A stretch of DNA of 64,000 bases from Candidatus Spongiihabitans sp. GTDB taxonomy: Bacteria; Pseudomonadota; Gammaproteobacteria; Arenicellales; Poriferihabitantaceae. How positions within the stretch are numbered: position 1 is the first letter of the stretch; each line of letters opens with the position of its first letter. The DNA lies in NCBI GenBank assembly GCA_965261425.1, contig OZ253452.1:2275892-2339891 (forward strand), read 5' to 3'. The notes beneath the pieces are model-generated. The model had not been told where the DNA came from and did no database searches. It worked only from the letters and a program-made list of their open reading frames with translations. Positions 1-64,000 of the stretch are shown here, one piece after another. A program made the translations under genes and the position numbers.

Positions 1-1
1 A

Positions 2-874
2 ACCTATCCTGATTTGTTGCGAAGGCGCGCGCTGGTCGAAAAAGAACTGCAACAGATAGTGATTTACCGACAGCAACAAGATAAATTAACAAATCAATAC
101 CAAGAAAAAATCACGCAAGCCAAAAGCCACCGCAGCGAATTGACAGAACGCAGACAGCAGTTTCTTGAGCGTGTTTTAGCGGGCAATCTGTCAGTCAGAA
201 TAAGCGTTAAACCGTTTGCCGAGTCATGGCTTGATATGGAAAAACAAATCAGGGGCATATTGCAGACAGGTGGTCGTTTCGGCAAAGATATTGAAGCACT
301 GAAACAGATTGTTGACAAACAAGGATGGGGGCAGGCAAAGGAACAGCTAATCGCTATTCGCGGCAATAAAAAAGATGCCAAAGATGTCAGCTTTCAAACC
401 CATTTGCAGGGCTTGCCAGCCGAATCAATGACAGATATGCGGTTATGGTTTCCCGAAGATGCCTTGCAAATCACCTATGGAGAAAATGATAAGAAAATCA
501 GTGAAGGCTCGCCGGGGCAAAAATCTGCCGCCTTGCTGGCGTTTATTCTTGCTTATGGCGATGAACCATTGCTGCTTGACCAGCCAGAAGATGACTTGGA
601 TAATGACCTGATTTATAGCTTGATTGTGCAAGATATTAGAGCGACCAAAACTAACCGACAGATTGTTGTGGTTACCCACAATGCCAATATCGTGGTCAAT
701 GGTGATGCTGAAATGGTGCATTGTTTGACTGTGACGCACGGACAGTCACACATAACATCCGGCAGCCTCCAATCCAAAGCCATCAGAGAGCGCATTTGTA
801 ACACACTGGAAGGTGGTGATAAAGCCTTTGAGCAACGCTATAAGCGCATACATTTGGAGCGTCAACAATGTTAA
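2..874 (+). CDS. C-terminal part of an ABC/SMC-type (OLD/TrlF-like) AAA ATPase; 5' end lies outside the window
   Basis: The frame is open from the window edge; the listed ORF merely begins at an internal TTG at 14. A Walker B/D-loop-like LLLDQPEDDLD is followed by VVVTHNANIVVNGDAE. The stop (872-874) overlaps the next start (ATGTTAA). Confidence 0.55.
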   Translation, partial: TYPDLLRRRALVEKELQQIVIYRQQQDKLTNQYQEKITQAKSHRSELTERRQQFLERVLAGNLSVRISVKPFAESWLDMEKQIRGILQTGGRFGKDIEALKQIVDKQGWGQAKEQLIAIRGNKKDAKDVSFQTHLQGLPAESMTDMRLWFPEDALQITYGENDKKISEGSPGQKSAALLAFILAYGDEPLLLDQPEDDLDNDLIYSLIVQDIRATKTNRQIVVVTHNANIVVNGDAEMVHCLTVTHGQSHITSGSLQSKAIRERICNTLEGGDKAFEQRYKRIHLERQQC

Positions 875-2133
875 CCCCCTACGATATTTTAGACAAAATA
901 AATACTGGAGAAAACTCCGGGGTGGAGTTCAAGGATGTGATTGTTCGCGGTGACAAAATAAAAGCACCACACAGGGACAGTTTGTCCGATGAATTCGCCG
1001 CTTTCGCCAATCAATCAGGCGGCGCGGTGATCTTTGGGGTTGCTGATAAGACCCGTGAAATCAGGGGCATTGGTGTTGCGGATGTCCCTGTCTTGATTGC
1101 CTATATCAGCGAAATTTGTCACGACTCTGTTAATCCTCACATCGTGGATTTTTATGTGGATGGCGTTGAGATACCGGAACCAGGTGAAACCGGTGAAGAA
1201 AAGCATGTGGTTTATGTGCAGATTGAGCGAAGTCTTTGGCTCCATAAAAGCAAGAATGGTTATTTCTATCGACACGGTAATAGCAAAAGAGAAATGAGTA
1301 CAGAACATGTTTTGCGGGCAGGTCAAAGCCGCTCGCAAGCGCGCATTATTCAATTTTGTGAACAGTTTGTATCCAATACCGCTAAAGCAACTTTGCAAAA
1401 AAGTTTATACGCCCGTTTTATTAGTGCTACAGATACTGCTGATGAGGAAAACGACCTGCTTTTGAAACGAAATATCTTAATTGATGATCAGGGTGACTAC
1501 CGTGCATCAGTCGCTGGATTATTGATGTGTAGTGAACAATCGGACGAATATCTATACAACAGTTTTATTTGTGCAGTCTGCTACAAAGGACTTAATAAAG
1601 ACGCGAATTACCAACTGGATGCCAAAGATTTCAAAGGCACCTTAGATCAGCAAATAGTAGATGCCTATAAATTTGTCGAGAAACACAATACCGTTTCTGC
1701 GCGTAAGGAAAGCGGCCGCGAGGATCGACCCCAGTACAGCATGCAAGCTGTGTTTGAAGCGATAGTCAACGCAGTAGTACACCGGGATTACGCAAAGCAT
1801 GGCTCAAAAATCAGATTATTTATGTTTGCTGACCGGCTGGAAATTTGCTCACCCGGCGCATTGGCAAATACTTTAACGGTGGATAATTTGCCATACAATC
1901 AAGTTACCCGCAACGAACTTTTGGCCCGCTTATTGTCAGAAATAATAATTGAAGATGACAGCATCGGTCAAACAGCTCAAAGAAAACATTTTTTAGAACG
2001 TCGTGGTGAAGGTGTTGGAATTATTTTGCAACAAAGTGAGGAATTAAGCGGCAGGAAACCCATTTATAAAATGTACGACGAGGAGTTACATTTAACAGTT
2101 TTTGCCGCAAAATCCTTGCCGGATGAGGCTTAG
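868..2133 (+). CDS. AlbA_2 (Schlafen-type divergent AAA) DNA-binding domain protein with a RecG-like/HATPase_c_4-type C-terminal domain
   Basis: The N-terminus ENSGVEFKD...FANQSGGAVIFGV is typical of AlbA_2. The C-terminal AVFEAIVNAVVHRDYAKHGSKIRLFMFADRLEICSPGAL is typical of the RecG-like putative regulator family. It is coupled to both neighbours. Confidence 0.6.
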   Translation: MLTPYDILDKINTGENSGVEFKDVIVRGDKIKAPHRDSLSDEFAAFANQSGGAVIFGVADKTREIRGIGVADVPVLIAYISEICHDSVNPHIVDFYVDGVEIPEPGETGEEKHVVYVQIERSLWLHKSKNGYFYRHGNSKREMSTEHVLRAGQSRSQARIIQFCEQFVSNTAKATLQKSLYARFISATDTADEENDLLLKRNILIDDQGDYRASVAGLLMCSEQSDEYLYNSFICAVCYKGLNKDANYQLDAKDFKGTLDQQIVDAYKFVEKHNTVSARKESGREDRPQYSMQAVFEAIVNAVVHRDYAKHGSKIRLFMFADRLEICSPGALANTLTVDNLPYNQVTRNELLARLLSEIIIEDDSIGQTAQRKHFLERRGEGVGIILQQSEELSGRKPIYKMYDEELHLTVFAAKSLPDEA

Positions 2134-2136
2134 AAA

Positions 2137-4860
2137 ATGGCACTCCACCCCGATTTCCCGCAATCCCCGCACGCTATTCTGAATCCGGATACGCGCTGGT
2201 TTCCGGCGGACGAGACCCTGCGAGAGACCAGCATGAATAAGCTCATGCCACCGCTGGTGGCAAAGATTCGCCAGCAGGTGAAGGTGTTTCGGAACGATGA
2301 TTATGCTGGTGCCAGCGACACCAGCAAAAGTCTGCTCAACTGGTGGTTCAGGGAACCGCATAGGCTGCCGCAAGCAGACGGCACGATGGCAGAATTTCAA
2401 TATTTCTTTGCCCAGCGCGAAGCATTAGAAACCATGATTTATCTCTATGATGTTGTGGGGGTAAAAGACAGGTATGACCTGATGCGCTTCGATAGTTCAG
2501 GTGCGGTATCCGCTAATATGTTTGACGAAAGCTGGCGGCGGTTTGTTATCAAGATGGCAACCGGTAGCGGTAAAACCAAAGTAATGAGCCTGGTGCTGGC
2601 TTGGAGTTTCTTTCACAAACTCTACGAACCGAACTCGGAGTTGGCGCGTAATTTTCTGGTAATCACCCCCAACATTATTGTGCTGGATCGCATTTACCAT
2701 GACTTTCAAGGGTTGCGTATTTTCTTTTCCGATCCGGTGTTGCCCGACAACGGCTTTGATGGGCGTAACTGGCGTGAGGACTTCCAGCTCACCCTGCACA
2801 AACAGGACGAGGTGCGCGTTACCCGCCCCATCGGCAATATATTCCTGACCAATATCCACCGCGTCTATTCAGGCAATGACATCCCGCCCTCGCCCAATGA
2901 CGACAACACGATGGATTATTTTCTGGGCAAGCGTCCGAGCGGCGCGACTACCAATTCGAAAGTGGATTTGGGTATGATTGTGCGCGACATTGACGAGTTG
3001 ATGATACTCAACGACGAGGCGCACCATATCCATGATAAAAAGCTGGCATGGTTCAAATCCATAGAAGATATTCACAATCGGCTGTTGCAGAAAGGCGGGG
3101 CACTGGCATTACAGGTGGATGTAACCGCCACGCCGAAGCACAACAACGGCGCGATTTTCGTGCAAACCGTGTCCGACTACCCGCTGGTCGAGGCAATTTC
3201 CCAGAACGTGGTCAAACATCCGGTTTTGCCGGATGCGTCCAGCCGTGCAAAACTAGCGGAACACACCAGCGCAAAGTTTACCGAAAAATACAGCGATTAC
3301 ATTGATCTTGCTGTCATTGAATGGCGTAAGGCGTATGCCGAACATCAGAAGATGGGCAAAAAAGCGATTCTATTCGTGATGACCGACGACACCCGCAACT
3401 GCGATGACGTGGCCGAATATCTGGAAGGCCGCTACCCCGACCTTAAAGATGCGGTGCTGGTTATTCACACCAAAAATAATGGCGATATTTCCGAAGCGAC
3501 CTCGGGCAGGAAAAAAGAGGAGCTGGAAAAGCTACGCCAACAAGCCAACACGATTGATGAAGCGGACAGCCCCTACAAAGCCATTGTCTCCGTGTTGATG
3601 CTCAAGGAAGGCTGGGACGTTCGCAACGTCACCACTATTGTTGGTTTGCGCGCCTATACGTCCAAAAGCAATATCCTGCCGGAACAAACCCTCGGGCGCG
3701 GCCTGCGCAAGATGTACCCCGGTGGCTTGGAGGAATACGTCAGTGTCGTCGGCACCGATGCGTTTATGGATTTTGTCGAGTCGATTCAAGCAGAAGGCGT
3801 GGAGCTTGAACGCGCCGCGATGGGGGAAGGTGCCGACTCAAAGCTGCCGCTTGTGGTGGAAATTGACAACGACAACGAAACAAAGGACATTGAGGCACTG
3901 GACATTGAGATACCCGTACTTACGCCGCGTATCTATCGTGAATACAAAACCCTCACCGATTTAGATGCAAGTGCGATGGAGTACAGCCCGGTGCCTTACC
4001 AACCATTCAGCGCGCAGGAGCAGCGGGAGATTGTCTTCCGCGACATCACCACCAGCGAGATAACCCACACCACAATCCTTGATAGTGCCGGCGTGGCCGA
4101 CTATCGTAGCGTAATCGGATATTTCGCCCAGACTGTTATGCAGGAATTGCGACTGGTCAGCGGCTATGACGTACTCTACGGCAAAATCAAGACCTTTGTA
4201 CAGACCGAGCTATTTGCCCAGGCTGTAGAACTCGAACACCCGAATACGCTACGCAACTTATCGGAACTGCCCGCCACCAAAACGCTAATCGAGACTTTCA
4301 AAAAGGCTATCAATGCCTTAACCGTGCAGGATACGGGGGGTGCCGAAATACGCGCGACCATCAAATTACGCCAGACGCGCCCTTTTGTGGTGAAAAATCA
4401 GGCTTCTATAATCCCAAAAAAGAGTGTTTTCAACCGTATCATCGGCGACAGCCGGCTGGAACTTGAGTTTGCGAATTTTCTGGATAATTGCCCGAATGTG
4501 GTGTCTTATGCAAAAAATTACCTCGCCGTTCATTTCAAGCTGGATTATGTCAACGCCGATGGGAACATTTCCAATTATTACCCCGATTTTATCGTCAAAT
4601 TGAAAGACCAGAGCATTGCCATCGTCGAAACCAAAGGGCAGGCAGACTTGGACGTGCTGCCGAAGATGGCGCGCCTGCGGCAATGGTGCGAAGACATCAA
4701 TCGGATACAGTCGAATGTGATCTATGCTTTCGTGTATGTGGACGAGGACGGCTTCAATAAATATAAACCCGAGTCATTTTCGGATTTATTGACCAGTTTT
4801 CAAGAATATCAGCAGAATGGGCAACCAATCGCAGACACAGAAAACGTTGTGTTTAATTGA
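2137..4860 (+). CDS. Type III restriction Res-like SF2 helicase with C-terminal PD-(D/E)xK nuclease motif
   Basis: Motif I is MATGSGKTKVM and motif II is LNDEAHHIH (DEAH). VDVTATP is present, and motif VI is LPEQTLGRGLRK after KEGWDVRNV. The C-terminal YYPDFIVK...IAIVETKG matches a PD..ExK nuclease core. It starts 4 nt after the upstream stop. Confidence 0.75.
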   Translation: MALHPDFPQSPHAILNPDTRWFPADETLRETSMNKLMPPLVAKIRQQVKVFRNDDYAGASDTSKSLLNWWFREPHRLPQADGTMAEFQYFFAQREALETMIYLYDVVGVKDRYDLMRFDSSGAVSANMFDESWRRFVIKMATGSGKTKVMSLVLAWSFFHKLYEPNSELARNFLVITPNIIVLDRIYHDFQGLRIFFSDPVLPDNGFDGRNWREDFQLTLHKQDEVRVTRPIGNIFLTNIHRVYSGNDIPPSPNDDNTMDYFLGKRPSGATTNSKVDLGMIVRDIDELMILNDEAHHIHDKKLAWFKSIEDIHNRLLQKGGALALQVDVTATPKHNNGAIFVQTVSDYPLVEAISQNVVKHPVLPDASSRAKLAEHTSAKFTEKYSDYIDLAVIEWRKAYAEHQKMGKKAILFVMTDDTRNCDDVAEYLEGRYPDLKDAVLVIHTKNNGDISEATSGRKKEELEKLRQQANTIDEADSPYKAIVSVLMLKEGWDVRNVTTIVGLRAYTSKSNILPEQTLGRGLRKMYPGGLEEYVSVVGTDAFMDFVESIQAEGVELERAAMGEGADSKLPLVVEIDNDNETKDIEALDIEIPVLTPRIYREYKTLTDLDASAMEYSPVPYQPFSAQEQREIVFRDITTSEITHTTILDSAGVADYRSVIGYFAQTVMQELRLVSGYDVLYGKIKTFVQTELFAQAVELEHPNTLRNLSELPATKTLIETFKKAINALTVQDTGGAEIRATIKLRQTRPFVVKNQASIIPKKSVFNRIIGDSRLELEFANFLDNCPNVVSYAKNYLAVHFKLDYVNADGNISNYYPDFIVKLKDQSIAIVETKGQADLDVLPKMARLRQWCEDINRIQSNVIYAFVYVDEDGFNKYKPESFSDLLTSFQEYQQNGQPIADTENVVFN

Positions 4861-5136
4861 AAATGGGCGTAGCAAAGAAACTCTGAACACCCACTGGTTT
4901 ATAGATGAGCCAGATATTTCGTGAACATCCCGTTTAATTTTCGAATTCAATCCACACTGGAAAATGATCCGAACCTTGTGCTTCGCTATTTACCCAGTAC
5001 TTTTTTAGTTTTTGGCGAATTGAGCTGCTGGCAAAACAGTAGTCCAGTTGGGCAGGAGAACCGGCAACTAAGCTGGTATGTCCGGGTATTTTATCCTGTC
5101 CACATTGACGCCAAGTTTAAGAACTTACTGGGGATT

Positions 5137-5248
5137 GAGGGTTTTCTACATGTAACATGCACTAGCTTGGGGTTTTTGCACAGTCTCCTCCGCAGGAAAG
5201 ACGGATGTTGGTTTTTTGCACAGTCTCTTCGTTCGGCGAGGCTCTCGA
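5137..5248. repeat. Composite of fragments of the dispersed MITE family (two right-end-type modules ending TTGCACAGTCTC plus a GGCGAGGCTCTCGA module)
   Basis: 5137-5187 aligns to the right half of the 59188-59307 copy. 5188-5227 is the reverse complement of its left end (CGCAGGAAaGACGGATGTTGGTTTtTTGCACAGTCTC). 5228-5248 matches the reverse complement of 60725-60745. Confidence 0.7.
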
Positions 5249-5455
5249 TCCGTCCGATTATTTTTTGAATTATGCAAAGGTCTCTCGTAATTCGTAATTT
5301 TATTAATCTGCCGTATGTGATAAAATCCTGCCGATTTAGTGGACAACATTTATGTCGTCATGCCCGACCCGATGATTGCCGTTAGAGCATCTTTATTAAA
5401 GAAACGCACTTACTGCTAATGACATCATAACCATCGCAAATATAATTTCGCCACA

Positions 5456-8092
5456 ATGACACAAACGCCTTTCGCAAAAGAAACCCTACCCGCTAATCTG
5501 GAAAAAGAGATGCGGCAGTCCTACCTCGACTACGCCATGAGCGTCATCGTAGGGCGTGCCTTGCCGGATATTCGGGATGGCTTAAAACCGGTTCATCGGC
5601 GGGTGTTGTACGCCATGTCGGTGCTGGGCAATGATTGGAATAAGGCTTATAAAAAATCCGCTCGGGTCGTCGGTGATGTGATTGGTAAATACCATCCGCA
5701 CGGTGATACGGCGATTTATGACACCATCGTGCGTATGGCACAGGATTTTTCCATGCGTTATATGCTGGTCGATGGGCAGGGCAACTTCGGTTCAGTGGAC
5801 GGCGATTCACCCGCGGCGATGCGATATACCGAAATACGCTTGGCGCGGATTGCCCACGAATTATTGATCGACATCGACAAAGAGACCGTAGATTTTGGTC
5901 CGAACTATGATGAAACGGAAACCCAGCCTTTGGTATTGCCTGCTCGGGTTCCCAACTTGCTGGTCAATGGTTCCACCGGTATTGCCGTGGGCATGGCGAC
6001 CAACATTCCGCCCCATAATCTGGGTGAGACGATTGATGCCTGTTTCGCGCTGATGGATAACAGTGAAATCAGTGTGGCAGAATTGATGAAACACTTGCCG
6101 GGCCCGGATTTCCCGACCGCTGGAATCATCAATGGTCGTAGCGGCATCCGTCAGGCTTATGAAACCGGTCGTGGGCGGATTTATGTGCGTGCGCGCACTG
6201 AAATCGAAACCAATAGCAATGGACGCGAGTCCATCATCGTTGTCGAATTACCCTATCAGGTCAACAAGGCGAGATTGATGGAAAAAATTGCCGAGCTGGT
6301 TAAAAACAAACGCATCGATGGCATATCGGCAATCCGTGACGAATCCGATAAATCGGGTATGCGGATGGTGGTTGAGATAAAAAGGGGCGAACAGTCGGAA
6401 GTGGTGTTGAATAATTTATACAAACAAACTCAGTTGCAAACTGTATTTGGCATCAACATGGTGGCGTTGAGCAGAAATCAGCCAAATATATTCAACCTGA
6501 AAGAAATACTTGCCGAATTCATCAAATACCGCCGGGAAGTGGTGACTCGCAGAACGGTATTTGAGCTTGGCAAGGCGCGTAGTCGCGCCCATCTGCTCGA
6601 AGGTCTTGCGGTCGCGCTCGCCAATATAGACGCGATTATTGCGCTGATTAAGGCGGCGCAAACCTCGGCGCAAGCGAAAGAAAACTTGTTGAACGAAATA
6701 TGGCAACCGGGCGCGGTGGCTGACATGCTGTCGCGTAGCGATGCCAACTTGTCGCGTCCAGATGGTTTGGATGAAGAGTATGCCATGACCCAAACAGGGT
6801 ATCGGCTGTCGCCAGAGCAGGCGCAGGCTATTCTGGACATGCGCTTGCATCGACTGACCGGTCTGGAACAGGAAAAAATCCATAAAGAATATGCTGAAAT
6901 CATCGACCAGATTCTTGCGTTGCTGGAGATTCTGGAAAACCCGGATCGTTTGGTGGAAGTTATTCGTGAGGAATTACAGGATATTCGTGATCGCTATGGC
7001 GATGAGCGGCGCACAGAAATTATGGAAGGCGAGATTGATTTGTCTATGGAGGATTTGATTCCCGAAGAAGATGTGGTGGTGACCATTTCCCACGAGGGTT
7101 ATGCGAAGTTGCAGCCCATTTCGGATTACTGTGCCCAGAAACGTGGCGGCAAGGGCAGGATTGCGACCCGAACCAAAGAAGAAGATTTCGTTAGTCGTAT
7201 GTTTGTGGCAAATTCGCATGACACCATTTTGTGTTTTTCCAACATGGGTAAGGTCTATTGGTTGCGGGTGTTTCAGTTGCCGCAAGCCGGACGGCAAGCA
7301 CGAGGCAAGCCTTTGGTTAATTTGTTGCCGCTTGATGCCGATGAGCAGGTGACCACCGTATTACCGATTAAAGGTTATGCGGAAGACACCAATATCCTCA
7401 TGGCAACGGCGTTGGGGGTCATTAAAAAGAATCGTCTGAACGATTTTTCACGTCCCAGAATTTCCGGCATTAAAGCGATAAATTTACAGCCGGATGACCA
7501 TTTAATCGGCATAGTCTTAACCCATGGTGAGGATGATTTACTGCTGATTAGCGATGCTGGTAAGGCGATGAGGTTTTCAGAGAAAGATGTTCGGCTGGTC
7601 GGGCGCGTGGCGAGAGGAGTCAGAGGGATTCGCTTGGACAAAGGTCAACACGTTATTTCACTGATGGTGTTGCCCTCGGCGGATGTTGCTAATGCCGGCG
7701 ATGGTAGTAAAGAGGCGGTATCGGAGCCGGCAATTCTGACCTGCACCATACATGGCTATGGAAAGCGTACTCCGATTGCCGATTTTCCGCGCAAAAACCG
7801 CGCTGGAAAAGGCGTTATTGCGATAAAAACATCGAAGCGGAATGGGATGGTTGTGAGCGCGCACATCGTCAATCAATCCGATGAGGTTATGTTGATTACT
7901 GATGGCGGTATTCTGATTCGTACCCGCATTGCCGAAATTTCGAATCAGGGCAGGAATACCCAAGGGGTCAGGCTGATTTCACTGAAAAATGACGAAAAAT
8001 TAGTCAGCGTAGGCAAGGTTGAGGATACCGATGAGGTCGATGATACTGGCGATGATAAAGCAGAACCAACACACGACCCGCTGATTCATTAA
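5456..8092 (+). CDS. gyrA: DNA gyrase subunit A
   Basis: 878 aa. It has the canonical N-terminus with the active-site region and QRDR ([13 protein letters not shown]), plus C-terminal beta-pinwheel repeats. Confidence 0.97.
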
Positions 8093-8135
8093 GCCTGAAC
8101 CTGAACCCGAGCCCAAATCAGGCATATAACGAAGA

Positions 8136-9233
8136 ATGAGCAAAGAAACCGACCAAAAACTGACTGTTTTTCGCGATGAAATCGACCACATTGATGCCGA
8201 TATTCTGCGCTTGATGAATAAACGACTCAAGGTCGCACAATCGATTGCCCAAATTAAAACCACGTTGGAGGAGCCTGCGTTTTACCGGCCGGAACGAGAA
8301 GCGCGGGTTTTGAGTCGTCTGCAAGACCTGAATGACGGATTGTTGCAGAACCGCTCGCTGGAATCATTGTTCAGGGAAATCATGTCCATTACGCGGGGCA
8401 TAGAGGCAGGATTATCGGTGGCAGTGCTCGGTCCGATTGGCACTTATACCGAAGCGGCTGCGCGACACCATTTCGGGAGTAGCATTACCATTACCGATTT
8501 CTCCACCATTGATGAGATTTTCAAAGCGACCGAAACCGGGCGCACCAATTTCTCTGTGGTGCCGGTTGAAAACTCGACCGAAGGCGGCGTAACCGGAACG
8601 CTGGATCGTTTGGTCAACACTTCGCTCACCATCTGCGGGGAGATTAATTTACCCATTCACCACAATTTATTGAGCCTTGCGGATGGGCCGAATGGTGATT
8701 TGAGTCGGGTGAAAAAAATATACGCACATACCCAGTCTTTGGGACAATGCAAACACTGGCTGGATAAAAATTGTTCGCAAGCAGAATTGATTCCGGTGAG
8801 CAGTAATGCCGATGCGGCTCAAAAAGTGACTACGGAAAAATCAGCCGCTGCCATTGCCAGCGCGATTGCCGCACAACGCTACAAGCTCAAAACTGTAGCG
8901 ACAAACATTGAGGATGAACCGGGTAACACAACCCGCTTTTTAGTCTTGTCCAACCGCACCACGCCACCCAGTGGCAACGACAAAACCAGTTTGTTATTAT
9001 CTTGTCGAAGTCGCCCGGGGGCGTTGTTGCATTTATTGCAACCGTTGCTCGGCGAGCAGATTGATATGACTAAAATTGAATCCAGACCCTCCAAAATCGG
9101 GCTGTGGGAATACATCTTTTTTATTGATATTATGGGTCATCAAGAACAACAACATGTTGCAAAAGCATTGAGCGAACTCAAAGCGGAAGCGGGATTATTC
9201 AAAAATCTCGGCTCCTATCCGGCATCTATTTAA
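8136..9233 (+). CDS. pheA: Bifunctional chorismate mutase / prephenate dehydratase (P-protein)
   Basis: The N-terminal CM_2 region is LTVFRDEIDHIDADILRLMNKR. It is followed by a PDT domain (VAVLGPIGTYTE..., TRF motif NTTRFLVL) and a C-terminal ACT-like region (ESRPS). Confidence 0.9.
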   Translation: MSKETDQKLTVFRDEIDHIDADILRLMNKRLKVAQSIAQIKTTLEEPAFYRPEREARVLSRLQDLNDGLLQNRSLESLFREIMSITRGIEAGLSVAVLGPIGTYTEAAARHHFGSSITITDFSTIDEIFKATETGRTNFSVVPVENSTEGGVTGTLDRLVNTSLTICGEINLPIHHNLLSLADGPNGDLSRVKKIYAHTQSLGQCKHWLDKNCSQAELIPVSSNADAAQKVTTEKSAAAIASAIAAQRYKLKTVATNIEDEPGNTTRFLVLSNRTTPPSGNDKTSLLLSCRSRPGALLHLLQPLLGEQIDMTKIESRPSKIGLWEYIFFIDIMGHQEQQHVAKALSELKAEAGLFKNLGSYPASI

Positions 9234-9274
9234 TCCCCATATTAGCCCAGCGCGGGCTAGGCGCGAAGAAATAC

Positions 9275-10165
9275 ATGAACGAAACACCTCATATTCAGAC
9301 CCTTGCCATTGTCGGTGTCGGCTTGATTGGCGGCTCGCTGGCGATGGCATTGAAGCAGGCAGGCGCAGTCGGGAGCATCATCGGCGTAGGACGCTCGCGG
9401 GTGAATTTAGCCACCGCCTTGTCGCTTGGGGTTATCGATCAAATCCAGCCCGACCTGCAACAGGCGGTTGATGATGCCGATATTATTGTGCTGGCAACGC
9501 CGGTCAATACCATTGCGAGGCTTTTTGAAGCCATTGCACCAGCGATGAATGCGGATAAAATTGTAACCGATGTCGGCAGTGTCAAGGGCGGCATCGTCGA
9601 GCAGGCGAGAGCCGCATTGGGCATTCATTTTAATCGCTTTGTCGGCGCCCATCCGGTTGCCGGCAAGGAAAAATCGGGTATTACGGCAGCCACGAACGAT
9701 TTGTTTGAAAATCATAAAGTGATTTTGACCCCAAACGCGCAAACCGATGTGGAAGCCTGTCGGCGCATCGAAAACATGTGGCGAAGTACCGGTGCCGAAG
9801 TGAAATTGATGGATGTGGCAGAGCACGATCGGGTGTTGTCCATCACCAGCCATCTGCCGCATGTGTTGGCGTATGTGATGATGGATTTTCTGTCAACGTC
9901 ATCATCACGCGACCGCTGTTATGAGATGGCGGCTGGTGGTTTTTATGATTTCACCCGCACCGCCTCCAGCGACCCAGAAATGTGGCGCGATATTTCGCTG
10001 ATGAATAAACAATATTTACTGGCGCATATTGCCGAGTTTAAGACTCAATTAGAGCATGTCGCCAAGATGATTGAGGCAGACGAACAACAGGCTATCGAGA
10101 CGCTGTACGCATCAGCAAAGCAAGCCCGCGCTCGGGTCACGGAAAAACGAAAAAGCACGTTGTAG
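9275..10165 (+). CDS. tyrA: Prephenate (arogenate) dehydrogenase
   Basis: It has a Rossmann N-terminus (IVGVGLIGGSLAMAL), GAHPVAGKEKSG and SHLPHVLAY motifs, and lies in the aromatic amino-acid gene block. Confidence 0.85.
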   Translation: MNETPHIQTLAIVGVGLIGGSLAMALKQAGAVGSIIGVGRSRVNLATALSLGVIDQIQPDLQQAVDDADIIVLATPVNTIARLFEAIAPAMNADKIVTDVGSVKGGIVEQARAALGIHFNRFVGAHPVAGKEKSGITAATNDLFENHKVILTPNAQTDVEACRRIENMWRSTGAEVKLMDVAEHDRVLSITSHLPHVLAYVMMDFLSTSSSRDRCYEMAAGGFYDFTRTASSDPEMWRDISLMNKQYLLAHIAEFKTQLEHVAKMIEADEQQAIETLYASAKQARARVTEKRKSTL

Positions 10166-10203
10166 CAACGCGCTGAATTTTAATTTCGTATTATGAGCAT
10201 CCT

Positions 10204-19795: not shown

Positions 19796-19831
19796 TCAGA
19801 GCAAATGTGCAGTGTTTTTGAATGGAATGCT
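19764..19831 (+). repeat. Left copy of the 68-bp target-site duplication of the IS1634-family element
   Basis: Identical to 21719-21786. It includes the last 32 nt of the PLC/ricin CDS. Confidence 0.9.
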
Positions 19832-21718
19832 CCTGACTTCGACGGTTGGCTCCATGCAGATCGCCCACAGCCCAATAAACATGCGGGGGTGGTAGAGAAG
19901 TTGGTTTGTAGTGCCTATTTAAATATTTGTGTTGACTTCGGTGATCGAATGGTATAGACTCACCCCATGTTCGTTCGCGTTAAATCTACACCCAATAGCC
20001 CAAGACAATCGGTTCAGATTGTTTCATCTGTGCGCGTCGGCGATAAGGTCAAGCAAAAGATTGTCCGTTATATCGGCATTGCCATGGATGACGATGAGTT
20101 AGTGCGATTGAAAGAGCTGGCCGAAGTCGTCAAGGCGAAGCTTGAAGCCCAGCATCAGCCCAGCCTGTTTCCGCCTGAGACGGTTGCCAAACAGATGATT
20201 GAAGCGAAAGCAGCCAAAGCGTCTAAAGCCACCTTGAATGTTGATCTGAGGCAGATGGTGGAAGAACAGCGGGTGGTGCTGGGCATCCATGAAGTGTATG
20301 GCGAGGTCTATCGCCAGTTATCATTCGATACCCTGTTGTCGCAGAGGCGGTATCGTGCTTCCCATGAAGCCCTGTTCCATTGCGTGATGGCACGCATTGC
20401 TAACCCTAAAAGCAAGCGCGGCAGCGTGCAGCACTTGGAGCAGGACTTTGGCGTTTCTTTGTCCTTAGAGAAAGTTTATCGGATGATGGATCAGCTTGAC
20501 GATAACACCATCAGCCGGCTGCAAACGATGACCTGTGAAGGTACGCGATCCTTGTTGCCTGGTGCCCTGGATGTGTTGTTTTTTGATTGTACGACGCTCT
20601 ATTTTGAGTCTTTCAAGGAAGACGAATTAAAACAAAATGGCTACAGCAAGGACTGTAAATTTAATCAGCCGCAAGTATTGCTGGCTTTGCTGGTCACCCG
20701 CGAAGGTCTGCCGGTCGGCTACGAAGTGTTCCCCGGTGCTACTTTCGAGGGCCATAGCCTAATCAGCGTTTTGAAGACGATGCAAGCGCGCTATGATGTT
20801 AGGAAAATGATCTTTGTCGCTGATCGGGGCATGCTTAATGAAGACAATCTGCATGCCCTGGATGAGGCGGGCGCTTATTACATTGTTGGGGCGAAACTAA
20901 AACAATTGCCAAGTGCACTACAAACCAAAGTATTGGATAAATCAGCTTATCAGGCGCTCGATAAAGGCGCATCAAGCGCAGCCGAGCTGACGCACAAGAA
21001 GAGACGACTCATTGTCTCACATTGTCCAAAGCGTGCGGATAAAGATCAACATGACCGACAAAAGGCAGTCGATCGGCTCATCAAGAAAATCGGTAAAAGC
21101 CAGAATCCCAAGGACTTATTAAATAACTACGGCTATAAAAAATTTCTGATTATCAAGGGAAAGACTAGCCTGAGTATCAACCAAGATAAAATTGCTGCCG
21201 AAAGCCGCTGGGACGGACTGCATGGTGTCATCACCAATTTGCCCGATACGCCGCATCAGGAAGTGCTATCACACTATCGCGGCTTATGGCAGGTCGAGGA
21301 GAGTTTTCGAATCACTAAACATGACTTGAAAGTACGGCCTATCTACCACTGGACACCCTCAAGAGTGCGTGCCCACATTGCCATTTCGTTCATGGCTTTT
21401 GCCTGCATCAGACAGCTAATGTATCGAATCAAGCTACAACACAAAGCCTTATCCCCTGAGGTTATCCGTAATGCCTTGATTCATGTGCAACATAGTGTAT
21501 TCAAACACAAGCGCACCAAGAAAAGCTATGTCATGCCTTCTCAAATCAATCCAGAGGCAAAAAAAATCTATGCTGTGATGGGATTAAAAGCGACCACCAC
21601 AGCTTACCCACTGTACTAATTGACATAATCCTTCAATATCTAGGCATTTGTAGTGCCTAGGTATTTTTGTGTTTCTTTATAAATCAATAGTTTATGAATA
21701 TGAACCGTCGAAGTCAGG
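19832..21718 (+). mobile_element. IS1634-family (IS4-related) insertion sequence, 1887 bp, apparently intact
   Basis: It has perfect 16-bp terminal inverted repeats: CCTGACTTCGACGGTT at 19832-19847, and its complement at 21703-21718. It carries a single 550-aa transposase ORF and is flanked by a 68-bp direct repeat. Confidence 0.85.
19967..21619 (+). CDS. IS1634-family DDE transposase
   Basis: The N-terminus MFVRVKSTPNSPRQSVQIVSSVRVGDKVKQKIVRYIG and the ~550-aa size match the IS1634 group pattern. The DDE region includes FVADRGM and YRGLWQVEESFRITK. Confidence 0.8.
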   Translation: MFVRVKSTPNSPRQSVQIVSSVRVGDKVKQKIVRYIGIAMDDDELVRLKELAEVVKAKLEAQHQPSLFPPETVAKQMIEAKAAKASKATLNVDLRQMVEEQRVVLGIHEVYGEVYRQLSFDTLLSQRRYRASHEALFHCVMARIANPKSKRGSVQHLEQDFGVSLSLEKVYRMMDQLDDNTISRLQTMTCEGTRSLLPGALDVLFFDCTTLYFESFKEDELKQNGYSKDCKFNQPQVLLALLVTREGLPVGYEVFPGATFEGHSLISVLKTMQARYDVRKMIFVADRGMLNEDNLHALDEAGAYYIVGAKLKQLPSALQTKVLDKSAYQALDKGASSAAELTHKKRRLIVSHCPKRADKDQHDRQKAVDRLIKKIGKSQNPKDLLNNYGYKKFLIIKGKTSLSINQDKIAAESRWDGLHGVITNLPDTPHQEVLSHYRGLWQVEESFRITKHDLKVRPIYHWTPSRVRAHIAISFMAFACIRQLMYRIKLQHKALSPEVIRNALIHVQHSVFKHKRTKKSYVMPSQINPEAKKIYAVMGLKATTTAYPLY

Positions 21719-21786
21719 ATGAAGATTGGCCAAATGACGTTAAATGGTAATCAGAGCAAATGTGCAGTGTTTTTGAATGGAATGCT
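21719..21786 (+). repeat. Right copy of the 68-bp target-site duplication
   Basis: Identical to 19764-19831. Confidence 0.9.
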
Positions 21787-21873
21787 TGTCGCCCCTATAA
21801 GGCGTGGTTGATAGGGACCAAACTCGTTAACTCCTTTGAGTGATAGGCGTTTATACATTTTAAGGGCTGGGTA

Positions 21874-22692
21874 TTATTTAATCCCGCCACTAAATCCTCG
21901 AGTTAATCCTTTTTGCACGAAACCCACTATTGCAAGAATGGGTAGTGACGCGATGAGGCCGACGGCGGCAAGTTGCCCCCAAAATGTTTCGTCTTCGGTA
22001 ATCAAAGTGGCAATAAATGTGGGAAGCGTAAATTTGTCTGGGGATTGAATAAATAGAAGAGCGTAGGCAAATTCATTCCAGCTAAGAATACCAACAAACA
22101 CCGACGTTGCGATAATCCCTGGCATCATGAGTGGAAGGATAATTGACCTTAGTCGTCTAACTAGGGAAGCCCCGTCAACAAGCGCGGCCTCTTCATATTC
22201 AACGGGGACATCGCGAACGAACCCTAAAAGCATCCAAATCGCAAATGGTAAGGCATAAACTTGATAAACGAGGATTAGTCCGGCCAATGTATCGAGTAAC
22301 CCCAGCGACCGTAGCACTTGATACAGGGGAATTGCCAGTGAGATGGGGGGCGTTAATTTTACCAAGAGGACAAATATCAAGAAGCTCATGTCAAATCTTG
22401 CCGGTAGTTTGACACGCACCAAGGCATAAGCCGCTGGGAAGGCTGCTGTCAATGCGAGGAGCGTCGTGCCAATCGCAACAATAGTGCTATTGAGTGCTTT
22501 TTGCCAAAGGTTGTCGCTCAAAAGGTCGCGGTAGTGGTCAAGCGTAACATTGGAGGGGATTAGCGAAATGGACGAGGAAATATAGTCAATCGGAGGACGA
22601 AGCGAAGTTGTCACCATCCAAATGATTGGAACGAGCATCAATGCCGTCAAAGTGTATGTTGCGATGACTCGGGGACGCGGAATGAATTTCAC
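21874..22692 (-). CDS. Carbohydrate ABC transporter permease (MalG/UgpE-like)
   Basis: 272 aa with the EAA loop YEEAALVDGASLVRRLRSIILPLMMPG. Confidence 0.85.
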   Translation of the reverse strand: MKFIPRPRVIATYTLTALMLVPIIWMVTTSLRPPIDYISSSISLIPSNVTLDHYRDLLSDNLWQKALNSTIVAIGTTLLALTAAFPAAYALVRVKLPARFDMSFLIFVLLVKLTPPISLAIPLYQVLRSLGLLDTLAGLILVYQVYALPFAIWMLLGFVRDVPVEYEEAALVDGASLVRRLRSIILPLMMPGIIATSVFVGILSWNEFAYALLFIQSPDKFTLPTFIATLITEDETFWGQLAAVGLIASLPILAIVGFVQKGLTRGFSGGIK

Positions 22693-22695
22693 AGC

Positions 22696-23562
22696 TTATG
22701 TCTTCTCACGCATGAGACGTATCGCGTAGAGTATCGCAAGCGCACCAGCAATTACGACCATGATTATTGCGGCTGCAGATGCTGCACCTACATCGAAGAA
22801 CCGGAACCCGAGTCGATAGACATACATTGACAGGGTTTCCGTCGCTAAGCCTGGACCACCACCAGTCAGGGCAAACACTTTGTCGAATATTTTGAAGGCA
22901 TCAACGCTGCGTAAAAGAGCGGCTAGAAAAATGTAGGGCATCAACAATGGCAGTGTGATAAATCGGAAAACATACATAGGACCTGCGCCATCAATACTTA
23001 CGGCCTCGTAAATTTCATCCGGAACGGCTTGAAGCCCTGCGAGTAATATCAAAAAGGTGAGAGGGGTGGTTTGCCAAGTATCAACCAAAACGAGAGAATA
23101 CATTGCGATATCTGGATTAAACAGCCACTCAATAGGTGACAAGTTCAAAAAACGTAACAAATTATTAAGAAATCCAAAATCGTAGTGAAACCATACCCGC
23201 CAAATTGCCGTGACGACCATTGTGGACAGGACATATGGAGTCAGCAACGCAGGCACAATAAACCGATTTCCCGGAATTTTTCCATTCACAAGGAGAGCGA
23301 GGATTAAACCGAAGCCTACTTCACAGGTCGTAGCTAGGATTGCAAATACGAGAGTATTCCATGCCGCTGTCTGAAAAAACCGATGTGCAAGTAGCTCGGT
23401 ATAATTTTCTGTGCCGACATAGGTTGCGCCTTCAAAGCCATAGTCCGTGGCATAAAAAGAAAGCGCGAATACGCGCAACAAGGGATAAATTGTAAGGGCA
23501 AGGAACAAAACAGCTGCCGGCGTAAGCAGCAATAGCCCGACAGTTGACTTTCCCTTGAACAT
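22696..23562 (-). CDS. Carbohydrate ABC transporter permease (MalF/UgpA-like)
   Basis: 288 aa with the EAA loop IYEAVSIDGAGPMYVFRFITLPLLMP. Confidence 0.85.
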   Translation of the reverse strand: MFKGKSTVGLLLLTPAAVLFLALTIYPLLRVFALSFYATDYGFEGATYVGTENYTELLAHRFFQTAAWNTLVFAILATTCEVGFGLILALLVNGKIPGNRFIVPALLTPYVLSTMVVTAIWRVWFHYDFGFLNNLLRFLNLSPIEWLFNPDIAMYSLVLVDTWQTTPLTFLILLAGLQAVPDEIYEAVSIDGAGPMYVFRFITLPLLMPYIFLAALLRSVDAFKIFDKVFALTGGGPGLATETLSMYVYRLGFRFFDVGAASAAAIIMVVIAGALAILYAIRLMREKT

Positions 23563-23638
23563 GGCGATTCAATTACTATGATGTCTGCGCCCGAACAATG
23601 GACGCAGACCAATTTAACCTCTTGGATAACCCCTTATT

Positions 23639-24859
23639 TTATCGCTTCAGGGCTTTGCTAATTTGAGTGTTTGCCTCTGACAGAGCATCTTCCGGGCTTA
23701 TTTCACCGATAAGGGCCAGCTGCAAATAGTCACCAAGAATAGCCTCAACCTTTGACCATTGCTTAATACGGGGACGTGGAGTAGCCTGTTTCAATGCCGC
23801 CAATTGGTTTGGATACCAACGATATTTTTCAACAACATCAACATCCTGATAGACGCTTTCACGGGTGGGAGGTTGCCCGATGTCAAGTGCAAGTTTCTTC
23901 TGGAATTTTGCAGAAGTTATAAAATTGATGAATGCGCGTCCGCGTTCGGGGTTTGGTGCATCCACAGGAACAGCCAGTAGCCATGCCCCAAGCATTGGAC
24001 TGGATCCAACATTTTGCCCAGGTGCGGCAATAACCTCGATAAGACCAGGTACACTTGACTTTTTCGGGTCGTCCAAAGAGGGAGCCCAAGATGGCCAAAG
24101 TTCAATAGACATAGCCGTTGTACCCTTGGTTAGCGCATCACGAACTTCTGATGAGTTATAGGTTTCCACGCCTTTTGGCGCGTACTTCTTTAGCTCCAGA
24201 TAAAGTTTAAGTGCATCAAGGGCATTCGAGTCATTCAGAGCCGCGCTACCATCTGTACCTACAACTTTAGCCCCATGCGCCCAAAGAATGGGCAAGAAAC
24301 CCGTTACGATTGGGTTTGCTTTAGTTCCCCGAAAGACCACACCTGATACGCCATCAACATCGCTTGAAATCCTGCGTGCTGCCGTGACAACATCAGTCCA
24401 TGTTTCTGGTTTATCCATCAAATCTGAGCGATATGCAAAAAGCTCGACGTTTCCGACAAAAGGGATTGCATAAAGTGTGCCGTTACCAACAGGATAGCGG
24501 GATACATCAACGGTAGCACGGATGAAGTCTTTATCGATTCCACCGCCTAATTTATCAAGGTCTGACAACCAGCCACGTGACATGAACTCAGTCGCCCAAG
24601 TGTCATCCAGCATGATAACGTCGTAGGCAGCCGCATTTTCTCGCATCCCGATGACGACTTTTTCCAGCAAGCCACCGTAAGGAAGCTCCAGTCGGTCAAT
24701 ATTAAGCTCAGGGTTTTCAGCTTGGTAGGACTTAACAGCTACGGACAAGGCTTTTGCATAACCACCATCGCGACCAGCGATTACGAGGTTTTCTGAAAAC
24801 GCATCTGTCGCTGACACCAGTAATGCGATGCTTGTAAGTAATATCTTTAGTTTTTTCAT
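23639..24859 (-). CDS. Extracellular solute-binding protein, family 1 (sugar / glycerophosphodiester type)
   Basis: The start is taken at MKKLKILLTSIALLVSATDAFS (ATG 24859, AAGGAG RBS). The listed ORF start at 24931 lacks a signal peptide. Confidence 0.8.
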   Translation of the reverse strand: MKKLKILLTSIALLVSATDAFSENLVIAGRDGGYAKALSVAVKSYQAENPELNIDRLELPYGGLLEKVVIGMRENAAAYDVIMLDDTWATEFMSRGWLSDLDKLGGGIDKDFIRATVDVSRYPVGNGTLYAIPFVGNVELFAYRSDLMDKPETWTDVVTAARRISSDVDGVSGVVFRGTKANPIVTGFLPILWAHGAKVVGTDGSAALNDSNALDALKLYLELKKYAPKGVETYNSSEVRDALTKGTTAMSIELWPSWAPSLDDPKKSSVPGLIEVIAAPGQNVGSSPMLGAWLLAVPVDAPNPERGRAFINFITSAKFQKKLALDIGQPPTRESVYQDVDVVEKYRWYPNQLAALKQATPRPRIKQWSKVEAILGDYLQLALIGEISPEDALSEANTQISKALKR

Positions 24860-25002
24860 ATCATTTCTCCTTAAGGTTGCGAATGTTGTAAAAATCACGC
24901 CAGTTAACCTGTCATTAATGATTACGAACACAATGATAAATCGTTTTCATAAATTATACAACATATATCTGATATAATGTTACAAGAAGCTATAAATATA
25001 CT

Positions 25003-25016
25003 TGAAAACGGTTTCA
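25003..25016. promoter_or_regulatory. Candidate LacI/GalR-family operator in the divergent promoter region
   Basis: TGAAAACGGTTTCA fits the family consensus TGnAAnCGnTTnCA at every constrained position. A TATAAT hexamer lies at 24974-24979. A weaker half-palindrome, TGATAAATCGTTTTCA, lies at 24934-24949. Confidence 0.5.
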
Positions 25017-25036
25017 TTAAATGCGATAAGAGTACC

Positions 25037-26068
25037 ATGAAAAGAACAACCATTAAAGATGTAGCTAAAGCTAGTGGGGTGTCGCCAGCGACAGTTAGCA
25101 GAGTTTTATCAGGCACAGTTTCCGTTTCTGACGATATTGCTAATCGTGTCAAAGAGACTGTGACCGGATTAGGGTATCGACCCAGTGTTATGGCACGTAG
25201 CCTAACAAGCGCACGAACGGGATTGGTCGCTTTGGTTGTTGGCTCTTTGCGGAACCCCTTCGACGCTGAACTGGTGCAACGCCTGTCGGAGAACATCTAT
25301 GCATCAGGAAAGCGGCTCTTGATGATTCCTGCCGATTATGGAGGGAATGACCCGGCCGCCATAGTGGCACTCGACTATCAAACTGACGGGGTCATTGTTG
25401 TGGCAGGACATATTTCTAAGGAAGCGGGCGAACGTTTTTCGAAGCTCGGAGTTCCTGTTATACTGTTTGGACGCGAATTCAACGCCTCTGGGGTTGATTG
25501 CGTCGTGGCGGACAATATTGCGGGGGCATACAGTGCAGGGAGATTATTTTCTCAATCTGGGGTAAAGCATGTCGCATTTATTCGCCACAAACGGAGTACT
25601 TTCTCGGACGATGAAAGATATGCTGGGCTGATCAAAGGGCTGGGAGAAGGTATTGGCTACAGTTCTATTAGTTGCAAAACTCGCGATGCTCGGGATGTGG
25701 TCTTAGCCCTTTTGTCTCGGGATGATCGTCCGGATGCAATATTAGGGGCCAATGACGTACTCGCATTTGGGGCGATTGAGGCAGCAGCAATTCTTGGTTT
25801 GCGGGTGCCAGATGAACTTAGTGTAATAGGTTTTGATGATATACCAGCGGCATCGTCTCCATTTTTCAATCTTACGACTTTAAGACAGTCGACGAGCCAT
25901 ATTTCAGATTGGATTGTTAGTCGACTTGAAGCACGTATGGCACAGCCCGAAATTTCGATTACCATTTTTCGTGTCCCAGTGCAGATAATAATACGTCGTT
26001 CGACAGTATTTCACGCTTCCTTGCTAGCGAATGGTTTTCAAATGACTCCCAAAGGAATTCAGCAATGA
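25037..26068 (+). CDS. LacI-family transcriptional regulator
   Basis: The start is taken at MKRTTIKDVAKASGVSPATVSRVLSG (HTH). A periplasmic-binding-like effector domain follows. The stop overlaps the next start (ATGA). Confidence 0.9.
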   Translation: MKRTTIKDVAKASGVSPATVSRVLSGTVSVSDDIANRVKETVTGLGYRPSVMARSLTSARTGLVALVVGSLRNPFDAELVQRLSENIYASGKRLLMIPADYGGNDPAAIVALDYQTDGVIVVAGHISKEAGERFSKLGVPVILFGREFNASGVDCVVADNIAGAYSAGRLFSQSGVKHVAFIRHKRSTFSDDERYAGLIKGLGEGIGYSSISCKTRDARDVVLALLSRDDRPDAILGANDVLAFGAIEAAAILGLRVPDELSVIGFDDIPAASSPFFNLTTLRQSTSHISDWIVSRLEARMAQPEISITIFRVPVQIIIRRSTVFHASLLANGFQMTPKGIQQ

Positions 26069-27099
26069 AATCAGAGACTATGATTGATCTCGTCAGTATT
26101 GGCAAGAACTATGGTGACTTCAACGTCATTGAAAGTATATCGCTTTCTATCTCAAAGGGAGAGTTTGTCGTTTTGGTTGGTCCATCCGGCTCGGGAAAGT
26201 CCACACTTCTTCGCATGATTGCAGGTCTCGAAGAGATTTCTTCCGGAGAATGTTGGATTAACGGTAACATGGTGAACCATTTGGCCCCCAAGCAACGTGG
26301 CATTGCTATGGTGTTTCAGAATTACGCGCTTTATCCCCATATGACCGTATACGACAACCTTGCTTTTGCCTTGAAAGTTCAAGGGTTAAAGTCGAAGGAA
26401 ATTAACCACCGCGTTCTGGAAATAGCCAGGATTGTACAATTGGGTGATTATCTCAAACGCAAACCAGCACAACTTTCGGGTGGGCAGCGCCAACGTGTCG
26501 CAATGGCACGGGCAATGGTCCGTGACACCAGACTCTTTCTTTTTGACGAACCGTTATCAAATCTTGATGCACAGCTTCGAACACAAATGAGGGTCGAAAT
26601 CAGAAAGCTTCATAACGAGCTCAATGCGACTTCGATCTATGTTACGCATGATCAGACAGAGGCGATGACACTTGCAGATCGCATTGTAGTTCTTGATGGC
26701 GGGCAGATTGAACAGGTTGGGATACCCGAAGAGCTTTACGAGAACCCGATAACAAAGTTTGTAGCGGGGTTTTTAGGTGCCCCGCCGATGAACTTTTTGT
26801 CTGGAAGCAGTGTAGGAGTAAATTCTGCGCTGACAGTTGGTGTTAGACCTGAAAAACTCAGGCTTGAACACGTCAACGATAGTGATGTGAGTTTCGATGC
26901 CCAGTTAGAATTAGTGGAATACTTAGGCTCGAATGTGCTTTACCACTGTGTCGTGGGTGGTACAGCGGTGGCGGTTGAGAGGACTACGGATGCAAGTACT
27001 AAGCCGAAAAACAGTGATAATTTTAAGCTCTACGCTTCTCCAGAATCTCTCCTGTTTTTTGATGGAAACAAAAGGGTTATGAACGTGTTGCCCACATGA
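26065..27099 (+). CDS. Sugar ABC transporter ATP-binding protein (UgpC/MalK-like)
   Basis: It has Walker [25 protein letters not shown] and LFLFDEPLSNLD motifs, plus a C-terminal MalK-type regulatory domain. Confidence 0.9.
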   Translation: MKSETMIDLVSIGKNYGDFNVIESISLSISKGEFVVLVGPSGSGKSTLLRMIAGLEEISSGECWINGNMVNHLAPKQRGIAMVFQNYALYPHMTVYDNLAFALKVQGLKSKEINHRVLEIARIVQLGDYLKRKPAQLSGGQRQRVAMARAMVRDTRLFLFDEPLSNLDAQLRTQMRVEIRKLHNELNATSIYVTHDQTEAMTLADRIVVLDGGQIEQVGIPEELYENPITKFVAGFLGAPPMNFLSGSSVGVNSALTVGVRPEKLRLEHVNDSDVSFDAQLELVEYLGSNVLYHCVVGGTAVAVERTTDASTKPKNSDNFKLYASPESLLFFDGNKRVMNVLPT

Positions 27100-27869
27100 G
27101 CATGTCAAATCGGGAAATCGCTAATCGACTAAAAGTAATGGTTAAATTAGCTTCGGAGGCTGGGCAACTTGCATTTGATCTGCGAGAAGCAGGAGTTGAT
27201 GTCAAGAACAAAGGTTTGCAGGATTTTGTTACCGATGCCGATATCCAAGTAGAATCGGAAATAGTCCAGAAAATCAGGCAATACTTTCCTGACGATGGTA
27301 TCTTTGCTGAAGAAAACGCCAATACTGTTGTCGCTTCAGGGACTTGGGTTATTGACCCGATAGATGGAACAACCAATTATGCTTCGGGTTCCAATCTTTG
27401 GGCTATCTCTTTGGCATGGATTCGCGAGGGACAAGTTGAATGTGGGGCCATTTTTGCTGCTGATCGGTGCGAAGTGCTGTCAGCTCAACGTAATCAAGGG
27501 GCATTTCTAAACGGTAAACGCCTACTTAGCGATCGCAACTTTAGCAACCTTCATCCCATTTATCTGGGTTGGTCTAACCGAACGGATCACAGCGATTATC
27601 TTGAACTACAAAAACGTATATACCGTGCAGGTTATAGCGATCGAAAACTTGGCTCTGCAGCGATTAGTTTTGCACATGTGGCACGTGGGGATGCGTGCGC
27701 GTTTTTCGAAGCACACTTGAACAGTTGGGATTGCTTAGCAGGACTTATTCTTTGCCAGGAAGTGGGCTGCGAGACTAATATTCAAAACATTGATCTCCGA
27801 AATGGCGGGCGATCAACCGTTATCCATTCGAGTTGTGATGTCGCTATGAAAGCGATTTTTCATGATTAA
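27096..27869 (+). CDS. Inositol monophosphatase family protein
   Basis: Metal-binding motifs are FAEE...WVIDPIDGTTNY and WDCLAG. The start overlaps the ATPase stop (ATGA). Confidence 0.85.
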   Translation: MSMSNREIANRLKVMVKLASEAGQLAFDLREAGVDVKNKGLQDFVTDADIQVESEIVQKIRQYFPDDGIFAEENANTVVASGTWVIDPIDGTTNYASGSNLWAISLAWIREGQVECGAIFAADRCEVLSAQRNQGAFLNGKRLLSDRNFSNLHPIYLGWSNRTDHSDYLELQKRIYRAGYSDRKLGSAAISFAHVARGDACAFFEAHLNSWDCLAGLILCQEVGCETNIQNIDLRNGGRSTVIHSSCDVAMKAIFHD

Positions 27870-27974
27870 GACAACTTCGCTTATAATCAGGGTAGAAAAT
27901 TCTGCAAAGGAAATGTCCAAAGTAAATAGAACTGTCCAGATAATCAACACATAAACGGTCCGTTTTGAATGATG

Positions 27975-28008
27975 CCGGTGGTTGCGATTGATGGTCCCAG
28001 TGGTTCGG
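27975..28008 (+). pseudogene. cmk: Short relic of a second (variant) cmk 5' end
   Basis: CCGGTGGTTGCGATTGATGGTCCCAGTGG is identical to 11573-11601. It is preceded by its own ATGATG, which differs from the resident ATGGCCGTC start. Similarity stops after ~34 nt. Confidence 0.6.
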
Positions 28009-28063
28009 TCAAGTTCTGTTTTGCTCAATGTAATTATCTCCTCTGTCATAACCCCTCCTGAAT

Positions 28064-28122
28064 AAGTCAAAAGGGGACATTTTAGCTTTGGACAAAGGGG
28101 ACATTACTGCTTTGGGCTAACA
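28064..28122 (+). repeat. Junction repeat copy 2, with an internal partial tandem duplication
   Basis: AAGTCAAAAGGGGACATT[ttagctttggacaaaggggacatt]ACTGCTTTGGGCTAACA. It ends exactly at the start of the right 395-bp repeat. Confidence 0.85.
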
Positions 28123-28516
28123 AAGACGATTCAACCAGTTGAGAGTCAATGGTTTTGATGTTAGTATCACACGGCTTTTTAAGGAGATTTGTGAACGCGA
28201 TGCGCGTGATGCGGGTCGGGCGGTTTCACCGTTGCGACCTGCTGAGGATGCGATTCTGTTGGATACCACCAATCTGGACATTGAGGAAGTGGTGGCAGAA
28301 GTGATGACTCGGGTCAGAAAACGTCTTGTCAGTGGTTGATTCTGGCTTGTGTCGGGGTTTTATGGATAGGGCTTATGGGTAATATTGAACGCGACAATGT
28401 TCTGAAATTGGAGACAAAAAGCATAAGGTGAATGATTTGTACTATGCGGATAGCGCAGATTATTTGAATTTTAACGATATTTTATTTTACATACCTGATT
28501 TTGATTGCTCTTTGAT
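28122..28516 (+). repeat. Right copy of the 395-bp direct repeat; contains a non-functional cmk 3' remnant (28122-28339) and the native rpsA upstream region
   Basis: Identical to 12012-12406. The listed 66-aa ORF 28139-28339 is the Cmk C-terminus. Confidence 0.9.
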
Positions 28517-28565
28517 CGCTCAATGTGTGCGGATACGACAGAGTTGAAACAGGTTAATGATTATT

Positions 28566-30242
28566 ATGACTGAAAATTTTGAGACGTTATTAGAAGAAAG
28601 TTTGGAGCATGTCGTCATGCGCCCGGGTGAGTTGCTTATTGGGGAAGTGGTGGAAGCGAATGATGACTACGTTGTCGTTAGCGCAGGATTGAAATCCGAT
28701 GCGGAAATTCCCGCAGATGAATTCAAAAATGCAGCCGGAGAACTCATGGTTAAAGCGGGCGATCAGGTTGAAGTCGCTCTGGAAGCGGTGGAAGACGGCA
28801 CTGGCAGTACCAAAGTGTCCCGAGAGCAGGCAAGGCATGTTCGAGCTTGGAGCGACCTCGCCAAAGCGCATGAAAATGACGACATAATCAGTGGCGTTAT
28901 TACCGGCAAAGTCAAGGGTGGGTTTACGGTTGATGTGAGTGGATTACGCGCCTTTTTGCCCGGCTCTCTGGTGGATGTGCGTCCGATTAAAGATGCCACC
29001 TATGTCGAAGGTCGGGAGCTCGACTTCAAGATTATTAAACTCGATCAACTGCGCGATAATATTGTCGTTTCAAGACGCGCTATTGTTGAGAATGAAATCA
29101 ACGAAGAACGCGAAAAATTGCTGGACACCCTCGAAGAAGGGCAGTTGGTCAAAGGCATCGTGAAAAACCTGACCGGCTATGGCGCGTTCGTGAATTTGGG
29201 TGGTTTGGATGGCTTGCTACATATCACTGATTTGGTATGGAAGCGGGTTAAACATCCATCAGAAATATTAACCGTTGGAGATGAGGTCGAAACCCGAGTA
29301 CTCAAATTTGACCGCGAACACTGTCGGGTATCGCTTGGGTTGAAACAGTTAGGGGAAGACCCTTGGTTGGATTTGGTGCGTCGCTATTCGGTAAACACGC
29401 GCATATTCGGTACGGTGACCAATCTAACCGATTATGGCGCATTTGTTGAAATAGAAGATGGTGTTGAAGGGTTGGTGCATCTTTCCGAAATGGATTGGAC
29501 GAATAGAAATGTCCATCCGGGCAAAATTTGCCATATTGGTGATGAAGTAGAGGCGATGGTGCTGAAGGTCGACGCGGAAAGACGACGAATCTCTTTAGGC
29601 ATGAAGCAGTGCAGTCAAAATCCCTGGCAAGAATTCGCGTCAACCTATAAAAAGGGCGATATGATTACTGGAAATATCCGCTCAAAAACAGATTTCGGTG
29701 TGTTTGTCGGTGTTGAGGGTGGAATTGATGGATTGGTTCATCTTTCCGATTTGTCTTGGGGTAAATCCGGTGAAGAAGCGGCTGTCGAATATAAGAAAGG
29801 TGATGAGCTGACCGTGATGCTGCTGTCTGTTGATGCCGAACGGGAAAGAATTTCCCTCGGTCTTAAACAGACAACCGAGGATCCTTTCGCGCTCTATGTC
29901 ACGGAAAACGGCAAAGGGAATACAGTAGCCGGTGTGATTAAAACGGTTACTGCCAAGGGGGCGACTGTTGAGCTTGCGCCTCATGTTGAGGGCTATCTCA
30001 GGGTCGCTGAAATTTCCCGCGAGCGTGTAGAAGATGCGCGTACCGAGCTTAAAGAAGGCGATGAAATTGAAGCCAAAATTACCAGCATTGATCGAAAAAA
30101 TCGCAAGATTTCATTGTCCATCAAAGTCCGTGATCTGGAAATCGAAGAAAAAACCACTCAGGAATATGCGCGAGGGTCCAGCATTAGTGGTGCGACTTTA
30201 GGTGATAAACTGAAAGAACAATTGGAAAAACAATCTTCTTAG
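28566..30242 (+). CDS. rpsA: 30S ribosomal protein S1
   Basis: Six S1 motifs are present and the N-terminus is [13 protein letters not shown]. The listed ORF begins 9 nt earlier. Confidence 0.97.
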
Positions 30243-30257
30243 TCAATATTATTAGTT

Positions 30258-30611
30258 ATGTCTGCCGAATACGAAAGCCAGCGCGACAAGCGATTGGAAC
30301 AAGCACTGACAAAATCAGAGTTGGTTGCTTATATTACTGCCAATCTTTCCCCTCATATTCCTGAGGCTGACGTTGAGTTGGCAGTCAGTAGCATTCTGGA
30401 GCGCATGATGACCGCTTTGATGAATGGTGAACGGATTGAGGTTCGAGGGTTTGGCAGTATTAGCCTGCATTATCGACCACCACGGCTTGGACGCAACCCT
30501 AAAACCGGAGAGGATGTGCGGGTTCCTGAGAAATATGTGCCACACTTCAAGCCCGGGGTGAATTTGCGAAAACGGGTGAATAAGGGAAATAACAAGGGAA
30601 GTTCTGTATAG
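30258..30611 (+). CDS. ihfB: Integration host factor subunit beta
   Basis: [10 protein letters not shown]...[29 protein letters not shown] is present. The N-terminal ~18 aa extension is unusual, so the true start may be internal. Confidence 0.9.
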
Positions 30612-30613
30612 AC

Positions 30614-30877
30614 ATGAAGTTCCTGTATGTGATTGTCATTGTCATCACGGTTTTTATTGGGCTGACTTTCACATATATGAATAGTCAAATGGTGGAAATT
30701 AAATATTTTTCGTTGCAAGCAGAAATCAATTTGGTGGTGTTGCTGATTTATACGCTAATACTGGGTGCTGTGGCTGGTTTTTTTTCCAATCTGTTGTCTT
30801 CTTTGAAAGTAAGACGAAATTTATCGAAAGCGAAGAAGGAACTTAAAGTTCTAAAATCTCCAAGATTGGTCATTTAG
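30614..30877 (+). CDS. lapA: LapA-family (DUF1049) inner-membrane protein
   Basis: 87 aa with two TM segments and a basic C-terminal tail. It sits directly after ihfB, as in many proteobacteria. Confidence 0.7.
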   Translation: MKFLYVIVIVITVFIGLTFTYMNSQMVEIKYFSLQAEINLVVLLIYTLILGAVAGFFSNLLSSLKVRRNLSKAKKELKVLKSPRLVI

Positions 30878-30966
30878 CCCCAAAGCTAAAGCCGAACAAC
30901 CTGAGTTAAAAGTTCGGTACTCCACGTCCGTTTGTTATTTTGCCCACCAAACTCATAAATTCTTAG

Positions 30967-32637
30967 ATGTCCGAGATCACCAAACCCAACTTTATCCGTC
31001 AAATCATTGATCAGGATCGAGCGGACCGCAAACATGATGTTATTGTTACTCGATTCCCGCCGGAGCCGAATGGTTATTTACATATTGGACATGCCAAATC
31101 AATCTGGCTGAATTTTGGAATTGCCGAGGATTATCAAGGGCAATGTACATTACGTTTTGACGATACCAATCCGGTCAAGGAAGATGCCGAATTTGTCGCT
31201 GCCATCGAGGAGGATGTGCGCTGGCTTGGTTATCAATGGCAGCATGTTGCCCACGCCTCGGATTACTTTGAGCAGTTACACGATTTTGCGGTTGAGTTAA
31301 TCGAAAAAGGGCTTGCCTATGTGGACAGTTTGAACGCTGAACAAATACGCGAATATCGTGGAACCCTGACCGAAGTCGGCAAGGACAGCCCGCATCGCAA
31401 TCGTAGCATCGCTGAAAACAGCGCGTTGTTCGCGCAAATGCGAGCTGGCGTGTTTGCCGATGGGCAACATGTTTTGCGCGCAAAAATTGATATGAATTCG
31501 CCGAATATCAATTTACGCGACCCGGTTATTTATCGCATTCGGCACCATGCACATCAACGTACTGGCGATGCGTGGTGTATCTATCCACTGTACGATTTCA
31601 CGCATGGACTGAGCGATGCCATTGAGGGCGTGACCCATTCGCTTTGCACGCTTGAATTTGAAGATCACCGCGCACTGTACGATTGGTTATTGGACAATGT
31701 CTCCGCGCCGTCACATCCGCGACAAATCGAATTTTCACGTCTCAATCTCAACTATACGGTAATGAGCAAACGTATGCTCACTCAATTGGTGGAAAAAGGC
31801 GACGTAGCAGGCTGGGATGATCCGCGGATGCCGACTATTTGTGGGTTGCGACGACGTGGCTTTACGCCGACTTCGATACGAAATTTCATTGCCAGTGTGG
31901 GCATCACCAAAAGAGATAACATCATCGAAATGGGTGTTTTGGAGAACAGCATTCGCGAACATTTGGAGCCGCTTGCGCCACGTGCCATGGCTGTTTTGCG
32001 ACCGCTCAAAGTGGTTATTGAAAACTATCCTGTGGGCGAATATGAAGAAATTGAAGTGCCGAATCATCCGAGCGATGCGTCTATGGGAACACGAACAATC
32101 ACGCTTGGGCGAGAAATTTATATCGAGCAAGATGATTTCATGGAGTATCCTCAGGAGAAGTTTTTTCGGCTTGCGCCGGAGCGGGAGGTGCGCCTGCGTT
32201 ATGGTTTTGTGATTCGCTGTGTTGCGGTAATTAAAAACCAGTCGGGTGAGGTCGTGGAATTAAGATGCCAATACGATCCAGATACACGCCGTGGTCGCCC
32301 GCCGGCAGGTCGGAAAGTGAAAGGCATTGTCCATTGGGTTTCGGTCGCGCATTGTGTGCAGGCGGAAATTCGGCTTTATGACCGTCTTTTTTCGGTCGCC
32401 AATCCGCTCGCCGACAAGCGTCAGGATTTTAGACAATTGCTCAATCCAGATTCGCTTCAGGTGTTGCCACAGAGCAAGTTGGAAGCGAGTTTAGCGACCC
32501 CAAAACCCGCTACTCGATACCAGTTTGAACGACTCGGTTATTTCTGCGCCGACACCGATGACAGCACTGGAAACCTCATCTATAATCGGATTGTAACGCT
32601 ACGCGATGCTTGGGCGAGATTGGCTCATCAAAGATAG
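30967..32637 (+). CDS. glnS: Glutamine--tRNA ligase
   Basis: It has the HIGH motif ([13 protein letters not shown]), the VMSKR (KMSKS-type) motif, and is 556 aa. Confidence 0.95.
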
Positions 32638-32718
32638 CACGAATATAGCACGCGAAAACGATTGATAAGGTTCCCCTCATCAATCGCTCATCCCCAGCAA
32701 CCCAGACCATTAAATAAT

Positions 32719-33822
32719 ATGTATTTTCTCGCTGAATATGGCTTGTTCCTAATCAAAGCCATGACCATTGTTGTTGCCATACTGATTGCCGTGGGTAGCC
32801 TTGTCGCCATCGTAATGCGGCACAAGAAAACCACAGAAAACCATCTGCAAGTTACCCATCTCAACACCCAGTATGAAGAGATGGAAAAAGTCATTGCCAT
32901 GGTAACATTAAGCGATGTTGGATTAAAACAGCAGGCAAAGGCGGACAAGAAAAAAGCCAAGCAGGACAAGAAAACGGCAAAAAAAGCCAAGCAGGACAAG
33001 AAAACGGCAAAAAAAGCCGGCAAGAAAGCGAAAAAAGGAGCTGATGATGAACCAGAAGGGCATAATAATCAGAAAAAACGGTTGTTTGTTATTGATTTTG
33101 ATGGTGACATACAAGCCAGTCAGGTAACAGCTCTGCGTCAGGAAATCAGTGCGGTTCTAACCGTTGCCAGCAAAGAGGATGAGGTGCTGGTTCGATTGGA
33201 AAGTGGCGGCGGGACGGTGCATGGTTATGGTTTGGCAGCCTCTCAATTACAGCGCATTCGTGATAACGATATTCCGCTTACTGTTGCGGTTGATAAAGTT
33301 GCTGCCAGTGGGGGCTATATGATGGCATGTGTGGCGAATAAAATCATTGCCGCGCCATTTTCCATCATCGGCTCGATTGGTGTACTCACACAAATACCTA
33401 ACCTGAACCGCTTGCTTAAAAAACATGATATTGATTTTGAACAATTATATGCGGGTGAATTCAAACGCACCTTGACACTTTTTGGAGAAAACACGGATAA
33501 GGGCAGGGCTAAAATGCAACAAGAGCTTGAGCAGACACATGAACGGTTTAAGGGTTTTATAAAAACCCAACGCCCTGATTTGGATGTCGATAAAGTGGCT
33601 ACCGGAGAACATTGGCTTGGCGCACAGGCATTGGAACTTGGCTTGGTTGACCAGTTGCAAACCAGCGACGATTATCTGATGTTATTACGCAACGATGCCG
33701 AGCTGATTCTGATTGAATACGCCACCGAGAAAACCATCATGGAAAAGCTATCGCAACTAATGAGTATGCAATGGCAACAGAATAAATTAGTTCAGGAAAC
33801 CAATCAGCCGTTGTTGATGTAG
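32719..33822 (+). CDS. sohB: S49-family periplasmic protease SohB
   Basis: The start is taken at MYFLAEYGLFLIKAMTIVVAIL (TM). The lysine-rich linker has a 30-bp tandem duplication (32950-33009). The S49 core is VDKVAASGGYMMA. Confidence 0.8.
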   Translation: MYFLAEYGLFLIKAMTIVVAILIAVGSLVAIVMRHKKTTENHLQVTHLNTQYEEMEKVIAMVTLSDVGLKQQAKADKKKAKQDKKTAKKAKQDKKTAKKAGKKAKKGADDEPEGHNNQKKRLFVIDFDGDIQASQVTALRQEISAVLTVASKEDEVLVRLESGGGTVHGYGLAASQLQRIRDNDIPLTVAVDKVAASGGYMMACVANKIIAAPFSIIGSIGVLTQIPNLNRLLKKHDIDFEQLYAGEFKRTLTLFGENTDKGRAKMQQELEQTHERFKGFIKTQRPDLDVDKVATGEHWLGAQALELGLVDQLQTSDDYLMLLRNDAELILIEYATEKTIMEKLSQLMSMQWQQNKLVQETNQPLLM

Positions 33823-33844
33823 CAGTCATCTGAATCTGCTTACC

Positions 33845-34402
33845 ATGATTTTCAGCCTTGCCAATCGCGTCCCGCAAATCGCGCAAAGTAGCTTCGTTGC
33901 CCCCAGTGCCGATGTCATTGGTTTGGTGTGTGTCGGCGAACAAGCGAGCATCTGGTTCAATGCGGTGTTGCGCGGGGACAACGAGTTGATACACATTGGC
34001 AATCGCTCAAATGTTCAGGATTGCAGTGTCTTGCATACCGACCCGGGGATGCCGCTGACTATTGAGGAGCACGTTACGATAGGGCACAGTTGTATGTTGC
34101 ATGGCTGTCATATCAAAGCGGGCAGTTTGATTGGTATCGGTAGCGTTGTGATGAATAAAGCCGTCATCGGCGAAGGTTGTTTGGTTGGGGCGAATGCGCT
34201 GGTGACGGAAAACAAGGTCTTTCCGCCGCGCACTTTGATTTTAGGTGCGCCTGCCAAAGCGATTAGAGAGTTGACCGACCAAGAAGCTGAGGGGCTGAAA
34301 CAGGCTACGGAAACTTATGTCAACAAGATACTGCAGTACCGAAATTTGCATGTCATTGAGAATTACAAGATGAAAGATTCTGACACAGAGGCCACCGAGT
34401 AA
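33845..34402 (+). CDS. Gamma-carbonic-anhydrase-like hexapeptide-repeat protein (YrdA/PaaY family)
   Basis: FVAPSADVIGLVCVGEQASIWFNAVLRGD...IGNRSNVQDCSVLH...GH matches the family pattern. Confidence 0.8.
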   Translation: MIFSLANRVPQIAQSSFVAPSADVIGLVCVGEQASIWFNAVLRGDNELIHIGNRSNVQDCSVLHTDPGMPLTIEEHVTIGHSCMLHGCHIKAGSLIGIGSVVMNKAVIGEGCLVGANALVTENKVFPPRTLILGAPAKAIRELTDQEAEGLKQATETYVNKILQYRNLHVIENYKMKDSDTEATE

Positions 34403-34464
34403 TTGCAAGCTGCAAACTGCCACCAGCAGTGTCGACTCATCCTGTGTATCCATGTAACGATCTC

Positions 34465-35661
34465 TCAATTCCCAATAATTTTATCCAGTCCGGTTTTCAG
34501 GTCGGCGATGATGTCATCGACATGCTCCAATCCGACCGAAATTCGGATCAATGAATCGGTGATGTGGGCACGGTCGCGTTGCTGTTGGGTGATTCTTGAA
34601 TGCGTGGTGCTGGCAGGGTGGGTAATGGTGGTTTTTGTATCACCCAGATTGGCAGTGATGGATAAAAACTCGGTCGCATCAAGCACTTGCCAGGCTTCAT
34701 GTTTTGCCCCTTTAACTTCAAACGCAATAATACCGCCAAATCCACAGTGTTGGACGGCTGCCAGTTTATGCTGGGGATGGGATTCAAGCCCGGGATAATG
34801 TACCCGTGCCACTGCCGGATGGTTTTCCAGCCATTGTGCTACTACCTGTGCGTTTTCGCAGTGCTGCTTCATGCGTATTTCCAGCGTCTCCAATCCGCTG
34901 CTGAAAGTCCAAGCATTAAACGGACTCATACACGGTCCAGTGGTGCGTAACATGCCAAATAATTCATCATAAACTTTTTCATCATCGGTGACCACCGCGC
35001 CGCCCACACACCGACCCTGTCCGTCAAGATATTTAGTGGCGGAATGAACAACGATATGCGCGCCCAATGCGAGAGGCTGTTGCAACACGGGAGTGCAAAA
35101 TGCGTTATCGACTGCGAGCAATATTCCCGTTTGGTTAGCTATTTTTGCAAGTGCGGTAATATCGGCGATTTCACAAAGCGGGTTTGATGGGGTTTCCAAA
35201 AACATCAATTTGGTATTGGGTTGGATGGCATGTTGCCACTGTTCAGTATCGGTCAGGCTAACGAAAGTCGTTTCGATATTGAAGCGGTGAAAATAATTAT
35301 TAAACAGCGATACGGTCGAGCCGAACAAGCTGGTTGAGGAAACGATGTGATCGCCACTCTTGAGTAAAGCAAGCCCTAGCCCAGTGATTGCTGCCATGCC
35401 CGAAGCGGTGGCAATACAAAACCGCGCTCCTTCCATGGCGGCCAACCGATTTTCAAATCCGGCGACGGTCGGGTTGGTAAATCGAGAATAAAGATTGCCG
35501 GTTTGTTCGCCACTAAATAGGTCGCTCGCCTGTTGGGCGTTTTCGAAAATAAAACTCGACGTAGTGAAAATCGGTTCGCTGTGCTCGCGCTCGGCAGTGT
35601 GCCGATGACCGAGTCGGATTGCCGTTGTCTGGCGATGATATTTTGGTAATTTTGTTGACAT
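34465..35661 (-). CDS. metZ: O-succinylhomoserine sulfhydrylase (PLP-dependent, Cys/Met metabolism family)
   Basis: EPIFTTSSFIFENAQQASDLFSGEQTGNLYSRFTNPTVAGFENRLAAMEG and SATKYLDGQGR (PLP lysine) are present. An alternative start lies 9 nt upstream. Confidence 0.8.
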   Translation of the reverse strand: MSTKLPKYHRQTTAIRLGHRHTAEREHSEPIFTTSSFIFENAQQASDLFSGEQTGNLYSRFTNPTVAGFENRLAAMEGARFCIATASGMAAITGLGLALLKSGDHIVSSTSLFGSTVSLFNNYFHRFNIETTFVSLTDTEQWQHAIQPNTKLMFLETPSNPLCEIADITALAKIANQTGILLAVDNAFCTPVLQQPLALGAHIVVHSATKYLDGQGRCVGGAVVTDDEKVYDELFGMLRTTGPCMSPFNAWTFSSGLETLEIRMKQHCENAQVVAQWLENHPAVARVHYPGLESHPQHKLAAVQHCGFGGIIAFEVKGAKHEAWQVLDATEFLSITANLGDTKTTITHPASTTHSRITQQQRDRAHITDSLIRISVGLEHVDDIIADLKTGLDKIIGN

Positions 35662-35866
35662 TTTTCGCACCTCATTATCGGCGTATTATTGGGTGCGGGC
35701 ACAACCCCGTTTCCAACTTGCCATCCAGATTCGTGATCTAAATAATTGCAAAAGCAGGCAAAAAAGTAGGATTGATGCTACGACTCTTTAGCCGTATTTT
35801 TAAGTGCCCGCAAGCTGACATCAAATCGGCACTAAGGACGAGTCTAGTCTAGCAAATGTGTTTATG

Positions 35867-36556
35867 TCAAGTGTTTGGCAGGTCAACGGTCATGCCGAAT
35901 TCTTCGGGCTTAAACTCTTCCAGAGAGTTCAGAATGCGCTCGGCGGTTTGATAACGCGATTGATCCATATTGGGGTCGGGAACGACAATAACCCGCATTC
36001 CAGCGGCGATGCCGGCCGCCAAGCCCGATGGTGCATCTTCAAATACCAACGTATTCTGCGGATTGGCGTTAAGCCGTTTGGCAGCCACATTAAAAATATC
36101 CGCTGCCGGTTTGCCGTGCTTAATTTCGGGGTCATCGCCGGTAACGATGGTATTAAAAAGTTTGAACCAATTTTGGTGTTTGGCAGTTTTTAAGTTAAAA
36201 AGATCACGGCTGGAACTGGTTGCCACTGCCATTGGGATGGCATGACTATGCAGGTTGCGTATCAGGTTTTCAGCCCCCGGCATAGCGCGGCAAGTTGGGA
36301 ATTTTGCGCATAATAATTGATCGCGCTCCTGCAAATAAGTTTCCGCGCTTATCGGCAGTTGTAGTGTGTTGACCAAATATTTTGCCGAAACCATCGCTGG
36401 CAGCCCAATCATGTTGGCTTTTATTGACCAGTCAAACGTCTTGCCAAATCGGCTGACAATGCTTTGCGTCACCTCGGTATAGATTATTTCAGTGTCCAGC
36501 AATAAGCCGTCCATGTCAAATAACGCAAACCGCGCTGGTATATTCAAAGTATTCAT
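35867..36556 (-). CDS. HAD-IA family hydrolase (phosphatase/beta-phosphoglucomutase-like)
   Basis: It has the DMDGLLLDTE motif I, ATSS motif II, and HGKPAADIF...FEDAPSG motifs. Confidence 0.75.
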   Translation of the reverse strand: MNTLNIPARFALFDMDGLLLDTEIIYTEVTQSIVSRFGKTFDWSIKANMIGLPAMVSAKYLVNTLQLPISAETYLQERDQLLCAKFPTCRAMPGAENLIRNLHSHAIPMAVATSSSRDLFNLKTAKHQNWFKLFNTIVTGDDPEIKHGKPAADIFNVAAKRLNANPQNTLVFEDAPSGLAAGIAAGMRVIVVPDPNMDQSRYQTAERILNSLEEFKPEEFGMTVDLPNT

Positions 36557-36667
36557 TGTATTGGTCAGAAATGTGTGGTTCGGGCAACGTATTTTATATT
36601 ATTTGCTTAAAGTTCAGAAGTCGATTCTGTGCTATAATCACCATTCAATAACCTGTTTACTAGAATT

Positions 36668-36991
36668 ATGTCTGTCGCCTTAACCCAATCTGCCGCACAG
36701 CGGATACGTTCTCAGCTTGAAACGCATGAGGGTATTGGGTTGCGGGTAACGGTGAAAAAGTCCGGTTGTTCAGGGTACGCCTATCAATTGGATTATGCCA
36801 CCGAAATAAACGACATTGACAAAGCATTTGAAAGTCATGGTGTCAAAGTGATCGTGCGGCAGTGTGATCTTGACTTTCTTCAGGGGCTGGAGCTGGATTA
36901 TGTTCAGGATGGGCTGTCATCGGTGTTTCATTTTAATAATCCGAATGTGACCGAGCAATGTGGATGTGGCGAGAGTTTTACGGTTAATTAG
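36668..36991 (+). CDS. Iron-sulfur cluster insertion protein (HesB/IscA/ErpA family)
   Basis: 107 aa with GCSGYAY and a C-terminal CGCGESF. Confidence 0.85.
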   Translation: MSVALTQSAAQRIRSQLETHEGIGLRVTVKKSGCSGYAYQLDYATEINDIDKAFESHGVKVIVRQCDLDFLQGLELDYVQDGLSSVFHFNNPNVTEQCGCGESFTVN

Positions 36992-37146
36992 GGTCGTATT
37001 TATGTCGCTAATGCCACGCTTCACCAATCACGGCTTGCCGTTCATTTCTAACCATACCCGCAGTATTTTCCTTTCCAAGCAACGTGGCTTCTGTAAACGT
37101 CTCTTTTTCGCAACCACCATTCTTTGAAACAACGCCACTCCGCAGA

Positions 37147-38496
37147 GTGGCTTTTTCTACGCTGGGTTGCAAGGTCAATGTTTTTGAATCGGAATTGCTG
37201 GCTGAAAAAATAGTGGGCAATCAATACCGGCGAGTGGGTTGCACCGATCAGGCTGACCTTCATATCATCAATACTTGCACGGTGACTGCCGAAGCAGACC
37301 GGCAAGCCCGACAATTAGTGCGCCGAGTGGTGCGACAAAACCCGGATGCTTGGGTGGTGGTTACCGGTTGCTATGCCCAGATGGCACCACAAACTTGCGC
37401 GGATATTCCGGGGGTTGATCTGGTGGTCGGCAACAGTCAAAAACTGGCTATTCCTGAATTGTTGGACGATCTCTATCAGGGGAATCTGCCGCCGGTCTTA
37501 TTGAAGGATATTGATCGGGAGATTAGTCTGCCCGATCAATTGCTACAGGGCTTTGAGGGGCATAGTCGGGCATTTGTGCAAATTCAGCAGGGCTGCGATC
37601 AAGGCTGCACATTTTGTATTATTCATACTGCCAGAGGTCGTAATCGGTCGTTTTCGCCGACCATGATTAAACGACAATGCCAACGCCTGATTATGAACGG
37701 CTATGGCGAAATTGTGCTTTGTGGTGTCGATATTGGCTCGTATGGCTCTGATTTCGCGCATGAAATGGGATTAACGGCATTATTGCGCTCATTGCTCGAA
37801 ATTGACGGGAAAATTGACCGGCAAATGAATAGCCATTATCGGTTTCGACTGAGTTCCATCGATCCGGCGCATATTACCGATGAATTTATTGATTTGTTAA
37901 GCCGTCATCCGAGAATCTGCCCACAACTGCATCTATCGCTACAAAGTGCCAATAGTTTGATTTTGAAACGAATGAAACGCCGTGCAACAAGAGCGCTCAT
38001 TTATGAGCGTGTCGCGGCATTACGCGCAGCACTGCCGGATTTGGTTTTGAGTGCCGATATTTTGGTCGGCTTTCCGACCGAAAGCGAAGTACATTTTTCC
38101 GATACGCTAGACGCGATCAATGAGCTGGAAATTGCCTATCCACATGTGTTTCGTTATTCTCCGCGACTCGGAACCCCAGCAGCAAGAATTCCAGCACAGG
38201 TTCCCATGCCGATACGCAAGCGCAGGGCAAAGGCGGCTCGTGCTACCGGAAAAGCCGTTTGGAAGCGAGTAGCCGAACGCCAGATTGGTCAGCATAAAAC
38301 CGTGCTTGTTGAATCCGCTCATAAATCGGCTAATAAGGTGATAATCGGCAGGGCAGACAATTACTTTGCGGTTGAATTTCAGGATTGTTCGAATCAATCT
38401 GGCGGCAAGGACGAGAATAGTCGGGGAAATCAAGATTGCCGTTGGGTAGATTTAGAAATTATTGGTGTGGGCGACAACGTATTATTGGGTCGTTAA
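37147..38496 (+). CDS. mtaB: MiaB-like radical-SAM methylthiotransferase (MtaB type)
   Basis: It has VAFSTLGCKVNVFESE (UPF0004 domain) and the radical-SAM motif CDQGCTFCIIHTARG. The ORF is open from GTG 37084, so the start at GTG 37147 is an inference. Confidence 0.75.
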   Translation: MAFSTLGCKVNVFESELLAEKIVGNQYRRVGCTDQADLHIINTCTVTAEADRQARQLVRRVVRQNPDAWVVVTGCYAQMAPQTCADIPGVDLVVGNSQKLAIPELLDDLYQGNLPPVLLKDIDREISLPDQLLQGFEGHSRAFVQIQQGCDQGCTFCIIHTARGRNRSFSPTMIKRQCQRLIMNGYGEIVLCGVDIGSYGSDFAHEMGLTALLRSLLEIDGKIDRQMNSHYRFRLSSIDPAHITDEFIDLLSRHPRICPQLHLSLQSANSLILKRMKRRATRALIYERVAALRAALPDLVLSADILVGFPTESEVHFSDTLDAINELEIAYPHVFRYSPRLGTPAARIPAQVPMPIRKRRAKAARATGKAVWKRVAERQIGQHKTVLVESAHKSANKVIIGRADNYFAVEFQDCSNQSGGKDENSRGNQDCRWVDLEIIGVGDNVLLGR

Positions 38497-38636
38497 TTAG
38501 ACTGAAAACTGCATCAGATTAGTTCGGGTTGTGCCATATAAAGGTACAATCAGGTAAAGGTACAATCGGGATCAACTTGATTGGTTTTATTTTTATCGCC
38601 TTTTAGTTTTTTCGTGTTTTTATATTGGAGTTTTAT

Positions 38637-39086
38637 ATGGCTGTTGAACGTACTTTTTCCATCGTCAAACCGGATGCCGTTGGCGATAATAATATCGGTA
38701 ATATTTACCAACGTTTTGAGGGCGCGGGTTTGCGTATTGTGGCATCGCGTATGTTGCATCTAAGCCGTGAGCAGGCGCAACAATTTTATGCGGTGCATAG
38801 CGAGCGTCCATTTTATAATGATCTGGTTGATTTTATGACCTCTGGTCCGGTGATGGTGCAGGTTCTGGAAGGTGAAGATGCCATTGCGCAAAATCGTGCC
38901 GTGATGGGAGCAACCAATCCGGCAGGCGCGGCAGCGGGGACAATTCGCGCAGATTTTGCGTCTTCGGTTGAACAAAATGCGGTACATGGTTCCGATGCGC
39001 CAGAAACCGCGGCCACTGAGATTGCCTTTTTCTTCGATGAAGCAGAGATTTATCCGCGAACACGCTTATCTTCAGACGCGAATTGA
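38637..39086 (+). CDS. ndk: Nucleoside diphosphate kinase
   Basis: [15 protein letters not shown]...NAVHGSD (active-site His) is present. The listed ORF begins 12 nt earlier. Confidence 0.93.
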
Positions 39087-39095
39087 GTTTCTAAA

Positions 39096-40253
39096 ATGTC
39101 AATCTCGCTCAATCTGTTGTCATTAGATCGCACTGCGATGGAAAATTATTTTCTCGATATGGGGGAGAAAAGTTTCCGTGCGAAACAGATTTTGCAGTGG
39201 GTTTATCAAAGAAAGGTGACTCGTTTTGAGGATATGACCGATTTGAGTAAGGACTTGCGCCAAACGCTACAACAAAACACCACACTGGATTTGCCTGAAA
39301 TTGTCAGTCAGCAATGTTCAACCGATGGCACCTATAAATGGTTGCTCAAGCTCAAAGACGGCAACTGCATTGAAAGTGTGTATATTCCAGAATTAGATCG
39401 TGGCACATTGTGCGTTTCTTCGCAGGTTGGTTGTGGTTTGAATTGCACCTTTTGTGCCACTGCACAACAAGGTTTTAACCGCAATCTTGAGGTTGATGAA
39501 ATCATTGCACAAGTATGGCTTGCGAATAATATTCTTGAGAATATGTCGACACCTGATTCGGCTACTTTAGATGGGCATACCAAAACGCATTCTTTTGTGA
39601 CCGATGCAGATGACCAACGCCGACCGGTTACCAATGTTGTGATGATGGGAATGGGCGAGCCGTTACTCAATTTTGACCCTGTTGTTTCCGCCATGCGATT
39701 GATGATGGACGATTATTCGTTTGGATTGTCACGCCGGCGGGTGACCTTAAGTACTGCTGGTATAGTTCCTGTTATTGACCAGTTACGGCAACAATGTCCG
39801 GTCAGTCTTGCGGTTTCCTTGCACGCTTCGGACAATGCCTTGCGCGATAAATTGGTACCGCTAAACAAGAAATATCCGATTGAACTGCTACTCGATTGTT
39901 GTCGCCGATACGTTGACAATAATCGCCAACGAGTCACCTTTGAATATGTTATGTTAAAGGATATAAACGATAGTCCGCAACAAGCCAGAACATTGGCAAA
40001 AATTCTTCAGGACGTGCCCGCTAAGGTGAACTTGATTCCATTTAATCCGTTCCCCCAAACGCAGTTCAAAAGATCGGACAGCGAGACCATCAATCGTTTT
40101 CGTGATACGTTGTTGGCGAAAAATATTTTTACGGTAACGCGCCGGACCCGAGGCGATGATATTGATGCGGCTTGTGGACAGTTAGCGGGTGATTTTACCG
40201 ACCGCACCAGCAGGTCAAGACGGATGCAACAACAAAGAGTCGCATTTTCGTAA
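39096..40253 (+). CDS. rlmN: 23S rRNA/tRNA m2A methyltransferase RlmN (radical SAM)
   Basis: [32 protein letters not shown] and GMGEPLLN motifs are present. Confidence 0.93.
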
Positions 40254-40298
40254 ACCCGCTTTTGTAAACAGTTATCACGAGTTCATTAGAGAATTACA

Positions 40299-41438
40299 AT
40301 GTCAAAGTCAGACTCCAAATCATCCGCTAAATCACCAGATACCGCTTCATCTTCGCCCCCGCGTGTTGCTAAACTCGGGGAACTGTTTAAGCGCAAACGA
40401 CGAAAAAATGAATGGAGAAAAGAGGATGTGGCTAAAACATTGCTGCTATCCGTGGAACAGATTGAGGCATTGGAAAATGATGAATATGATAAATTACCGG
40501 GAATCACCTACGTTGTTGGATATTGGCACAGCTATGCGAAATTGCTGAATATTGATATTTCAGAATCTATCGAATTTTACAAAAGCAATCTGGTAGCATC
40601 GCCTTTGGTCATTACCTTAGAAGCGAATCATCGTCGCGCCCATGGTCATCAGGAAAAATCCAGAAAACGCGCCGGGTTGGTTTTCATTATCTTGTCGGTG
40701 ATATTTTTGATCGGAATGTGGTATTGGCAAAATCCAGGTGATAACCCGCTGAATCAGTGGTTTGGTAATCATGTGAATCGTCATGCGGGGCCATTACCAA
40801 AAACGGGTATCGACGATGGCAATCAAGCTATCAACGGAGAGGGAATTTCAGTATCAGTTCCGGAATCGGAGCAGCCTTCTTTCGATGTATTACCCGAACC
40901 GAATTTCTTTGACGACCTAGCTGATACTGATACTGATATTGAAGAAAAATCGATTTCAGGGACGGCGGCCTCGGTGCAACAGTGGCAACAAGCAGCGCAA
41001 CAAATACCGATTGCGCCCAAGCAAGAAAACGAAAGCCACCAACCATTGAATGAACCTATAACCGAATCTGTGGTTGAAACACCTTTAACCGAACCTATAA
41101 CCGAATCTGTGGTTGAAACACCTTTAACCGAACCTATAACCGAATCTGTGGTTGAAACGCCTGCGAAGGGTTCTCCAAACTGGCTTTTTCTTAATGTAGA
41201 AAAGAAAAGTTGGATTGATGTGCGCGATGTTGTCGGTGAAAAACTGATTTATCGTATTGCCAATGAGGGGGAATCAATCGCATTGAAAGGGAGTCCGCCA
41301 TTTTATGTGTTTATCGAGTCGGTTGACGGTGTGCAGATTAAATATCTGGGCAAGGCGTTTCCTTTTGAAGCCGATGAAGATAGCATTTATGCGCGTTTTA
41401 GAGTGGGTCAGTTGGAAGGGGAAGCCAATGACCGCTAA
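40299..41438 (+). CDS. rodZ: Cytoskeleton protein RodZ (HTH + TM + DUF4115)
   Basis: It has an HTH region (LGELFKRKRRKNEWRKEDVAKTLLLSVEQIEALEND), a TM segment and a C-terminal DUF4115-like domain. It contains 39-bp x ~3 tandem repeats (41052-41164) encoding PLTEPITESVVET. Confidence 0.8.
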   Translation: MSKSDSKSSAKSPDTASSSPPRVAKLGELFKRKRRKNEWRKEDVAKTLLLSVEQIEALENDEYDKLPGITYVVGYWHSYAKLLNIDISESIEFYKSNLVASPLVITLEANHRRAHGHQEKSRKRAGLVFIILSVIFLIGMWYWQNPGDNPLNQWFGNHVNRHAGPLPKTGIDDGNQAINGEGISVSVPESEQPSFDVLPEPNFFDDLADTDTDIEEKSISGTAASVQQWQQAAQQIPIAPKQENESHQPLNEPITESVVETPLTEPITESVVETPLTEPITESVVETPAKGSPNWLFLNVEKKSWIDVRDVVGEKLIYRIANEGESIALKGSPPFYVFIESVDGVQIKYLGKAFPFEADEDSIYARFRVGQLEGEANDR

Positions 41439-42714
41439 AATTCAAGCAGTTCGTGGTATGAATGATTTGTTACCCGAGCAGATTGAGATATGGCACCATG
41501 TGGAGTCGGTGTTACGCGAGATTGGATGGCAATATGGGTATCAGGAAATTCGCACCCCGATGTTGGAAAAAACCGCATTGTTCAAGCAATCTATTGGCGA
41601 CCAGACCGACATCGTTGAAAAAGAAATGTACAGCTTCACCGCTAGCGCAGAAGAAAGTCTTTCGTTGCGACCGGAGGCAACTGCGAGTACGGTACGCGCT
41701 GGCATCCAGCATGGCATCTTGCACAATCAGCAGCAGCGCATTTGGTATATGGGACCGATGTTTCGGCGCGAGCGTCCGCAAAAAGGACGCTATCGGCAAT
41801 TTCATCAATTTGGTATTGAGGCGTTTGGCTGGACTGGACCGGATATTGATGTCGAAGTGATTTGTGTTGCGGCGCGTATCTGGAAAAAATTAAAGGCTGA
41901 AGGTCTCACGCTACAAATCAATACGCTTGGTTCAAGTCAATCACGCCAAGCCTATCGCCTCGCGTTGCAAAATTTTTTACGCGATCATATCCAACAGTTA
42001 GATGAGGATAGTGTACGCAGATTGGAGGACAATCCGTTGCGTATTCTGGATAGCAAGGTGTCGGAAACGCAACAGATTTTAATCAATGCACCGCATATCC
42101 TTGAATATCTGCAACCCGCAGAAAGAAAGCATTTTGACGGATTATGTGAAATGCTGGAAGATTCGGCAATCGCTTATACCGTCAACTCAAAGCTGGTGCG
42201 CGGACTGGACTATTATACCAGCACGGTTTTTGAGTGGACGACCGAGCAGCTTGGCGCGCAAAACGCAGTGTGTGCGGGCGGTAGATATGATTCTCTGGTG
42301 GCGCATCGTGGCGGTCAGCCCACTCCGGCGATTGGTTTTGCGATGGGAATGGAACGGTTAATCGAACTGGTTGCGAAGCAGAATGCGACTCGACCAGATA
42401 AACACCGTCAACGAAACGTCATATACTGCATTGATGTGACGGCATCGGCAGATAGCGCCATCATTTCGGAACGGCTACGGGATAACGGTTATCGGGTGAT
42501 TCATCACTGCGGCGGCGGCAAGTTGAAATCTCAGCTAAAACGCGCCGATCAATCGGTGGCTGAAATTGCGTTTATTATCGGTCATCAAGAGCGGCAGACC
42601 GAGCAACTGACAGAGGTTGTTTTAGTGAAGCATTTGCGTGACAATATTGACCAACAAGAAATTCCTGTGGAAGATTTAGTTGGCTGGTGTAACAACAATT
42701 TGAGTAAACATTAA
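41428..42714 (+). CDS. hisS: Histidine--tRNA ligase
   Basis: The start is taken at MTAKIQAVRGMNDLLPEQ (ATG 41428, overlapping the rodZ end). Class II motifs are present. The listed ORF start at 41305 lies inside rodZ. Confidence 0.93.
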   Translation: MTAKIQAVRGMNDLLPEQIEIWHHVESVLREIGWQYGYQEIRTPMLEKTALFKQSIGDQTDIVEKEMYSFTASAEESLSLRPEATASTVRAGIQHGILHNQQQRIWYMGPMFRRERPQKGRYRQFHQFGIEAFGWTGPDIDVEVICVAARIWKKLKAEGLTLQINTLGSSQSRQAYRLALQNFLRDHIQQLDEDSVRRLEDNPLRILDSKVSETQQILINAPHILEYLQPAERKHFDGLCEMLEDSAIAYTVNSKLVRGLDYYTSTVFEWTTEQLGAQNAVCAGGRYDSLVAHRGGQPTPAIGFAMGMERLIELVAKQNATRPDKHRQRNVIYCIDVTASADSAIISERLRDNGYRVIHHCGGGKLKSQLKRADQSVAEIAFIIGHQERQTEQLTEVVLVKHLRDNIDQQEIPVEDLVGWCNNNLSKH

Positions 42715-42723
42715 GAGAGTGTA

Positions 42724-43422
42724 ATGGCAGAAGAACAATTACCACCATTCATCGAAGACGATGAATCCGCTCGCGCAAGAGCATTCTGGAAGGCACATGG
42801 CAAGCCCATCATAGCGGGCGTTATTATTGGGTTGGGAGGAATCGTTGGTTTCAATTACTGGAAAAGTTCAGAGCAAGCCGAAGGAGAAAATGCCTCGTTT
42901 TTATTTGAGCGACTGCGCTCGGGGCAAGAGGGCATTGACATGAGTTTGCTGACCACCGAGTTAAAGAAAGAATACGCATCCACATCGTATGTGGAATTAG
43001 CCACCTTTGCGCTGGCAAGACAATTTGTCGAAAAGAATAATCTCGAATCGGCAGCACAGGAGCTTGCTTGGGTGGCGGATCATTCAACCGATTCCGGATT
43101 TCGGCATATTGCCCGATTACGGCTGGCATCGGTGTTGCTGGGGCAACAAAAACCCACTCATGCACTGGAAATATTGAGCGTAACGGATGAGGGTAGTTTC
43201 GGATCTCGATATTATGAGTTACTCGGCGATGCCTATCTACAACGAAGCCAAAGCAAACAGAAGCAGGACGGTGACAGCGCGCAAGCAAAAAGCGAATACC
43301 AAAAATGTCTAGAAACTTTGCCACAGGGCGCAGCCCACGCCAAATTGATTCAGTTAAAACTGGATAATGTTGAAAATACGCCCGCGAATACACCCGAAAG
43401 CACACTGGAAACCACCTTATGA
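42724..43422 (+). CDS. yfgM: YfgM-family TPR-like membrane protein (ancillary SecYEG subunit family)
   Basis: The N-terminal pattern ..FWKAHGKPIIAGVIIGLGGIVGFNYWKS.. and the position between hisS and bamB fit the family. Confidence 0.7.
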   Translation: MAEEQLPPFIEDDESARARAFWKAHGKPIIAGVIIGLGGIVGFNYWKSSEQAEGENASFLFERLRSGQEGIDMSLLTTELKKEYASTSYVELATFALARQFVEKNNLESAAQELAWVADHSTDSGFRHIARLRLASVLLGQQKPTHALEILSVTDEGSFGSRYYELLGDAYLQRSQSKQKQDGDSAQAKSEYQKCLETLPQGAAHAKLIQLKLDNVENTPANTPESTLETTL

Positions 43423-44588
43423 ACAAATATTGGTTGTTGGCGATTGTTGCCCTCATTGCTTTGCCACTGCTGTCGGGTTGTAAGAGCAAACAAGAAAAGG
43501 AATCCCTTTGGGGGATTTATCAGGAACCGATTCAGTCGCAAACCTTGCCACAAGACAGTGGCACAGATGAGTTAAAAATCTTGTGGGACAAAAATATTGG
43601 TAGCGGCGCGAGCGTAGGCTTCGCGCTATTGAGACCGGTTTACTACAAGGGCAGGATATACGTTGCCAATCGCGTTGGAACCGTGTTTAGTTTTGATTCA
43701 AAAACGGGCAGTACGGAATGGCAGCAAGCACTCAAGATGCCGATTTTTTCTGCCATTGGAGTGAATGATAATTTTGCCGTTGTGAGCCATGATAACGGCA
43801 ATGTGACAGCGTTAAATGCAAGCGATGGTTCGGTCGTCTGGCAGACTGCCCTCAAGCGTCAAATTTCAGCCATTCCAGTTATCGGCAAAGAACGGGTTCT
43901 TATTCGCACCGCAGATGGTTTGCTCATCGGTCTTGATATGCGTCAGGGCAACACCGTCTGGCAAGTCAAAAATGCAACGCCGGGATTGAGTGTGCATGGC
44001 GATTCCATACCGGTCATCACTGGCGAAGCGGTTTTGACCGGCTTATCGAGCGGTAAGTTGATCGCCAATAGCGTCATCACTGGCAGGGATTACTGGGATG
44101 TCGAAATTTCCTTCGTTCGCGGTCACAATGAGCTGGAAAGACTGACCGATTCGGATACGGTTCCCATTGTTCGCGGCGCAACGGTCTATACAGCCACTTA
44201 TCAGGGCAGTGTCATCGCATTGCAATTACAAGACGCTACGGTCAAGTGGCGTGCAAAAATATCGACTCGATTGCCGATGGCGTTGGCACAAAAACGTCTT
44301 TTCGTTATCGGTGAATTAGGGGAAGTCATTGCTTTGAACGCCGATGACGGCAGTATCATTTGGCAACAGCAGGCATTTCGCGGACACGGAATCAGTCAGC
44401 CGGTGGTGCTGAATAACCGTGTGGTAATCGGTGATTCAAGTGGCAGAGTGCATACCCTGGATATTGAAACTGGAATACTTATAGAAAGCAAGAAAGTGGT
44501 GTCTGGCGCGGTGGTTGGTATCATCACCGAAAATTCACAATTCGCCGTATTCTCATCCGCCGGCAATATCTCTGTATTAACCCTGTAA
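43419..44588 (+). CDS. bamB: Outer-membrane protein assembly factor BamB (PQQ-like beta-propeller lipoprotein)
   Basis: It has a lipobox (LLSGC), repeated ..DG.V.W.. propeller blades, and conserved synteny. Confidence 0.88.
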   Translation: MNKYWLLAIVALIALPLLSGCKSKQEKESLWGIYQEPIQSQTLPQDSGTDELKILWDKNIGSGASVGFALLRPVYYKGRIYVANRVGTVFSFDSKTGSTEWQQALKMPIFSAIGVNDNFAVVSHDNGNVTALNASDGSVVWQTALKRQISAIPVIGKERVLIRTADGLLIGLDMRQGNTVWQVKNATPGLSVHGDSIPVITGEAVLTGLSSGKLIANSVITGRDYWDVEISFVRGHNELERLTDSDTVPIVRGATVYTATYQGSVIALQLQDATVKWRAKISTRLPMALAQKRLFVIGELGEVIALNADDGSIIWQQQAFRGHGISQPVVLNNRVVIGDSSGRVHTLDIETGILIESKKVVSGAVVGIITENSQFAVFSSAGNISVLTL

Positions 44589-44629
44589 CTGGTGTAAATA
44601 GGGCGATAAGTAACCGCTCTGTAATCTTT

Positions 44630-46000
44630 ATGATGCTTCCTGTACTCGCCTTGATTGGTCGTCCGAATGTCGGAAAATCCACTTTATTTAATAAACTAAC
44701 ACGCTCCAGAGATGCGTTGGTTGATGACTCCCCTGGGGTGACTCGAGACCGATTATATGGGCGCGGTCGAGTCGGCAATAAACCATACCTGGTTGTTGAT
44801 ACGGGCGGGATAGAGGGCGAGGAGGGGGATTTTACCGCGCTGGTAAAACAGCAAGTGGAACAGGTCATAGAAGAAGCGCAAGTGGTTTTGTTTCTGGTTG
44901 ATGCGAGTGACGGCATGGTTTCTCGGGACAAGGAAATTGCCATGCAGTTGCGGCAAAGTGGCAGACAGGTTTATCTGTTGGTCAACAAGTCTGAAGGGAT
45001 TGCCCCGGCGCTGGCAGCTGCAGAATTCCAGGAGCTGGGATTAGGCAGTCCGATTGCGGTCTCGGCAAAGCGCGGGGACGGCATCGCTGGGTTTATGAGC
45101 GAGCTCATGAAGTCGTATTCAGAGATAGACGCGGAAGATGACACGGATGTGCCTAAAATTGCCATTGTCGGGAGACCGAATGTCGGCAAATCAACCCTGA
45201 CCAATAAACTGGTGGGCGCGCATCGGGTCATTGTCAGCGATATACCCGGAACCACCCGGGACAGCGTCCATATTCCGCTTGTGATTGAGCAGGATGAGTA
45301 CATCTTGATTGATACTGCCGGAGTAAGAAAAAAATCCAAAGTCGATGAGGTGATTGAAAAGTTTTCGGTCATAAAAACACTGCAAGCGATTGAGACCTGC
45401 CATGTTGTATTGCTGGTTGTTGATGGCGCAAGCGAAATCGGCGCGCAGGATGCGACCATCGCCGGAATGGTGCGTGATTTTGGTCGCTCTATTGTTGTGG
45501 TGGTCAACAAATGGGATGGCTTGGGGGAGCGACAAAGAAATAAAATCAAGCAACAACTAAAAAATAAATTTGCCTTTCTGTCCTACCCGGAAATAATTTG
45601 CATCTCCGCCCTGCATGGTTCAAATATAGCGGAAGTGATGCCGGCTGCACGCCGTGCCTATGATTCGGCGATGATTCGCATAGCCACTTCCAGTTTGAAT
45701 CGAACCCTTGAAAACGCCCTGACTAAAACCCCACCACCGATGCACAACCAGCGACCGGTACGGCTAAAATTCGCTCACCAAGCCGCAAAAAACCCGCCGG
45801 TAATCGTTATCCACGGCAATCAGGTAAACACCATACCCGATTCGTATCGGAAGTATTTATCCAGATACTTTGCTAAGGCTTATAACCTGACCGGCACACC
45901 AGTACAGATTATCCCCCGCGTTGCTGAAAACCCATTCAAGCTACGCAACCCAGCAAATACCGTGTTTAAGAAACGCACTGGAAGAAAACGAAAACTTTAA
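44630..46000 (+). CDS. der: Ribosome-biogenesis GTPase Der (EngA)
   Basis: It has two GTPase domains (GRPNVGKSTLFN and GRPNVGKSTLTN) plus a KH-like C-terminus. Confidence 0.95.
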   Translation: MMLPVLALIGRPNVGKSTLFNKLTRSRDALVDDSPGVTRDRLYGRGRVGNKPYLVVDTGGIEGEEGDFTALVKQQVEQVIEEAQVVLFLVDASDGMVSRDKEIAMQLRQSGRQVYLLVNKSEGIAPALAAAEFQELGLGSPIAVSAKRGDGIAGFMSELMKSYSEIDAEDDTDVPKIAIVGRPNVGKSTLTNKLVGAHRVIVSDIPGTTRDSVHIPLVIEQDEYILIDTAGVRKKSKVDEVIEKFSVIKTLQAIETCHVVLLVVDGASEIGAQDATIAGMVRDFGRSIVVVVNKWDGLGERQRNKIKQQLKNKFAFLSYPEIICISALHGSNIAEVMPAARRAYDSAMIRIATSSLNRTLENALTKTPPPMHNQRPVRLKFAHQAAKNPPVIVIHGNQVNTIPDSYRKYLSRYFAKAYNLTGTPVQIIPRVAENPFKLRNPANTVFKKRTGRKRKL

Positions 46001-46017
46001 CGACTTTCATAAATCTT

Positions 46018-47116
46018 GAATTCACATAATAAGTGCAACACTCCTAAGTCAGTCAAAGGGTACACTCGTACTCTTTTAACTGAACGGAAAAAAGCGGTGC
46101 GGCGAGCTCACCGAGCCGGAGTAAAACATGACGAGATATACCCATTTGACTGAACACGAAAGAGACCACATTTACCTCATGAATCAGCAGCATTGTACAC
46201 TGACAGAAATCGCTAAAGCCATGGGCAGAAGTTAAGTCAACCATCAGCCGTGAAATTAAACGCAATACCGGGGGCAACGGCTATCGCTACAAACAAGCCC
46301 ACCGCTTTGCCCAAACGAGGCATCAGCAAAAGCCCAAGCACATCAAACTCAATGACGAGTTAAAGCTTCGGCTCGGTGAGCCGTAGCTGGTGGGTCGTTA
46401 TATCGATACTTGCGCCATCAGGGTAAGAAATATCGCAAGCGTTATGGACAGAACGATTACCGCGGACGCATCCCCAATCGGGTTGATATTGCTGATAGAC
46501 CCAGTATAGTGGACAGTCGCTCGCGTATAGGTGATTGGGAAGCTGATTGTGTTATCGGTAAAGGTCGTCAAGGGGTGTTTGCCACCCTTGCTGAACGCAA
46601 AAGTAGGCTCTATCTCGCGCTTCGGACTAAGAACAAAACCGCACCGGTTTTTGCTCCTGCAAAACCGGCATACAGTACATCCCTGTACATAAAAAGAAAC
46701 CAACGCGGCTATACTCAGGTTGTTAGCGCATATGAAACAACATGTAATGACACTAACCTTTGATAACGGCAGAGAATTTTGTTGGCATAGTGAGCAGTTC
46801 GGCGAGCTCACCGACCCGTTGCCAAACAACTCGAGTGTGAAACTTATTTTGCTAAACCGTATCACTCTTGGGAGCGTGGCTTGAATGCCGAATAATCATC
46901 TGGCACAATGGCTTGCTCATACTTTTTGCTCAGGCAGTTTTTTCCAAAGAAGATGCCTTTGCATAAAGTCACCGAAAAAGAGCTGTTCAAAGCGACCGAT
47001 TTAATGAACAACCGACCTAGAAAATGTTTGGGGTATAACCCTTATGGAGGTCTTTTCCCGTGCAATGGGAATAGATCATAATATAAACCCGAGTGTTGCA
47101 CTTATGGGTTGAATTC
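46018..47116 (+). mobile_element. Degraded IS30-family insertion sequence (transposase pseudogene ~46128-47080 with stops and frameshifts)
   Basis: The imperfect 26-bp terminal inverted repeats match at 22/26: GAATTCACATAATAAGTGCAACACTC at 46018, and the complement of GAGTGTTGCACTTATGGGTTGAATTC at 47091. Across frames the fragments read MTRYTHLTEHERDHIYLM, RIGDWEADCVIGKG, TFDNGREF, PYHSWERGLN and LMNNRPRKCLGY. Confidence 0.8.
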
Positions 47117-47143
47117 GCCAATTACGAATTACGGGAGTCGTTT

Positions 47144-47239
47144 GAGACTATGCAAGAACCCAACATCCGTCATTCCCGCGTAGGAGACTGTGCAAAAATC
47201 CAACATTCGTCATTCCTGCGAAGCAGGAATCCAGTCAAA
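47144..47239 (+). repeat. Two tandem left-end fragments of the MITE family
   Basis: The fragments are GAGACTaTGCAAGAAcCCAACATCCGTCATTCCcGCG.. (47144) and GAGACTGTGCAAaAAtCCAACATtCGTCATTCCTGCGAAGCAGGAATCCAG (47184). Confidence 0.75.
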
Positions 47240-47342
47240 TAAATATTCTTATCAAAACCTAGCCGTCATTTTCAATTATCAATTATCAATTTTCAATTGC
47301 CAGAGAGTGGACAAACAAGTGCGTCTGTATTAAAGTCCAAGT

Positions 47343-47648
47343 ATGGCTTCTAATGCTCTCGCCTTTGATACACATAGTTTCGTCAAACGTATGACTGCGG
47401 TCGGTATGCCTGTGCAATAAGCCGAAGCACTTGCCGAATCTCAAGCTGACCTACTCAACGCCAACCTCGCCACCAAAACCGAATTAGCCAACACCGAAGC
47501 CACACTTAAAGCGGATATTGCCAACACCGAGTCCGTACTTAGAGCAGAAATTGCCAACACCGAAGCACACCTAATCAAGTGGATGGTTGGCTTAACAATG
47601 GGTGGCGTAGGAGTAATGGTTGCACTGTTCAGCTTTTTCCTCCGCTAA
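47343..47648 (+). pseudogene. Short DUF1640-like coiled-coil/TM-anchor gene with premature stop at codon 26
   Basis: It is collinear with 47811-48464. It has TAA at 47418-47420, where the paralogue has CAA. The rest of the frame stays open to 47648. Confidence 0.7.
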
Positions 47649-47810
47649 CAAATAATCATCAAATAATCATGGGCACACAATCATTTTTCGTCCATGATAC
47701 AGGGTGATTCTGACTCGGTGGGTGTTGCTCAATTAGAATGTTATTTAGCATGGTTAATTTTCAATTGCCAGAGAGTGGACAAACAACAGCGTCTGTATTA
47801 AAGTCCAAGT

Positions 47811-48464
47811 ATGGCTTCTAATGCTCTCGCCTTTGATACACACCATTTCGTCAAACTTATGACGGCAGTCGGTATGCCTGTACAACAAGCGGAAGCACTT
47901 GCCGAATCTCAAGCTGACCTACTCAACGCCAACCTCGCCACCAAAAACGAATTAGCCAACACCGAGGCCACACTTAAAGCAGAAATTGCCAAAACTAACG
48001 CAGAAATTGTCAACACCGAGGCCGCACTCAAAGCGGATATTGCCAACACCGAGTCCGTACTTAGAGCAGAAATTGCCAAAACTAACGCAGAAATTGTCAA
48101 CACCGAGGCCGCACTCAAAGCGGATATTGCCAACACCGAGTCCGTACTTAGAGCAGAAATTGCCAAAATCGAGGCCGCACTTAAAGTAGAAATTGCCAAC
48201 ACCGAGTCCGTACTTAGAGCAGAAATTGCCAAAACTAACGCAGAAATTGTCAACACCGAGGCAGCACTTAAAGTAGAAATTGCTAACACCGAGTCCACTC
48301 TTAGAGCAGACATTGCCAAAATCGAGTCCGCATTTAAAGTTGAAATTGCCAACACTAACGCAAAAATTGCCAACACCGAAGCACACCTAATCAAGTGGAT
48401 GGTTGGCTTAACAATGGGTAGCGTAGGAGTAATGGTTGCACTGTTCAGCTTTTTCCTCCTCTAA
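47811..48464 (+). CDS. DUF1640-like protein with an expanded coiled-coil repeat region and a C-terminal TM anchor
   Basis: The N-terminus FDTHHFVKLMTAVGMPVQQAEALAES...LATKNEL and the C-terminus HLIKWMVGLTMGSVGVMVALFSFFLL fit the bacterial DUF1640/CCDC90-like pattern. The central region consists of ANTExxLKAEI-type repeats. Confidence 0.65.
   Translation: MASNALAFDTHHFVKLMTAVGMPVQQAEALAESQADLLNANLATKNELANTEATLKAEIAKTNAEIVNTEAALKADIANTESVLRAEIAKTNAEIVNTEAALKADIANTESVLRAEIAKIEAALKVEIANTESVLRAEIAKTNAEIVNTEAALKVEIANTESTLRADIAKIESAFKVEIANTNAKIANTEAHLIKWMVGLTMGSVGVMVALFSFFLL
47955..48380 (+). repeat. Intragenic tandem repeats: 33-bp (11-aa) units with 24+30-bp variants, including a perfect 87-bp tandem duplication (47988-48074 = 48075-48161)
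   Basis: Read directly from the sequence. The short paralogue has only about three units. Confidence 0.9.
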
Positions 48465-48571
48465 CAAATAATCATCAAATAATCATGGGCACACAATCAT
48501 TTTTCGTCCATGATACAGGGTGATTCTGACTCGGTGGGTGTTGCTCAATTAGAATGCTATTTAGCATGGTT

Positions 48572-48641
48572 AATTGAAAATTGAGAATTGAGAATTGAAA
48601 ATTGAGAATTGAAAATTGGGAATTGAGAATTGACAATTGAG
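48572..48641 (+). repeat. Heptanucleotide tandem array, ~10 x AATTGAR
   Basis: The array reads aattgaa aattgag aattgag aattgaa aattgag aattgaa aattggg aattgag aattgac aattgag. Related arrays lie at 47270-47298 and 48716-48740 (opposite orientation). Heptamer doublets lie at 5286-5299, 12501-12521 and 47120-47133. Confidence 0.9.
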
Positions 48642-48653
48642 AAGCAACCTAGT

Positions 48654-48711
48654 CCGTCATTCCTGCGAAAGCAGGAACCCAGTAAAACAGCCAAACCCGC
48701 AAGGGTTTTCC
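48654..48711 (+). repeat. Internal fragment of the MITE family
   Basis: CCGTCATTCCTGCGAAAGCAGGAAcCCAGTAAAACAGCCAAACCCGCAAGGGTTTTCC is nearly identical to 59209-59266. Confidence 0.8.
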
Positions 48712-48747
48712 GGTTTCATTTTCAATTTTCAATTTTCCATTAACAAG

Positions 48748-48782
48748 AAGTCAAAAGGGGGCATTACTGCTTTGGGCTAACA
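48748..48782 (+). repeat. Junction repeat copy 3
   Basis: AAGTCAAAAGGGGgCATTACTGCTTTGGGCTAACA has one mismatch to 18421-18455. It lies 125 nt upstream of the aor operon. Confidence 0.85.
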
Positions 48783-48906
48783 AAAATCTGTGTGCGCTTG
48801 AATGTAAGCAAATAAAGTGGTAGTGTCGGTCAAAATAAATACGCTCAATGAGCTTGTTTCGATTTGTTGAGTCGCCTAGCAATCATCAATCTTGGAGAAT
48901 TAGGTT

Positions 48907-49383
48907 ATGCATCGATCACTTTATATTGACCCCGAAAAATGTACTGGCTGTTTGCAATGCGAAATGGCTTGTTCCTACGAAAACGAGGGCGTATTTAACC
49001 CAGCGAAATCGCGCATCAAGGTTTTTAACTTCCACGATGAAGGGCGGTTCGTGCCTTATACCTGTACCCAGTGTGATGAAGCATGGTGTTTACATGCCTG
49101 TCCGGTTGAAGCAATTACCATGAACAAGGAAACTGGGGCGATGGAGGTTGCCGATTCGGTTTGTGTTGGCTGTAAGGTTTGCACCATCGCCTGTCCATTT
49201 GGGACGGTCAATTACAATCAAGATACTGGCAAAGTAATCAAATGCGATTTATGTGGTGGCGACCCGCAATGCGTCGCTGCTTGTCCCACTGATGCGATTA
49301 CCTACGTGGATGCCGATGCAACCGGGCTCGAAAAAATGCGCTCATGGGCTGCAAAAACCGATAACTCAGCGTCAGCAATCTAG
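48907..49383 (+). CDS. aorA: Poly-ferredoxin-like electron-transfer subunit (four CxxCxxCxxxC(P) motifs), AorA-type
   Basis: The motifs are CTGCLQCEMAC, CTQCDEAWCLHACP, CVGCKVCTIACP and CDLCGGDPQCVAACP. It is named by analogy to the AorABC enzyme of Aromatoleum aromaticum. Confidence 0.7.
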   Translation: MHRSLYIDPEKCTGCLQCEMACSYENEGVFNPAKSRIKVFNFHDEGRFVPYTCTQCDEAWCLHACPVEAITMNKETGAMEVADSVCVGCKVCTIACPFGTVNYNQDTGKVIKCDLCGGDPQCVAACPTDAITYVDADATGLEKMRSWAAKTDNSASAI

Positions 49384-49393
49384 GAGGTTTATT

Positions 49394-51250
49394 ATGACTT
49401 GGGCGAAAAAAGTACTGCGTGTGGATTTAAGTAAAGGCACTGTTGCCGAAGAAGCACTGAACATGGATTGGGCGGCACAATACATCGGACAGCGGGGGCT
49501 TGGCACCCGCTATCTGGTTGAAGAAACCGACCCTCAATGCGATGCCCTTGGAGCGGACAATAGACTCATCTTTGCCACCGGTCCCCTGACTGGCACAACG
49601 GTGTCAACTGCTGGTCGCTATTCGGTCATCACCAAAAGCCCGTTGACCGGTGCGGTGGCGTGTTCAAATTCGGGTGGATTCATCGGTGCCGAGCTTAAAA
49701 TGGCGGGTTGGGACATGATCATTTTTCAAGGCAAGTCCAAATCGCCGGTGATGTTGCGAGTGGAAAATGAAGTTGCCGAATTGGTGCCTGCGGATGATTT
49801 ATGGGGTAAGACGGTTTGGGAAACCGATAAACTAATCCATCAGAAGTATCAGGATCCACAGATTAGAGTGGCTGCCGTGGGTCGTTCAGCCGAAGCAGGT
49901 TGCTTGTATGCTGGTATCATCAACGATTTGCATCGTGCCGCTGGTCGCTCTGGTGTAGGCACCGTGATGGCATCGAAAAACCTAAAAGCGGTTATGGTGC
50001 GCGGAACCCGTGGTGTGGGCAACATCAAGGACCCAATTCGGTTTATGAAAAGTGTTGCTGAGCAAAAGCAGGTATTGGCTGATAATGCGGTCACCGGTCA
50101 GGGATTGCCGGCACTGGGGACACAGGTGTTGATGAACGTCATCAACGAAGTGGGTGCGTTGCCAGCGAATAACATGCGTGATGTTCAGTTTGACGGTGCC
50201 AACAACATTTCTGGGGAAGCCATGCTTGAACCGCGTAAAAGTGACGGCAAGCCCAATTTGACCACGAATGCCGCATGCTTCAGTTGTACCATCGCTTGTG
50301 GTCGTATTTCGACGATTGATAAAGAACATTTCTCGATTGAGAACAAGCCACAGTACTGGGGTAATTCTGGCGGATTGGAGTACGAAGCGGCTTGGGCAAT
50401 GGGCGCGGATACGGGGGTCGATGATATTGATGCGATTACCTACACCAATTTTATCTGCAATGAAGATGGTTTCGATCCAATCTCATTTGGGGCGACTGTG
50501 GCAGCGGCAATGGAATTATTTGAACTCGGTGCGATTACCACCAAGCAAACCGATGGTATGGAGCTGGTTTTCGGCTCCGCTAAAGCCTTGACTTGGTGTG
50601 CCGAGAAGGTAGCAACGGGTGATGGCTTTGGAAAAGATTTGGGGCTTGGCTCCAAGCGGTTATGCGAAAAATATGGTCATCCCGAATTGTCAATGACGGT
50701 CAAAGGGCAGGAATTTCCGGCTTATGACCCCCGCGGTATTCAAAGCATGGGGCTGACCTATGCCACCGCAAATCGGGGTGCTTGCCATTTGCGAGGTTAT
50801 ACCGTGGCTGCCGAAATACTCGGCATTCCCGAAAAAACCGACCCGCTGGTGACTGAAGGCAAGGCGGGCTTAGTGAAAGCGTTTCAGGATGCCACTGCCG
50901 CAGTTGATTCCATGGGGCTGTGCGTATTCACCACATTTGCTTGGACGCTGGATAATATGGCACCGCAAATTGATGCCGCCTGTGAAGGCGATTGGAGTGT
51001 GGAGCGATTGCTCGAATCTGGGGAGCGAATTTGGAATCTGGAACGGGATTACAATTTGAAAGCCGGGCTGACTGGTGCCGATGACACTTTGCCATCCAGA
51101 TTGCTGAAAGAGGCTGCCAAGACCGGTCCCGCCAAAGGCAAGGTCTGTAATTTGGGCGACATGTTGCCAGAATACTATTCGTTGCGGGGCTGGACTACGG
51201 ATGGCGAATTGACCGATGATGTTAGAACCAAGTTTACCTTGCCGGCTTAA
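49394..51250 (+). CDS. aorB: Tungsten-pterin aldehyde:ferredoxin oxidoreductase family catalytic subunit, AorB-type
   Basis: The start is taken at MTWAKKVLRVDLSKGTV (ATG 49394, 6 nt after GGAGG). It shows the AFOR N-terminal domain pattern, a CFSCTIACGR cluster-binding motif, and a later GLCVF cysteine. The listed ORF start at 49253 lies inside aorA. Confidence 0.85.
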   Translation: MTWAKKVLRVDLSKGTVAEEALNMDWAAQYIGQRGLGTRYLVEETDPQCDALGADNRLIFATGPLTGTTVSTAGRYSVITKSPLTGAVACSNSGGFIGAELKMAGWDMIIFQGKSKSPVMLRVENEVAELVPADDLWGKTVWETDKLIHQKYQDPQIRVAAVGRSAEAGCLYAGIINDLHRAAGRSGVGTVMASKNLKAVMVRGTRGVGNIKDPIRFMKSVAEQKQVLADNAVTGQGLPALGTQVLMNVINEVGALPANNMRDVQFDGANNISGEAMLEPRKSDGKPNLTTNAACFSCTIACGRISTIDKEHFSIENKPQYWGNSGGLEYEAAWAMGADTGVDDIDAITYTNFICNEDGFDPISFGATVAAAMELFELGAITTKQTDGMELVFGSAKALTWCAEKVATGDGFGKDLGLGSKRLCEKYGHPELSMTVKGQEFPAYDPRGIQSMGLTYATANRGACHLRGYTVAAEILGIPEKTDPLVTEGKAGLVKAFQDATAAVDSMGLCVFTTFAWTLDNMAPQIDAACEGDWSVERLLESGERIWNLERDYNLKAGLTGADDTLPSRLLKEAAKTGPAKGKVCNLGDMLPEYYSLRGWTTDGELTDDVRTKFTLPA

Positions 51251-51253
51251 ATT

Positions 51254-52549
51254 ATGGCGACTGACTGTGCCACGAAGTATCTCATCATCGGTTCCGGTCC
51301 GGCAGGGGTGGTTGCGGCTGAGACGCTGCAAAAACTGGATGCGACCGCTGAAATAACCCTGATTGGCGATGAGCCTGAACCGCCCTATTCGAGAATGGCA
51401 ATTCCTTATTTGCTGATCAATAATATTGATGAGTCGGGGACTTATCTGCGTAAGCAACCAGAGCACTATTCGGGCAAGGGCATTGAGGTGGTGGTCGATC
51501 GGGTTGAGTCTGTGGATGTTGCCACAAAGACAGTGTCCCTGTCGCAAGGCGGTTCGCGCCAATACGACAAGTTGCTTGTAGCGACCGGTTCACGACCGCT
51601 CACGCCACCGATTCGTGGCATTGAGCATAAAAAGGTGACCAGTTGCTGGACGCTGGAAGATGCCAGAAAAATTGCCAACGGTATCAAACCGGGTGCGCCG
51701 GTGGTGCTGATTGGTGCGGGTTTTATCGGTTGTATTATTTTGGAGGCACTGGTTGCGTCAGGGGCAAACCTGACTGTTGTTGAAATGGGCAATCGCATGG
51801 TGCCCAGAATGCTGGATGAAACCTGCGGTACCTTGCTTGAGACGTGGTGCCAGCAAAAAGGCGTGAACGTCATGACCGCTTGTCAGGTTGATGCGATTGA
51901 ACCATTTGGCGATAACCTGCGGGTTAAAATTAGCGGCTCTGGACAAGTTGAAAAGGCGGGAGTTGAAACGGCGATGGTCGAAGCCGAGTTGGTTATATCT
52001 GCGGCTGGAGTACAGGCAAATGCGGCGTTTTTAGCAGACTGCGGGGTTGCGCTTACCAACGGCGCGGTGGTTATTGATGAGTATATGTGTTCTTCGGTCG
52101 CCGATATTTATGCGGCTGGAGATGTGGCTTGTGGCAAGGATTTTTCCACCGGCGAATACAGCGTGCAAGCGATACAGCCGACTGCTGTCGAGCATGGTCG
52201 GGTGGCAGCGCATAATATGTTTAAGCATGGCTCGGTGCGTCATCAGGGCAGTGTGCTGATGAACGTGTTGGATACCATTGGATTGATTTCAACCTCATAC
52301 GGTCAATGGCAAGGTGTTGAAGGCGGGCAGAGTGCGAATTTGCTGGATCGAGATCATTTCCGTTACATCCAGCTTCAATTTGATGGCGAGCGATTGGTGG
52401 GTGCGAATACATTAGGGTTCACCCAGCATATTGGGGTCTTGCGTGGGTTGCTACAAGGTCGCTTCAAATTGGGCAAATGGAAGGACAAACTGATGGACAA
52501 TCCATTGTTGCTGACGGAGGCATATCTTGCTGCGACTCAGGGTAGTTAA
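51254..52549 (+). CDS. aorC: FAD/NAD(P)-binding pyridine-nucleotide-disulfide-type oxidoreductase, AorC-type
   Basis: It has two dinucleotide folds (IIGSGPAGVVAAE and VLIGAGFIGCIILEAL) and starts 4 nt after aorB. Confidence 0.75.
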   Translation: MATDCATKYLIIGSGPAGVVAAETLQKLDATAEITLIGDEPEPPYSRMAIPYLLINNIDESGTYLRKQPEHYSGKGIEVVVDRVESVDVATKTVSLSQGGSRQYDKLLVATGSRPLTPPIRGIEHKKVTSCWTLEDARKIANGIKPGAPVVLIGAGFIGCIILEALVASGANLTVVEMGNRMVPRMLDETCGTLLETWCQQKGVNVMTACQVDAIEPFGDNLRVKISGSGQVEKAGVETAMVEAELVISAAGVQANAAFLADCGVALTNGAVVIDEYMCSSVADIYAAGDVACGKDFSTGEYSVQAIQPTAVEHGRVAAHNMFKHGSVRHQGSVLMNVLDTIGLISTSYGQWQGVEGGQSANLLDRDHFRYIQLQFDGERLVGANTLGFTQHIGVLRGLLQGRFKLGKWKDKLMDNPLLLTEAYLAATQGS

Positions 52550-52593
52550 GCCAAGTTAGTTCAGTAGTTTGAATAAACCTGCCCGAGGGCGAC

Positions 52594-52842
52594 ATGCAAA
52601 TTGAATTTAAGTTATTCGCAACATTGATGTGCTATTTACCGGCGGGCGCGGTGAAAAATGTCATCACTCTGGAGGTTGCAGAAAACACCACCCCACACCA
52701 GTTAATTGACACTTATTCCGTGCCGCGTTGCGATGTCCATCTGGTTTTAATTAACGGCATCTATGTCGATAAAGCGGGTCGAGATTTACCCATGAAGTCG
52801 AATGATACGCTGGCAGTTTGGCCACCCGTTGCGGGTGGGTGA
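52594..52842 (+). CDS. MoaD/ThiS-family small sulfur-carrier-like protein (ends ..VAGG)
   Basis: 82 aa with a beta-grasp-size C-terminal Gly-Gly. It is a paralogue of 53133-53381. Confidence 0.7.
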   Translation: MQIEFKLFATLMCYLPAGAVKNVITLEVAENTTPHQLIDTYSVPRCDVHLVLINGIYVDKAGRDLPMKSNDTLAVWPPVAGG

Positions 52843-53132
52843 GGCATCAATCCTACTGTTCTGAACTAGGCTTTACCCATGCCGAATTGCTCAGGTGTTT
52901 GCCATCGGCAGTTGCCCCCTATGTGATTAGCAAAAGAGCCGAAAACAGCTATGCGATGTCCTTTGAGAAGCGGGTTGCTTGGTTGTCTCTTGAGGCGGAG
53001 AAAACCCGCGAAATAGGATCAATTAAATTGCCAGTAACGGCAATCACCATTGAGTTTGAAAATTTTTCTGAAATTCAATATATCGCGTTTATGAATCGAT
53101 TCAAAAAATACTTACATCGAGGCGGAGGCTGA
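52839..53132 (+). CDS. Hypothetical ~97-aa protein ending ..YLHRGGG, coupled on both sides
   Basis: GTG 52839 overlaps the upstream TGA (GTGA). Its own TGA (53130-53132) abuts the next ATG (TGAATG). I recognise no family. The listed ORF uses TTG 52818. Confidence 0.45.
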   Translation: MRHQSYCSELGFTHAELLRCLPSAVAPYVISKRAENSYAMSFEKRVAWLSLEAEKTREIGSIKLPVTAITIEFENFSEIQYIAFMNRFKKYLHRGGG

Positions 53133-53381
53133 ATGAAAATAACAATCAAGTTTTTTTCAAGCCTGATGGATTACTTGCCGGATACTGCGGAGGGCAATGC
53201 GCTTGAGCTAACCGTCAGCGATAATCAAACCCCAAACCAGTTGCTGGATCGCTATAAAGTGCCACACCAAGAAGCACAAATGATGATGTGCAACGGCGCG
53301 TTCCTGCCGGTCGAAGACCGTGATCGTCCCTTGTGCGATGGTGATGTTCTGTCAATATGGCCCACGATTCAGGGCGGATAG
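53133..53381 (+). CDS. MoaD/ThiS-family small sulfur-carrier-like protein (ends ..IQGG)
   Basis: 82 aa and collinear with 52594-52842 (M.I..K.F..LM.YLP........L.V....TP.QL.D.Y.VP...........NG.......RD.P....D.L..WP...GG). Confidence 0.7.
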   Translation: MKITIKFFSSLMDYLPDTAEGNALELTVSDNQTPNQLLDRYKVPHQEAQMMMCNGAFLPVEDRDRPLCDGDVLSIWPTIQGG

Positions 53382-53464
53382 GGGATATAATGGTCGGATT
53401 GATTATGTCTAGTCTGGGAATTTGATAAATTTCATAACCATAAACACACTAATTTGCGGAAAAC

Positions 53465-54613
53465 ATGGGTATAGTAACGGGAAAAGCTCCAAGGGTCTGT
53501 GCAAGTAGAGGCGGAAAGGATTTTATTAAATGCTTGAAGCGCAATAAGAATGTTGTAAAAACCGAAGAAGAAGTTGTTCGCCAAAAAGTGCTTGATTTTC
53601 TTATCAATGAGAAAGGAATAGACAAGGTAAACATTGAGCTGGAAGTGAATGTCCCATATATTCTTGGAAAGCAACAACGTGGTCGCGCAGATATTGTGAT
53701 TTATGATGAGAATAGAGAGCCGTGTATTGTGATTGAGTGCAAGGAACCCAGCATTCCAAATATTGATGACGGGGCAGTTAAACAAGCAGAAAAATATGCC
53801 ACGAAATTGAAGGCGAAATATATTTGGGTGACTAATGGCGATGCTGATTTATTTGTTGAGAAGCAAAAATCGGCATGGAAAAAGGTGCAAACAATAGAGC
53901 AGTTGGGCACTATTTCTCCTTTTCCGATGAGCGTCAATAGACCTTTCAAACCAATCGGAGAATACCTTGAACTATTGAGCAAAGAGCAAGCAAACGAAGT
54001 CGTGCTGGAGTTGTCGGAGGGGCATAACAAGGAAAAACTTGATTTTATGCTAGCAATACACCAGTTAATTTTTAAGACCGATTTCAATTTGCCGTTTTCT
54101 TTTCGGGGTGTTCATATACTAGAGGATCGTGGCATCAGTTATTTAAATTTCGGAACGGGGGGAGGTGAGTGGTGTGGGTACTACCGCGTATTGTTGGTGG
54201 CAACGGAGGGACGGGTTGAAACGGTTGCAGTTGCTACTCAACAGTATCAACACGAGTCTCAACACGGTAATGCTTTATTATGTGTTGGATTTATAAAGGA
54301 ATCTCGTCATCATCATGCGCTACAGTTGCAACTCGAGGACTGTGACAAAACAAAAGATGGCTGGGAAATTTGGCACGATAGAAGTATGAGCCAGACATCA
54401 CGAGAAACCGTATCAGAAGCCGTCATTGAGAGCGGAAGAGAGGATTTGATTGTCAACGACGAGGACGACGATAAACCTTGGATTTATCTTGGTGATTTGC
54501 CCAAGAGGAATAATGTAACTTGGACAAACTCAAAAAAGATGTTGGCGAATCTCATTCATTATGCATTAATTCGTACCGAATTAAGAGATGCGAGAAAAAC
54601 AACAAAGAAATGA
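53465..54613 (+). CDS. HsdR_N-like (PD-(D/E)xK restriction-endonuclease-fold) N-terminal domain protein with an uncharacterised ~230-aa C-terminal region
   Basis: EEEVVRQKVLDFLINEKG...RGRADIVIYDENREPCIVIECKEPS...AVKQAEKYATKLKAKYIWVTNGD matches the type I restriction enzyme R-protein N-terminal domain pattern (D..E.K core). Confidence 0.55.
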   Translation: MGIVTGKAPRVCASRGGKDFIKCLKRNKNVVKTEEEVVRQKVLDFLINEKGIDKVNIELEVNVPYILGKQQRGRADIVIYDENREPCIVIECKEPSIPNIDDGAVKQAEKYATKLKAKYIWVTNGDADLFVEKQKSAWKKVQTIEQLGTISPFPMSVNRPFKPIGEYLELLSKEQANEVVLELSEGHNKEKLDFMLAIHQLIFKTDFNLPFSFRGVHILEDRGISYLNFGTGGGEWCGYYRVLLVATEGRVETVAVATQQYQHESQHGNALLCVGFIKESRHHHALQLQLEDCDKTKDGWEIWHDRSMSQTSRETVSEAVIESGREDLIVNDEDDDKPWIYLGDLPKRNNVTWTNSKKMLANLIHYALIRTELRDARKTTKK

Positions 54614-54685
54614 GTGGAGACTTTTGCATAGATTATCGGAAGCGCGACTTTAGCCGTGCCGAAACCGTAACCCATTTATATTTAA

Positions 54686-55723
54686 TTGTTAAAAGACACG
54701 CATAATCGACCGTTACACGATTTAAGAATCTCGGTTACCGACCGATGTAATTTTCGTTGCGGGTATTGCATGCCAAAAGACGTGTTTGGCAGGGGTTACC
54801 CGTTTCTGAAATCCAGTGCGTTGTTGCAATATGATGAGATTGAGACGCTGGTCAGGATTTTTGCCGCGCTTGGGGTAAGGAAAATTCGTTTGACCGGTGG
54901 GGAGCCGTTGTTGCGTAAGGATTTGGAGCAGCTCATTATCAGGCTGGCTGCAATCCCCGATATTGAAGATATTGCGATCACAACCAATGCTTCGTTGCTC
55001 ACCCCAGCCCGTGCTAAATCGTTGCAGGAAGCGGGGGTAGGGAGAATCAATATCAGTTTGGATGCCTTAACAACGGCAGTTTATGAGATCATCAATCCCA
55101 TTTCTTGTCCATTGCAAGATGTTCTGAATGGTATCAATCATGCTTTGAATGGCGGATTTGAGTCGGTCAAAATCAATACCGTTGTTCAAAAAGGCATCAA
55201 TGATGGAGAGATTTTGCCGTTGGTGAAACATTTCAGAGGTAGTGGTGCGATATTACGATTTATCGAATTTATGGATGTGGGTAACCATAATCATTGGAGC
55301 ATGGATGACGTGGTCAGTGCCAGAGAAATAATCGATCTGATTAACCCGATCTATCCGTTACAGCCGGTTGGGGCAAATTATGAAAGCGAGGTGGCAAAAA
55401 GATGGCAGTTTGTCGATGGTCAGGGGGAAATCGGGATCATATCTTCAATAACCCAACCATTTTGTGGCGGCTGTGCCCGAGCCAGATTATCCGCCAAAGG
55501 CGAATTGTTTACCTGTTTGTTTGCCACTTCCGGTTATGACCTGAAGCAATGGTTATCGCAAAACCTATCGACGAGCGAACTCACGGAAAAAATATCATCT
55601 ATCTGGGCTAGGCGCGATGATCAATACTCCATGTTAAGAAGCCAAAACCCGAAAGCAGCCTCGGTCAATAAACTGCTCGGGAAACAATCCCAAAAAGTCG
55701 AAATGTCCTATATCGGTGGTTAA
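54686..55723 (+). CDS. moaA: GTP 3',8-cyclase MoaA (radical SAM, molybdopterin/tungstopterin biosynthesis)
   Basis: LRISVTDRCNFRCGYCMP, GGEPLLR and the C-terminal CGGCARARLSAKGELFTCLF motifs are present. The only available start is TTG 54686, directly after an in-frame TAA. Confidence 0.9.
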   Translation: MLKDTHNRPLHDLRISVTDRCNFRCGYCMPKDVFGRGYPFLKSSALLQYDEIETLVRIFAALGVRKIRLTGGEPLLRKDLEQLIIRLAAIPDIEDIAITTNASLLTPARAKSLQEAGVGRINISLDALTTAVYEIINPISCPLQDVLNGINHALNGGFESVKINTVVQKGINDGEILPLVKHFRGSGAILRFIEFMDVGNHNHWSMDDVVSAREIIDLINPIYPLQPVGANYESEVAKRWQFVDGQGEIGIISSITQPFCGGCARARLSAKGELFTCLFATSGYDLKQWLSQNLSTSELTEKISSIWARRDDQYSMLRSQNPKAASVNKLLGKQSQKVEMSYIGG

Positions 55724-55827
55724 CAGCGTCCGCGATCCTCTCGGACATTTTCCTCAACCGCCGACCTGTTCAGGTATCAGAAAGGCAGGGGAATCTTTAA
55801 CCCCGCACTTTTCTGGGCTTTACTTTT

Positions 55828-56303
55828 CCTGACTTCGACGGTTGGCTCCATGCAGATCGCCCACAGCCCAATAAACATACGGGGGTAGTAGAGAAACTAT
55901 TTTGTAGTGCCTACTTAAATATTTATGTTGGCTTAGTCGATGACACAGTGTAAGCTCACCCCATGTTCGTTCGCGTCAAAACTACACCCAACAGCCCAAG
56001 ACAATCGGTTCAGATTGTCTCATCCGTTCGCTTCGGCGATAAGGTCAAGCAAAAGATTGTGCGCCATGTCGGCATTGCCATGGATGACGATGAATTGGCG
56101 CAGTTGAAGATTTTGGCCGAAGTCATCAAGGCGAAGATTGAAGCCCAGCCTGTTTTCTCCTGAGGTGGTCGCCAAACAGATGGTTGAAGCGAAAGCGGGA
56201 AAAGCGTCTAAAGCCGCTTTGAATGTTGACCTGATGCAGATGGTGGAAGAACAGCGTGTGGTGCTGGGCATTCACGAGGTGTATGGCGAGGTCTATCGTC
56301 AGT
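55828..56303 (+). mobile_element. 5' fragment of a second, diverged IS1634-family copy (transposase frameshifted and truncated)
   Basis: It has the same left inverted repeat, CCTGACTTCGACGGTT, at 55828. It is collinear with 19832-20312, with substitutions and an indel near 56150. Homology ends at 56303. Confidence 0.85.
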
Positions 56304-56560
56304 AGCGCGTTTAGCATCGGTGCGGGGCATCATTCACTATGGCAGGCGGACGATTGGTTCGAATTGCGTTTATCGCAACCGCTACGCGCCGAGAGCGGTA
56401 ACGTCAAACTGCGTGTGCCGGTCGGGCGCACGAAATACGGTGAGGTGGTATATAGACCCTGCTCATAAAACATATCTATCTGAATATAAACAAGTAATAG
56501 TGATTTTGTGGTATAATTCTGCATGGAAATCAGCCCAATAACCTCTAAAACCTTGCAGCT

Positions 56561-58231
56561 ATGATTGATTATAACGATTCCAACCAACGTACTATCGCAG
56601 AATTTGACTGGCCGTTTCACACCGCTCTTGATGCACACAACCGCTGGGTGAAACTAGGTCAGTGCATTCCATGGGATGGGTTAGCACAGGGCTATCATAA
56701 AAGCCTCTCGTCAAAGCGGGGTCGGGCAGCAAAAGATGCTCGTTTAGTCATCGGTGCGGTGATCATCAAACACAAACTAGGGTTGTCTGATCGTGAAACG
56801 GTGAGTCAGATTCAGGAGAATCCGTATCTGCAATACTTTGTCGGGCTTGCCGGTTATCAAAGATCAGTCCCGTTTGTACCCTCGTTGCTGGTTGAAGTGC
56901 GCAAACGGATGGGGGATACTGTTTTTGAAGTGTTCCATCAAGCGATTATTGGTGCTGTGGAAAAGGCGCAGGTCGTGCCGCAACGCAGCGTTAAGGATGG
57001 TTTGAAGGCATCCACACAGACCAACAAGTCGGGTGATGAATCAGAGCCAGAGTCCGTGCCAGAGTCCGTGCCAGAGTCGAAACCAGAACCAGAATCCAAT
57101 CAAGACCCACAAGGGGAGGATAATTCCCCAATTTCGCCTGCCACCACTGTGGAAGCACCCAGCCACGAAGGTAAGTTGATAATCGATGCGACTGTGGCAG
57201 AGCAAGCGATACGGTATCCCACGGATTTAAGTTTACTGAATGAAGCGCGTGAGATGGCGGAACGGATTATTGACGAATTGTATCCACACACGGAGTTCAG
57301 TCAGAAACCACGCACCTATCGTCGCCAAGCACGTAAAGCTTTTCTCGGGTTGGTCAAACAGCGTCGTCCCAAGCGTCAAGCGACCCAACGAGCGATCAAG
57401 CAACAACTGCAATACTTGCGGCGCAATTTTGGTCATATTGAGTGTTTAATGGATTGTTTCCCGATGGGCACGGCGTTGCCTTTGTCACGCAGGCTGCTAT
57501 ACCACTACTGGGTCATTCAGCATGTCTATGCACAGCAATGGCAGATGTACCGTAACAAAAGCCGTCGCTGTGATAATCGGATTGTGAGCATTCATCAACC
57601 GTATGTGCGTCCGATTGTGCGAGGTAAGCAAGGTAAGTCGGTTGAGTTTGGTTCGAAGTTGAGCGTGAGTTTAACGGCACACGGGTTATCCCGAGTTGAT
57701 CATTTAAGTTGGGATGCGTTTCATGAGGGGCATGATTTGCAGGGTCAGGTTGAGCGTTACCATGAACGTTATGGTTGCTACCCCGAAAGCGTCATCGGTG
57801 ATCCGATATATGGTAGTCGAGAGAACCGGCATTACTTGAAAGGATTGGGCATCTATTTTTCGGGCAAGCCATTAGGCAGACCCAAACAGGTAACAGAAGC
57901 GAATCGGGAGGTGTTGAAGCAATTAAAAGCCCAACGCCGGGCGGATTACCTACAACGGATTCCAATAGAAGGCAAATTTGGTCAGGCAAAGAACGGTTAT
58001 CGGCTGAATTACATCCGTGCCAAACGAGCAGACACTTCGGTTGCATGGATCAACAGCATTTTCCTAGTCATGAACCTGCTCATCCTGCTGAAGGTCTTTT
58101 TTGTGCCCAAAATAAGGCGACTAATAGGGTCGATAACGAACACTGGGCGACACCAATTACGATTGGACGGGTACGGATCATGCCAATTGCTTGGCTGGAA
58201 CAGATTTGAATATCCAAAACCGACTTTGTGA
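56561..58231 (+). CDS. IS5/IS1182-type DDE transposase
   Basis: The N-terminal InsH-like region is NRWVKLGQCIPWD...LVIGAVIIKHKLGLSDRETVSQIQENPYLQYFVGL. The C-terminal DDE_Tnp_1-like region ends ..EGKFGQAKNGYRLNYIRAKRADT. An internal low-complexity tract, PESVPESVPESKPEPE, is present. I could not define the element ends. Confidence 0.7.
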   Translation: MIDYNDSNQRTIAEFDWPFHTALDAHNRWVKLGQCIPWDGLAQGYHKSLSSKRGRAAKDARLVIGAVIIKHKLGLSDRETVSQIQENPYLQYFVGLAGYQRSVPFVPSLLVEVRKRMGDTVFEVFHQAIIGAVEKAQVVPQRSVKDGLKASTQTNKSGDESEPESVPESVPESKPEPESNQDPQGEDNSPISPATTVEAPSHEGKLIIDATVAEQAIRYPTDLSLLNEAREMAERIIDELYPHTEFSQKPRTYRRQARKAFLGLVKQRRPKRQATQRAIKQQLQYLRRNFGHIECLMDCFPMGTALPLSRRLLYHYWVIQHVYAQQWQMYRNKSRRCDNRIVSIHQPYVRPIVRGKQGKSVEFGSKLSVSLTAHGLSRVDHLSWDAFHEGHDLQGQVERYHERYGCYPESVIGDPIYGSRENRHYLKGLGIYFSGKPLGRPKQVTEANREVLKQLKAQRRADYLQRIPIEGKFGQAKNGYRLNYIRAKRADTSVAWINSIFLVMNLLILLKVFFVPKIRRLIGSITNTGRHQLRLDGYGSCQLLGWNRFEYPKPTL

Positions 58232-58329
58232 GCAGACTCTAATTATGACAATGGAAAGAGACTTTAGCCCTGCAATACCGATTGATGTTGTGGGCGTATT
58301 CGTGTAGATCTGTGTCGCATTGTGTACGA

Positions 58330-64000: not shown

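What the first reader, a model, noticed from the sequence alone, without database searches (positions are those of the whole stretch)
2..4860. Coupled ATPase / AlbA_2 / Res-type helicase-nuclease operon with no methyltransferase in view: candidate defence module
Three genes are packed with overlapping or near-abutting stops and starts: ATGTTAA at 868-874, and TAG..ATG at 2131-2139.
- Gene 1 is an ABC/SMC-like ATPase tail (DQPEDDLD, THNANIVVNGDAE).
- Gene 2 is an AlbA_2 (Schlafen-type) nucleic-acid-binding domain fused to a RecG-like HATPase-type C-terminus.
- Gene 3 is a DEAH SF2 helicase ending in a PD..ExK nuclease motif, typical of type III Res subunits.

Each component is common in anti-phage loci, but I do not recognise this particular trio as a named system. 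The block sits directly upstream of a MITE scar and gyrA, so it lies at a core/accessory boundary. The operon start is off-window, so a Mod methyltransferase could lie upstream.
Basis: partly seen in the sequence, partly recalled or inferred. Interest (0 to 1): 0.6.

Follow-up and report, generated by a model that had tools for sequence, protein, structure and literature searches.

The report
Restriction operon carrying an embedded defence cassette
The three genes are the visible three-quarters of a type III-like restriction-modification operon, whose methyltransferase very probably lies just off the window edge, with a two-gene Ppl/TrlF ATPase plus Schlafen nuclease cassette inserted between its two subunits; every component is of a known kind.

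Summary

The "new trio without a methyltransferase" reading does not hold.
- **The closest relative has a Mod.** L124 is collinear with window 1-5137 at 90% nt identity. It reads Mod (754 aa, N6_N4_Mtase) → g1 (887 aa) → g2 → Res, with mod's stop overlapping g1's start.
- **g3 orthologues almost always follow a Mod.** This is so in 73 of 75 informative loci: 26 have mod and res adjacent, and 47 have varied passenger genes between them. None of the 80 loci in that scan carries an intact g1 or g2.
- **g1 and g2 travel as a fixed pair.** They keep the same order and strand and overlap or nearly abut in 19 loci, only 4 of which hold g3. The pair occurs alone on plasmids, inside a type I R-M operon on an IncC plasmid, and inside an Hma-like operon.

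g1 belongs to the TrlF family and is a full-length homologue of the single-gene defence Ppl: a PHP nuclease fused to a Rad50/SMC-like ATPase. g2 is a Schlafen-GHKL protein with an intact Ex4ExK tRNase motif.

Verdict: a type III-like R-M operon with an embedded cassette, made of ordinary components. The unnamed, conserved TrlF-Schlafen pairing is the only modest lead.

The parts
2..874 (+). g1, the 3' 290 codons of a TrlF-family / Ppl-like protein (PHP nuclease fused to a Rad50/SMC-like ABC ATPase). The window edge cuts off the 5' ~600 codons.
   Evidence: - NCBIfam TrlF_fam_ATP 1.7e-73 and PADLOC Ppl 2.5e-48.
- The full-length orthologue P0121/L124 (95% identical over the fragment, 887 aa) scores TrlF 597 bits against a cut-off of 350.
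- ABC signature SPGQKS lies at 509-544, Walker B/D-loop LLLDQPEDDLD at 569-601 and H-loop VVVTHNAN at 665-697.
868..2133 (+). g2, a stand-alone Schlafen (AlbA_2) nuclease plus GHKL-type HATPase_c_4 protein ('Schlatpase'; the pSlfn-HisKinase class), 421 aa.
   Evidence: - Pfam SLFN_AlbA_2 covers aa 15-144 (nt 910-1299) and HATPase_c_4 covers aa 312-410 (nt 1801-2097).
- The Ex4ExK motif ENSGVEFK at nt 910-933 is conserved in all aligned homologues.
- PADLOC's pAgo model matches over its SLFN+GHKL part.
2137..4860 (+). g3, the Res subunit of a type III-like R-M system: SF2 helicase-type ATPase plus a C-terminal PD-(D/E)xK nuclease, 907 aa.
   Evidence: - Pfam ResIII 7.2e-15 and PADLOC REase_III 3.4e-18.
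- Sources name close homologues 'type III restriction endonuclease subunit R'.
- Walker A lies at 2554-2580, DEAH at 3007-3027, motif VI at 3685-3708 and PD..ExK at 4576-4638, all in invariant columns.
- A Mod lies upstream in 73 of 75 informative orthologous loci.
4861..5455 (.). Spacer between the island and gyrA. It holds the end of the homology with L124 and a short dispersed repeat.
   Evidence: - Homology to L124 continues to window 5137 and resumes at 5188-5299 (98%), after which the flanks differ.
- There is a direct repeat at 5170-5230 and related copies elsewhere in the window.

Best explanation
The window shows the last three genes of a four-gene operon, mod → g1 → g2 → res. Two systems are nested in it.

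**(1) Outer system: a type III-like R-M pair.**
- Mod lies off-window. It is about 754 aa, a beta-class N6/N4 methyltransferase.
- Res is g3.
- By analogy with type III enzymes, Mod recognises and hemimethylates a short asymmetric site. Res joins it and uses ATP to communicate between unmethylated sites, and its C-terminal PD-(D/E)xK domain cuts foreign DNA.

**(2) Inner system: a mobile two-gene cassette inserted exactly between the mod stop and the res start.**
- g1 is a TrlF/Ppl-type protein. An N-terminal PHP phosphoesterase takes the place that Mre11 holds beside Rad50, and it is fused to a Rad50/SMC-like ABC ATPase with a coiled coil. Its most likely role is to sense or process invading nucleic acid.
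- g2 is a Schlafen tRNase whose GHKL domain probably drives ATP-dependent oligomerisation. Its most likely role is to shut down translation by tRNA cleavage (abortive infection).

The cassette is co-transcribed with the R-M genes but is probably functionally autonomous.

**Shown.**
- Gene order, domain content and intact motifs.
- Mod upstream in the nearest relatives.
- Independent distribution of the pair and of the R-M backbone.

**Inferred.**
- Presence of Mod in this genome.
- All biochemical activities.
- Any g1-g2 physical coupling.
For: **Mod upstream in relatives.**
- L124 reads Mod-g1-g2-Res and is 90.3% nt collinear with window 1-5137; mod's TGA overlaps g1's ATG.
- L126 reads Mod-g1-g2-[MNT+HepT]-Res.
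- L125 has Mod remnants, then g1-g2, then a remnant of the first 39 Res codons.
- The L124 Mod's best PADLOC match is MTase_III, 355 bits.

**R-M backbone.** 73 of 75 informative g3-orthologue loci have Mod on the same strand upstream. In 26 the genes are adjacent (3-12 nt). In 47 they are separated by 0.3-3.8 kb holding KilA-N, RhuM, PDDEXK_3, PIN+DUF4325+HATPase_c, AAA_21 with a partner, AAA+S8 or zeta-like genes.

**Cassette autonomy.**
- g1 and g2 are adjacent on the same strand with an HSP gap of -18 to +28 nt in 18 of 19 loci. Only 4 of the 19 hold g3.
- Identities of g1 and g2 to the window co-vary (Spearman 0.85, n=17).
- The pair stands alone on Burkholderia thailandensis p1 and Pseudomonas savastanoi pPsv48B.
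- It sits inside a type I R-M operon on IncC plasmid pNDM-EcoGN568 and inside an Hma-like operon in L113.

**g1.**
- The orthologue passes the TrlF cut-off and aligns end-to-end with Ppl.
- Its AlphaFold model has pLDDT 84. It matches JetC, SMC, Rad50 and RecN heads, and the N-terminus matches the RNase AM PHP domain.

**g2.**
- The Ex4ExK motif is intact.
- Schlafen-HisKinase is the commonest prokaryotic Schlafen architecture, and tested bacterial Schlafens cleave tRNA (PMC13056530).
[quoted passage not shown] Stand-alone 'Schlatpase' genes occur in R-M operons (bioRxiv 10.64898/2026.05.29.728809).
Against: - The window ends inside g1, so neither Mod nor the g1 N-terminus is seen for this genome.
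- The two closest relatives of g3 itself (L001 and L129, 93-95% aa) are orphan Res genes. They have no Mod, g1 or g2 within 10 kb upstream. L125 has a decayed Mod. An eroded R-M is therefore possible here.
- g3 finds no solved structure by sequence or profile, and its AlphaFold model was unusable (pLDDT 42.6). The type III assignment therefore rests on Pfam/PADLOC matches, source names and the mod→res arrangement.
- The two Schlafen-HisKinase proteins tested alone in E. coli gave no protection (PMC13056530).
- No activity of any of these proteins has been measured.
Confidence: 0.8

Rival explanations
1. The ATPase, the Schlafen protein and the helicase-nuclease form one integrated, methyltransferase-independent defence system.
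For: - The three genes are tightly coupled translationally.
- The same order recurs in L117, L124 and L126.
Against: - Every relative of the trio with enough upstream sequence carries Mod or its remnant.
- None of the 80 g3-orthologue loci of the genome scan has an intact g1 or g2.
- 15 of 19 g1-g2 loci lack g3.
- g3's constant partner is Mod, in 73 of 75 informative loci.
Confidence: 0.04
2. PrrC-like guard. The embedded TrlF-Schlafen cassette is functionally tied to its host R-M enzyme. It stays latent while the R-M complex is intact and unleashes tRNA cleavage when a phage anti-restriction factor disables the complex.
For: - The same pair is embedded in three unrelated methylase-containing operons: type III, type I on an IncC plasmid and Hma-like.
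- An ABC ATPase paired with a tRNA nuclease parallels PrrC in the EcoprrI type I locus and PARIS AriA/AriB (my own knowledge of those systems). g1 hits AriA models weakly.
Against: - The pair also occurs with no R-M gene adjacent on B. thailandensis and P. savastanoi plasmids and in L096 and L120.
- Many unrelated cassettes occupy the same mod-res slot. This fits a permissive insertion site better than a specific partnership.
Confidence: 0.12
3. The locus is a decaying remnant. Mod is lost or broken in this genome, so Res is inert, and only the g1-g2 cassette, if anything, is active.
For: - L001 and L129 hold orphan Res genes that are 93-95% identical to g3. They keep a 48-nt remnant of g2's 3' end, and L001's is cut by IS66.
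- L125 has a fragmented Mod and only 39 codons of Res.
- L117's g1 has an in-frame stop 46 codons upstream of the point where the window begins.
- L118 holds a decayed pair.
Against: - All three window ORFs are intact over 290, 421 and 907 codons.
- Every catalytic motif falls in columns that are invariant across orthologues.
- The nearest g1-g2 relative, L124, has an intact four-gene operon.
Confidence: 0.2
4. g2 is a transcriptional regulator of the operon (the older COG2865-type annotation) rather than a nuclease effector.
For: - Sources annotate homologues as 'transcriptional regulator', 'ATP-binding protein' or 'RNA-binding domain-containing protein'.
Against: - g2 ends directly after the HATPase_c_4 domain and has no HTH.
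- The catalytic Ex4ExK residues are conserved.
- Bacterial Schlafen domains have been shown to be tRNases (PMC13056530; bioRxiv 10.64898/2026.05.29.728809).
Confidence: 0.05

Closest known systems
Type III restriction-modification systems (mod-res operons, EcoP15I type)
   Same: - Gene order is mod→res.
- Mod is a beta-class N6_N4 methyltransferase whose best PADLOC match is MTase_III.
- Res combines a ResIII/SF2 ATPase with a C-terminal PD-(D/E)xK motif.
- Sources call homologues 'type III restriction endonuclease subunit R'.
   Different: - Res is too diverged to hit any solved structure, EcoP15I included, by sequence or profile.
- It scores only 261 bits on NCBIfam restr_BPTD_3080 against a cut-off of 800.
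- About two-thirds of loci carry extra genes between mod and res.
- The backbone is unusually conserved: 75-94% aa identity across many phyla.
Ppl (single-gene PHP-ATPase anti-phage system, Gao et al. 2020) and the NCBIfam TrlF family
   Same: - The full-length orthologue of g1 aligns end-to-end with both models: TrlF 597 bits (passes the cut-off) and PADLOC Ppl 2.9e-140.
- It has the same PHP plus ABC ATPase architecture.
   Different: - It falls below NCBIfam's Ppl equivalog cut-off (560 against 1000 bits).
- Ppl is described as a single gene (PMC11482910). Here, and in at least 19 loci, the gene is translationally coupled to a downstream Schlafen gene.
Prokaryotic Schlafen nucleases, pSlfn-HisKinase class, also called the 'Schlatpase' module
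   Same: - g2 has an AlbA_2/Schlafen domain with the Ex4(E/D)xK motif and a GHKL-type HATPase_c_4 domain.
- This is the commonest architecture, 34% of pSlfns (PMC13056530).
- A stand-alone Schlatpase within an R-M operon has been reported (bioRxiv 10.64898/2026.05.29.728809).
   Different: - The published examples are single proteins or fusions to Ago, to type I HsdS, to NACHT or to Ig-like sensors.
- A fixed upstream TrlF/Ppl partner is not mentioned in the papers I could search.
Defence genes embedded in multi-gene immune systems ('guilt by embedding': Hma, BREX, DISARM, type I R-M)
   Same: - Unrelated defence cassettes are nested between the core genes of a methylase-containing system (bioRxiv 10.1101/2024.01.29.577857).
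- The g1-g2 pair is itself found embedded in Hma-like and type I R-M operons.
   Different: That study lists Hma, BREX, DISARM and type I R-M as hosts. Here the host is a type III-like mod-res pair, and the insertion falls exactly at the mod-stop/res-start junction.
PrrC/EcoprrI and PARIS (AriA ABC ATPase plus AriB tRNA nuclease)
   Same: - An ABC ATPase is combined with a tRNA-targeting nuclease.
- PrrC is likewise encoded inside an R-M operon (my own knowledge).
- g1 gives weak AriA model hits.
   Different: - The nuclease folds differ (Schlafen against the PrrC anticodon nuclease and AriB Toprim), and g1 carries an extra PHP domain.
- No evidence shows that the pair responds to anti-restriction proteins.

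Membership tests
Type III R-M system | Res subunit with an SF2 helicase-type ATPase (Walker A, DEAH, motif VI) | tested here: met
   - Pfam ResIII 7.2e-15 and PADLOC REase_III 3.4e-18.
- GSGKT, DEAH and QTLGRGLR fall in invariant columns.
Type III R-M system | C-terminal PD-(D/E)xK endonuclease domain in Res | tested here: inconclusive
   - The motif PDF...VETKG (aa 816-834) is invariant.
- Pfam RE_endonuc and TnsA-like_N matches are below cut-off.
- The structure model was too poor to test the fold (pLDDT 42.6).
Type III R-M system | A Mod methyltransferase encoded immediately upstream in the same operon | tested here: inconclusive
   - Mod is not visible in the window.
- It is present in the nearest relatives L124 and L126, and as remnants in L125.
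- It is present in 73 of 75 informative orthologous loci.
- It is absent from the orphan-Res loci L001 and L129.
Type III R-M system | Mod is a beta-class N6-adenine methyltransferase (motif IV before motif I, with the target-recognition region between them) | tested here: met
   - In the partner Mod of L003, DPPF (about aa 128) precedes FCGSGTT (about aa 390), read.
- Pfam N6_N4_Mtase 8.6e-41.
- The L124 Mod matches PADLOC MTase_III at 1.7e-106.
- Tested on relatives, not on this genome.
Type III R-M system | Res depends on Mod; ATP-dependent cleavage needs two inversely oriented unmethylated sites | not testable with these tools
   Requires biochemistry.
TrlF family AAA-like ATPase (NCBIfam NF045780) | Whole-protein score above the curated cut-off (350 bits) with end-to-end alignment | tested here: met
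   - The window fragment scores 248.8 bits over profile positions 645-944.
- The 95%-identical full-length orthologue scores 596.7 bits over 2-944/944.
Ppl anti-phage protein (NCBIfam NF042955 equivalog; PADLOC Ppl) | Score above the NCBIfam equivalog cut-off (1000 bits) | tested here: not met
   - 559.9 bits for the full-length orthologue, so it is a homologue with the same architecture rather than an equivalog.
- The PADLOC Ppl model matches end-to-end at 2.9e-140.
Ppl anti-phage protein | N-terminal PHP phosphoesterase domain fused to an ABC ATPase | tested here: inconclusive
   - This is off-window for g1 itself.
- It is present in orthologue P0121: the HTHTP and DHN motifs and a model N-terminus matching the RNase AM PHP domain at TMt 0.61.
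Ppl anti-phage protein | Acts as a single-gene system | tested here: not met
   The literature describes Ppl as a single gene (PMC11482910). In this clade 8 of 9 loci have a coupled Schlafen gene immediately downstream.
Prokaryotic Schlafen nuclease (pSlfn, HisKinase/GHKL class) | AlbA_2/Schlafen domain above the Pfam cut-off with the catalytic Ex4(E/D)xK motif | tested here: met
   - PF04326 scores 55.2 bits against a cut-off of 25.3.
- E15, E20 and K22 are conserved in 11 aligned homologues.
Prokaryotic Schlafen nuclease (pSlfn, HisKinase/GHKL class) | C-terminal GHKL-type ATPase-like domain | tested here: met
   - PF13749 HATPase_c_4 scores 65.8 bits against a cut-off of 26.
- The N-box-like ExxxNAxxHRDY and the RGEGVG motif are conserved.
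Prokaryotic Schlafen nuclease (pSlfn, HisKinase/GHKL class) | tRNA cleavage and phage protection | not testable with these tools
   Requires experiment. The two HisKinase-class proteins tested alone gave no protection in E. coli (PMC13056530).

The most novel reading that the evidence does not exclude
The TrlF/Ppl-like PHP-Rad50-type ATPase and the Schlafen-GHKL protein form an obligate two-component defence system. The ATPase-nuclease would sense invading nucleic acid and license the Schlafen tRNase. This would explain two things: why Schlafen-HisKinase proteins tested alone were inactive, and why the pair is inherited as a unit and repeatedly embedded in type I, type III and Hma methylase systems. 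As far as I could find, the pair is unnamed and untested.
Probability: 0.4. Interest if true: 0.55.

Novelty: new member of a known kind. Interest (0 to 1): 0.33.

Why it matters
**Annotation.** This locus should be read as 'type III-like R-M plus embedded Ppl-like and Schlafen genes', not as a new system. It also shows how a window edge can hide the gene that decides the interpretation.

**Leads worth keeping.**
- A TrlF/Ppl-type ATPase and a Schlafen-GHKL nuclease are co-inherited as a fixed, translationally coupled pair across distant bacteria and on clinical IncC and Klebsiella plasmids. Both are currently treated as single-gene systems. Testing them together could reveal how the commonest bacterial Schlafen class is activated.
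- The mod-res junction of one very conserved type III-like backbone acts as a cassette slot. That makes it a cheap place to look for further defence genes.

Tried and rejected
**Searches that found nothing or were capped.**
- Exact look-ups of g2 and g3 found no identical protein on record.
- The first homologue search with the 290-aa g1 fragment returned only proteins of 508 aa or fewer, which were fragments. Padding the query with X residues fixed this.
- PDB sequence and profile searches for g3 and for a TrlF homologue found nothing. g2 hit only the uncharacterised 3lmm.
- The AlphaFold model of g3, built from 32 sequences 80-93% identical to g3, was unusable (pLDDT 42.6), so no fold search was run on it.
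- Literature searches for 'TrlF' and for a named Ppl-Schlafen system gave nothing relevant. No supplementary tables of the Schlafen paper were held.

**Checks that came back negative.**
- The 533-aa ORF at the end of L002 is not a TrlF N-terminus.
- The promoter/terminator scan of 1-5600 was no different from shuffled sequence.

**Readings considered and rejected.**
- g2 as a RecG-like helicase: only the HATPase_c_4 domain name suggests this, and g2 has no helicase motifs.
- g1 as a transporter ATPase: its NCBIfam ABC-transporter hits are all far below cut-off.

Full report
**1. Observation**

The three ORFs exist as described.
- g1 runs 2-874 and is open to the window edge.
- g2 runs 868-2133 (421 aa).
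- g3 runs 2137-4860 (907 aa).
- The junctions read ATGTTAA at 868-874 and TAGAAAATG at 2131-2139.

The domain calls were right.
- g1 is the C-terminal 290 residues of an ABC/SMC-type ATPase. It matches NCBIfam TrlF_fam_ATP at 1.7e-73 (profile positions 645-944 of 944) and PADLOC Ppl at 2.5e-48.
- g2 has SLFN_AlbA_2 and HATPase_c_4, both above Pfam cut-offs.
- g3 has ResIII, weak C-terminal nuclease matches and a PD...ExK string.

No methyltransferase is detectable anywhere in the 64-kb window.

**2. What accompanies g3 elsewhere**

A scan of one genome per species returned 80 loci encoding g3 orthologues. These are 75-94% identical across Pseudomonadota, Chloroflexota, Planctomycetota, Verrucomicrobiota, Cyanobacteria, Chlorobi, Acidobacteriota and other phyla.

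None of the 80 loci has an intact g1 or g2. The only traces are a weak ATPase hit downstream of Res in L017 and a 56-codon remnant of g2's 3' end in L002.

A ~750-aa N6_N4_Mtase lies upstream on the same strand in 73 of them.
- Five of the other seven loci have too little upstream sequence to judge.
- In 26 loci mod and res are 3-12 nt apart.
- In 47 loci they are separated by 0.3-3.8 kb of varied cargo: KilA-N, RhuM, PDDEXK_3, PIN+DUF4325+HATPase_c, AAA_21 with a partner gene, AAA plus S8 peptidase, or a zeta-toxin-like kinase.

So g3 is the Res subunit of a widely transferred mod-res pair whose junction serves as a cargo slot. Sources name close homologues 'type III restriction endonuclease subunit R' or 'type III restriction enzyme'.

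**3. What lies upstream of g1**

The first search with the g1 fragment listed only short proteins, none longer than about 1.75 times the query. Padding the query with X residues recovered full-length orthologues.
- **L124.** Its g1 orthologue P0121 is 95% identical to the window fragment. L124 aligns collinearly with window 1-5137 at 90.3% nt. It reads Mod (754 aa) 7740-10004, g1 (887 aa) 10001-12664, g2 (421 aa) and Res (907 aa). Mod's TGA overlaps g1's ATG. This Mod's best PADLOC match is MTase_III, 355 bits.
- **L126** (g1 76-77%). It reads Mod-g1-g2-[MNT+HepT]-Res.
- **L125** (86%). It keeps Mod fragments upstream of g1-g2. Downstream it has the first 39 codons of Res joined to the last 27 codons of Mod, followed by a second cassette.

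All three of these relatives, each with readable sequence upstream of g1, therefore show Mod or its remnant directly upstream of g1.

For this genome, however, Mod is inferred and not seen.

**4. The g1-g2 pair is its own unit**

- In 19 loci g1 and g2 homologues lie in the same order on the same strand. The HSP gap is -18 to +28 nt in 18 of them; the exception is the decayed L118.
- Only four of the 19 also hold g3 or its remnant.
- Identities of g1 and g2 to the window co-vary (Spearman 0.85, n=17).
- Sampled from the g1 side, 8 of 9 loci have the Schlafen gene downstream.
- Sampled from the g2 side, 8 of 21 informative metagenome loci have TrlF upstream. The remaining g2 homologues are solo or sit in other defence contexts.

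The pair occurs in several settings.
- Alone on Burkholderia thailandensis p1 and Pseudomonas savastanoi pPsv48B.
- On many Klebsiella, Escherichia and Yersinia plasmids.
- Inside a type I R-M operon on IncC pNDM-EcoGN568, as hsdR-TrlF-AlbA_2-hsdS-AAA-hsdM.
- Between the SNF2 helicase and the DUF1156 methylase of an Hma-like operon in L113.

TrlF also occurs without a Schlafen partner, for example on Raoultella p23141-KPC.

**5. What the parts are**

*g1.*
- The full-length orthologue passes NCBIfam's TrlF cut-off (597 against 350 bits). It aligns end-to-end with Ppl but falls below the equivalog cut-off (560 against 1000 bits).
- Its AlphaFold model has pLDDT 84.
  - Residues of about 290-880 match JetC, SMC, Rad50 and RecN heads with a coiled coil.
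  - The N-terminus matches the PHP domain of RNase AM.
- This gives a single-chain arrangement with PHP in the place of Mre11 beside Rad50. No Ppl structure is in the PDB copy.
- Ppl is described as an uncharacterised single-gene system (PMC11482910).

*g2.*
- It carries the Ex4ExK motif (E15, E20, K22), conserved in all aligned homologues, and it has no HTH.
- The Schlafen-HisKinase architecture is the commonest prokaryotic Schlafen class, and tested bacterial Schlafens are phage-activated tRNases (PMC13056530).
[quoted passage not shown] Stand-alone 'Schlatpase' genes have been seen in R-M operons (bioRxiv 10.64898/2026.05.29.728809).

*g3.*
- It retains Walker A, DEAH, motif VI and PD..ExK in invariant columns.
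- It is too diverged to hit any solved structure, and its model failed.

**6. Mechanism**

The most likely reading, at about 0.8 confidence, is a nested arrangement.
- An outer type III-like R-M marks self DNA and cuts unmodified DNA.
- An inner, autonomous TrlF-Schlafen cassette acts as a second layer, probably by nucleic-acid sensing followed by tRNA cleavage.

The gene arrangement and motifs are shown. All activities are inferred from homologues.

Rival readings, with confidence:
- One integrated trio system: about 0.04.
- A PrrC-like guard of the R-M enzyme: about 0.12. Repeated embedding in three kinds of R-M system favours it; stand-alone occurrences count against it.
- An eroded R-M with an inert Res: about 0.2. 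This is not exclusive of the main reading. It is suggested by the orphan Res genes in L001 and L129, which are the closest relatives of g3 at 93-95%, and by L125.

**7. Comparison and novelty**

Each component belongs to a known kind.
- PADLOC-type tools would call RM type III plus Ppl.
- g2 falls in a published Schlafen class.
- Embedding of defence genes inside multi-gene systems is published for Hma, BREX, DISARM and type I R-M (bioRxiv 10.1101/2024.01.29.577857).

Two things were not found in the searchable literature.
- The conserved TrlF-Schlafen pairing.
- The use of this type III-like mod-res junction as a cassette slot.

The finding is therefore a new member of known kinds, with a modest lead attached.

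Noticed in passing
L125:13928-14122; L002:16871-17119 and 20804-21100; also L006, L062, L063: There are junction scars between cassettes. In L125 the first 39 codons of Res are fused to the last 27 codons of Mod ahead of a second cassette. In L002 Mod C-terminal fragments separate successive cassettes. This suggests that cassettes are swapped or stacked by homologous recombination through the conserved mod-3' and res-5' flanks.
   Followed up: partly
window 2137-4860 compared with L001, L129 and L124: The operon is a mosaic. The window's Res is closest (93-95% aa) to orphan Res genes in Poriferihabitaceae-type genomes. Those loci lack Mod, g1 and g2 upstream and keep only 48 nt of g2's 3' end. 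The window's g1 and g2, by contrast, are closest to L124 (95% and 93%), whose Res is only 88% identical.
   Followed up: partly
window 5170-5230 and 5188-5299; related copies at 47144-47226, 59185-59307 and 60721-60854: A short dispersed repeat sits in the spacer before gyrA. One 112-nt stretch is 98% identical to L124 17090-17201, just downstream of that genome's res gene, although the wider flanks differ: gyrA here, transposases and an integrase in L124.
   Followed up: partly
L130 (pNDM-EcoGN568, NZ_KJ802404.1:134798-145835): A TrlF plus AlbA_2 pair sits between hsdR and hsdS of a type I R-M operon on a clinical IncC NDM plasmid, and a further AAA ATPase sits between hsdS and hsdM. Many Klebsiella, Escherichia and Yersinia plasmids carry the same overlapping pair.
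   Followed up: partly
L001-L080 (g3 orthologues): The Res protein is 75-94% identical across at least ten phyla, and more than 8000 database proteins score E ≤ 1e-5, the cap of the search. That is unusually tight conservation for an R-M enzyme and implies very frequent horizontal transfer of one backbone.
   Followed up: no
L117:1-100 and L118:9286-11314: Some relatives carry damaged g1 genes. L117 has an in-frame stop 46 codons upstream of the position where the window begins. L118 keeps only the C-terminal ~365 residues, next to a g2 that has lost its AlbA_2 domain.
   Followed up: partly
PMC11482910 (literature) and model mba3046e174b8: The reported phage counter of Ppl (Bas63 gp130) is Ro60-like, and the PHP domain of the g1 orthologue model most resembles RNase AM, an exoribonuclease. 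Together these hint that Ppl-type proteins may act on RNA rather than DNA, which would fit a partnership with a tRNase.
   Followed up: no
tool behaviour: the search for homologous proteins listed no hit longer than about 1.75 times the query length. A truncated query therefore returns only fragments unless it is padded, for example with X residues.
   Followed up: yes

What the first reader, a model, noticed from the sequence alone, without database searches (positions are those of the whole stretch)
47283..48577. Tandem DUF1640-like paralogues: one short with a nonsense codon, one doubled in length by coiled-coil repeat expansion; possibly leaderless
Two units share the same upstream sequence (TTTTCAATTGCCAGAGAGTGGACAAACA..GCGTCTGTATTAAAGTCCAAGTATG). 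They also share the same 113-nt downstream sequence (47648-47760 versus 48465-48577, one mismatch).
- Unit 1 encodes 101 codons but has CAA->TAA at codon 26.
- Unit 2 encodes 217 aa. The extra length comes entirely from ANTExxLKAEI-type units of 33 bp, with 24+30-bp variants giving 11- and 18-residue periodicity. It includes a perfect 87-bp tandem duplication, which implies very recent slippage or recombination.
- Both end in a hydrophobic anchor (KWMVGLTMG.VGVMVALFSFF).
- There is no Shine-Dalgarno sequence. TGGACA-17 nt-TAAAGT ends 7 nt before the ATG of unit 2 (47776-47804), so the mRNA could be leaderless.

A membrane-anchored stalk of variable length in a repeat-rich hotspot looks like a contingency locus with unknown function.
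Basis: partly seen in the sequence, partly recalled or inferred. Interest (0 to 1): 0.6.

Follow-up and report, generated by a model that had tools for sequence, protein, structure and literature searches.

The report
Tandem DUF1640 stalk-protein gene cassettes
The locus holds two tandem genes, one dead and one expanded, for a small membrane-anchored coiled-coil protein of the MCUR1/CCDC90 (DUF1640) family. They belong to a multi-copy family in sponge-symbiont bacteria whose members differ almost only in how many 11- and 7-residue stalk modules they carry. The bacterial function is unknown, so the interest is moderate.

Summary
Window 47288-48583 carries two head-to-tail cassettes with shared 5' and 3' flanks. 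Unit 1 would encode 101 codons but has TAA at codon 26. Unit 2 encodes 217 aa. Both match Pfam PF07798 above its cut-off.

The proteins have an FDTH head, an L-A-T-K-N-E beta-layer neck motif, a coiled-coil stalk and a C-terminal membrane helix. The extra length of unit 2 is eight 11-residue and four 7-residue modules (33 and 21 bp). It includes a perfect period-87 tract at 47978-48168.

The cassette is a multi-copy family in sponge-symbiont Gammaproteobacteria (Ca. Poriferihabitaceae). One 2.77-Mb genome has at least 12 copies, all of different length (95-235 aa), often in tandem. Head and anchor are under purifying selection (dN/dS 0.26 and 0.17).

A TGGACA-17-TAAAGT promoter ends 6 nt before the ATG. 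Its hexamers are invariant in 29 copies while the spacer and the 6-nt gap vary, which supports but does not prove a leaderless mRNA.

The "contingency locus" reading is not supported. All repeat units are in frame, most are imperfect, the product probably faces the cytoplasm, and no population data were available.

Verdict: a new member of a known family with a notable length-ladder expansion and unknown function.

The parts
47139..47262 (+). Two tandem 40-nt REP-like elements (..GTCATTCC(C/T)GCG..) followed by a conserved spacer (..AATATTCTTATCAAAACCTAGCCGTCATT). Together they form the distal part of the upstream module shared by most cassettes.
   Evidence: family D7; alignment of 33 upstream regions. 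The REP hairpin also occurs at 48656-48677 and 59213-59234.
47268..47298 (+). Heptamer array (ATTTTCA/ATTATCA, i.e. TCAATTn), 4.4 copies, directly upstream of the -35 hexamer of unit 1.
   Evidence: Paralogous cassettes carry 3-13 copies at the same place.
47308..47336 (+). Promoter-like site of unit 1: TGGACA-17 nt-TAAAGT, ending 6 nt before the ATG.
47343..47648 (+). Unit 1, a DUF1640 pseudogene of 101 codons with TAA at codon 26 (47418-47420). Its stalk has two 11-residue modules.
   Evidence: An intact 101-aa copy with the same module pattern exists at L018.
47649..47759 (+). Conserved 3' flank of unit 1. It holds an 11-nt CAAATAATCAT repeat (2 copies), a 9-bp stem-loop (47666-47674 pairing with 47690-47698) and the ATGCTA..TAGCAT palindrome.
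47776..47804 (+). Promoter-like site of unit 2: TGGACA-17 nt-TAAAGT. The predicted transcription start is at or next to A47811 of the ATG.
   Evidence: In 29 copies the hexamers are invariant while the spacer and the 6-nt gap vary; Fisher p=0.0016 on columns.
47811..48464 (+). Unit 2, an intact 217-aa DUF1640/CCDC90-like protein. Head: residues 1-41. Neck L-A-T-K-N-E: residues 42-47 (47934-47951). Stalk modules: residues 49-186 (47955-48368). Membrane helix: residues 196-217 (48396-48461).
47955..48368 (+). Modular stalk repeat of ten 33-bp (11-residue) and four 21-bp (7-residue) units in the order H h H H h H H H H h H H H h (H = 11-residue module, h = 7-residue module). It contains a perfect period-87 tract at 47978-48168.
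48465..48575 (+). Conserved 3' flank of unit 2, with the same elements as unit 1 (stem-loop 48482-48490 pairing with 48506-48514).
48571..48745 (-). Inverted upstream module without a gene: a heptamer array (AATTGAG, 10.3 copies, 48572-48643), a REP hairpin (48656-48677) and a second, forward heptamer array (48714-48741). Read on the minus strand, 48630-48690 matches the REP-plus-heptamer module found upstream of the L005 and L012 cassettes.
   Evidence: (pairs I2-I11).
46006..47128 (+). IS30-like remnant with 38-nt imperfect inverted ends and a frameshifted transposase that retains an HTH_38 fragment. It is context, not part of the cassette.
   Evidence: (pair I1). It sits at the same place after der in Ca. 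Spongiihabitans.

Best explanation
**What it is**

The locus is a tandem pair of self-contained DUF1640/CCDC90-like gene cassettes. Each cassette has a heptamer array, a sigma-70-type promoter, the gene and a conserved 3' flank. The host is a sponge-associated gammaproteobacterium close to Ca. Spongiihabitans.

**The protein**

Each gene encodes a small tail-anchored inner-membrane protein with four parts:
- an FDTH head of about 41 residues;
- a beta-layer neck motif (L-A-T-K-N-E);
- an alpha-helical coiled-coil stalk built only from 11-residue modules (A-[NK]-T-E-x-x-L-[KR]-x-[ED]-I) and 7-residue modules (A-[KN]-T-[NK]-x-[EK]-I);
- a glycine-rich C-terminal membrane helix.

By analogy with solved family members it most likely forms a homotrimer. 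Head and stalk most likely lie in the cytoplasm.

**How it evolves**
- In-frame gain and loss of 33-bp and 21-bp modules, and of higher-order 87- and 153-bp blocks, changes only stalk length. The mechanism is slippage or unequal recombination within and between cassettes.
- Exchange between cassettes keeps head, anchor, promoter and 3' flank nearly identical.
- The result is a within-genome ladder of paralogues that place the same head from a few nm to about 23 nm from the membrane.
- In this window unit 2 is a long, recently expanded, functional copy. Unit 1 is a short copy recently killed by a CAA-to-TAA substitution.
- The promoter geometry predicts a leaderless or nearly leaderless transcript.

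**Shown versus inferred**
- Shown: sequence architecture, family membership, modular length variation, purifying selection and the promoter conservation pattern.
- Inferred: trimer state, cytoplasmic topology, leaderless start and any role as a spacer or scaffold.
- The cellular partner of the head is unknown.
For: **Family membership and architecture**
- Pfam PF07798 scores 52.6 bits against a cut-off of 33.5.
- A head-plus-neck profile hits PDB 6h9m (human CCDC90B head) at E=5.8e-9. It also hits 6h9l, an 'uncharacterized protein' with ATKEDIEALRK 11-residue repeats.
- The window protein has L-A-T-K-N-E where PMC4786415 places the DUF1640 beta-layer motif [aliphatic]-A-T-K-[polar]-[DE], at the start of the stalk.
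- An AlphaFold2 monomer model of paralogue P0001 gives helix 10-19 plus one continuous helix 24-125, with pLDDT 91.6.
- Hydrophobic periodicity of the stalk is 3.63, which equals 138 residues over 38 turns for ten hendecads plus four heptads.

**Modular length variation**
- Thirty copies parse completely into 179 11-mers and 83 7-mers. I11 and E4 are invariant and L7 is present in 177 of 179.
- OZ253450.1 has 12 copies with 12 different lengths (95-235 aa). CBDHDW010000013.1 spans 83-213 aa.
- Tandem arrays of 2-4 copies occur in L002, L003, L004, L007, L008 and L010.
- The tract 47978-48168 is exact at period 87.
- The two units are mosaic: their 5' halves differ at 16 of 240 positions and their 3' halves at 5 of 217.

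**Selection and intactness**
- dN/dS is 0.26 for the head and 0.17 for the anchor.
- Of 32 copies surveyed, two are clearly dead: unit 1 of the window (TAA at codon 26) and L002_3903 (ATG changed to ATA).

**Promoter**
- Among 29 copies the -35 hexamer never varies and the -10 hexamer varies once (to TATAGT). Fifteen of the 23 other columns vary.
- The gap to the ATG is 6 nt in 29 of 32 copies.
- Divergent relatives L013, L024, L037 and L038 also place a -10-like hexamer 6-8 nt before the ATG (L021 similar but with a weak hexamer).

**Topology and context**
- The yeast homologues Put6 and Put7 are matrix-facing membrane proteins (PMC7519068).
- The genes stand alone, with no conserved neighbour, in six different contexts.
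Against: - Nothing here gives direct evidence of function, oligomeric state, topology or expression.
- The AlphaFold model is a monomer made without an alignment, and its fold search was uninformative.
- Lack of a Shine-Dalgarno sequence is common in this window, so it adds little to the leaderless argument.
- Magnetococcales and phage homologues do have AGGAGG- or GGAG-type ribosome-binding sites.
- The paralogues are not independent lineages, so the dN/dS values and the column statistics overstate the effective sample size.
- All-different lengths could arise from neutral repeat turnover without any selection for a ladder.
- The 217-aa product is absent from the protein collection, although the der and ferredoxin proteins of the same 2.92-Mb contig are present. 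The gene may be uncalled in, or differ in, the public annotation or assembly.
Confidence: 0.72

Rival explanations
1. This is a classical contingency locus. Hypermutable repeats in a surface-exposed stalk would change its length at high frequency within a clonal population, varying antigenicity or reach.
For: - There is a perfect 191-nt period-87 tract.
- Module number and order differ in nearly every paralogue.
- Heptamer simple-sequence arrays of 3-13 copies lie next to the promoters.
- The host is a symbiont exposed to an animal host and to phages.
Against: - All units are 21 or 33 bp, so no frameshift switching is possible.
- Most units are only 74-90% alike, which disfavours high-rate slippage.
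- There is no signal peptide. The only hydrophobic segment is the last 22 residues, and eukaryotic homologues face the matrix, so surface exposure is unlikely.
- The inactivating change is a point mutation.
- No read-level or strain-level data were available, and the orthologous position in Ca. Spongiihabitans has no cassette.
Confidence: 0.1
2. This is a selfish or neutral repeat cassette. The DUF1640 units would be passengers of a recombinogenic, IS- and REP-rich hotspot in a symbiont genome under relaxed selection. Copy number and length variety would then be by-products with no adaptive role, and many copies would be decaying.
For: - Cassettes sit among IS elements and REP-like repeats. 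A roughly 1.9-kb DDE_Tnp_1/DUF772 IS is adjacent in L001, L004, L006, L007, L009 and L017.
- Cassettes occupy non-orthologous positions.
- Pseudogenes exist: window unit 1, L002_3903 (ATG changed to ATA), the truncated P0008 and the degenerate L020.
- A gene-less upstream module lies at 48571-48745.
Against: - dN/dS is 0.17-0.26 in head and anchor.
- About 29 of 32 ORFs are intact.
- Promoter hexamers are invariant while neighbouring positions vary.
- Core positions of 262 modules are strictly kept.
- The family is widespread, with 12,286 clusters at 50% identity.
Confidence: 0.12
3. This is a membrane-level exclusion or defence function related to mobile elements. On this view the family is a small membrane protein of the kind temperate phages carry as accessory 'moron' genes, for example for superinfection exclusion, and the symbiont has amplified it.
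For: - Full-architecture homologues occur in temperate phages. In Bordetella phages vB_BaM-IFTN4/5/6 the gene is a lone opposite-strand gene in the early or immunity region. In Sodalis phiSG1 it sits next to a DNA invertase. A Liberibacter phage also has one.
- Homologues also occur on plasmids.
- One chromosomal homologue lies in a Fic/HipA/NERD island.
Against: - No PADLOC model matches above noise; the best hit has E=2.9e-4 on the coiled coil only.
- Only 7 of 50,697 phage records carry a homologue.
- Eukaryotic members are metabolic or ion-channel scaffolds.
- No defence genes flank the cassettes in the window or in the sponge-symbiont loci.
Confidence: 0.05

Closest known systems
Human CCDC90B and MCUR1 (Pfam PF07798; PDB 6h9m), and yeast Put6/Put7
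   Same: They share the Pfam family and the FDTH head, which is sequence-related (profile E=5.8e-9 to 6h9m). They also share the neck at the head-stalk junction, the coiled-coil stalk and the C-terminal membrane helix. The yeast members have their bulk on the matrix side, which corresponds to the bacterial cytoplasm.
   Different: The eukaryotic proteins carry a mitochondrial targeting sequence, and MCUR1 has an extra membrane helix. Their stalks are longer and non-modular, and they occur as single or few copies. Their roles as an MCU scaffold or in proline and amino-acid metabolism have no known bacterial counterpart.
DUF1640-related protein in PDB 6h9l ('uncharacterized protein'; taken from memory to be the prokaryotic homologue of Adlakha et al. 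2019, Structure 27:464; only that paper's title was seen here and the link to 6h9l was not checked)
   Same: Its stalk is made of tandem 11-residue repeats (ATKEDIEALRK, several copies). From memory of that paper, the family has a head-neck-stalk-anchor design and forms trimers.
   Different: In 6h9l each repeat carries the A-T-K-x-D beta-layer motif. Here only the neck does, and the modules are A-N-T-E-x-x-L-K-x-E-I mixed with 7-residue units. No multi-copy length ladder was found in the 13 searchable papers that mention DUF1640.
Trimeric autotransporter adhesins (YadA-type)
   Same: They have a head-neck-stalk-anchor layout, beta-layer necks (PMC4786415) and stalk length variation through repeats.
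   Different: They are secreted and anchored in the outer membrane by a beta-barrel. They are surface adhesins and are unrelated in sequence to the head and anchor here.
Gram-positive surface proteins with in-frame coiled-coil or tandem repeats (streptococcal M protein, alpha C protein)
   Same: In-frame repeat gain and loss changes protein length without loss of frame. This comparison rests on my own knowledge.
   Different: They are surface-exposed, have signal peptides and LPXTG anchors, and their variation is allelic and driven by immunity. They are not homologous.
Tail-anchored E. coli proteins YqjD/ElaB/YgaM (DUF883) and eukaryotic golgins
   Same: These are functional analogies only, from my own knowledge. 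They have a C-terminal membrane anchor and a cytoplasmic coiled coil that presents an N-terminal binding region at a distance from the membrane.
   Different: They belong to different families, have no modular length series and were not tested here.

Membership tests
Pfam PF07798 (CCDC90-like / DUF1640) | Score above the Pfam gathering threshold | tested here: met
   Unit 2 scores 52.6 bits and unit 1 (read through its stop) 34.8 bits, against a cut-off of 33.5. All 87 homologues found carry PF07798.
Pfam PF07798 (CCDC90-like / DUF1640) | N-terminal head domain related to the CCDC90B head (FDTH...G(F/M)...QAE) | tested here: met
   A head-plus-neck profile (A1, window sequence first) hits 6h9m at E=5.8e-9, aligned over [23 protein letters not shown]. 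F8, G21 and A27 are invariant.
Pfam PF07798 (CCDC90-like / DUF1640) | Beta-layer neck motif [aliphatic]-A-T-K-[polar]-[DE] at the start of the stalk (PMC4786415) | tested here: met
   L-A-T-K-N-E occupies residues 42-47. Whether it actually forms a beta-layer in a trimer cannot be tested here.
Pfam PF07798 (CCDC90-like / DUF1640) | Coiled-coil stalk followed by a C-terminal transmembrane anchor | tested here: met
   Periodicity is 3.63 and core positions I, T/I and L are conserved. AlphaFold2 gives a continuous helix. The last 22 residues, WMVGLTMGSVGVMVALFSFFLL, are hydrophobic.
Pfam PF07798 (CCDC90-like / DUF1640) | Homotrimeric assembly | not testable with these tools
   Only a monomer prediction was available.
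Contingency (phase- or length-variable) locus | Tract of identical tandem units prone to slippage | tested here: inconclusive
   One perfect 191-nt period-87 tract is present. The other units are only 74-90% alike.
Contingency (phase- or length-variable) locus | Repeat-number variation at the same locus within a population or between strains | not testable with these tools
   No reads were available. The orthologous der-downstream position in Ca. Spongiihabitans strains lacks the cassette, and the metagenome scan found only one distant locus.
Contingency (phase- or length-variable) locus | Repeat change switches expression or alters an exposed surface product | tested here: not met
   All units are multiples of 3 bp. 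There is no signal peptide, and the tail-anchored design together with matrix-facing homologues points to a cytoplasmic stalk. The inactivation is a point mutation.
Leaderless mRNA | Promoter placed so that transcription starts at the A of the start codon | tested here: met
   The -10 hexamer ends 6 nt before the ATG in 29 of 32 copies. The hexamers are invariant while the gap sequence is variable. L013, L024, L037 and L038 show similar geometry (L021 similar but with a weak hexamer). This is pattern-based evidence only.
Leaderless mRNA | Experimentally mapped 5' end at the AUG | not testable with these tools
   No transcriptome data were available.
Leaderless mRNA | ATG start (not GTG or TTG) and no usable ribosome-binding site | tested here: met
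   All intact copies start with ATG, and the 6-nt gap cannot hold a Shine-Dalgarno sequence. A Shine-Dalgarno sequence is, however, rare in this window in general.

The most novel reading that the evidence does not exclude
The cassette family could be a built-in length-diversity system. Modular 33- and 21-bp repeats plus exchange among a dozen or more near-identical cassettes would give each cell, and the population, a graded set of self-sorting homotrimeric stalks. These stalks would hold one conserved head at distances from about 2 nm to about 23 nm from the cytoplasmic face of the membrane. Such a ruler or tether series for an unknown partner would be selected in sponge symbionts, and it might reveal the ancestral role of the MCUR1/CCDC90 family. 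Its expression from leaderless mRNAs would also be unusual for Gammaproteobacteria.
Probability: 0.15. Interest if true: 0.7.

Novelty: new member of a known kind. Interest (0 to 1): 0.42.

Why it matters
- DUF1640 is a large family: 12,286 clusters at 50% identity match the head profile. It includes the human mitochondrial proteins MCUR1 and CCDC90B, whose molecular role is still debated, and no bacterial function is known.
- A natural series of paralogues identical in head and anchor, but spanning 11 to 156 residues of strictly modular stalk, is a ready-made experimental length series. It could be used to ask what the head binds and whether distance from the membrane matters.
- The cassette also offers a clean candidate for leaderless expression in a gammaproteobacterium.
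- It is an example of concerted evolution combined with modular repeat turnover in symbiont genomes.
- If the ladder is only neutral repeat churn, the finding is an ordinary repeat-rich paralogue family.

Tried and rejected
**Searches for the same locus elsewhere**
1. Exact look-ups of the 217-aa protein, Der and the ferredoxin found no indexed contig. One search showed that Der and the ferredoxin do exist on a 2,917,534-nt contig, while the 217-aa product does not.
2. A homologue search with the downstream ferredoxin, meant to find the orthologous locus, gave nothing closer than 87% identity.
3. The Der search found the syntenic region in four Ca. Spongiihabitans contigs (ndk, rlmN, rodZ, hisS, yfgM-like, bamB, der, IS30 remnant). 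No DUF1640 cassette follows der there, so allelic length polymorphism could not be tested.
4. The metagenome-contig scan returned one distant locus only.

**Structure and RNA**

5. A Foldseek search of the AlphaFold2 monomer model against the PDB was uninformative, because the model is essentially one long helix.
6. A single-sequence search of PDB sequences gave only spurious cyanovirin repeat matches. The profile search was needed.
7. Rfam found nothing credible in 46900-49000.
8. The 3' stem-loop is conserved but has only one compensatory pair and no U-tract, so it is not claimed to be a terminator.

**Function and annotation**

9. PADLOC and NCBIfam gave only sub-threshold coiled-coil noise.
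10. Cluster look-ups gave no organism names.
11. Minus-strand ORFs 47909-48394 and 47952-48386 are rejected as repeat artefacts. They lie antisense to a gene under purifying selection and have no family match.
12. Six chromosomal neighbourhoods showed no conserved neighbour gene.
13. The paper by Adlakha et al. 2019 could not be read. Statements about it rest on its title and my memory.
Full report
**Observation**

Direct-repeat analysis finds two units. The 5' parts (47288-47527 and 47756-47995) differ at 16 of 240 positions. The 3' parts (47544-47760 and 48360-48576) differ at 5 of 217.

Unit 1 (ATG 47343, stop 47646-47648) would encode 101 codons but carries TAA at codon 26 (47418-47420). 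Unit 2 has CAA there, and every other copy examined has Gln. Unit 2 (47811-48464) is an intact 217-aa ORF.

Tandem Repeats Finder reports periods of 21, 33, 66, 87 and 153 bp inside unit 2. Identity at a lag of 87 nt is exact for 104 nt from 47978, so 47978-48168 is a perfect 2.2-copy tract.

Two details need correction. The short unit is 21 bp (7 residues), so the 18-residue period is 7+11. The shared upstream sequence also extends further, into a heptamer array and a REP-like element.

**What the genes encode**

Both units match Pfam PF07798 (CCDC90-like, formerly DUF1640) above the gathering score of 33.5 bits: 52.6 bits for unit 2 and 34.8 bits for unit 1 read through its stop. All 87 homologues from the large protein collection carry the same domain.

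A profile of the first 59 residues, built from 18 diverse family members, hits the solved head of human CCDC90B (6h9m) at E=5.8e-9. It also hits 6h9l, an 'uncharacterized protein' whose stalk is made of ATKEDIEALRK 11-residue repeats.

Hartmann et al. (PMC4786415) describe DUF1640 as integral membrane proteins of prokaryotes and mitochondria. These proteins carry the beta-layer motif [aliphatic]-A-T-K-[polar]-[DE] at the start of their C-terminal stalk. The window protein has L-A-T-K-N-E at residues 42-47.

The last 22 residues (WMVGLTMGSVGVMVALFSFFLL) are the only hydrophobic segment. An AlphaFold2 monomer model of the 126-aa paralogue P0001 gives a short helix (residues 10-19) and one continuous helix (24-125) at pLDDT 91.6. 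Being one long helix, it gave no useful fold match.

**Stalk anatomy**

The unit 2 stalk parses completely into ten 11-residue and four 7-residue modules, in the order HhHHhHHHHhHHHh (H = 11-residue module, h = 7-residue module). Unit 1 has two 11-residue modules. The 116-residue difference is exactly 8x11 + 4x7.

Across 30 copies there are 179 11-mers and 83 7-mers.
- The 11-mer consensus is A-[NK]-T-E-[SA]-x-L-[KR]-x-[ED]-I. E4 and I11 are invariant and L7 is present in 177 of 179.
- The 7-mer consensus is A-[KN]-T-[NK]-x-[EK]-I.
- Core spacings are 3-4-4 and 3-4, which are hendecad and heptad patterns.

Hydrophobic periodicity in the window stalk is 3.63 residues, as expected for 138 residues over 38 turns. 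At 0.15 nm per residue the 151-residue rod is about 23 nm long.

**The family**

A scan of one genome per species found 27 loci. Most lie in sponge-symbiont MAGs: Ca. Spongiihabitans sp. OZ253450.1, a Ca. Poriferihabitaceae bacterium (CBDHDW010000013.1), and contigs binned as 'Pseudohongiella'. The family belongs to Arenicellales, Gammaproteobacteria.

The window shares IS elements (92% identity) and REP-like repeats with these genomes. Its Der protein is 85% identical to that of OZ253450.1, and gene order from ndk to der is conserved. Its Der and ferredoxin proteins occur exactly on a 2,917,534-nt contig in the collection.

Six-frame extraction found 33 copies. OZ253450.1 has 12 copies of 95, 126, 137, 148, 166, 170, 184, 195, 202, 217, 224 and 235 aa. 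The Poriferihabitaceae genome has 12 copies spanning 83-213 aa. Arrays of 2-4 tandem copies of unequal length are common (L002, L003, L004, L007, L008, L010).

Near-identical paralogues differ by whole modules. One example is the pattern HHhHHHhHhHHhh against HHHhHHHhHhHHHhh.

Head and anchor are nearly invariant and under purifying selection: mean pairwise dN/dS is 0.26 and 0.17. These copies are not independent lineages, so the values are indicative only.

Other lineages have their own length-variable sets built from different 11- and 7-residue modules, including tandem pairs. Examples are the Magnetococcales loci and the ADIEKLRLATQ family on a 2.49-Mb contig. A head-plus-neck profile matches 12,286 clusters at 50% identity, mostly 80-190 aa long. 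The family is therefore common, and the window's 217-aa copy is at the long end.

**Expression signals**

The scan tool finds TGGACA-17-TAAAGT at 47308-47336 and 47776-47804. The second site ends 6 nt before the ATG, which puts the canonical start position on A47811.

In 29 copies the -35 hexamer never varies. The -10 hexamer varies once, towards consensus (TATAGT). Fifteen of the 23 spacer and gap columns vary, with up to 13 minor alleles per column. At column level this contrast gives Fisher p=0.0016. The gap is 6 nt in 29 of 32 copies.

Divergent relatives with unrelated upstream sequence show the same geometry. L013, L024, L037 and L038 place a -10-like hexamer 6-8 nt before the ATG; in L021 the hexamer 7 nt before the ATG is weak. 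Magnetococcales and phage homologues instead have AGGAGG- or GGAG-type ribosome-binding sites.

This supports a leaderless or near-leaderless transcript but is not proof. The absence of a Shine-Dalgarno sequence adds little, because only 5 of 32 long ORFs in the window show a strong one.

The 3' flank is conserved among most copies. It contains a 9-bp stem-loop with one compensatory pair and no U-tract, and an 11-nt repeat present in 1-3 copies. Its role is unknown. Rfam has no match.

**Surroundings**

The cassettes lie between der and a ferredoxin/aldehyde-ferredoxin-oxidoreductase operon. They sit in a stretch filled by an IS30-like remnant, REP-like hairpins and heptamer arrays.

Heptamer (TCAATTn) arrays of 3-13 copies precede many cassettes, and in the 64-kb window they occur only here. 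Positions 48571-48745 form an inverted upstream module without a gene. Both units end at the same truncated 3' junction (..GCATGGTTAATT), abutting a heptamer. These features suggest recombination at the heptamers (inference).

A roughly 1.9-kb DDE_Tnp_1/DUF772 IS is adjacent to cassettes in many loci. The der-downstream position in four Ca. Spongiihabitans contigs has the IS30 remnant but no cassette. Cassette positions are therefore not conserved, and allelic polymorphism could not be tested.

**How it most likely works**

*Shown.* The gene belongs to the DUF1640 family and has a head-neck-stalk-anchor sequence architecture. Stalk length is set by the number of in-frame modules. Modules are gained and lost frequently relative to the divergence of the rest of the gene. 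Head, anchor and promoter are conserved by selection and by exchange between copies; the two window units are mosaic.

*Inferred.*
- The proteins form parallel homotrimers. This rests on family precedent and on my memory of Adlakha et al. 2019, which could not be read.
- The proteins are tail-anchored, with head and stalk in the cytoplasm. There is no signal peptide, the single C-terminal helix has Lys on its N-side, and the yeast homologues are matrix-facing.
- Unequal lengths force trimers to self-sort.
- The set acts as spacers or scaffolds that hold a conserved head at graded distances from the membrane.

The partner of the head and the physiological role remain unknown.

**Rivals**
- A classical contingency locus is unlikely. 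The repeats are in-frame and mostly imperfect, the product is probably not exposed, and the gene was inactivated by a point mutation.
- A neutral, decaying cassette family is contradicted by purifying selection, mostly intact ORFs and invariant promoter hexamers. It cannot, however, be excluded as the explanation for the variety of lengths.
- A mobile-element-related exclusion or defence role is a weak lead. It comes from homologues with the full architecture in a few temperate phages and plasmids. PADLOC gives no support.

**Verdict**

The leaderless idea is strengthened but not proven, and the contingency interpretation is not supported.

The locus is a new member of a known family. The notable feature is at family level: a dozen or more strictly modular, length-graded paralogues per small symbiont genome. 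None of the 13 papers in the searchable library that mention DUF1640 describes such a ladder.

Noticed in passing
window 46006-47128; L033-L036 about 7456-8584: An IS30-like remnant lies directly after der in the window. It has 38-nt imperfect inverted ends and a broken transposase with an HTH_38 fragment. The same remnant sits at the same position in four Ca. Spongiihabitans contigs (88-95% nt identity, against about 80% for the flanking housekeeping genes). L033, L034 and L035 hold a second copy 4-5 kb further on.
   Followed up: partly
window 47139-47220, 48656-48677, 59213-59234, about 5170-5230: A REP-like dispersed hairpin element (GTCATTCCTGCGAAAGCAGGAAT, with a GAAA loop) is shared with the sponge-symbiont MAG loci. 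Several IS copies are inserted next to it.
   Followed up: partly
window 47268-47298, 48572-48643, 48714-48741: Heptamer arrays (TCAATTn / AATTGAR) occur only around the DUF1640 cassettes within the 64-kb window. Their copy number varies from 3 to 13 upstream of paralogous cassettes. Their position at about -40 and further upstream could affect promoter strength or serve as recombination sites.
   Followed up: partly
window 47649-47670 and 48465-48486: An 11-nt repeat (CAAATAATCAT, 2 copies) lies directly after both stop codons. Paralogues have 1, 2 or 3 copies, for example 3 in L016 and 1 in L010_4523.
   Followed up: no
window 19831-21719 and 56561-58231: Two apparently intact IS elements are present. 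The first has a DDE_Tnp_1 transposase of 550 aa and is 92% identical to copies in the Poriferihabitaceae MAG. The second has a DUF772 + DDE_Tnp_1_2 transposase of 556 aa. A partial copy of the first lies at 55824-56303.
   Followed up: partly
window 41052-41162, 32950-33036, 13209-13244, 57046-57078: There are other near-perfect tandem repeats with unit lengths that are multiples of 3: 39 bp x 2.8 copies (98%), 30 bp x 2.3-3, and 12 bp x 3 (two arrays). At least the first two lie inside long ORFs (40299-41438 and 32662-33822).
   Followed up: no
window 47811-48464 versus the public protein collection: The Der and ferredoxin proteins of the window are present exactly on a 2,917,534-nt contig (NCBI+ENA), but the 217-aa DUF1640 product is not. 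The gene may be uncalled there, or the repeat may differ in the public assembly.
   Followed up: partly
L031 3986-4249 (Bordetella phage vB_BaM-IFTN6); L032 3992-4273 (Sodalis phage phiSG1): Temperate phages carry short DUF1640 homologues (87 and 93 aa) with the full head, LATK neck and membrane-helix architecture, and with ordinary ribosome-binding sites. The Bordetella gene is a lone opposite-strand gene in the early region. The Sodalis gene overlaps the end of a DNA invertase gene.
   Followed up: partly
window 48907-52549: The operon for ferredoxin, aldehyde:ferredoxin oxidoreductase and a pyridine-nucleotide-disulphide oxidoreductase has its closest ferredoxin homologues (84-87%) in Plasticicumulans, Competibacteraceae and Beggiatoa. 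It is absent downstream of der in Ca. Spongiihabitans, so it may have been acquired horizontally.
   Followed up: no
L039 4001-4456 and 4773-5384: An unrelated symbiont-type genome (2.49-Mb contig) has its own tandem pair and at least five DUF1640 paralogues of different length, built from ADIEKLRLATQ and ADIAEVK modules. Gene callers extend several of them about 34 codons upstream of the conserved MEALAFDTH start.
   Followed up: partly

Follow-up and report, generated by a model that had tools for sequence, protein, structure and literature searches.

To our knowledge, only one fold has so far been associated with a terminal Gly-Gly, the beta-grasp of MoaD, ThiS, Urm1, the SAMPs, and ubiquitin. 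What kind of protein is encoded by a small ORF that ends in Gly-Gly-Gly, lies between two MoaD/ThiS-type genes, and resembles neither of them in sequence? This question arises from a stretch of 64,000 nucleotides of Candidatus Spongiihabitans sp. (contig OZ253452.1, forward-strand positions 2,275,892 to 2,339,891; the window in the following), in which three such ORFs follow the genes of a tungsten aldehyde oxidoreductase (AOR). The middle ORF is referred to here as protein X.

Organization of the Locus

In the window, aorA-aorB-aorC are followed by aorD-X-aorE', with a moaA paralogue downstream:

aorA, 48907..49383, plus strand: poly-[4Fe-4S] ferredoxin-like small subunit of bacterial tungsten aldehyde oxidoreductase (Pfam Fer4_7/Fer4_11 and related families)
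aorB, 49394..51250, plus strand: W-bis-pyranopterin catalytic subunit, 618 aa (Pfam AFOR_N 1.3e-73, AFOR_C 9.3e-132)
aorC, 51254..52549, plus strand: FAD/NAD-binding subunit, pyridine nucleotide-disulfide oxidoreductase family (Pfam Pyr_redox_2 1.9e-52)
aorD (ORF1), 52594..52842, plus strand: putative AOR-linked MoaD/ThiS-type sulfur-carrier protein, ATG start, 82 aa, C-terminus WPPVAGG
protein X (middle ORF; probable AorE-type), 52839..53132, plus strand: GTG start, 97 aa, C-terminus RFKKYLHRGGG
aorE' (ORF3), 53133..53381, plus strand: second MoaD/ThiS-type paralogue, ATG start, 82 aa, C-terminus WPTIQGG
HSDR_N_2 gene, 53465-54613: inserted between aorE' and the moaA paralogue in the window
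moaA paralogue, 54686..55723, plus strand: radical-SAM first step of pyranopterin synthesis (Pfam Radical_SAM and Mob_synth_C)

The three small ORFs constitute the accessory module of a three-subunit bacterial tungsten aldehyde oxidoreductase operon (aorABC). The role of aorA is named after AorA (PMC6365974), and the gene product shares 90-97% identity with that of the first gene of syntenic operons, while the best NCBIfam match of aorC is PadH-like. For aorB, ATG 49394 fits the 618-aa orthologues (range 614-619 aa), with the mechanical ORF beginning at GTG 49253; the mechanical ORF of X begins at TTG 52818, and its relatives start at a conserved 4-nt overlap with aorD, mostly ATGA. In the window this junction reads GTGA (52839-52842, the X start overlapping the aorD stop), and aorE' starts directly after the X stop (TGAATG, 53130-53135). 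Around the operon, neither a Moco riboswitch nor any other Rfam family was detected, and a promoter and terminator scan from aorC to moaA gave nothing above chance. The initial annotation had described three translationally coupled ORFs ending in Gly-Gly and had placed them in the context of W-cofactor maturation; all coordinates and features were confirmed, and the context is borne out by aorABC upstream and moaA downstream as well as by moeB, tupBC, and moeA in relatives.

The Flanking MoaD/ThiS-Type Proteins

Both flanking proteins score above the curated cutoff of the ThiS family PF02597 (28.5 bits for aorD and 23.9 bits for aorE', cutoff 22.5) and both match Ub-Mut7C (PF14451; aorE' at 1.5e-7), with matches to the NCBIfam MoaD and SAMP1 models only under the cutoffs. 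They align with each other ungapped at 40% identity (E 1e-25), in line with their earlier designation as MoaD/ThiS-type paralogues. The free C-terminal Gly-Gly (PPVAGG in aorD, PTIQGG in aorE') is kept in the orthologues of both: PPVAGG ends 79 orthologues encoded upstream of X, and the aorD tail aligns with the archaeal MoaD structures 2g1e and 1vjk. Orthologues of aorE' ending in P[TA][IM]QGG were found only in 15 of the loci L001-L016, namely those reaching beyond X, and this second MoaD with its QGG end is specific to the sponge-symbiont Arenicellales/Poriferihabitaceae clade. Judged by their sequences, aorD and aorE' qualify as AOR-linked MoaD-type sulfur carriers.

Such genes have precedents. 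For AOR-linked MoaD genes, a function in W-cofactor synthesis has been proposed (Iyer, Burroughs and Aravind 2006, PMC1779556), and an archaeal counterpart, TK1065/UblC of Thermococcus kodakarensis, contributes to AOR and FOR activity (PMC11323500). Both aorD and aorE' are of the same kind, i.e., MoaD-family genes strictly adjoining AOR genes, and the neighbourhoods likewise resemble those of the window and its relatives, with an oxidoreductase, a ferredoxin, MoaA, and MoeB nearby. Text searches of PMC1779556 and PMC11323500 gave no mention of a second, non-beta-grasp protein with a Gly-Gly terminus.

Protein X Belongs to a Widespread Family with a Conserved Tail

Protein X had no Pfam or NCBIfam match at E<=1. 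A Pfam scan of its family found no family, with ThiS matched by 0/100 members, PDB sequence searches with X profiles returned chance matches only, and no plasmid was matched by tblastn with a typical member of the family as query. Its close homologues form 21 clusters with the invariant C-terminus RF[KR]KYL[HQ]RGGG, and a search of 1.84 billion representatives extends the family to 546 clusters at 50% identity (E<=1e-3); given these homologues and their invariant C-terminus, the middle ORF is not a chance reading frame. X is thus a genuine, widespread, and unannotated small-protein family.

The tail was counted in 150 listed matches of the 546, from which P0167, a spurious match to a 456-aa repetitive protein, was left out. 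Among the 149 genuine listed matches, 148 end in GG and 140 in [RK]GGG, and all 149 alignments extend to the last residue, so that the tail always lies at the extreme C-terminus. The initial annotation had made its reading hinge on the conservation of the middle ORF and its terminal glycines, and both turned out to be conserved. Across 150 aligned sequences, which share about 25-35% identity, the residues G96 and G97 are each present in 150/150, G95 in 146, and R/K94 in 148; R57 (146) is the sole other near-invariant polar residue. With hardly any conserved polar residue beyond the tail, the pattern is not enzyme-like, and the only strongly conserved chemical feature of X is its disordered [R/K]-G-G-G tail with a necessarily free C-terminus. 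These statistics were drawn from the unbiased representative search, since the 80 loci from the metagenome scan, for which the narrower alignment A4 was used because A3 was too heterogeneous to derive a pattern from, are biased toward QRGG termini.

In the window, the tail codons of X happen to encode a GGAGG ribosome-binding site. An origin of the tail as a mere by-product of such a site for the next gene was considered and rejected: the Gly codons differ synonymously among relatives, and GGG is retained where X ends the operon. This synonymous variation, which includes the loci with X as last gene, indicates selection for GGG at the level of the protein.

Predicted Fold of Protein X

Two AlphaFold models (pLDDT 89.1 and 91.6) have in common the topology E-H-E-E-E-E-E-H followed by a low-confidence tail. 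X is accordingly predicted to be a TBP/KA1-like, beta-alpha-beta5-alpha domain of about 95 aa with a flexible tail. The best Foldseek matches were the KA1 domain 4yom_A (TM 0.63), SRPBCC/Bet v 1 proteins, and 1v8c; these and 2zfd_B range from TM 0.5 to 0.63 at 6-15% identity, none at E<=1e-3. KA1, TBP-like, and Bet v 1 proteins are hence fold analogues with undemonstrated homology, and none is known with a GGG end. Apart from the two-domain 1v8c, the top 50 Foldseek matches contained no ubiquitin, MoaD, or ThiS chain, and hhalign of X against 33 neighbouring MoaD-likes gave a probability of 0.6%. By the models and hhalign, X is neither beta-grasp nor ubiquitin fold, and is unrelated to the flanking MoaDs.

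The match to 1v8c, a 'MoaD-related protein' of T. thermophilus (TM about 0.5, probability about 1.0), hints at a fusion of MoaD with an X-like domain. In SCOP, the C-terminal domain of 1v8c is probably classed with the TBP-like fold, in which case a solved structure would already contain a fusion of this kind.

That the middle ORF might be spurious, or a strongly diverged beta-grasp MoaD, could be suspected from its small size, its GTG start, and its lack of annotation in databases. Both readings are, however, refuted by hundreds of homologue clusters down to about 25% identity, the synonymous codon variation, the hhalign result, and the confident non-beta-grasp models, and we grant them virtually no probability. 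The earlier statement that the middle ORF is unlike MoaD and belongs to no described family is upheld by the same results.

Gene Neighbourhood across Relatives

The initial annotation had treated the three ORFs as one unit. This did not hold: the conserved unit is the pair of an AOR-linked MoaD gene and X (about 100 loci), and the third gene is confined to the sponge-symbiont clade. The pair co-occurs with AOR genes: of 45 loci with sufficient flanking sequence, 43 carry aorA, aorB, and aorC, and the remaining two have aorAB-D-X. The gene directly upstream of X is MoaD-like in 81/84 loci, also where aorC is missing (L063, L088); X is an obligate neighbour of the AOR-linked MoaD gene. Five-gene A-B-C-D-X operons occur, among others, in eight non-sponge loci of alpha- and gammaproteobacteria (L020-L022, L024, L026, L028-L030). 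A partial genome-scan match (L017) was dropped as spurious, as it lies inside a larger ORF.

Downstream, moaA follows shortly after aorE' in most of L001-L016 and after X in 21 further loci; L009 has, like the window, an extra ~1.5 kb between aorE' and moaA. In 21/63 loci, moaA is accompanied by a convergent moeB. The absence of a MoaE or MoeB partner, as initially noted, is true across the window for every ORF of 150 aa or more, but does not extend to the relatives, as moeB lies within 3.5 kb in 22/63 related loci. In L027, the order is aorC-aorD-X-moeB-tupB-tupC-moeA, with a TAATG overlap between X and moeB.

MoaE (PF02391) was found in 0/13 annotated X neighbourhoods, which would suit a reading in which X replaces MoaE and, with AorD-thiocarboxylate, turns cPMP into molybdopterin specifically for AorB. 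Like moaE, X directly follows a moaD-type gene and is translationally coupled to it, the order and the 4-nt overlap mirroring moaD-moaE. X differs from MoaE, however, in that it has neither sequence nor fold similarity (no MoaE Pfam match at E<=1 and no MoaE in the Foldseek lists), carries a Gly-Gly terminus that MoaE is not known to have, and offers a single invariant polar residue outside the tail in place of enzyme-like conserved residues. Moreover, a housekeeping moaE may sit elsewhere in the genome. Overall, we regard this replacement as improbable.

Relation to the Published aorABCDE Operon

In Aromatoleum aromaticum, this operon type is already known under the name aorABCDE (Arndt et al. 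2019, PMC6365974; Winiarska et al. 2022, PMC9295118). It likewise comprises Fer4, AFOR, and FAD subunits followed by small accessory genes, so the gene for X has probably been named before. Going by gene position, as the next gene after a MoaD-like aorD in aorABC operons, X is probably 'aorE'; the A-B-C-D-X operons of the eight non-sponge loci correspond gene by gene to the five of aorABCDE. No Aromatoleum protein appeared among the named matches of X profile searches with source names or in a cluster look-up of ten high-GC family members, and in the cloning primers of the A. aromaticum SI the reverse primer was uninformative on the AorE C-terminus. There are two differences. Both aorD and aorE of A. 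aromaticum (AorD = WP_041646405, AorE = WP_041646407) were described as 'resembling MoaD' (PMC6365974), whereas neither the sequence nor the predicted fold of X resembles MoaD; and the window carries, beyond the genes of the published operon, a further accessory gene that encodes a genuine second MoaD.

Recombinant AOR from aorABC had a specific activity of 4.5 U/mg; co-expression of aorDE brought this to 16 U/mg and, when extra tungstate was supplied, to 85 U/mg, and increased the activity per W about tenfold (PMC9295118 Table 1). AorD and AorE are absent from the purified enzyme (PMC6365974), so any interaction with AorB would be transient. This absence also argues against X being a structural or regulatory AOR subunit with no role in cofactor chemistry, such as one that caps the AorAB filaments or sets their length. 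Such a subunit would agree with the strict linkage of X to aorAB(C) and with the AorAB filaments capped by AorC that AOR forms (PMC10413684). Yet the link between X and the MoaD-like gene survives the loss of aorC, and in L027 X stands beside moeB, tupBC, and moeA, which makes a purely structural role very improbable.

Proposed Role of Protein X

The explanation that we consider best as a whole, with a probability of roughly 0.6, is an AOR accessory module in which X is a tail-dependent maturation partner or carrier, every biochemical step of which we infer. X itself is probably an AOR-specific, tail-dependent maturation factor. It would serve, without being catalytic, the maturation of the W-bis-pyranopterin cofactor of AorB and act via its tail, which would enter a pocket made for MoaD-type Gly-Gly tails. 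This pocket would most likely be the ATP site of the adenylyltransferase MoeB, where the tail would be adenylated and then thiocarboxylated, and X would work alongside AorD, either as another sulfur carrier with a fold of its own or as a delivery adaptor for AorB. Given the maturation-factor role, covalent activation of the tail falls a little short of an even bet, and a purely non-covalent role as tail-plug or adaptor is a plausible, if tentative, option.

With MoaD, ThiS, Urm1, the SAMPs, and ubiquitin-like proteins, X shares a small size, a flexible tail with an obligatory free Gly-Gly, adjacent Mo/W-cofactor genes, and, in L027, the E1-type adenylyltransferase gene moeB as next gene; it differs in its predicted beta-alpha-beta5-alpha fold and in the three glycines after a basic residue. 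MoeB recognises the beta-grasp body of MoaD, so a TBP-like X would need another docking mode. There are non-ubiquitin proteins that are used via their C-terminus, namely the CD-NTase activated by Cap2 in CBASS and the amino-group carrier LysW, and E1-like or ligase enzymes can thus act on C-termini other than those of beta-grasp proteins. These belong to other pathways and enzymes, however, and X clusters have no Cap2, ATP-grasp, or LysX-type gene.

A dedicated E1 gene is missing from the window and from most X loci, which speaks against activation of X by MoeB. It would fit a non-covalent adaptor or chaperone, whose globular domain binds AorD and/or apo-AorB and whose GGG is only a plug or mimic of the MoaD tail in a MoaE/MoeB-type pocket or in AorB's cofactor funnel, without ever being activated. 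Domains of the predicted fold class (TBP-like/KA1/SRPBCC) typically serve to bind ligands or peptides, conserved polar residues are scarce, X holds the place of moaE after moaD and is coupled to aorD, and the 'MoaD-related' 1v8c with its extra domain matches X. Then again, an invariant and strictly terminal Gly-Gly otherwise marks adenylated C-termini, and a plug would be expected to allow more variation or extensions than the X tail has, so that we consider the adaptor reading somewhat unlikely.

The maturation-factor reading has a more far-reaching form, which we hold to be quite unlikely. X would then be the first non-beta-grasp sulfur carrier or C-terminally activated protein, its MoeB-adenylated tail being converted to a thiocarboxylate, and X-COSH, alone or in a relay with AorD, would sulfurate the AorB-bound cofactor. 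The delivered sulfur might become the terminal sulfido/sulfhydryl ligand of tungsten, a matter of long debate, and this would account for both the sulfide activation of AOR-family enzymes (PMC12727526) and the gain in activity per W with aorDE (PMC9295118).

Implications

By sequence profiles and predicted structure, protein X represents an unannotated, GGG-tailed, non-beta-grasp family. If X is AorE, the 'MoaD-like' label of the fifth operon gene is likely a mis-description that is corrected here. Bacterial AORs are under development for acid-to-aldehyde and alcohol biocatalysis, and the accessory genes have a strong bearing on how active the recombinant enzymes are (PMC9295118). X is a candidate for an enzyme-specific step of W-cofactor maturation, that is, the targeting of cofactor or sulfur to a particular apo-enzyme, and bears on the question of whether the W of AOR enzymes has a sulfur ligand. 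More generally, a large family appears to carry the Gly-Gly tail on another scaffold and is locked to tungsten aldehyde oxidoreductase operons; if this is true, the logic of E1-type activation or tail insertion would not be bound to one fold, and X may stand for a new type of cofactor-maturation carrier.

The aor cluster and its three Gly-Gly genes

The initial annotation had placed three consecutive, coupled ORFs ending in Gly-Gly in this region, and the sequence reads exactly so: ORF1 (aorD, the AOR-linked MoaD), the middle ORF (hereafter X) and ORF3 (aorE', a second MoaD). The cluster is of the operon type of Aromatoleum aromaticum aorABCDE, which encodes a three-subunit bacterial tungsten aldehyde oxidoreductase (AOR; PMC6365974), and the window has its nearest relatives in gammaproteobacteria associated with sponges (Candidatus Spongiihabitans, Arenicellales, Poriferihabitaceae).

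Features of the aor cluster (positions in the window)
48907-49383, aorA, poly-ferredoxin
49394-51250, aorB, AFOR_N and AFOR_C, catalytic subunit
51254-52549, aorC, Pyr_redox_2
52594-52842, ORF1, 82 aa, ending WPPVAGG
52839-53132, X, 97 aa, ending RFKKYLHRGGG; GTG start within the GTGA closing ORF1
53133-53381, ORF3, 82 aa, ending WPTIQGG; ATG abuts the TGA of X
53465-54613, HSDR_N_2 gene, 382 aa, apparently inserted before moaA
54686-55723, moaA paralogue, downstream of the HSDR_N_2 gene

A mechanical ORF list offers TTG 52818 as an alternative start of X; its relatives instead begin at the 4-nt overlap, mostly ATGA. The gene for the HSDR_N_2 protein (type I restriction, PD-(D/E)XK-like N-terminal domain), which lies between aorE' and moaA, seems to have been inserted there, since moaA closely trails aorE' in most relatives; a further Spongiihabitans locus (L009) likewise carries ~1.5 kb of additional DNA there. 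The absence of a MoaE or MoeB partner, noted earlier for the cluster, extends to the whole 64-kb window, where no MoeB/ThiF, MoaE, MoaC or MoeA occurs among ORFs of at least 150 aa, and no Moco riboswitch is present at the aor operon.

Upstream of aorA lie a CCDC90-like coiled-coil protein made of 33/87/153-nt tandem repeats (..NTEAALKADIANTESVLRAEIAKTNAEIV..; 47811-48464), and, upstream of it, a degenerate partial second copy (47144-47574); two minus-strand ORFs of 52 aa (47286-47444 and 47754-47912) are part of this duplication. The 7-nt tandem repeat AATTGAG (~10 copies, 48572-48643, ~260 nt before aorA) yields a series of weak matches resembling promoters and one Rfam match below threshold; the promoter region here might be subject to phase variation or slippage. 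Mobile elements flank the aor cluster on both sides: 19967-21619, 46410-47081 and 56561-58231 hold two DDE transposases that are intact (DDE_Tnp_1; DDE_Tnp_1_2 plus DUF772) and a region resembling a transposase in fragments. Elsewhere, a ricin-B lectin domain, of a eukaryote-like type that plausibly fits a sponge symbiont, occurs in a 426-aa protein (18515-19795), and a Schlafen AlbA_2/HATPase_c_4 protein followed by a 907-aa ResIII helicase (868-4860) is a possible defence gene pair.

The flanking MoaD-type proteins

ORF1 and ORF3 were first read as MoaD/ThiS-like paralogues, and rightly so: each exceeds the Pfam ThiS gathering score (with a Ub-Mut7C match as well), they align gap-free along their full 82-residue length at 40% identity, and their tails align with archaeal-type MoaD structures carrying the FPPVAGG motif. 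Both fall within the "AOR-linked MoaD" genes that Iyer, Burroughs and Aravind pointed out in 2006 (PMC1779556). AOR and FOR activity depends in part on an archaeal member, TK1065, in T. kodakarensis, where the mechanism pairing particular Ubl carriers with particular W-enzymes was stated to be unknown (PMC11323500). ORF1 is the universal member, and 79 of its orthologues preceding X carry PPVAGG; the ORF3 type, ending P[TA][IM]QGG, is confined to the sponge-symbiont clade (15 of the loci L001-L016, those reaching past X).

Some AOR-linked MoaD orthologues upstream of X extend past Gly-Gly (..VAGGAD, ..IAGGSD and ..IAGGLE in L031, L036 and L085; ..VAGGCRGLNIEIL in L022), which implies either C-terminal processing, like that of ubiquitin/SAMP precursors, or assembly errors; in L076 the MoaD reading frame is disrupted. 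In four metagenome loci (L068, 2606-2965, minus strand; L070, 146-610; L081, 2674-3129, minus strand; L093, 9191-9607) X adjoins another MoaD/ThiS-like ORF with no Gly-Gly end (..ALSGPVP[YFW]S..YG[SA][PA]VV), which makes a third type of small neighbour resembling beta-grasp proteins.

A protein family with an invariant tail

A word-indexed search found 21 clusters of X homologues (51-100% identity), every one ending RF[KR]KYL[HQ]RGGG, and a profile search of 1.84 billion representatives returned 546 proteins at E<=1e-3. Among the 150 of these that were listed, one (P0167) was discarded as a spurious repetitive protein; the other 149 (56-152 aa) are genuine and aligned through their final residue, 148 ending in GG and 140 in [RK]GGG. 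The source names are without exception "hypothetical protein", and none of 100 members matched a Pfam family. In an alignment of 150 sequences (~25-35% identity) G96 and G97 are invariant, and G95 (146), R/K94 (148), R57 (146), P65 (144), F88 (146), F84 (137) and M10 (141) nearly so. The doubt first raised, that orthologues or conserved glycines might be missing, is thereby removed; X is a genuine gene, one of a large family that lacks annotation, and a spurious ORF is much less likely.

The DNA of the tail here encodes GGAGG, a possible ribosome-binding site for ORF3. This was rejected as the reason for GGG conservation, because all four synonymous glycine codons are in use across loci and the tail is kept where X closes the operon.

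Predicted fold

That the middle ORF is unlike MoaD is borne out by profile-profile comparison with 33 neighbouring MoaD-like proteins (probability 0.6%) and by structure prediction. AlphaFold2 models from 21 and 150 sequences (pLDDT 89.1 and 91.6, pTM 0.79 and 0.80) share the topology beta(4-10), alpha(14-24), five antiparallel strands (29-74) and alpha(78-92), with the HRGGG tail at low confidence in both. The top Foldseek match in the PDB was the KA1 domain of SAD kinase (4yom_A, TM 0.63), followed by SRPBCC/Bet v 1-type proteins, the CIPK regulatory domain, the OGG1 N-domain and 1v8c, a two-domain "MoaD-related protein" of Thermus thermophilus (TM ~0.5, probability ~1.0); none of the matches reached E<=1e-3, and ubiquitin, MoaD or ThiS chains were absent from the top 50. 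X is thus predicted to lack a beta-grasp fold.

Genomic association

Loci were taken from GTDB genomes (13), by exact protein look-up (14) and from metagenomes (80, picked with a pattern that includes the X tail), with a few contigs counted twice, and ORFs were classed by BLASTP and HMMs. Among the 84 loci whose upstream flank measures 700 nt or more, the gene directly upstream of X is MoaD-like in 81 and aorC in three, including the D-A-B-C-X order (D, the MoaD-like gene) of L023 and L025 (Thioalkalivibrio sp. HK1). Where at least 5.8 kb was available upstream, the MoaD-like gene was found in 45/45 loci and aorA, aorB and aorC in 43/45; the exceptions (L063, L088) are a two-subunit variant, aorA-aorB-D-X, with no aorC. 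Downstream (63 loci, at least 3 kb), moaA and then convergent moeB follow in 21, a second MoaD and moaA in 15 (the sponge clade), and none of the genes tested in 25. L027 reads aorC-aorD-X-moeB-tupB-tupC-moeA, the X stop overlapping the moeB start (TAATG), and most sponge-clade loci have a 4-nt D/X overlap. The conserved unit is therefore aorAB(C), a MoaD-like gene and X, set among tungsten-cofactor genes; three Gly-Gly genes in a row stand in the window and the sponge clade, and elsewhere the row shortens to the MoaD-like gene and X.

In L005-L007 and L009 (Spongiihabitans) an insertion of 0.7-2.3 kb separates aorB from aorC. A yfgM(TPR_21)-bamB-der block (42724-46000) adjoins the aor operon, and does so, inverted, in the distant A-B-C-D-X loci L020-L022 and L026, which suggests that the operon has long stood at this chromosomal site and was inherited vertically, not transferred recently.

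Relation to aorABCDE and proposed role

As five-gene A-B-C-D-X operons match published aorABCDE, X is very probably "AorE", although AorD and AorE were both described as MoaD-like (PMC6365974) and X is not. Recombinant AOR rose in specific activity from 4.5 (aorABC) to 16 (with aorDE) and 85 U/mg (with extra tungstate), at 1.06, 0.39 and 1.52 W per enzyme (PMC9295118, Table 1). Since activity per W, by our arithmetic on that table, increases about tenfold with the accessory genes, they seem to affect cofactor quality rather than metal loading. In AFOR-family enzymes sulfide stimulates, and a sulfur ligand on W is an open proposal (PMC12727526). Already known are the aor operon, the AOR-linked MoaD genes and that an "aorE" gene exists. 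What appears undescribed is that the fifth gene is a member of a large family whose predicted fold is not beta-grasp and whose C-terminus is always [R/K]GGG or nearly so, that this family is tied almost one-to-one to an AOR-linked MoaD gene, and that a sponge-symbiont clade gained a second MoaD after X, giving three consecutive GG-terminated genes.

Conserved polar residues are few in X and form no constellation of the kind seen in enzymes, and MoaE-like catalysis is much less likely, as is a structural part within the AOR filament. Its sole chemically distinctive invariant feature is the flexible tail with its chain-ending Gly-Gly. In all well-studied cases of such tails (MoaD, ThiS and ubiquitin), to our knowledge, the terminal carboxylate must thread a narrow channel to reach either the site where an E1-type enzyme adenylates it or an acceptor site of the MoaE/ThiG type. 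Because of the invariant end and this precedent, we propose that X helps to mature the AorB cofactor through its tail, as a non-catalytic factor, and would work together with the AOR-linked MoaD and MoeB. In the main alternative, which is somewhat less likely than a covalent role, the tail would act non-covalently, X being an adaptor or tail mimic that possibly takes, in function, the place of MoaE. A covalent role is more likely, in which, with a probability of roughly 0.4-0.45, the tail of X would itself be adenylated and thiocarboxylated; X would then be a sulfur carrier on a new scaffold.
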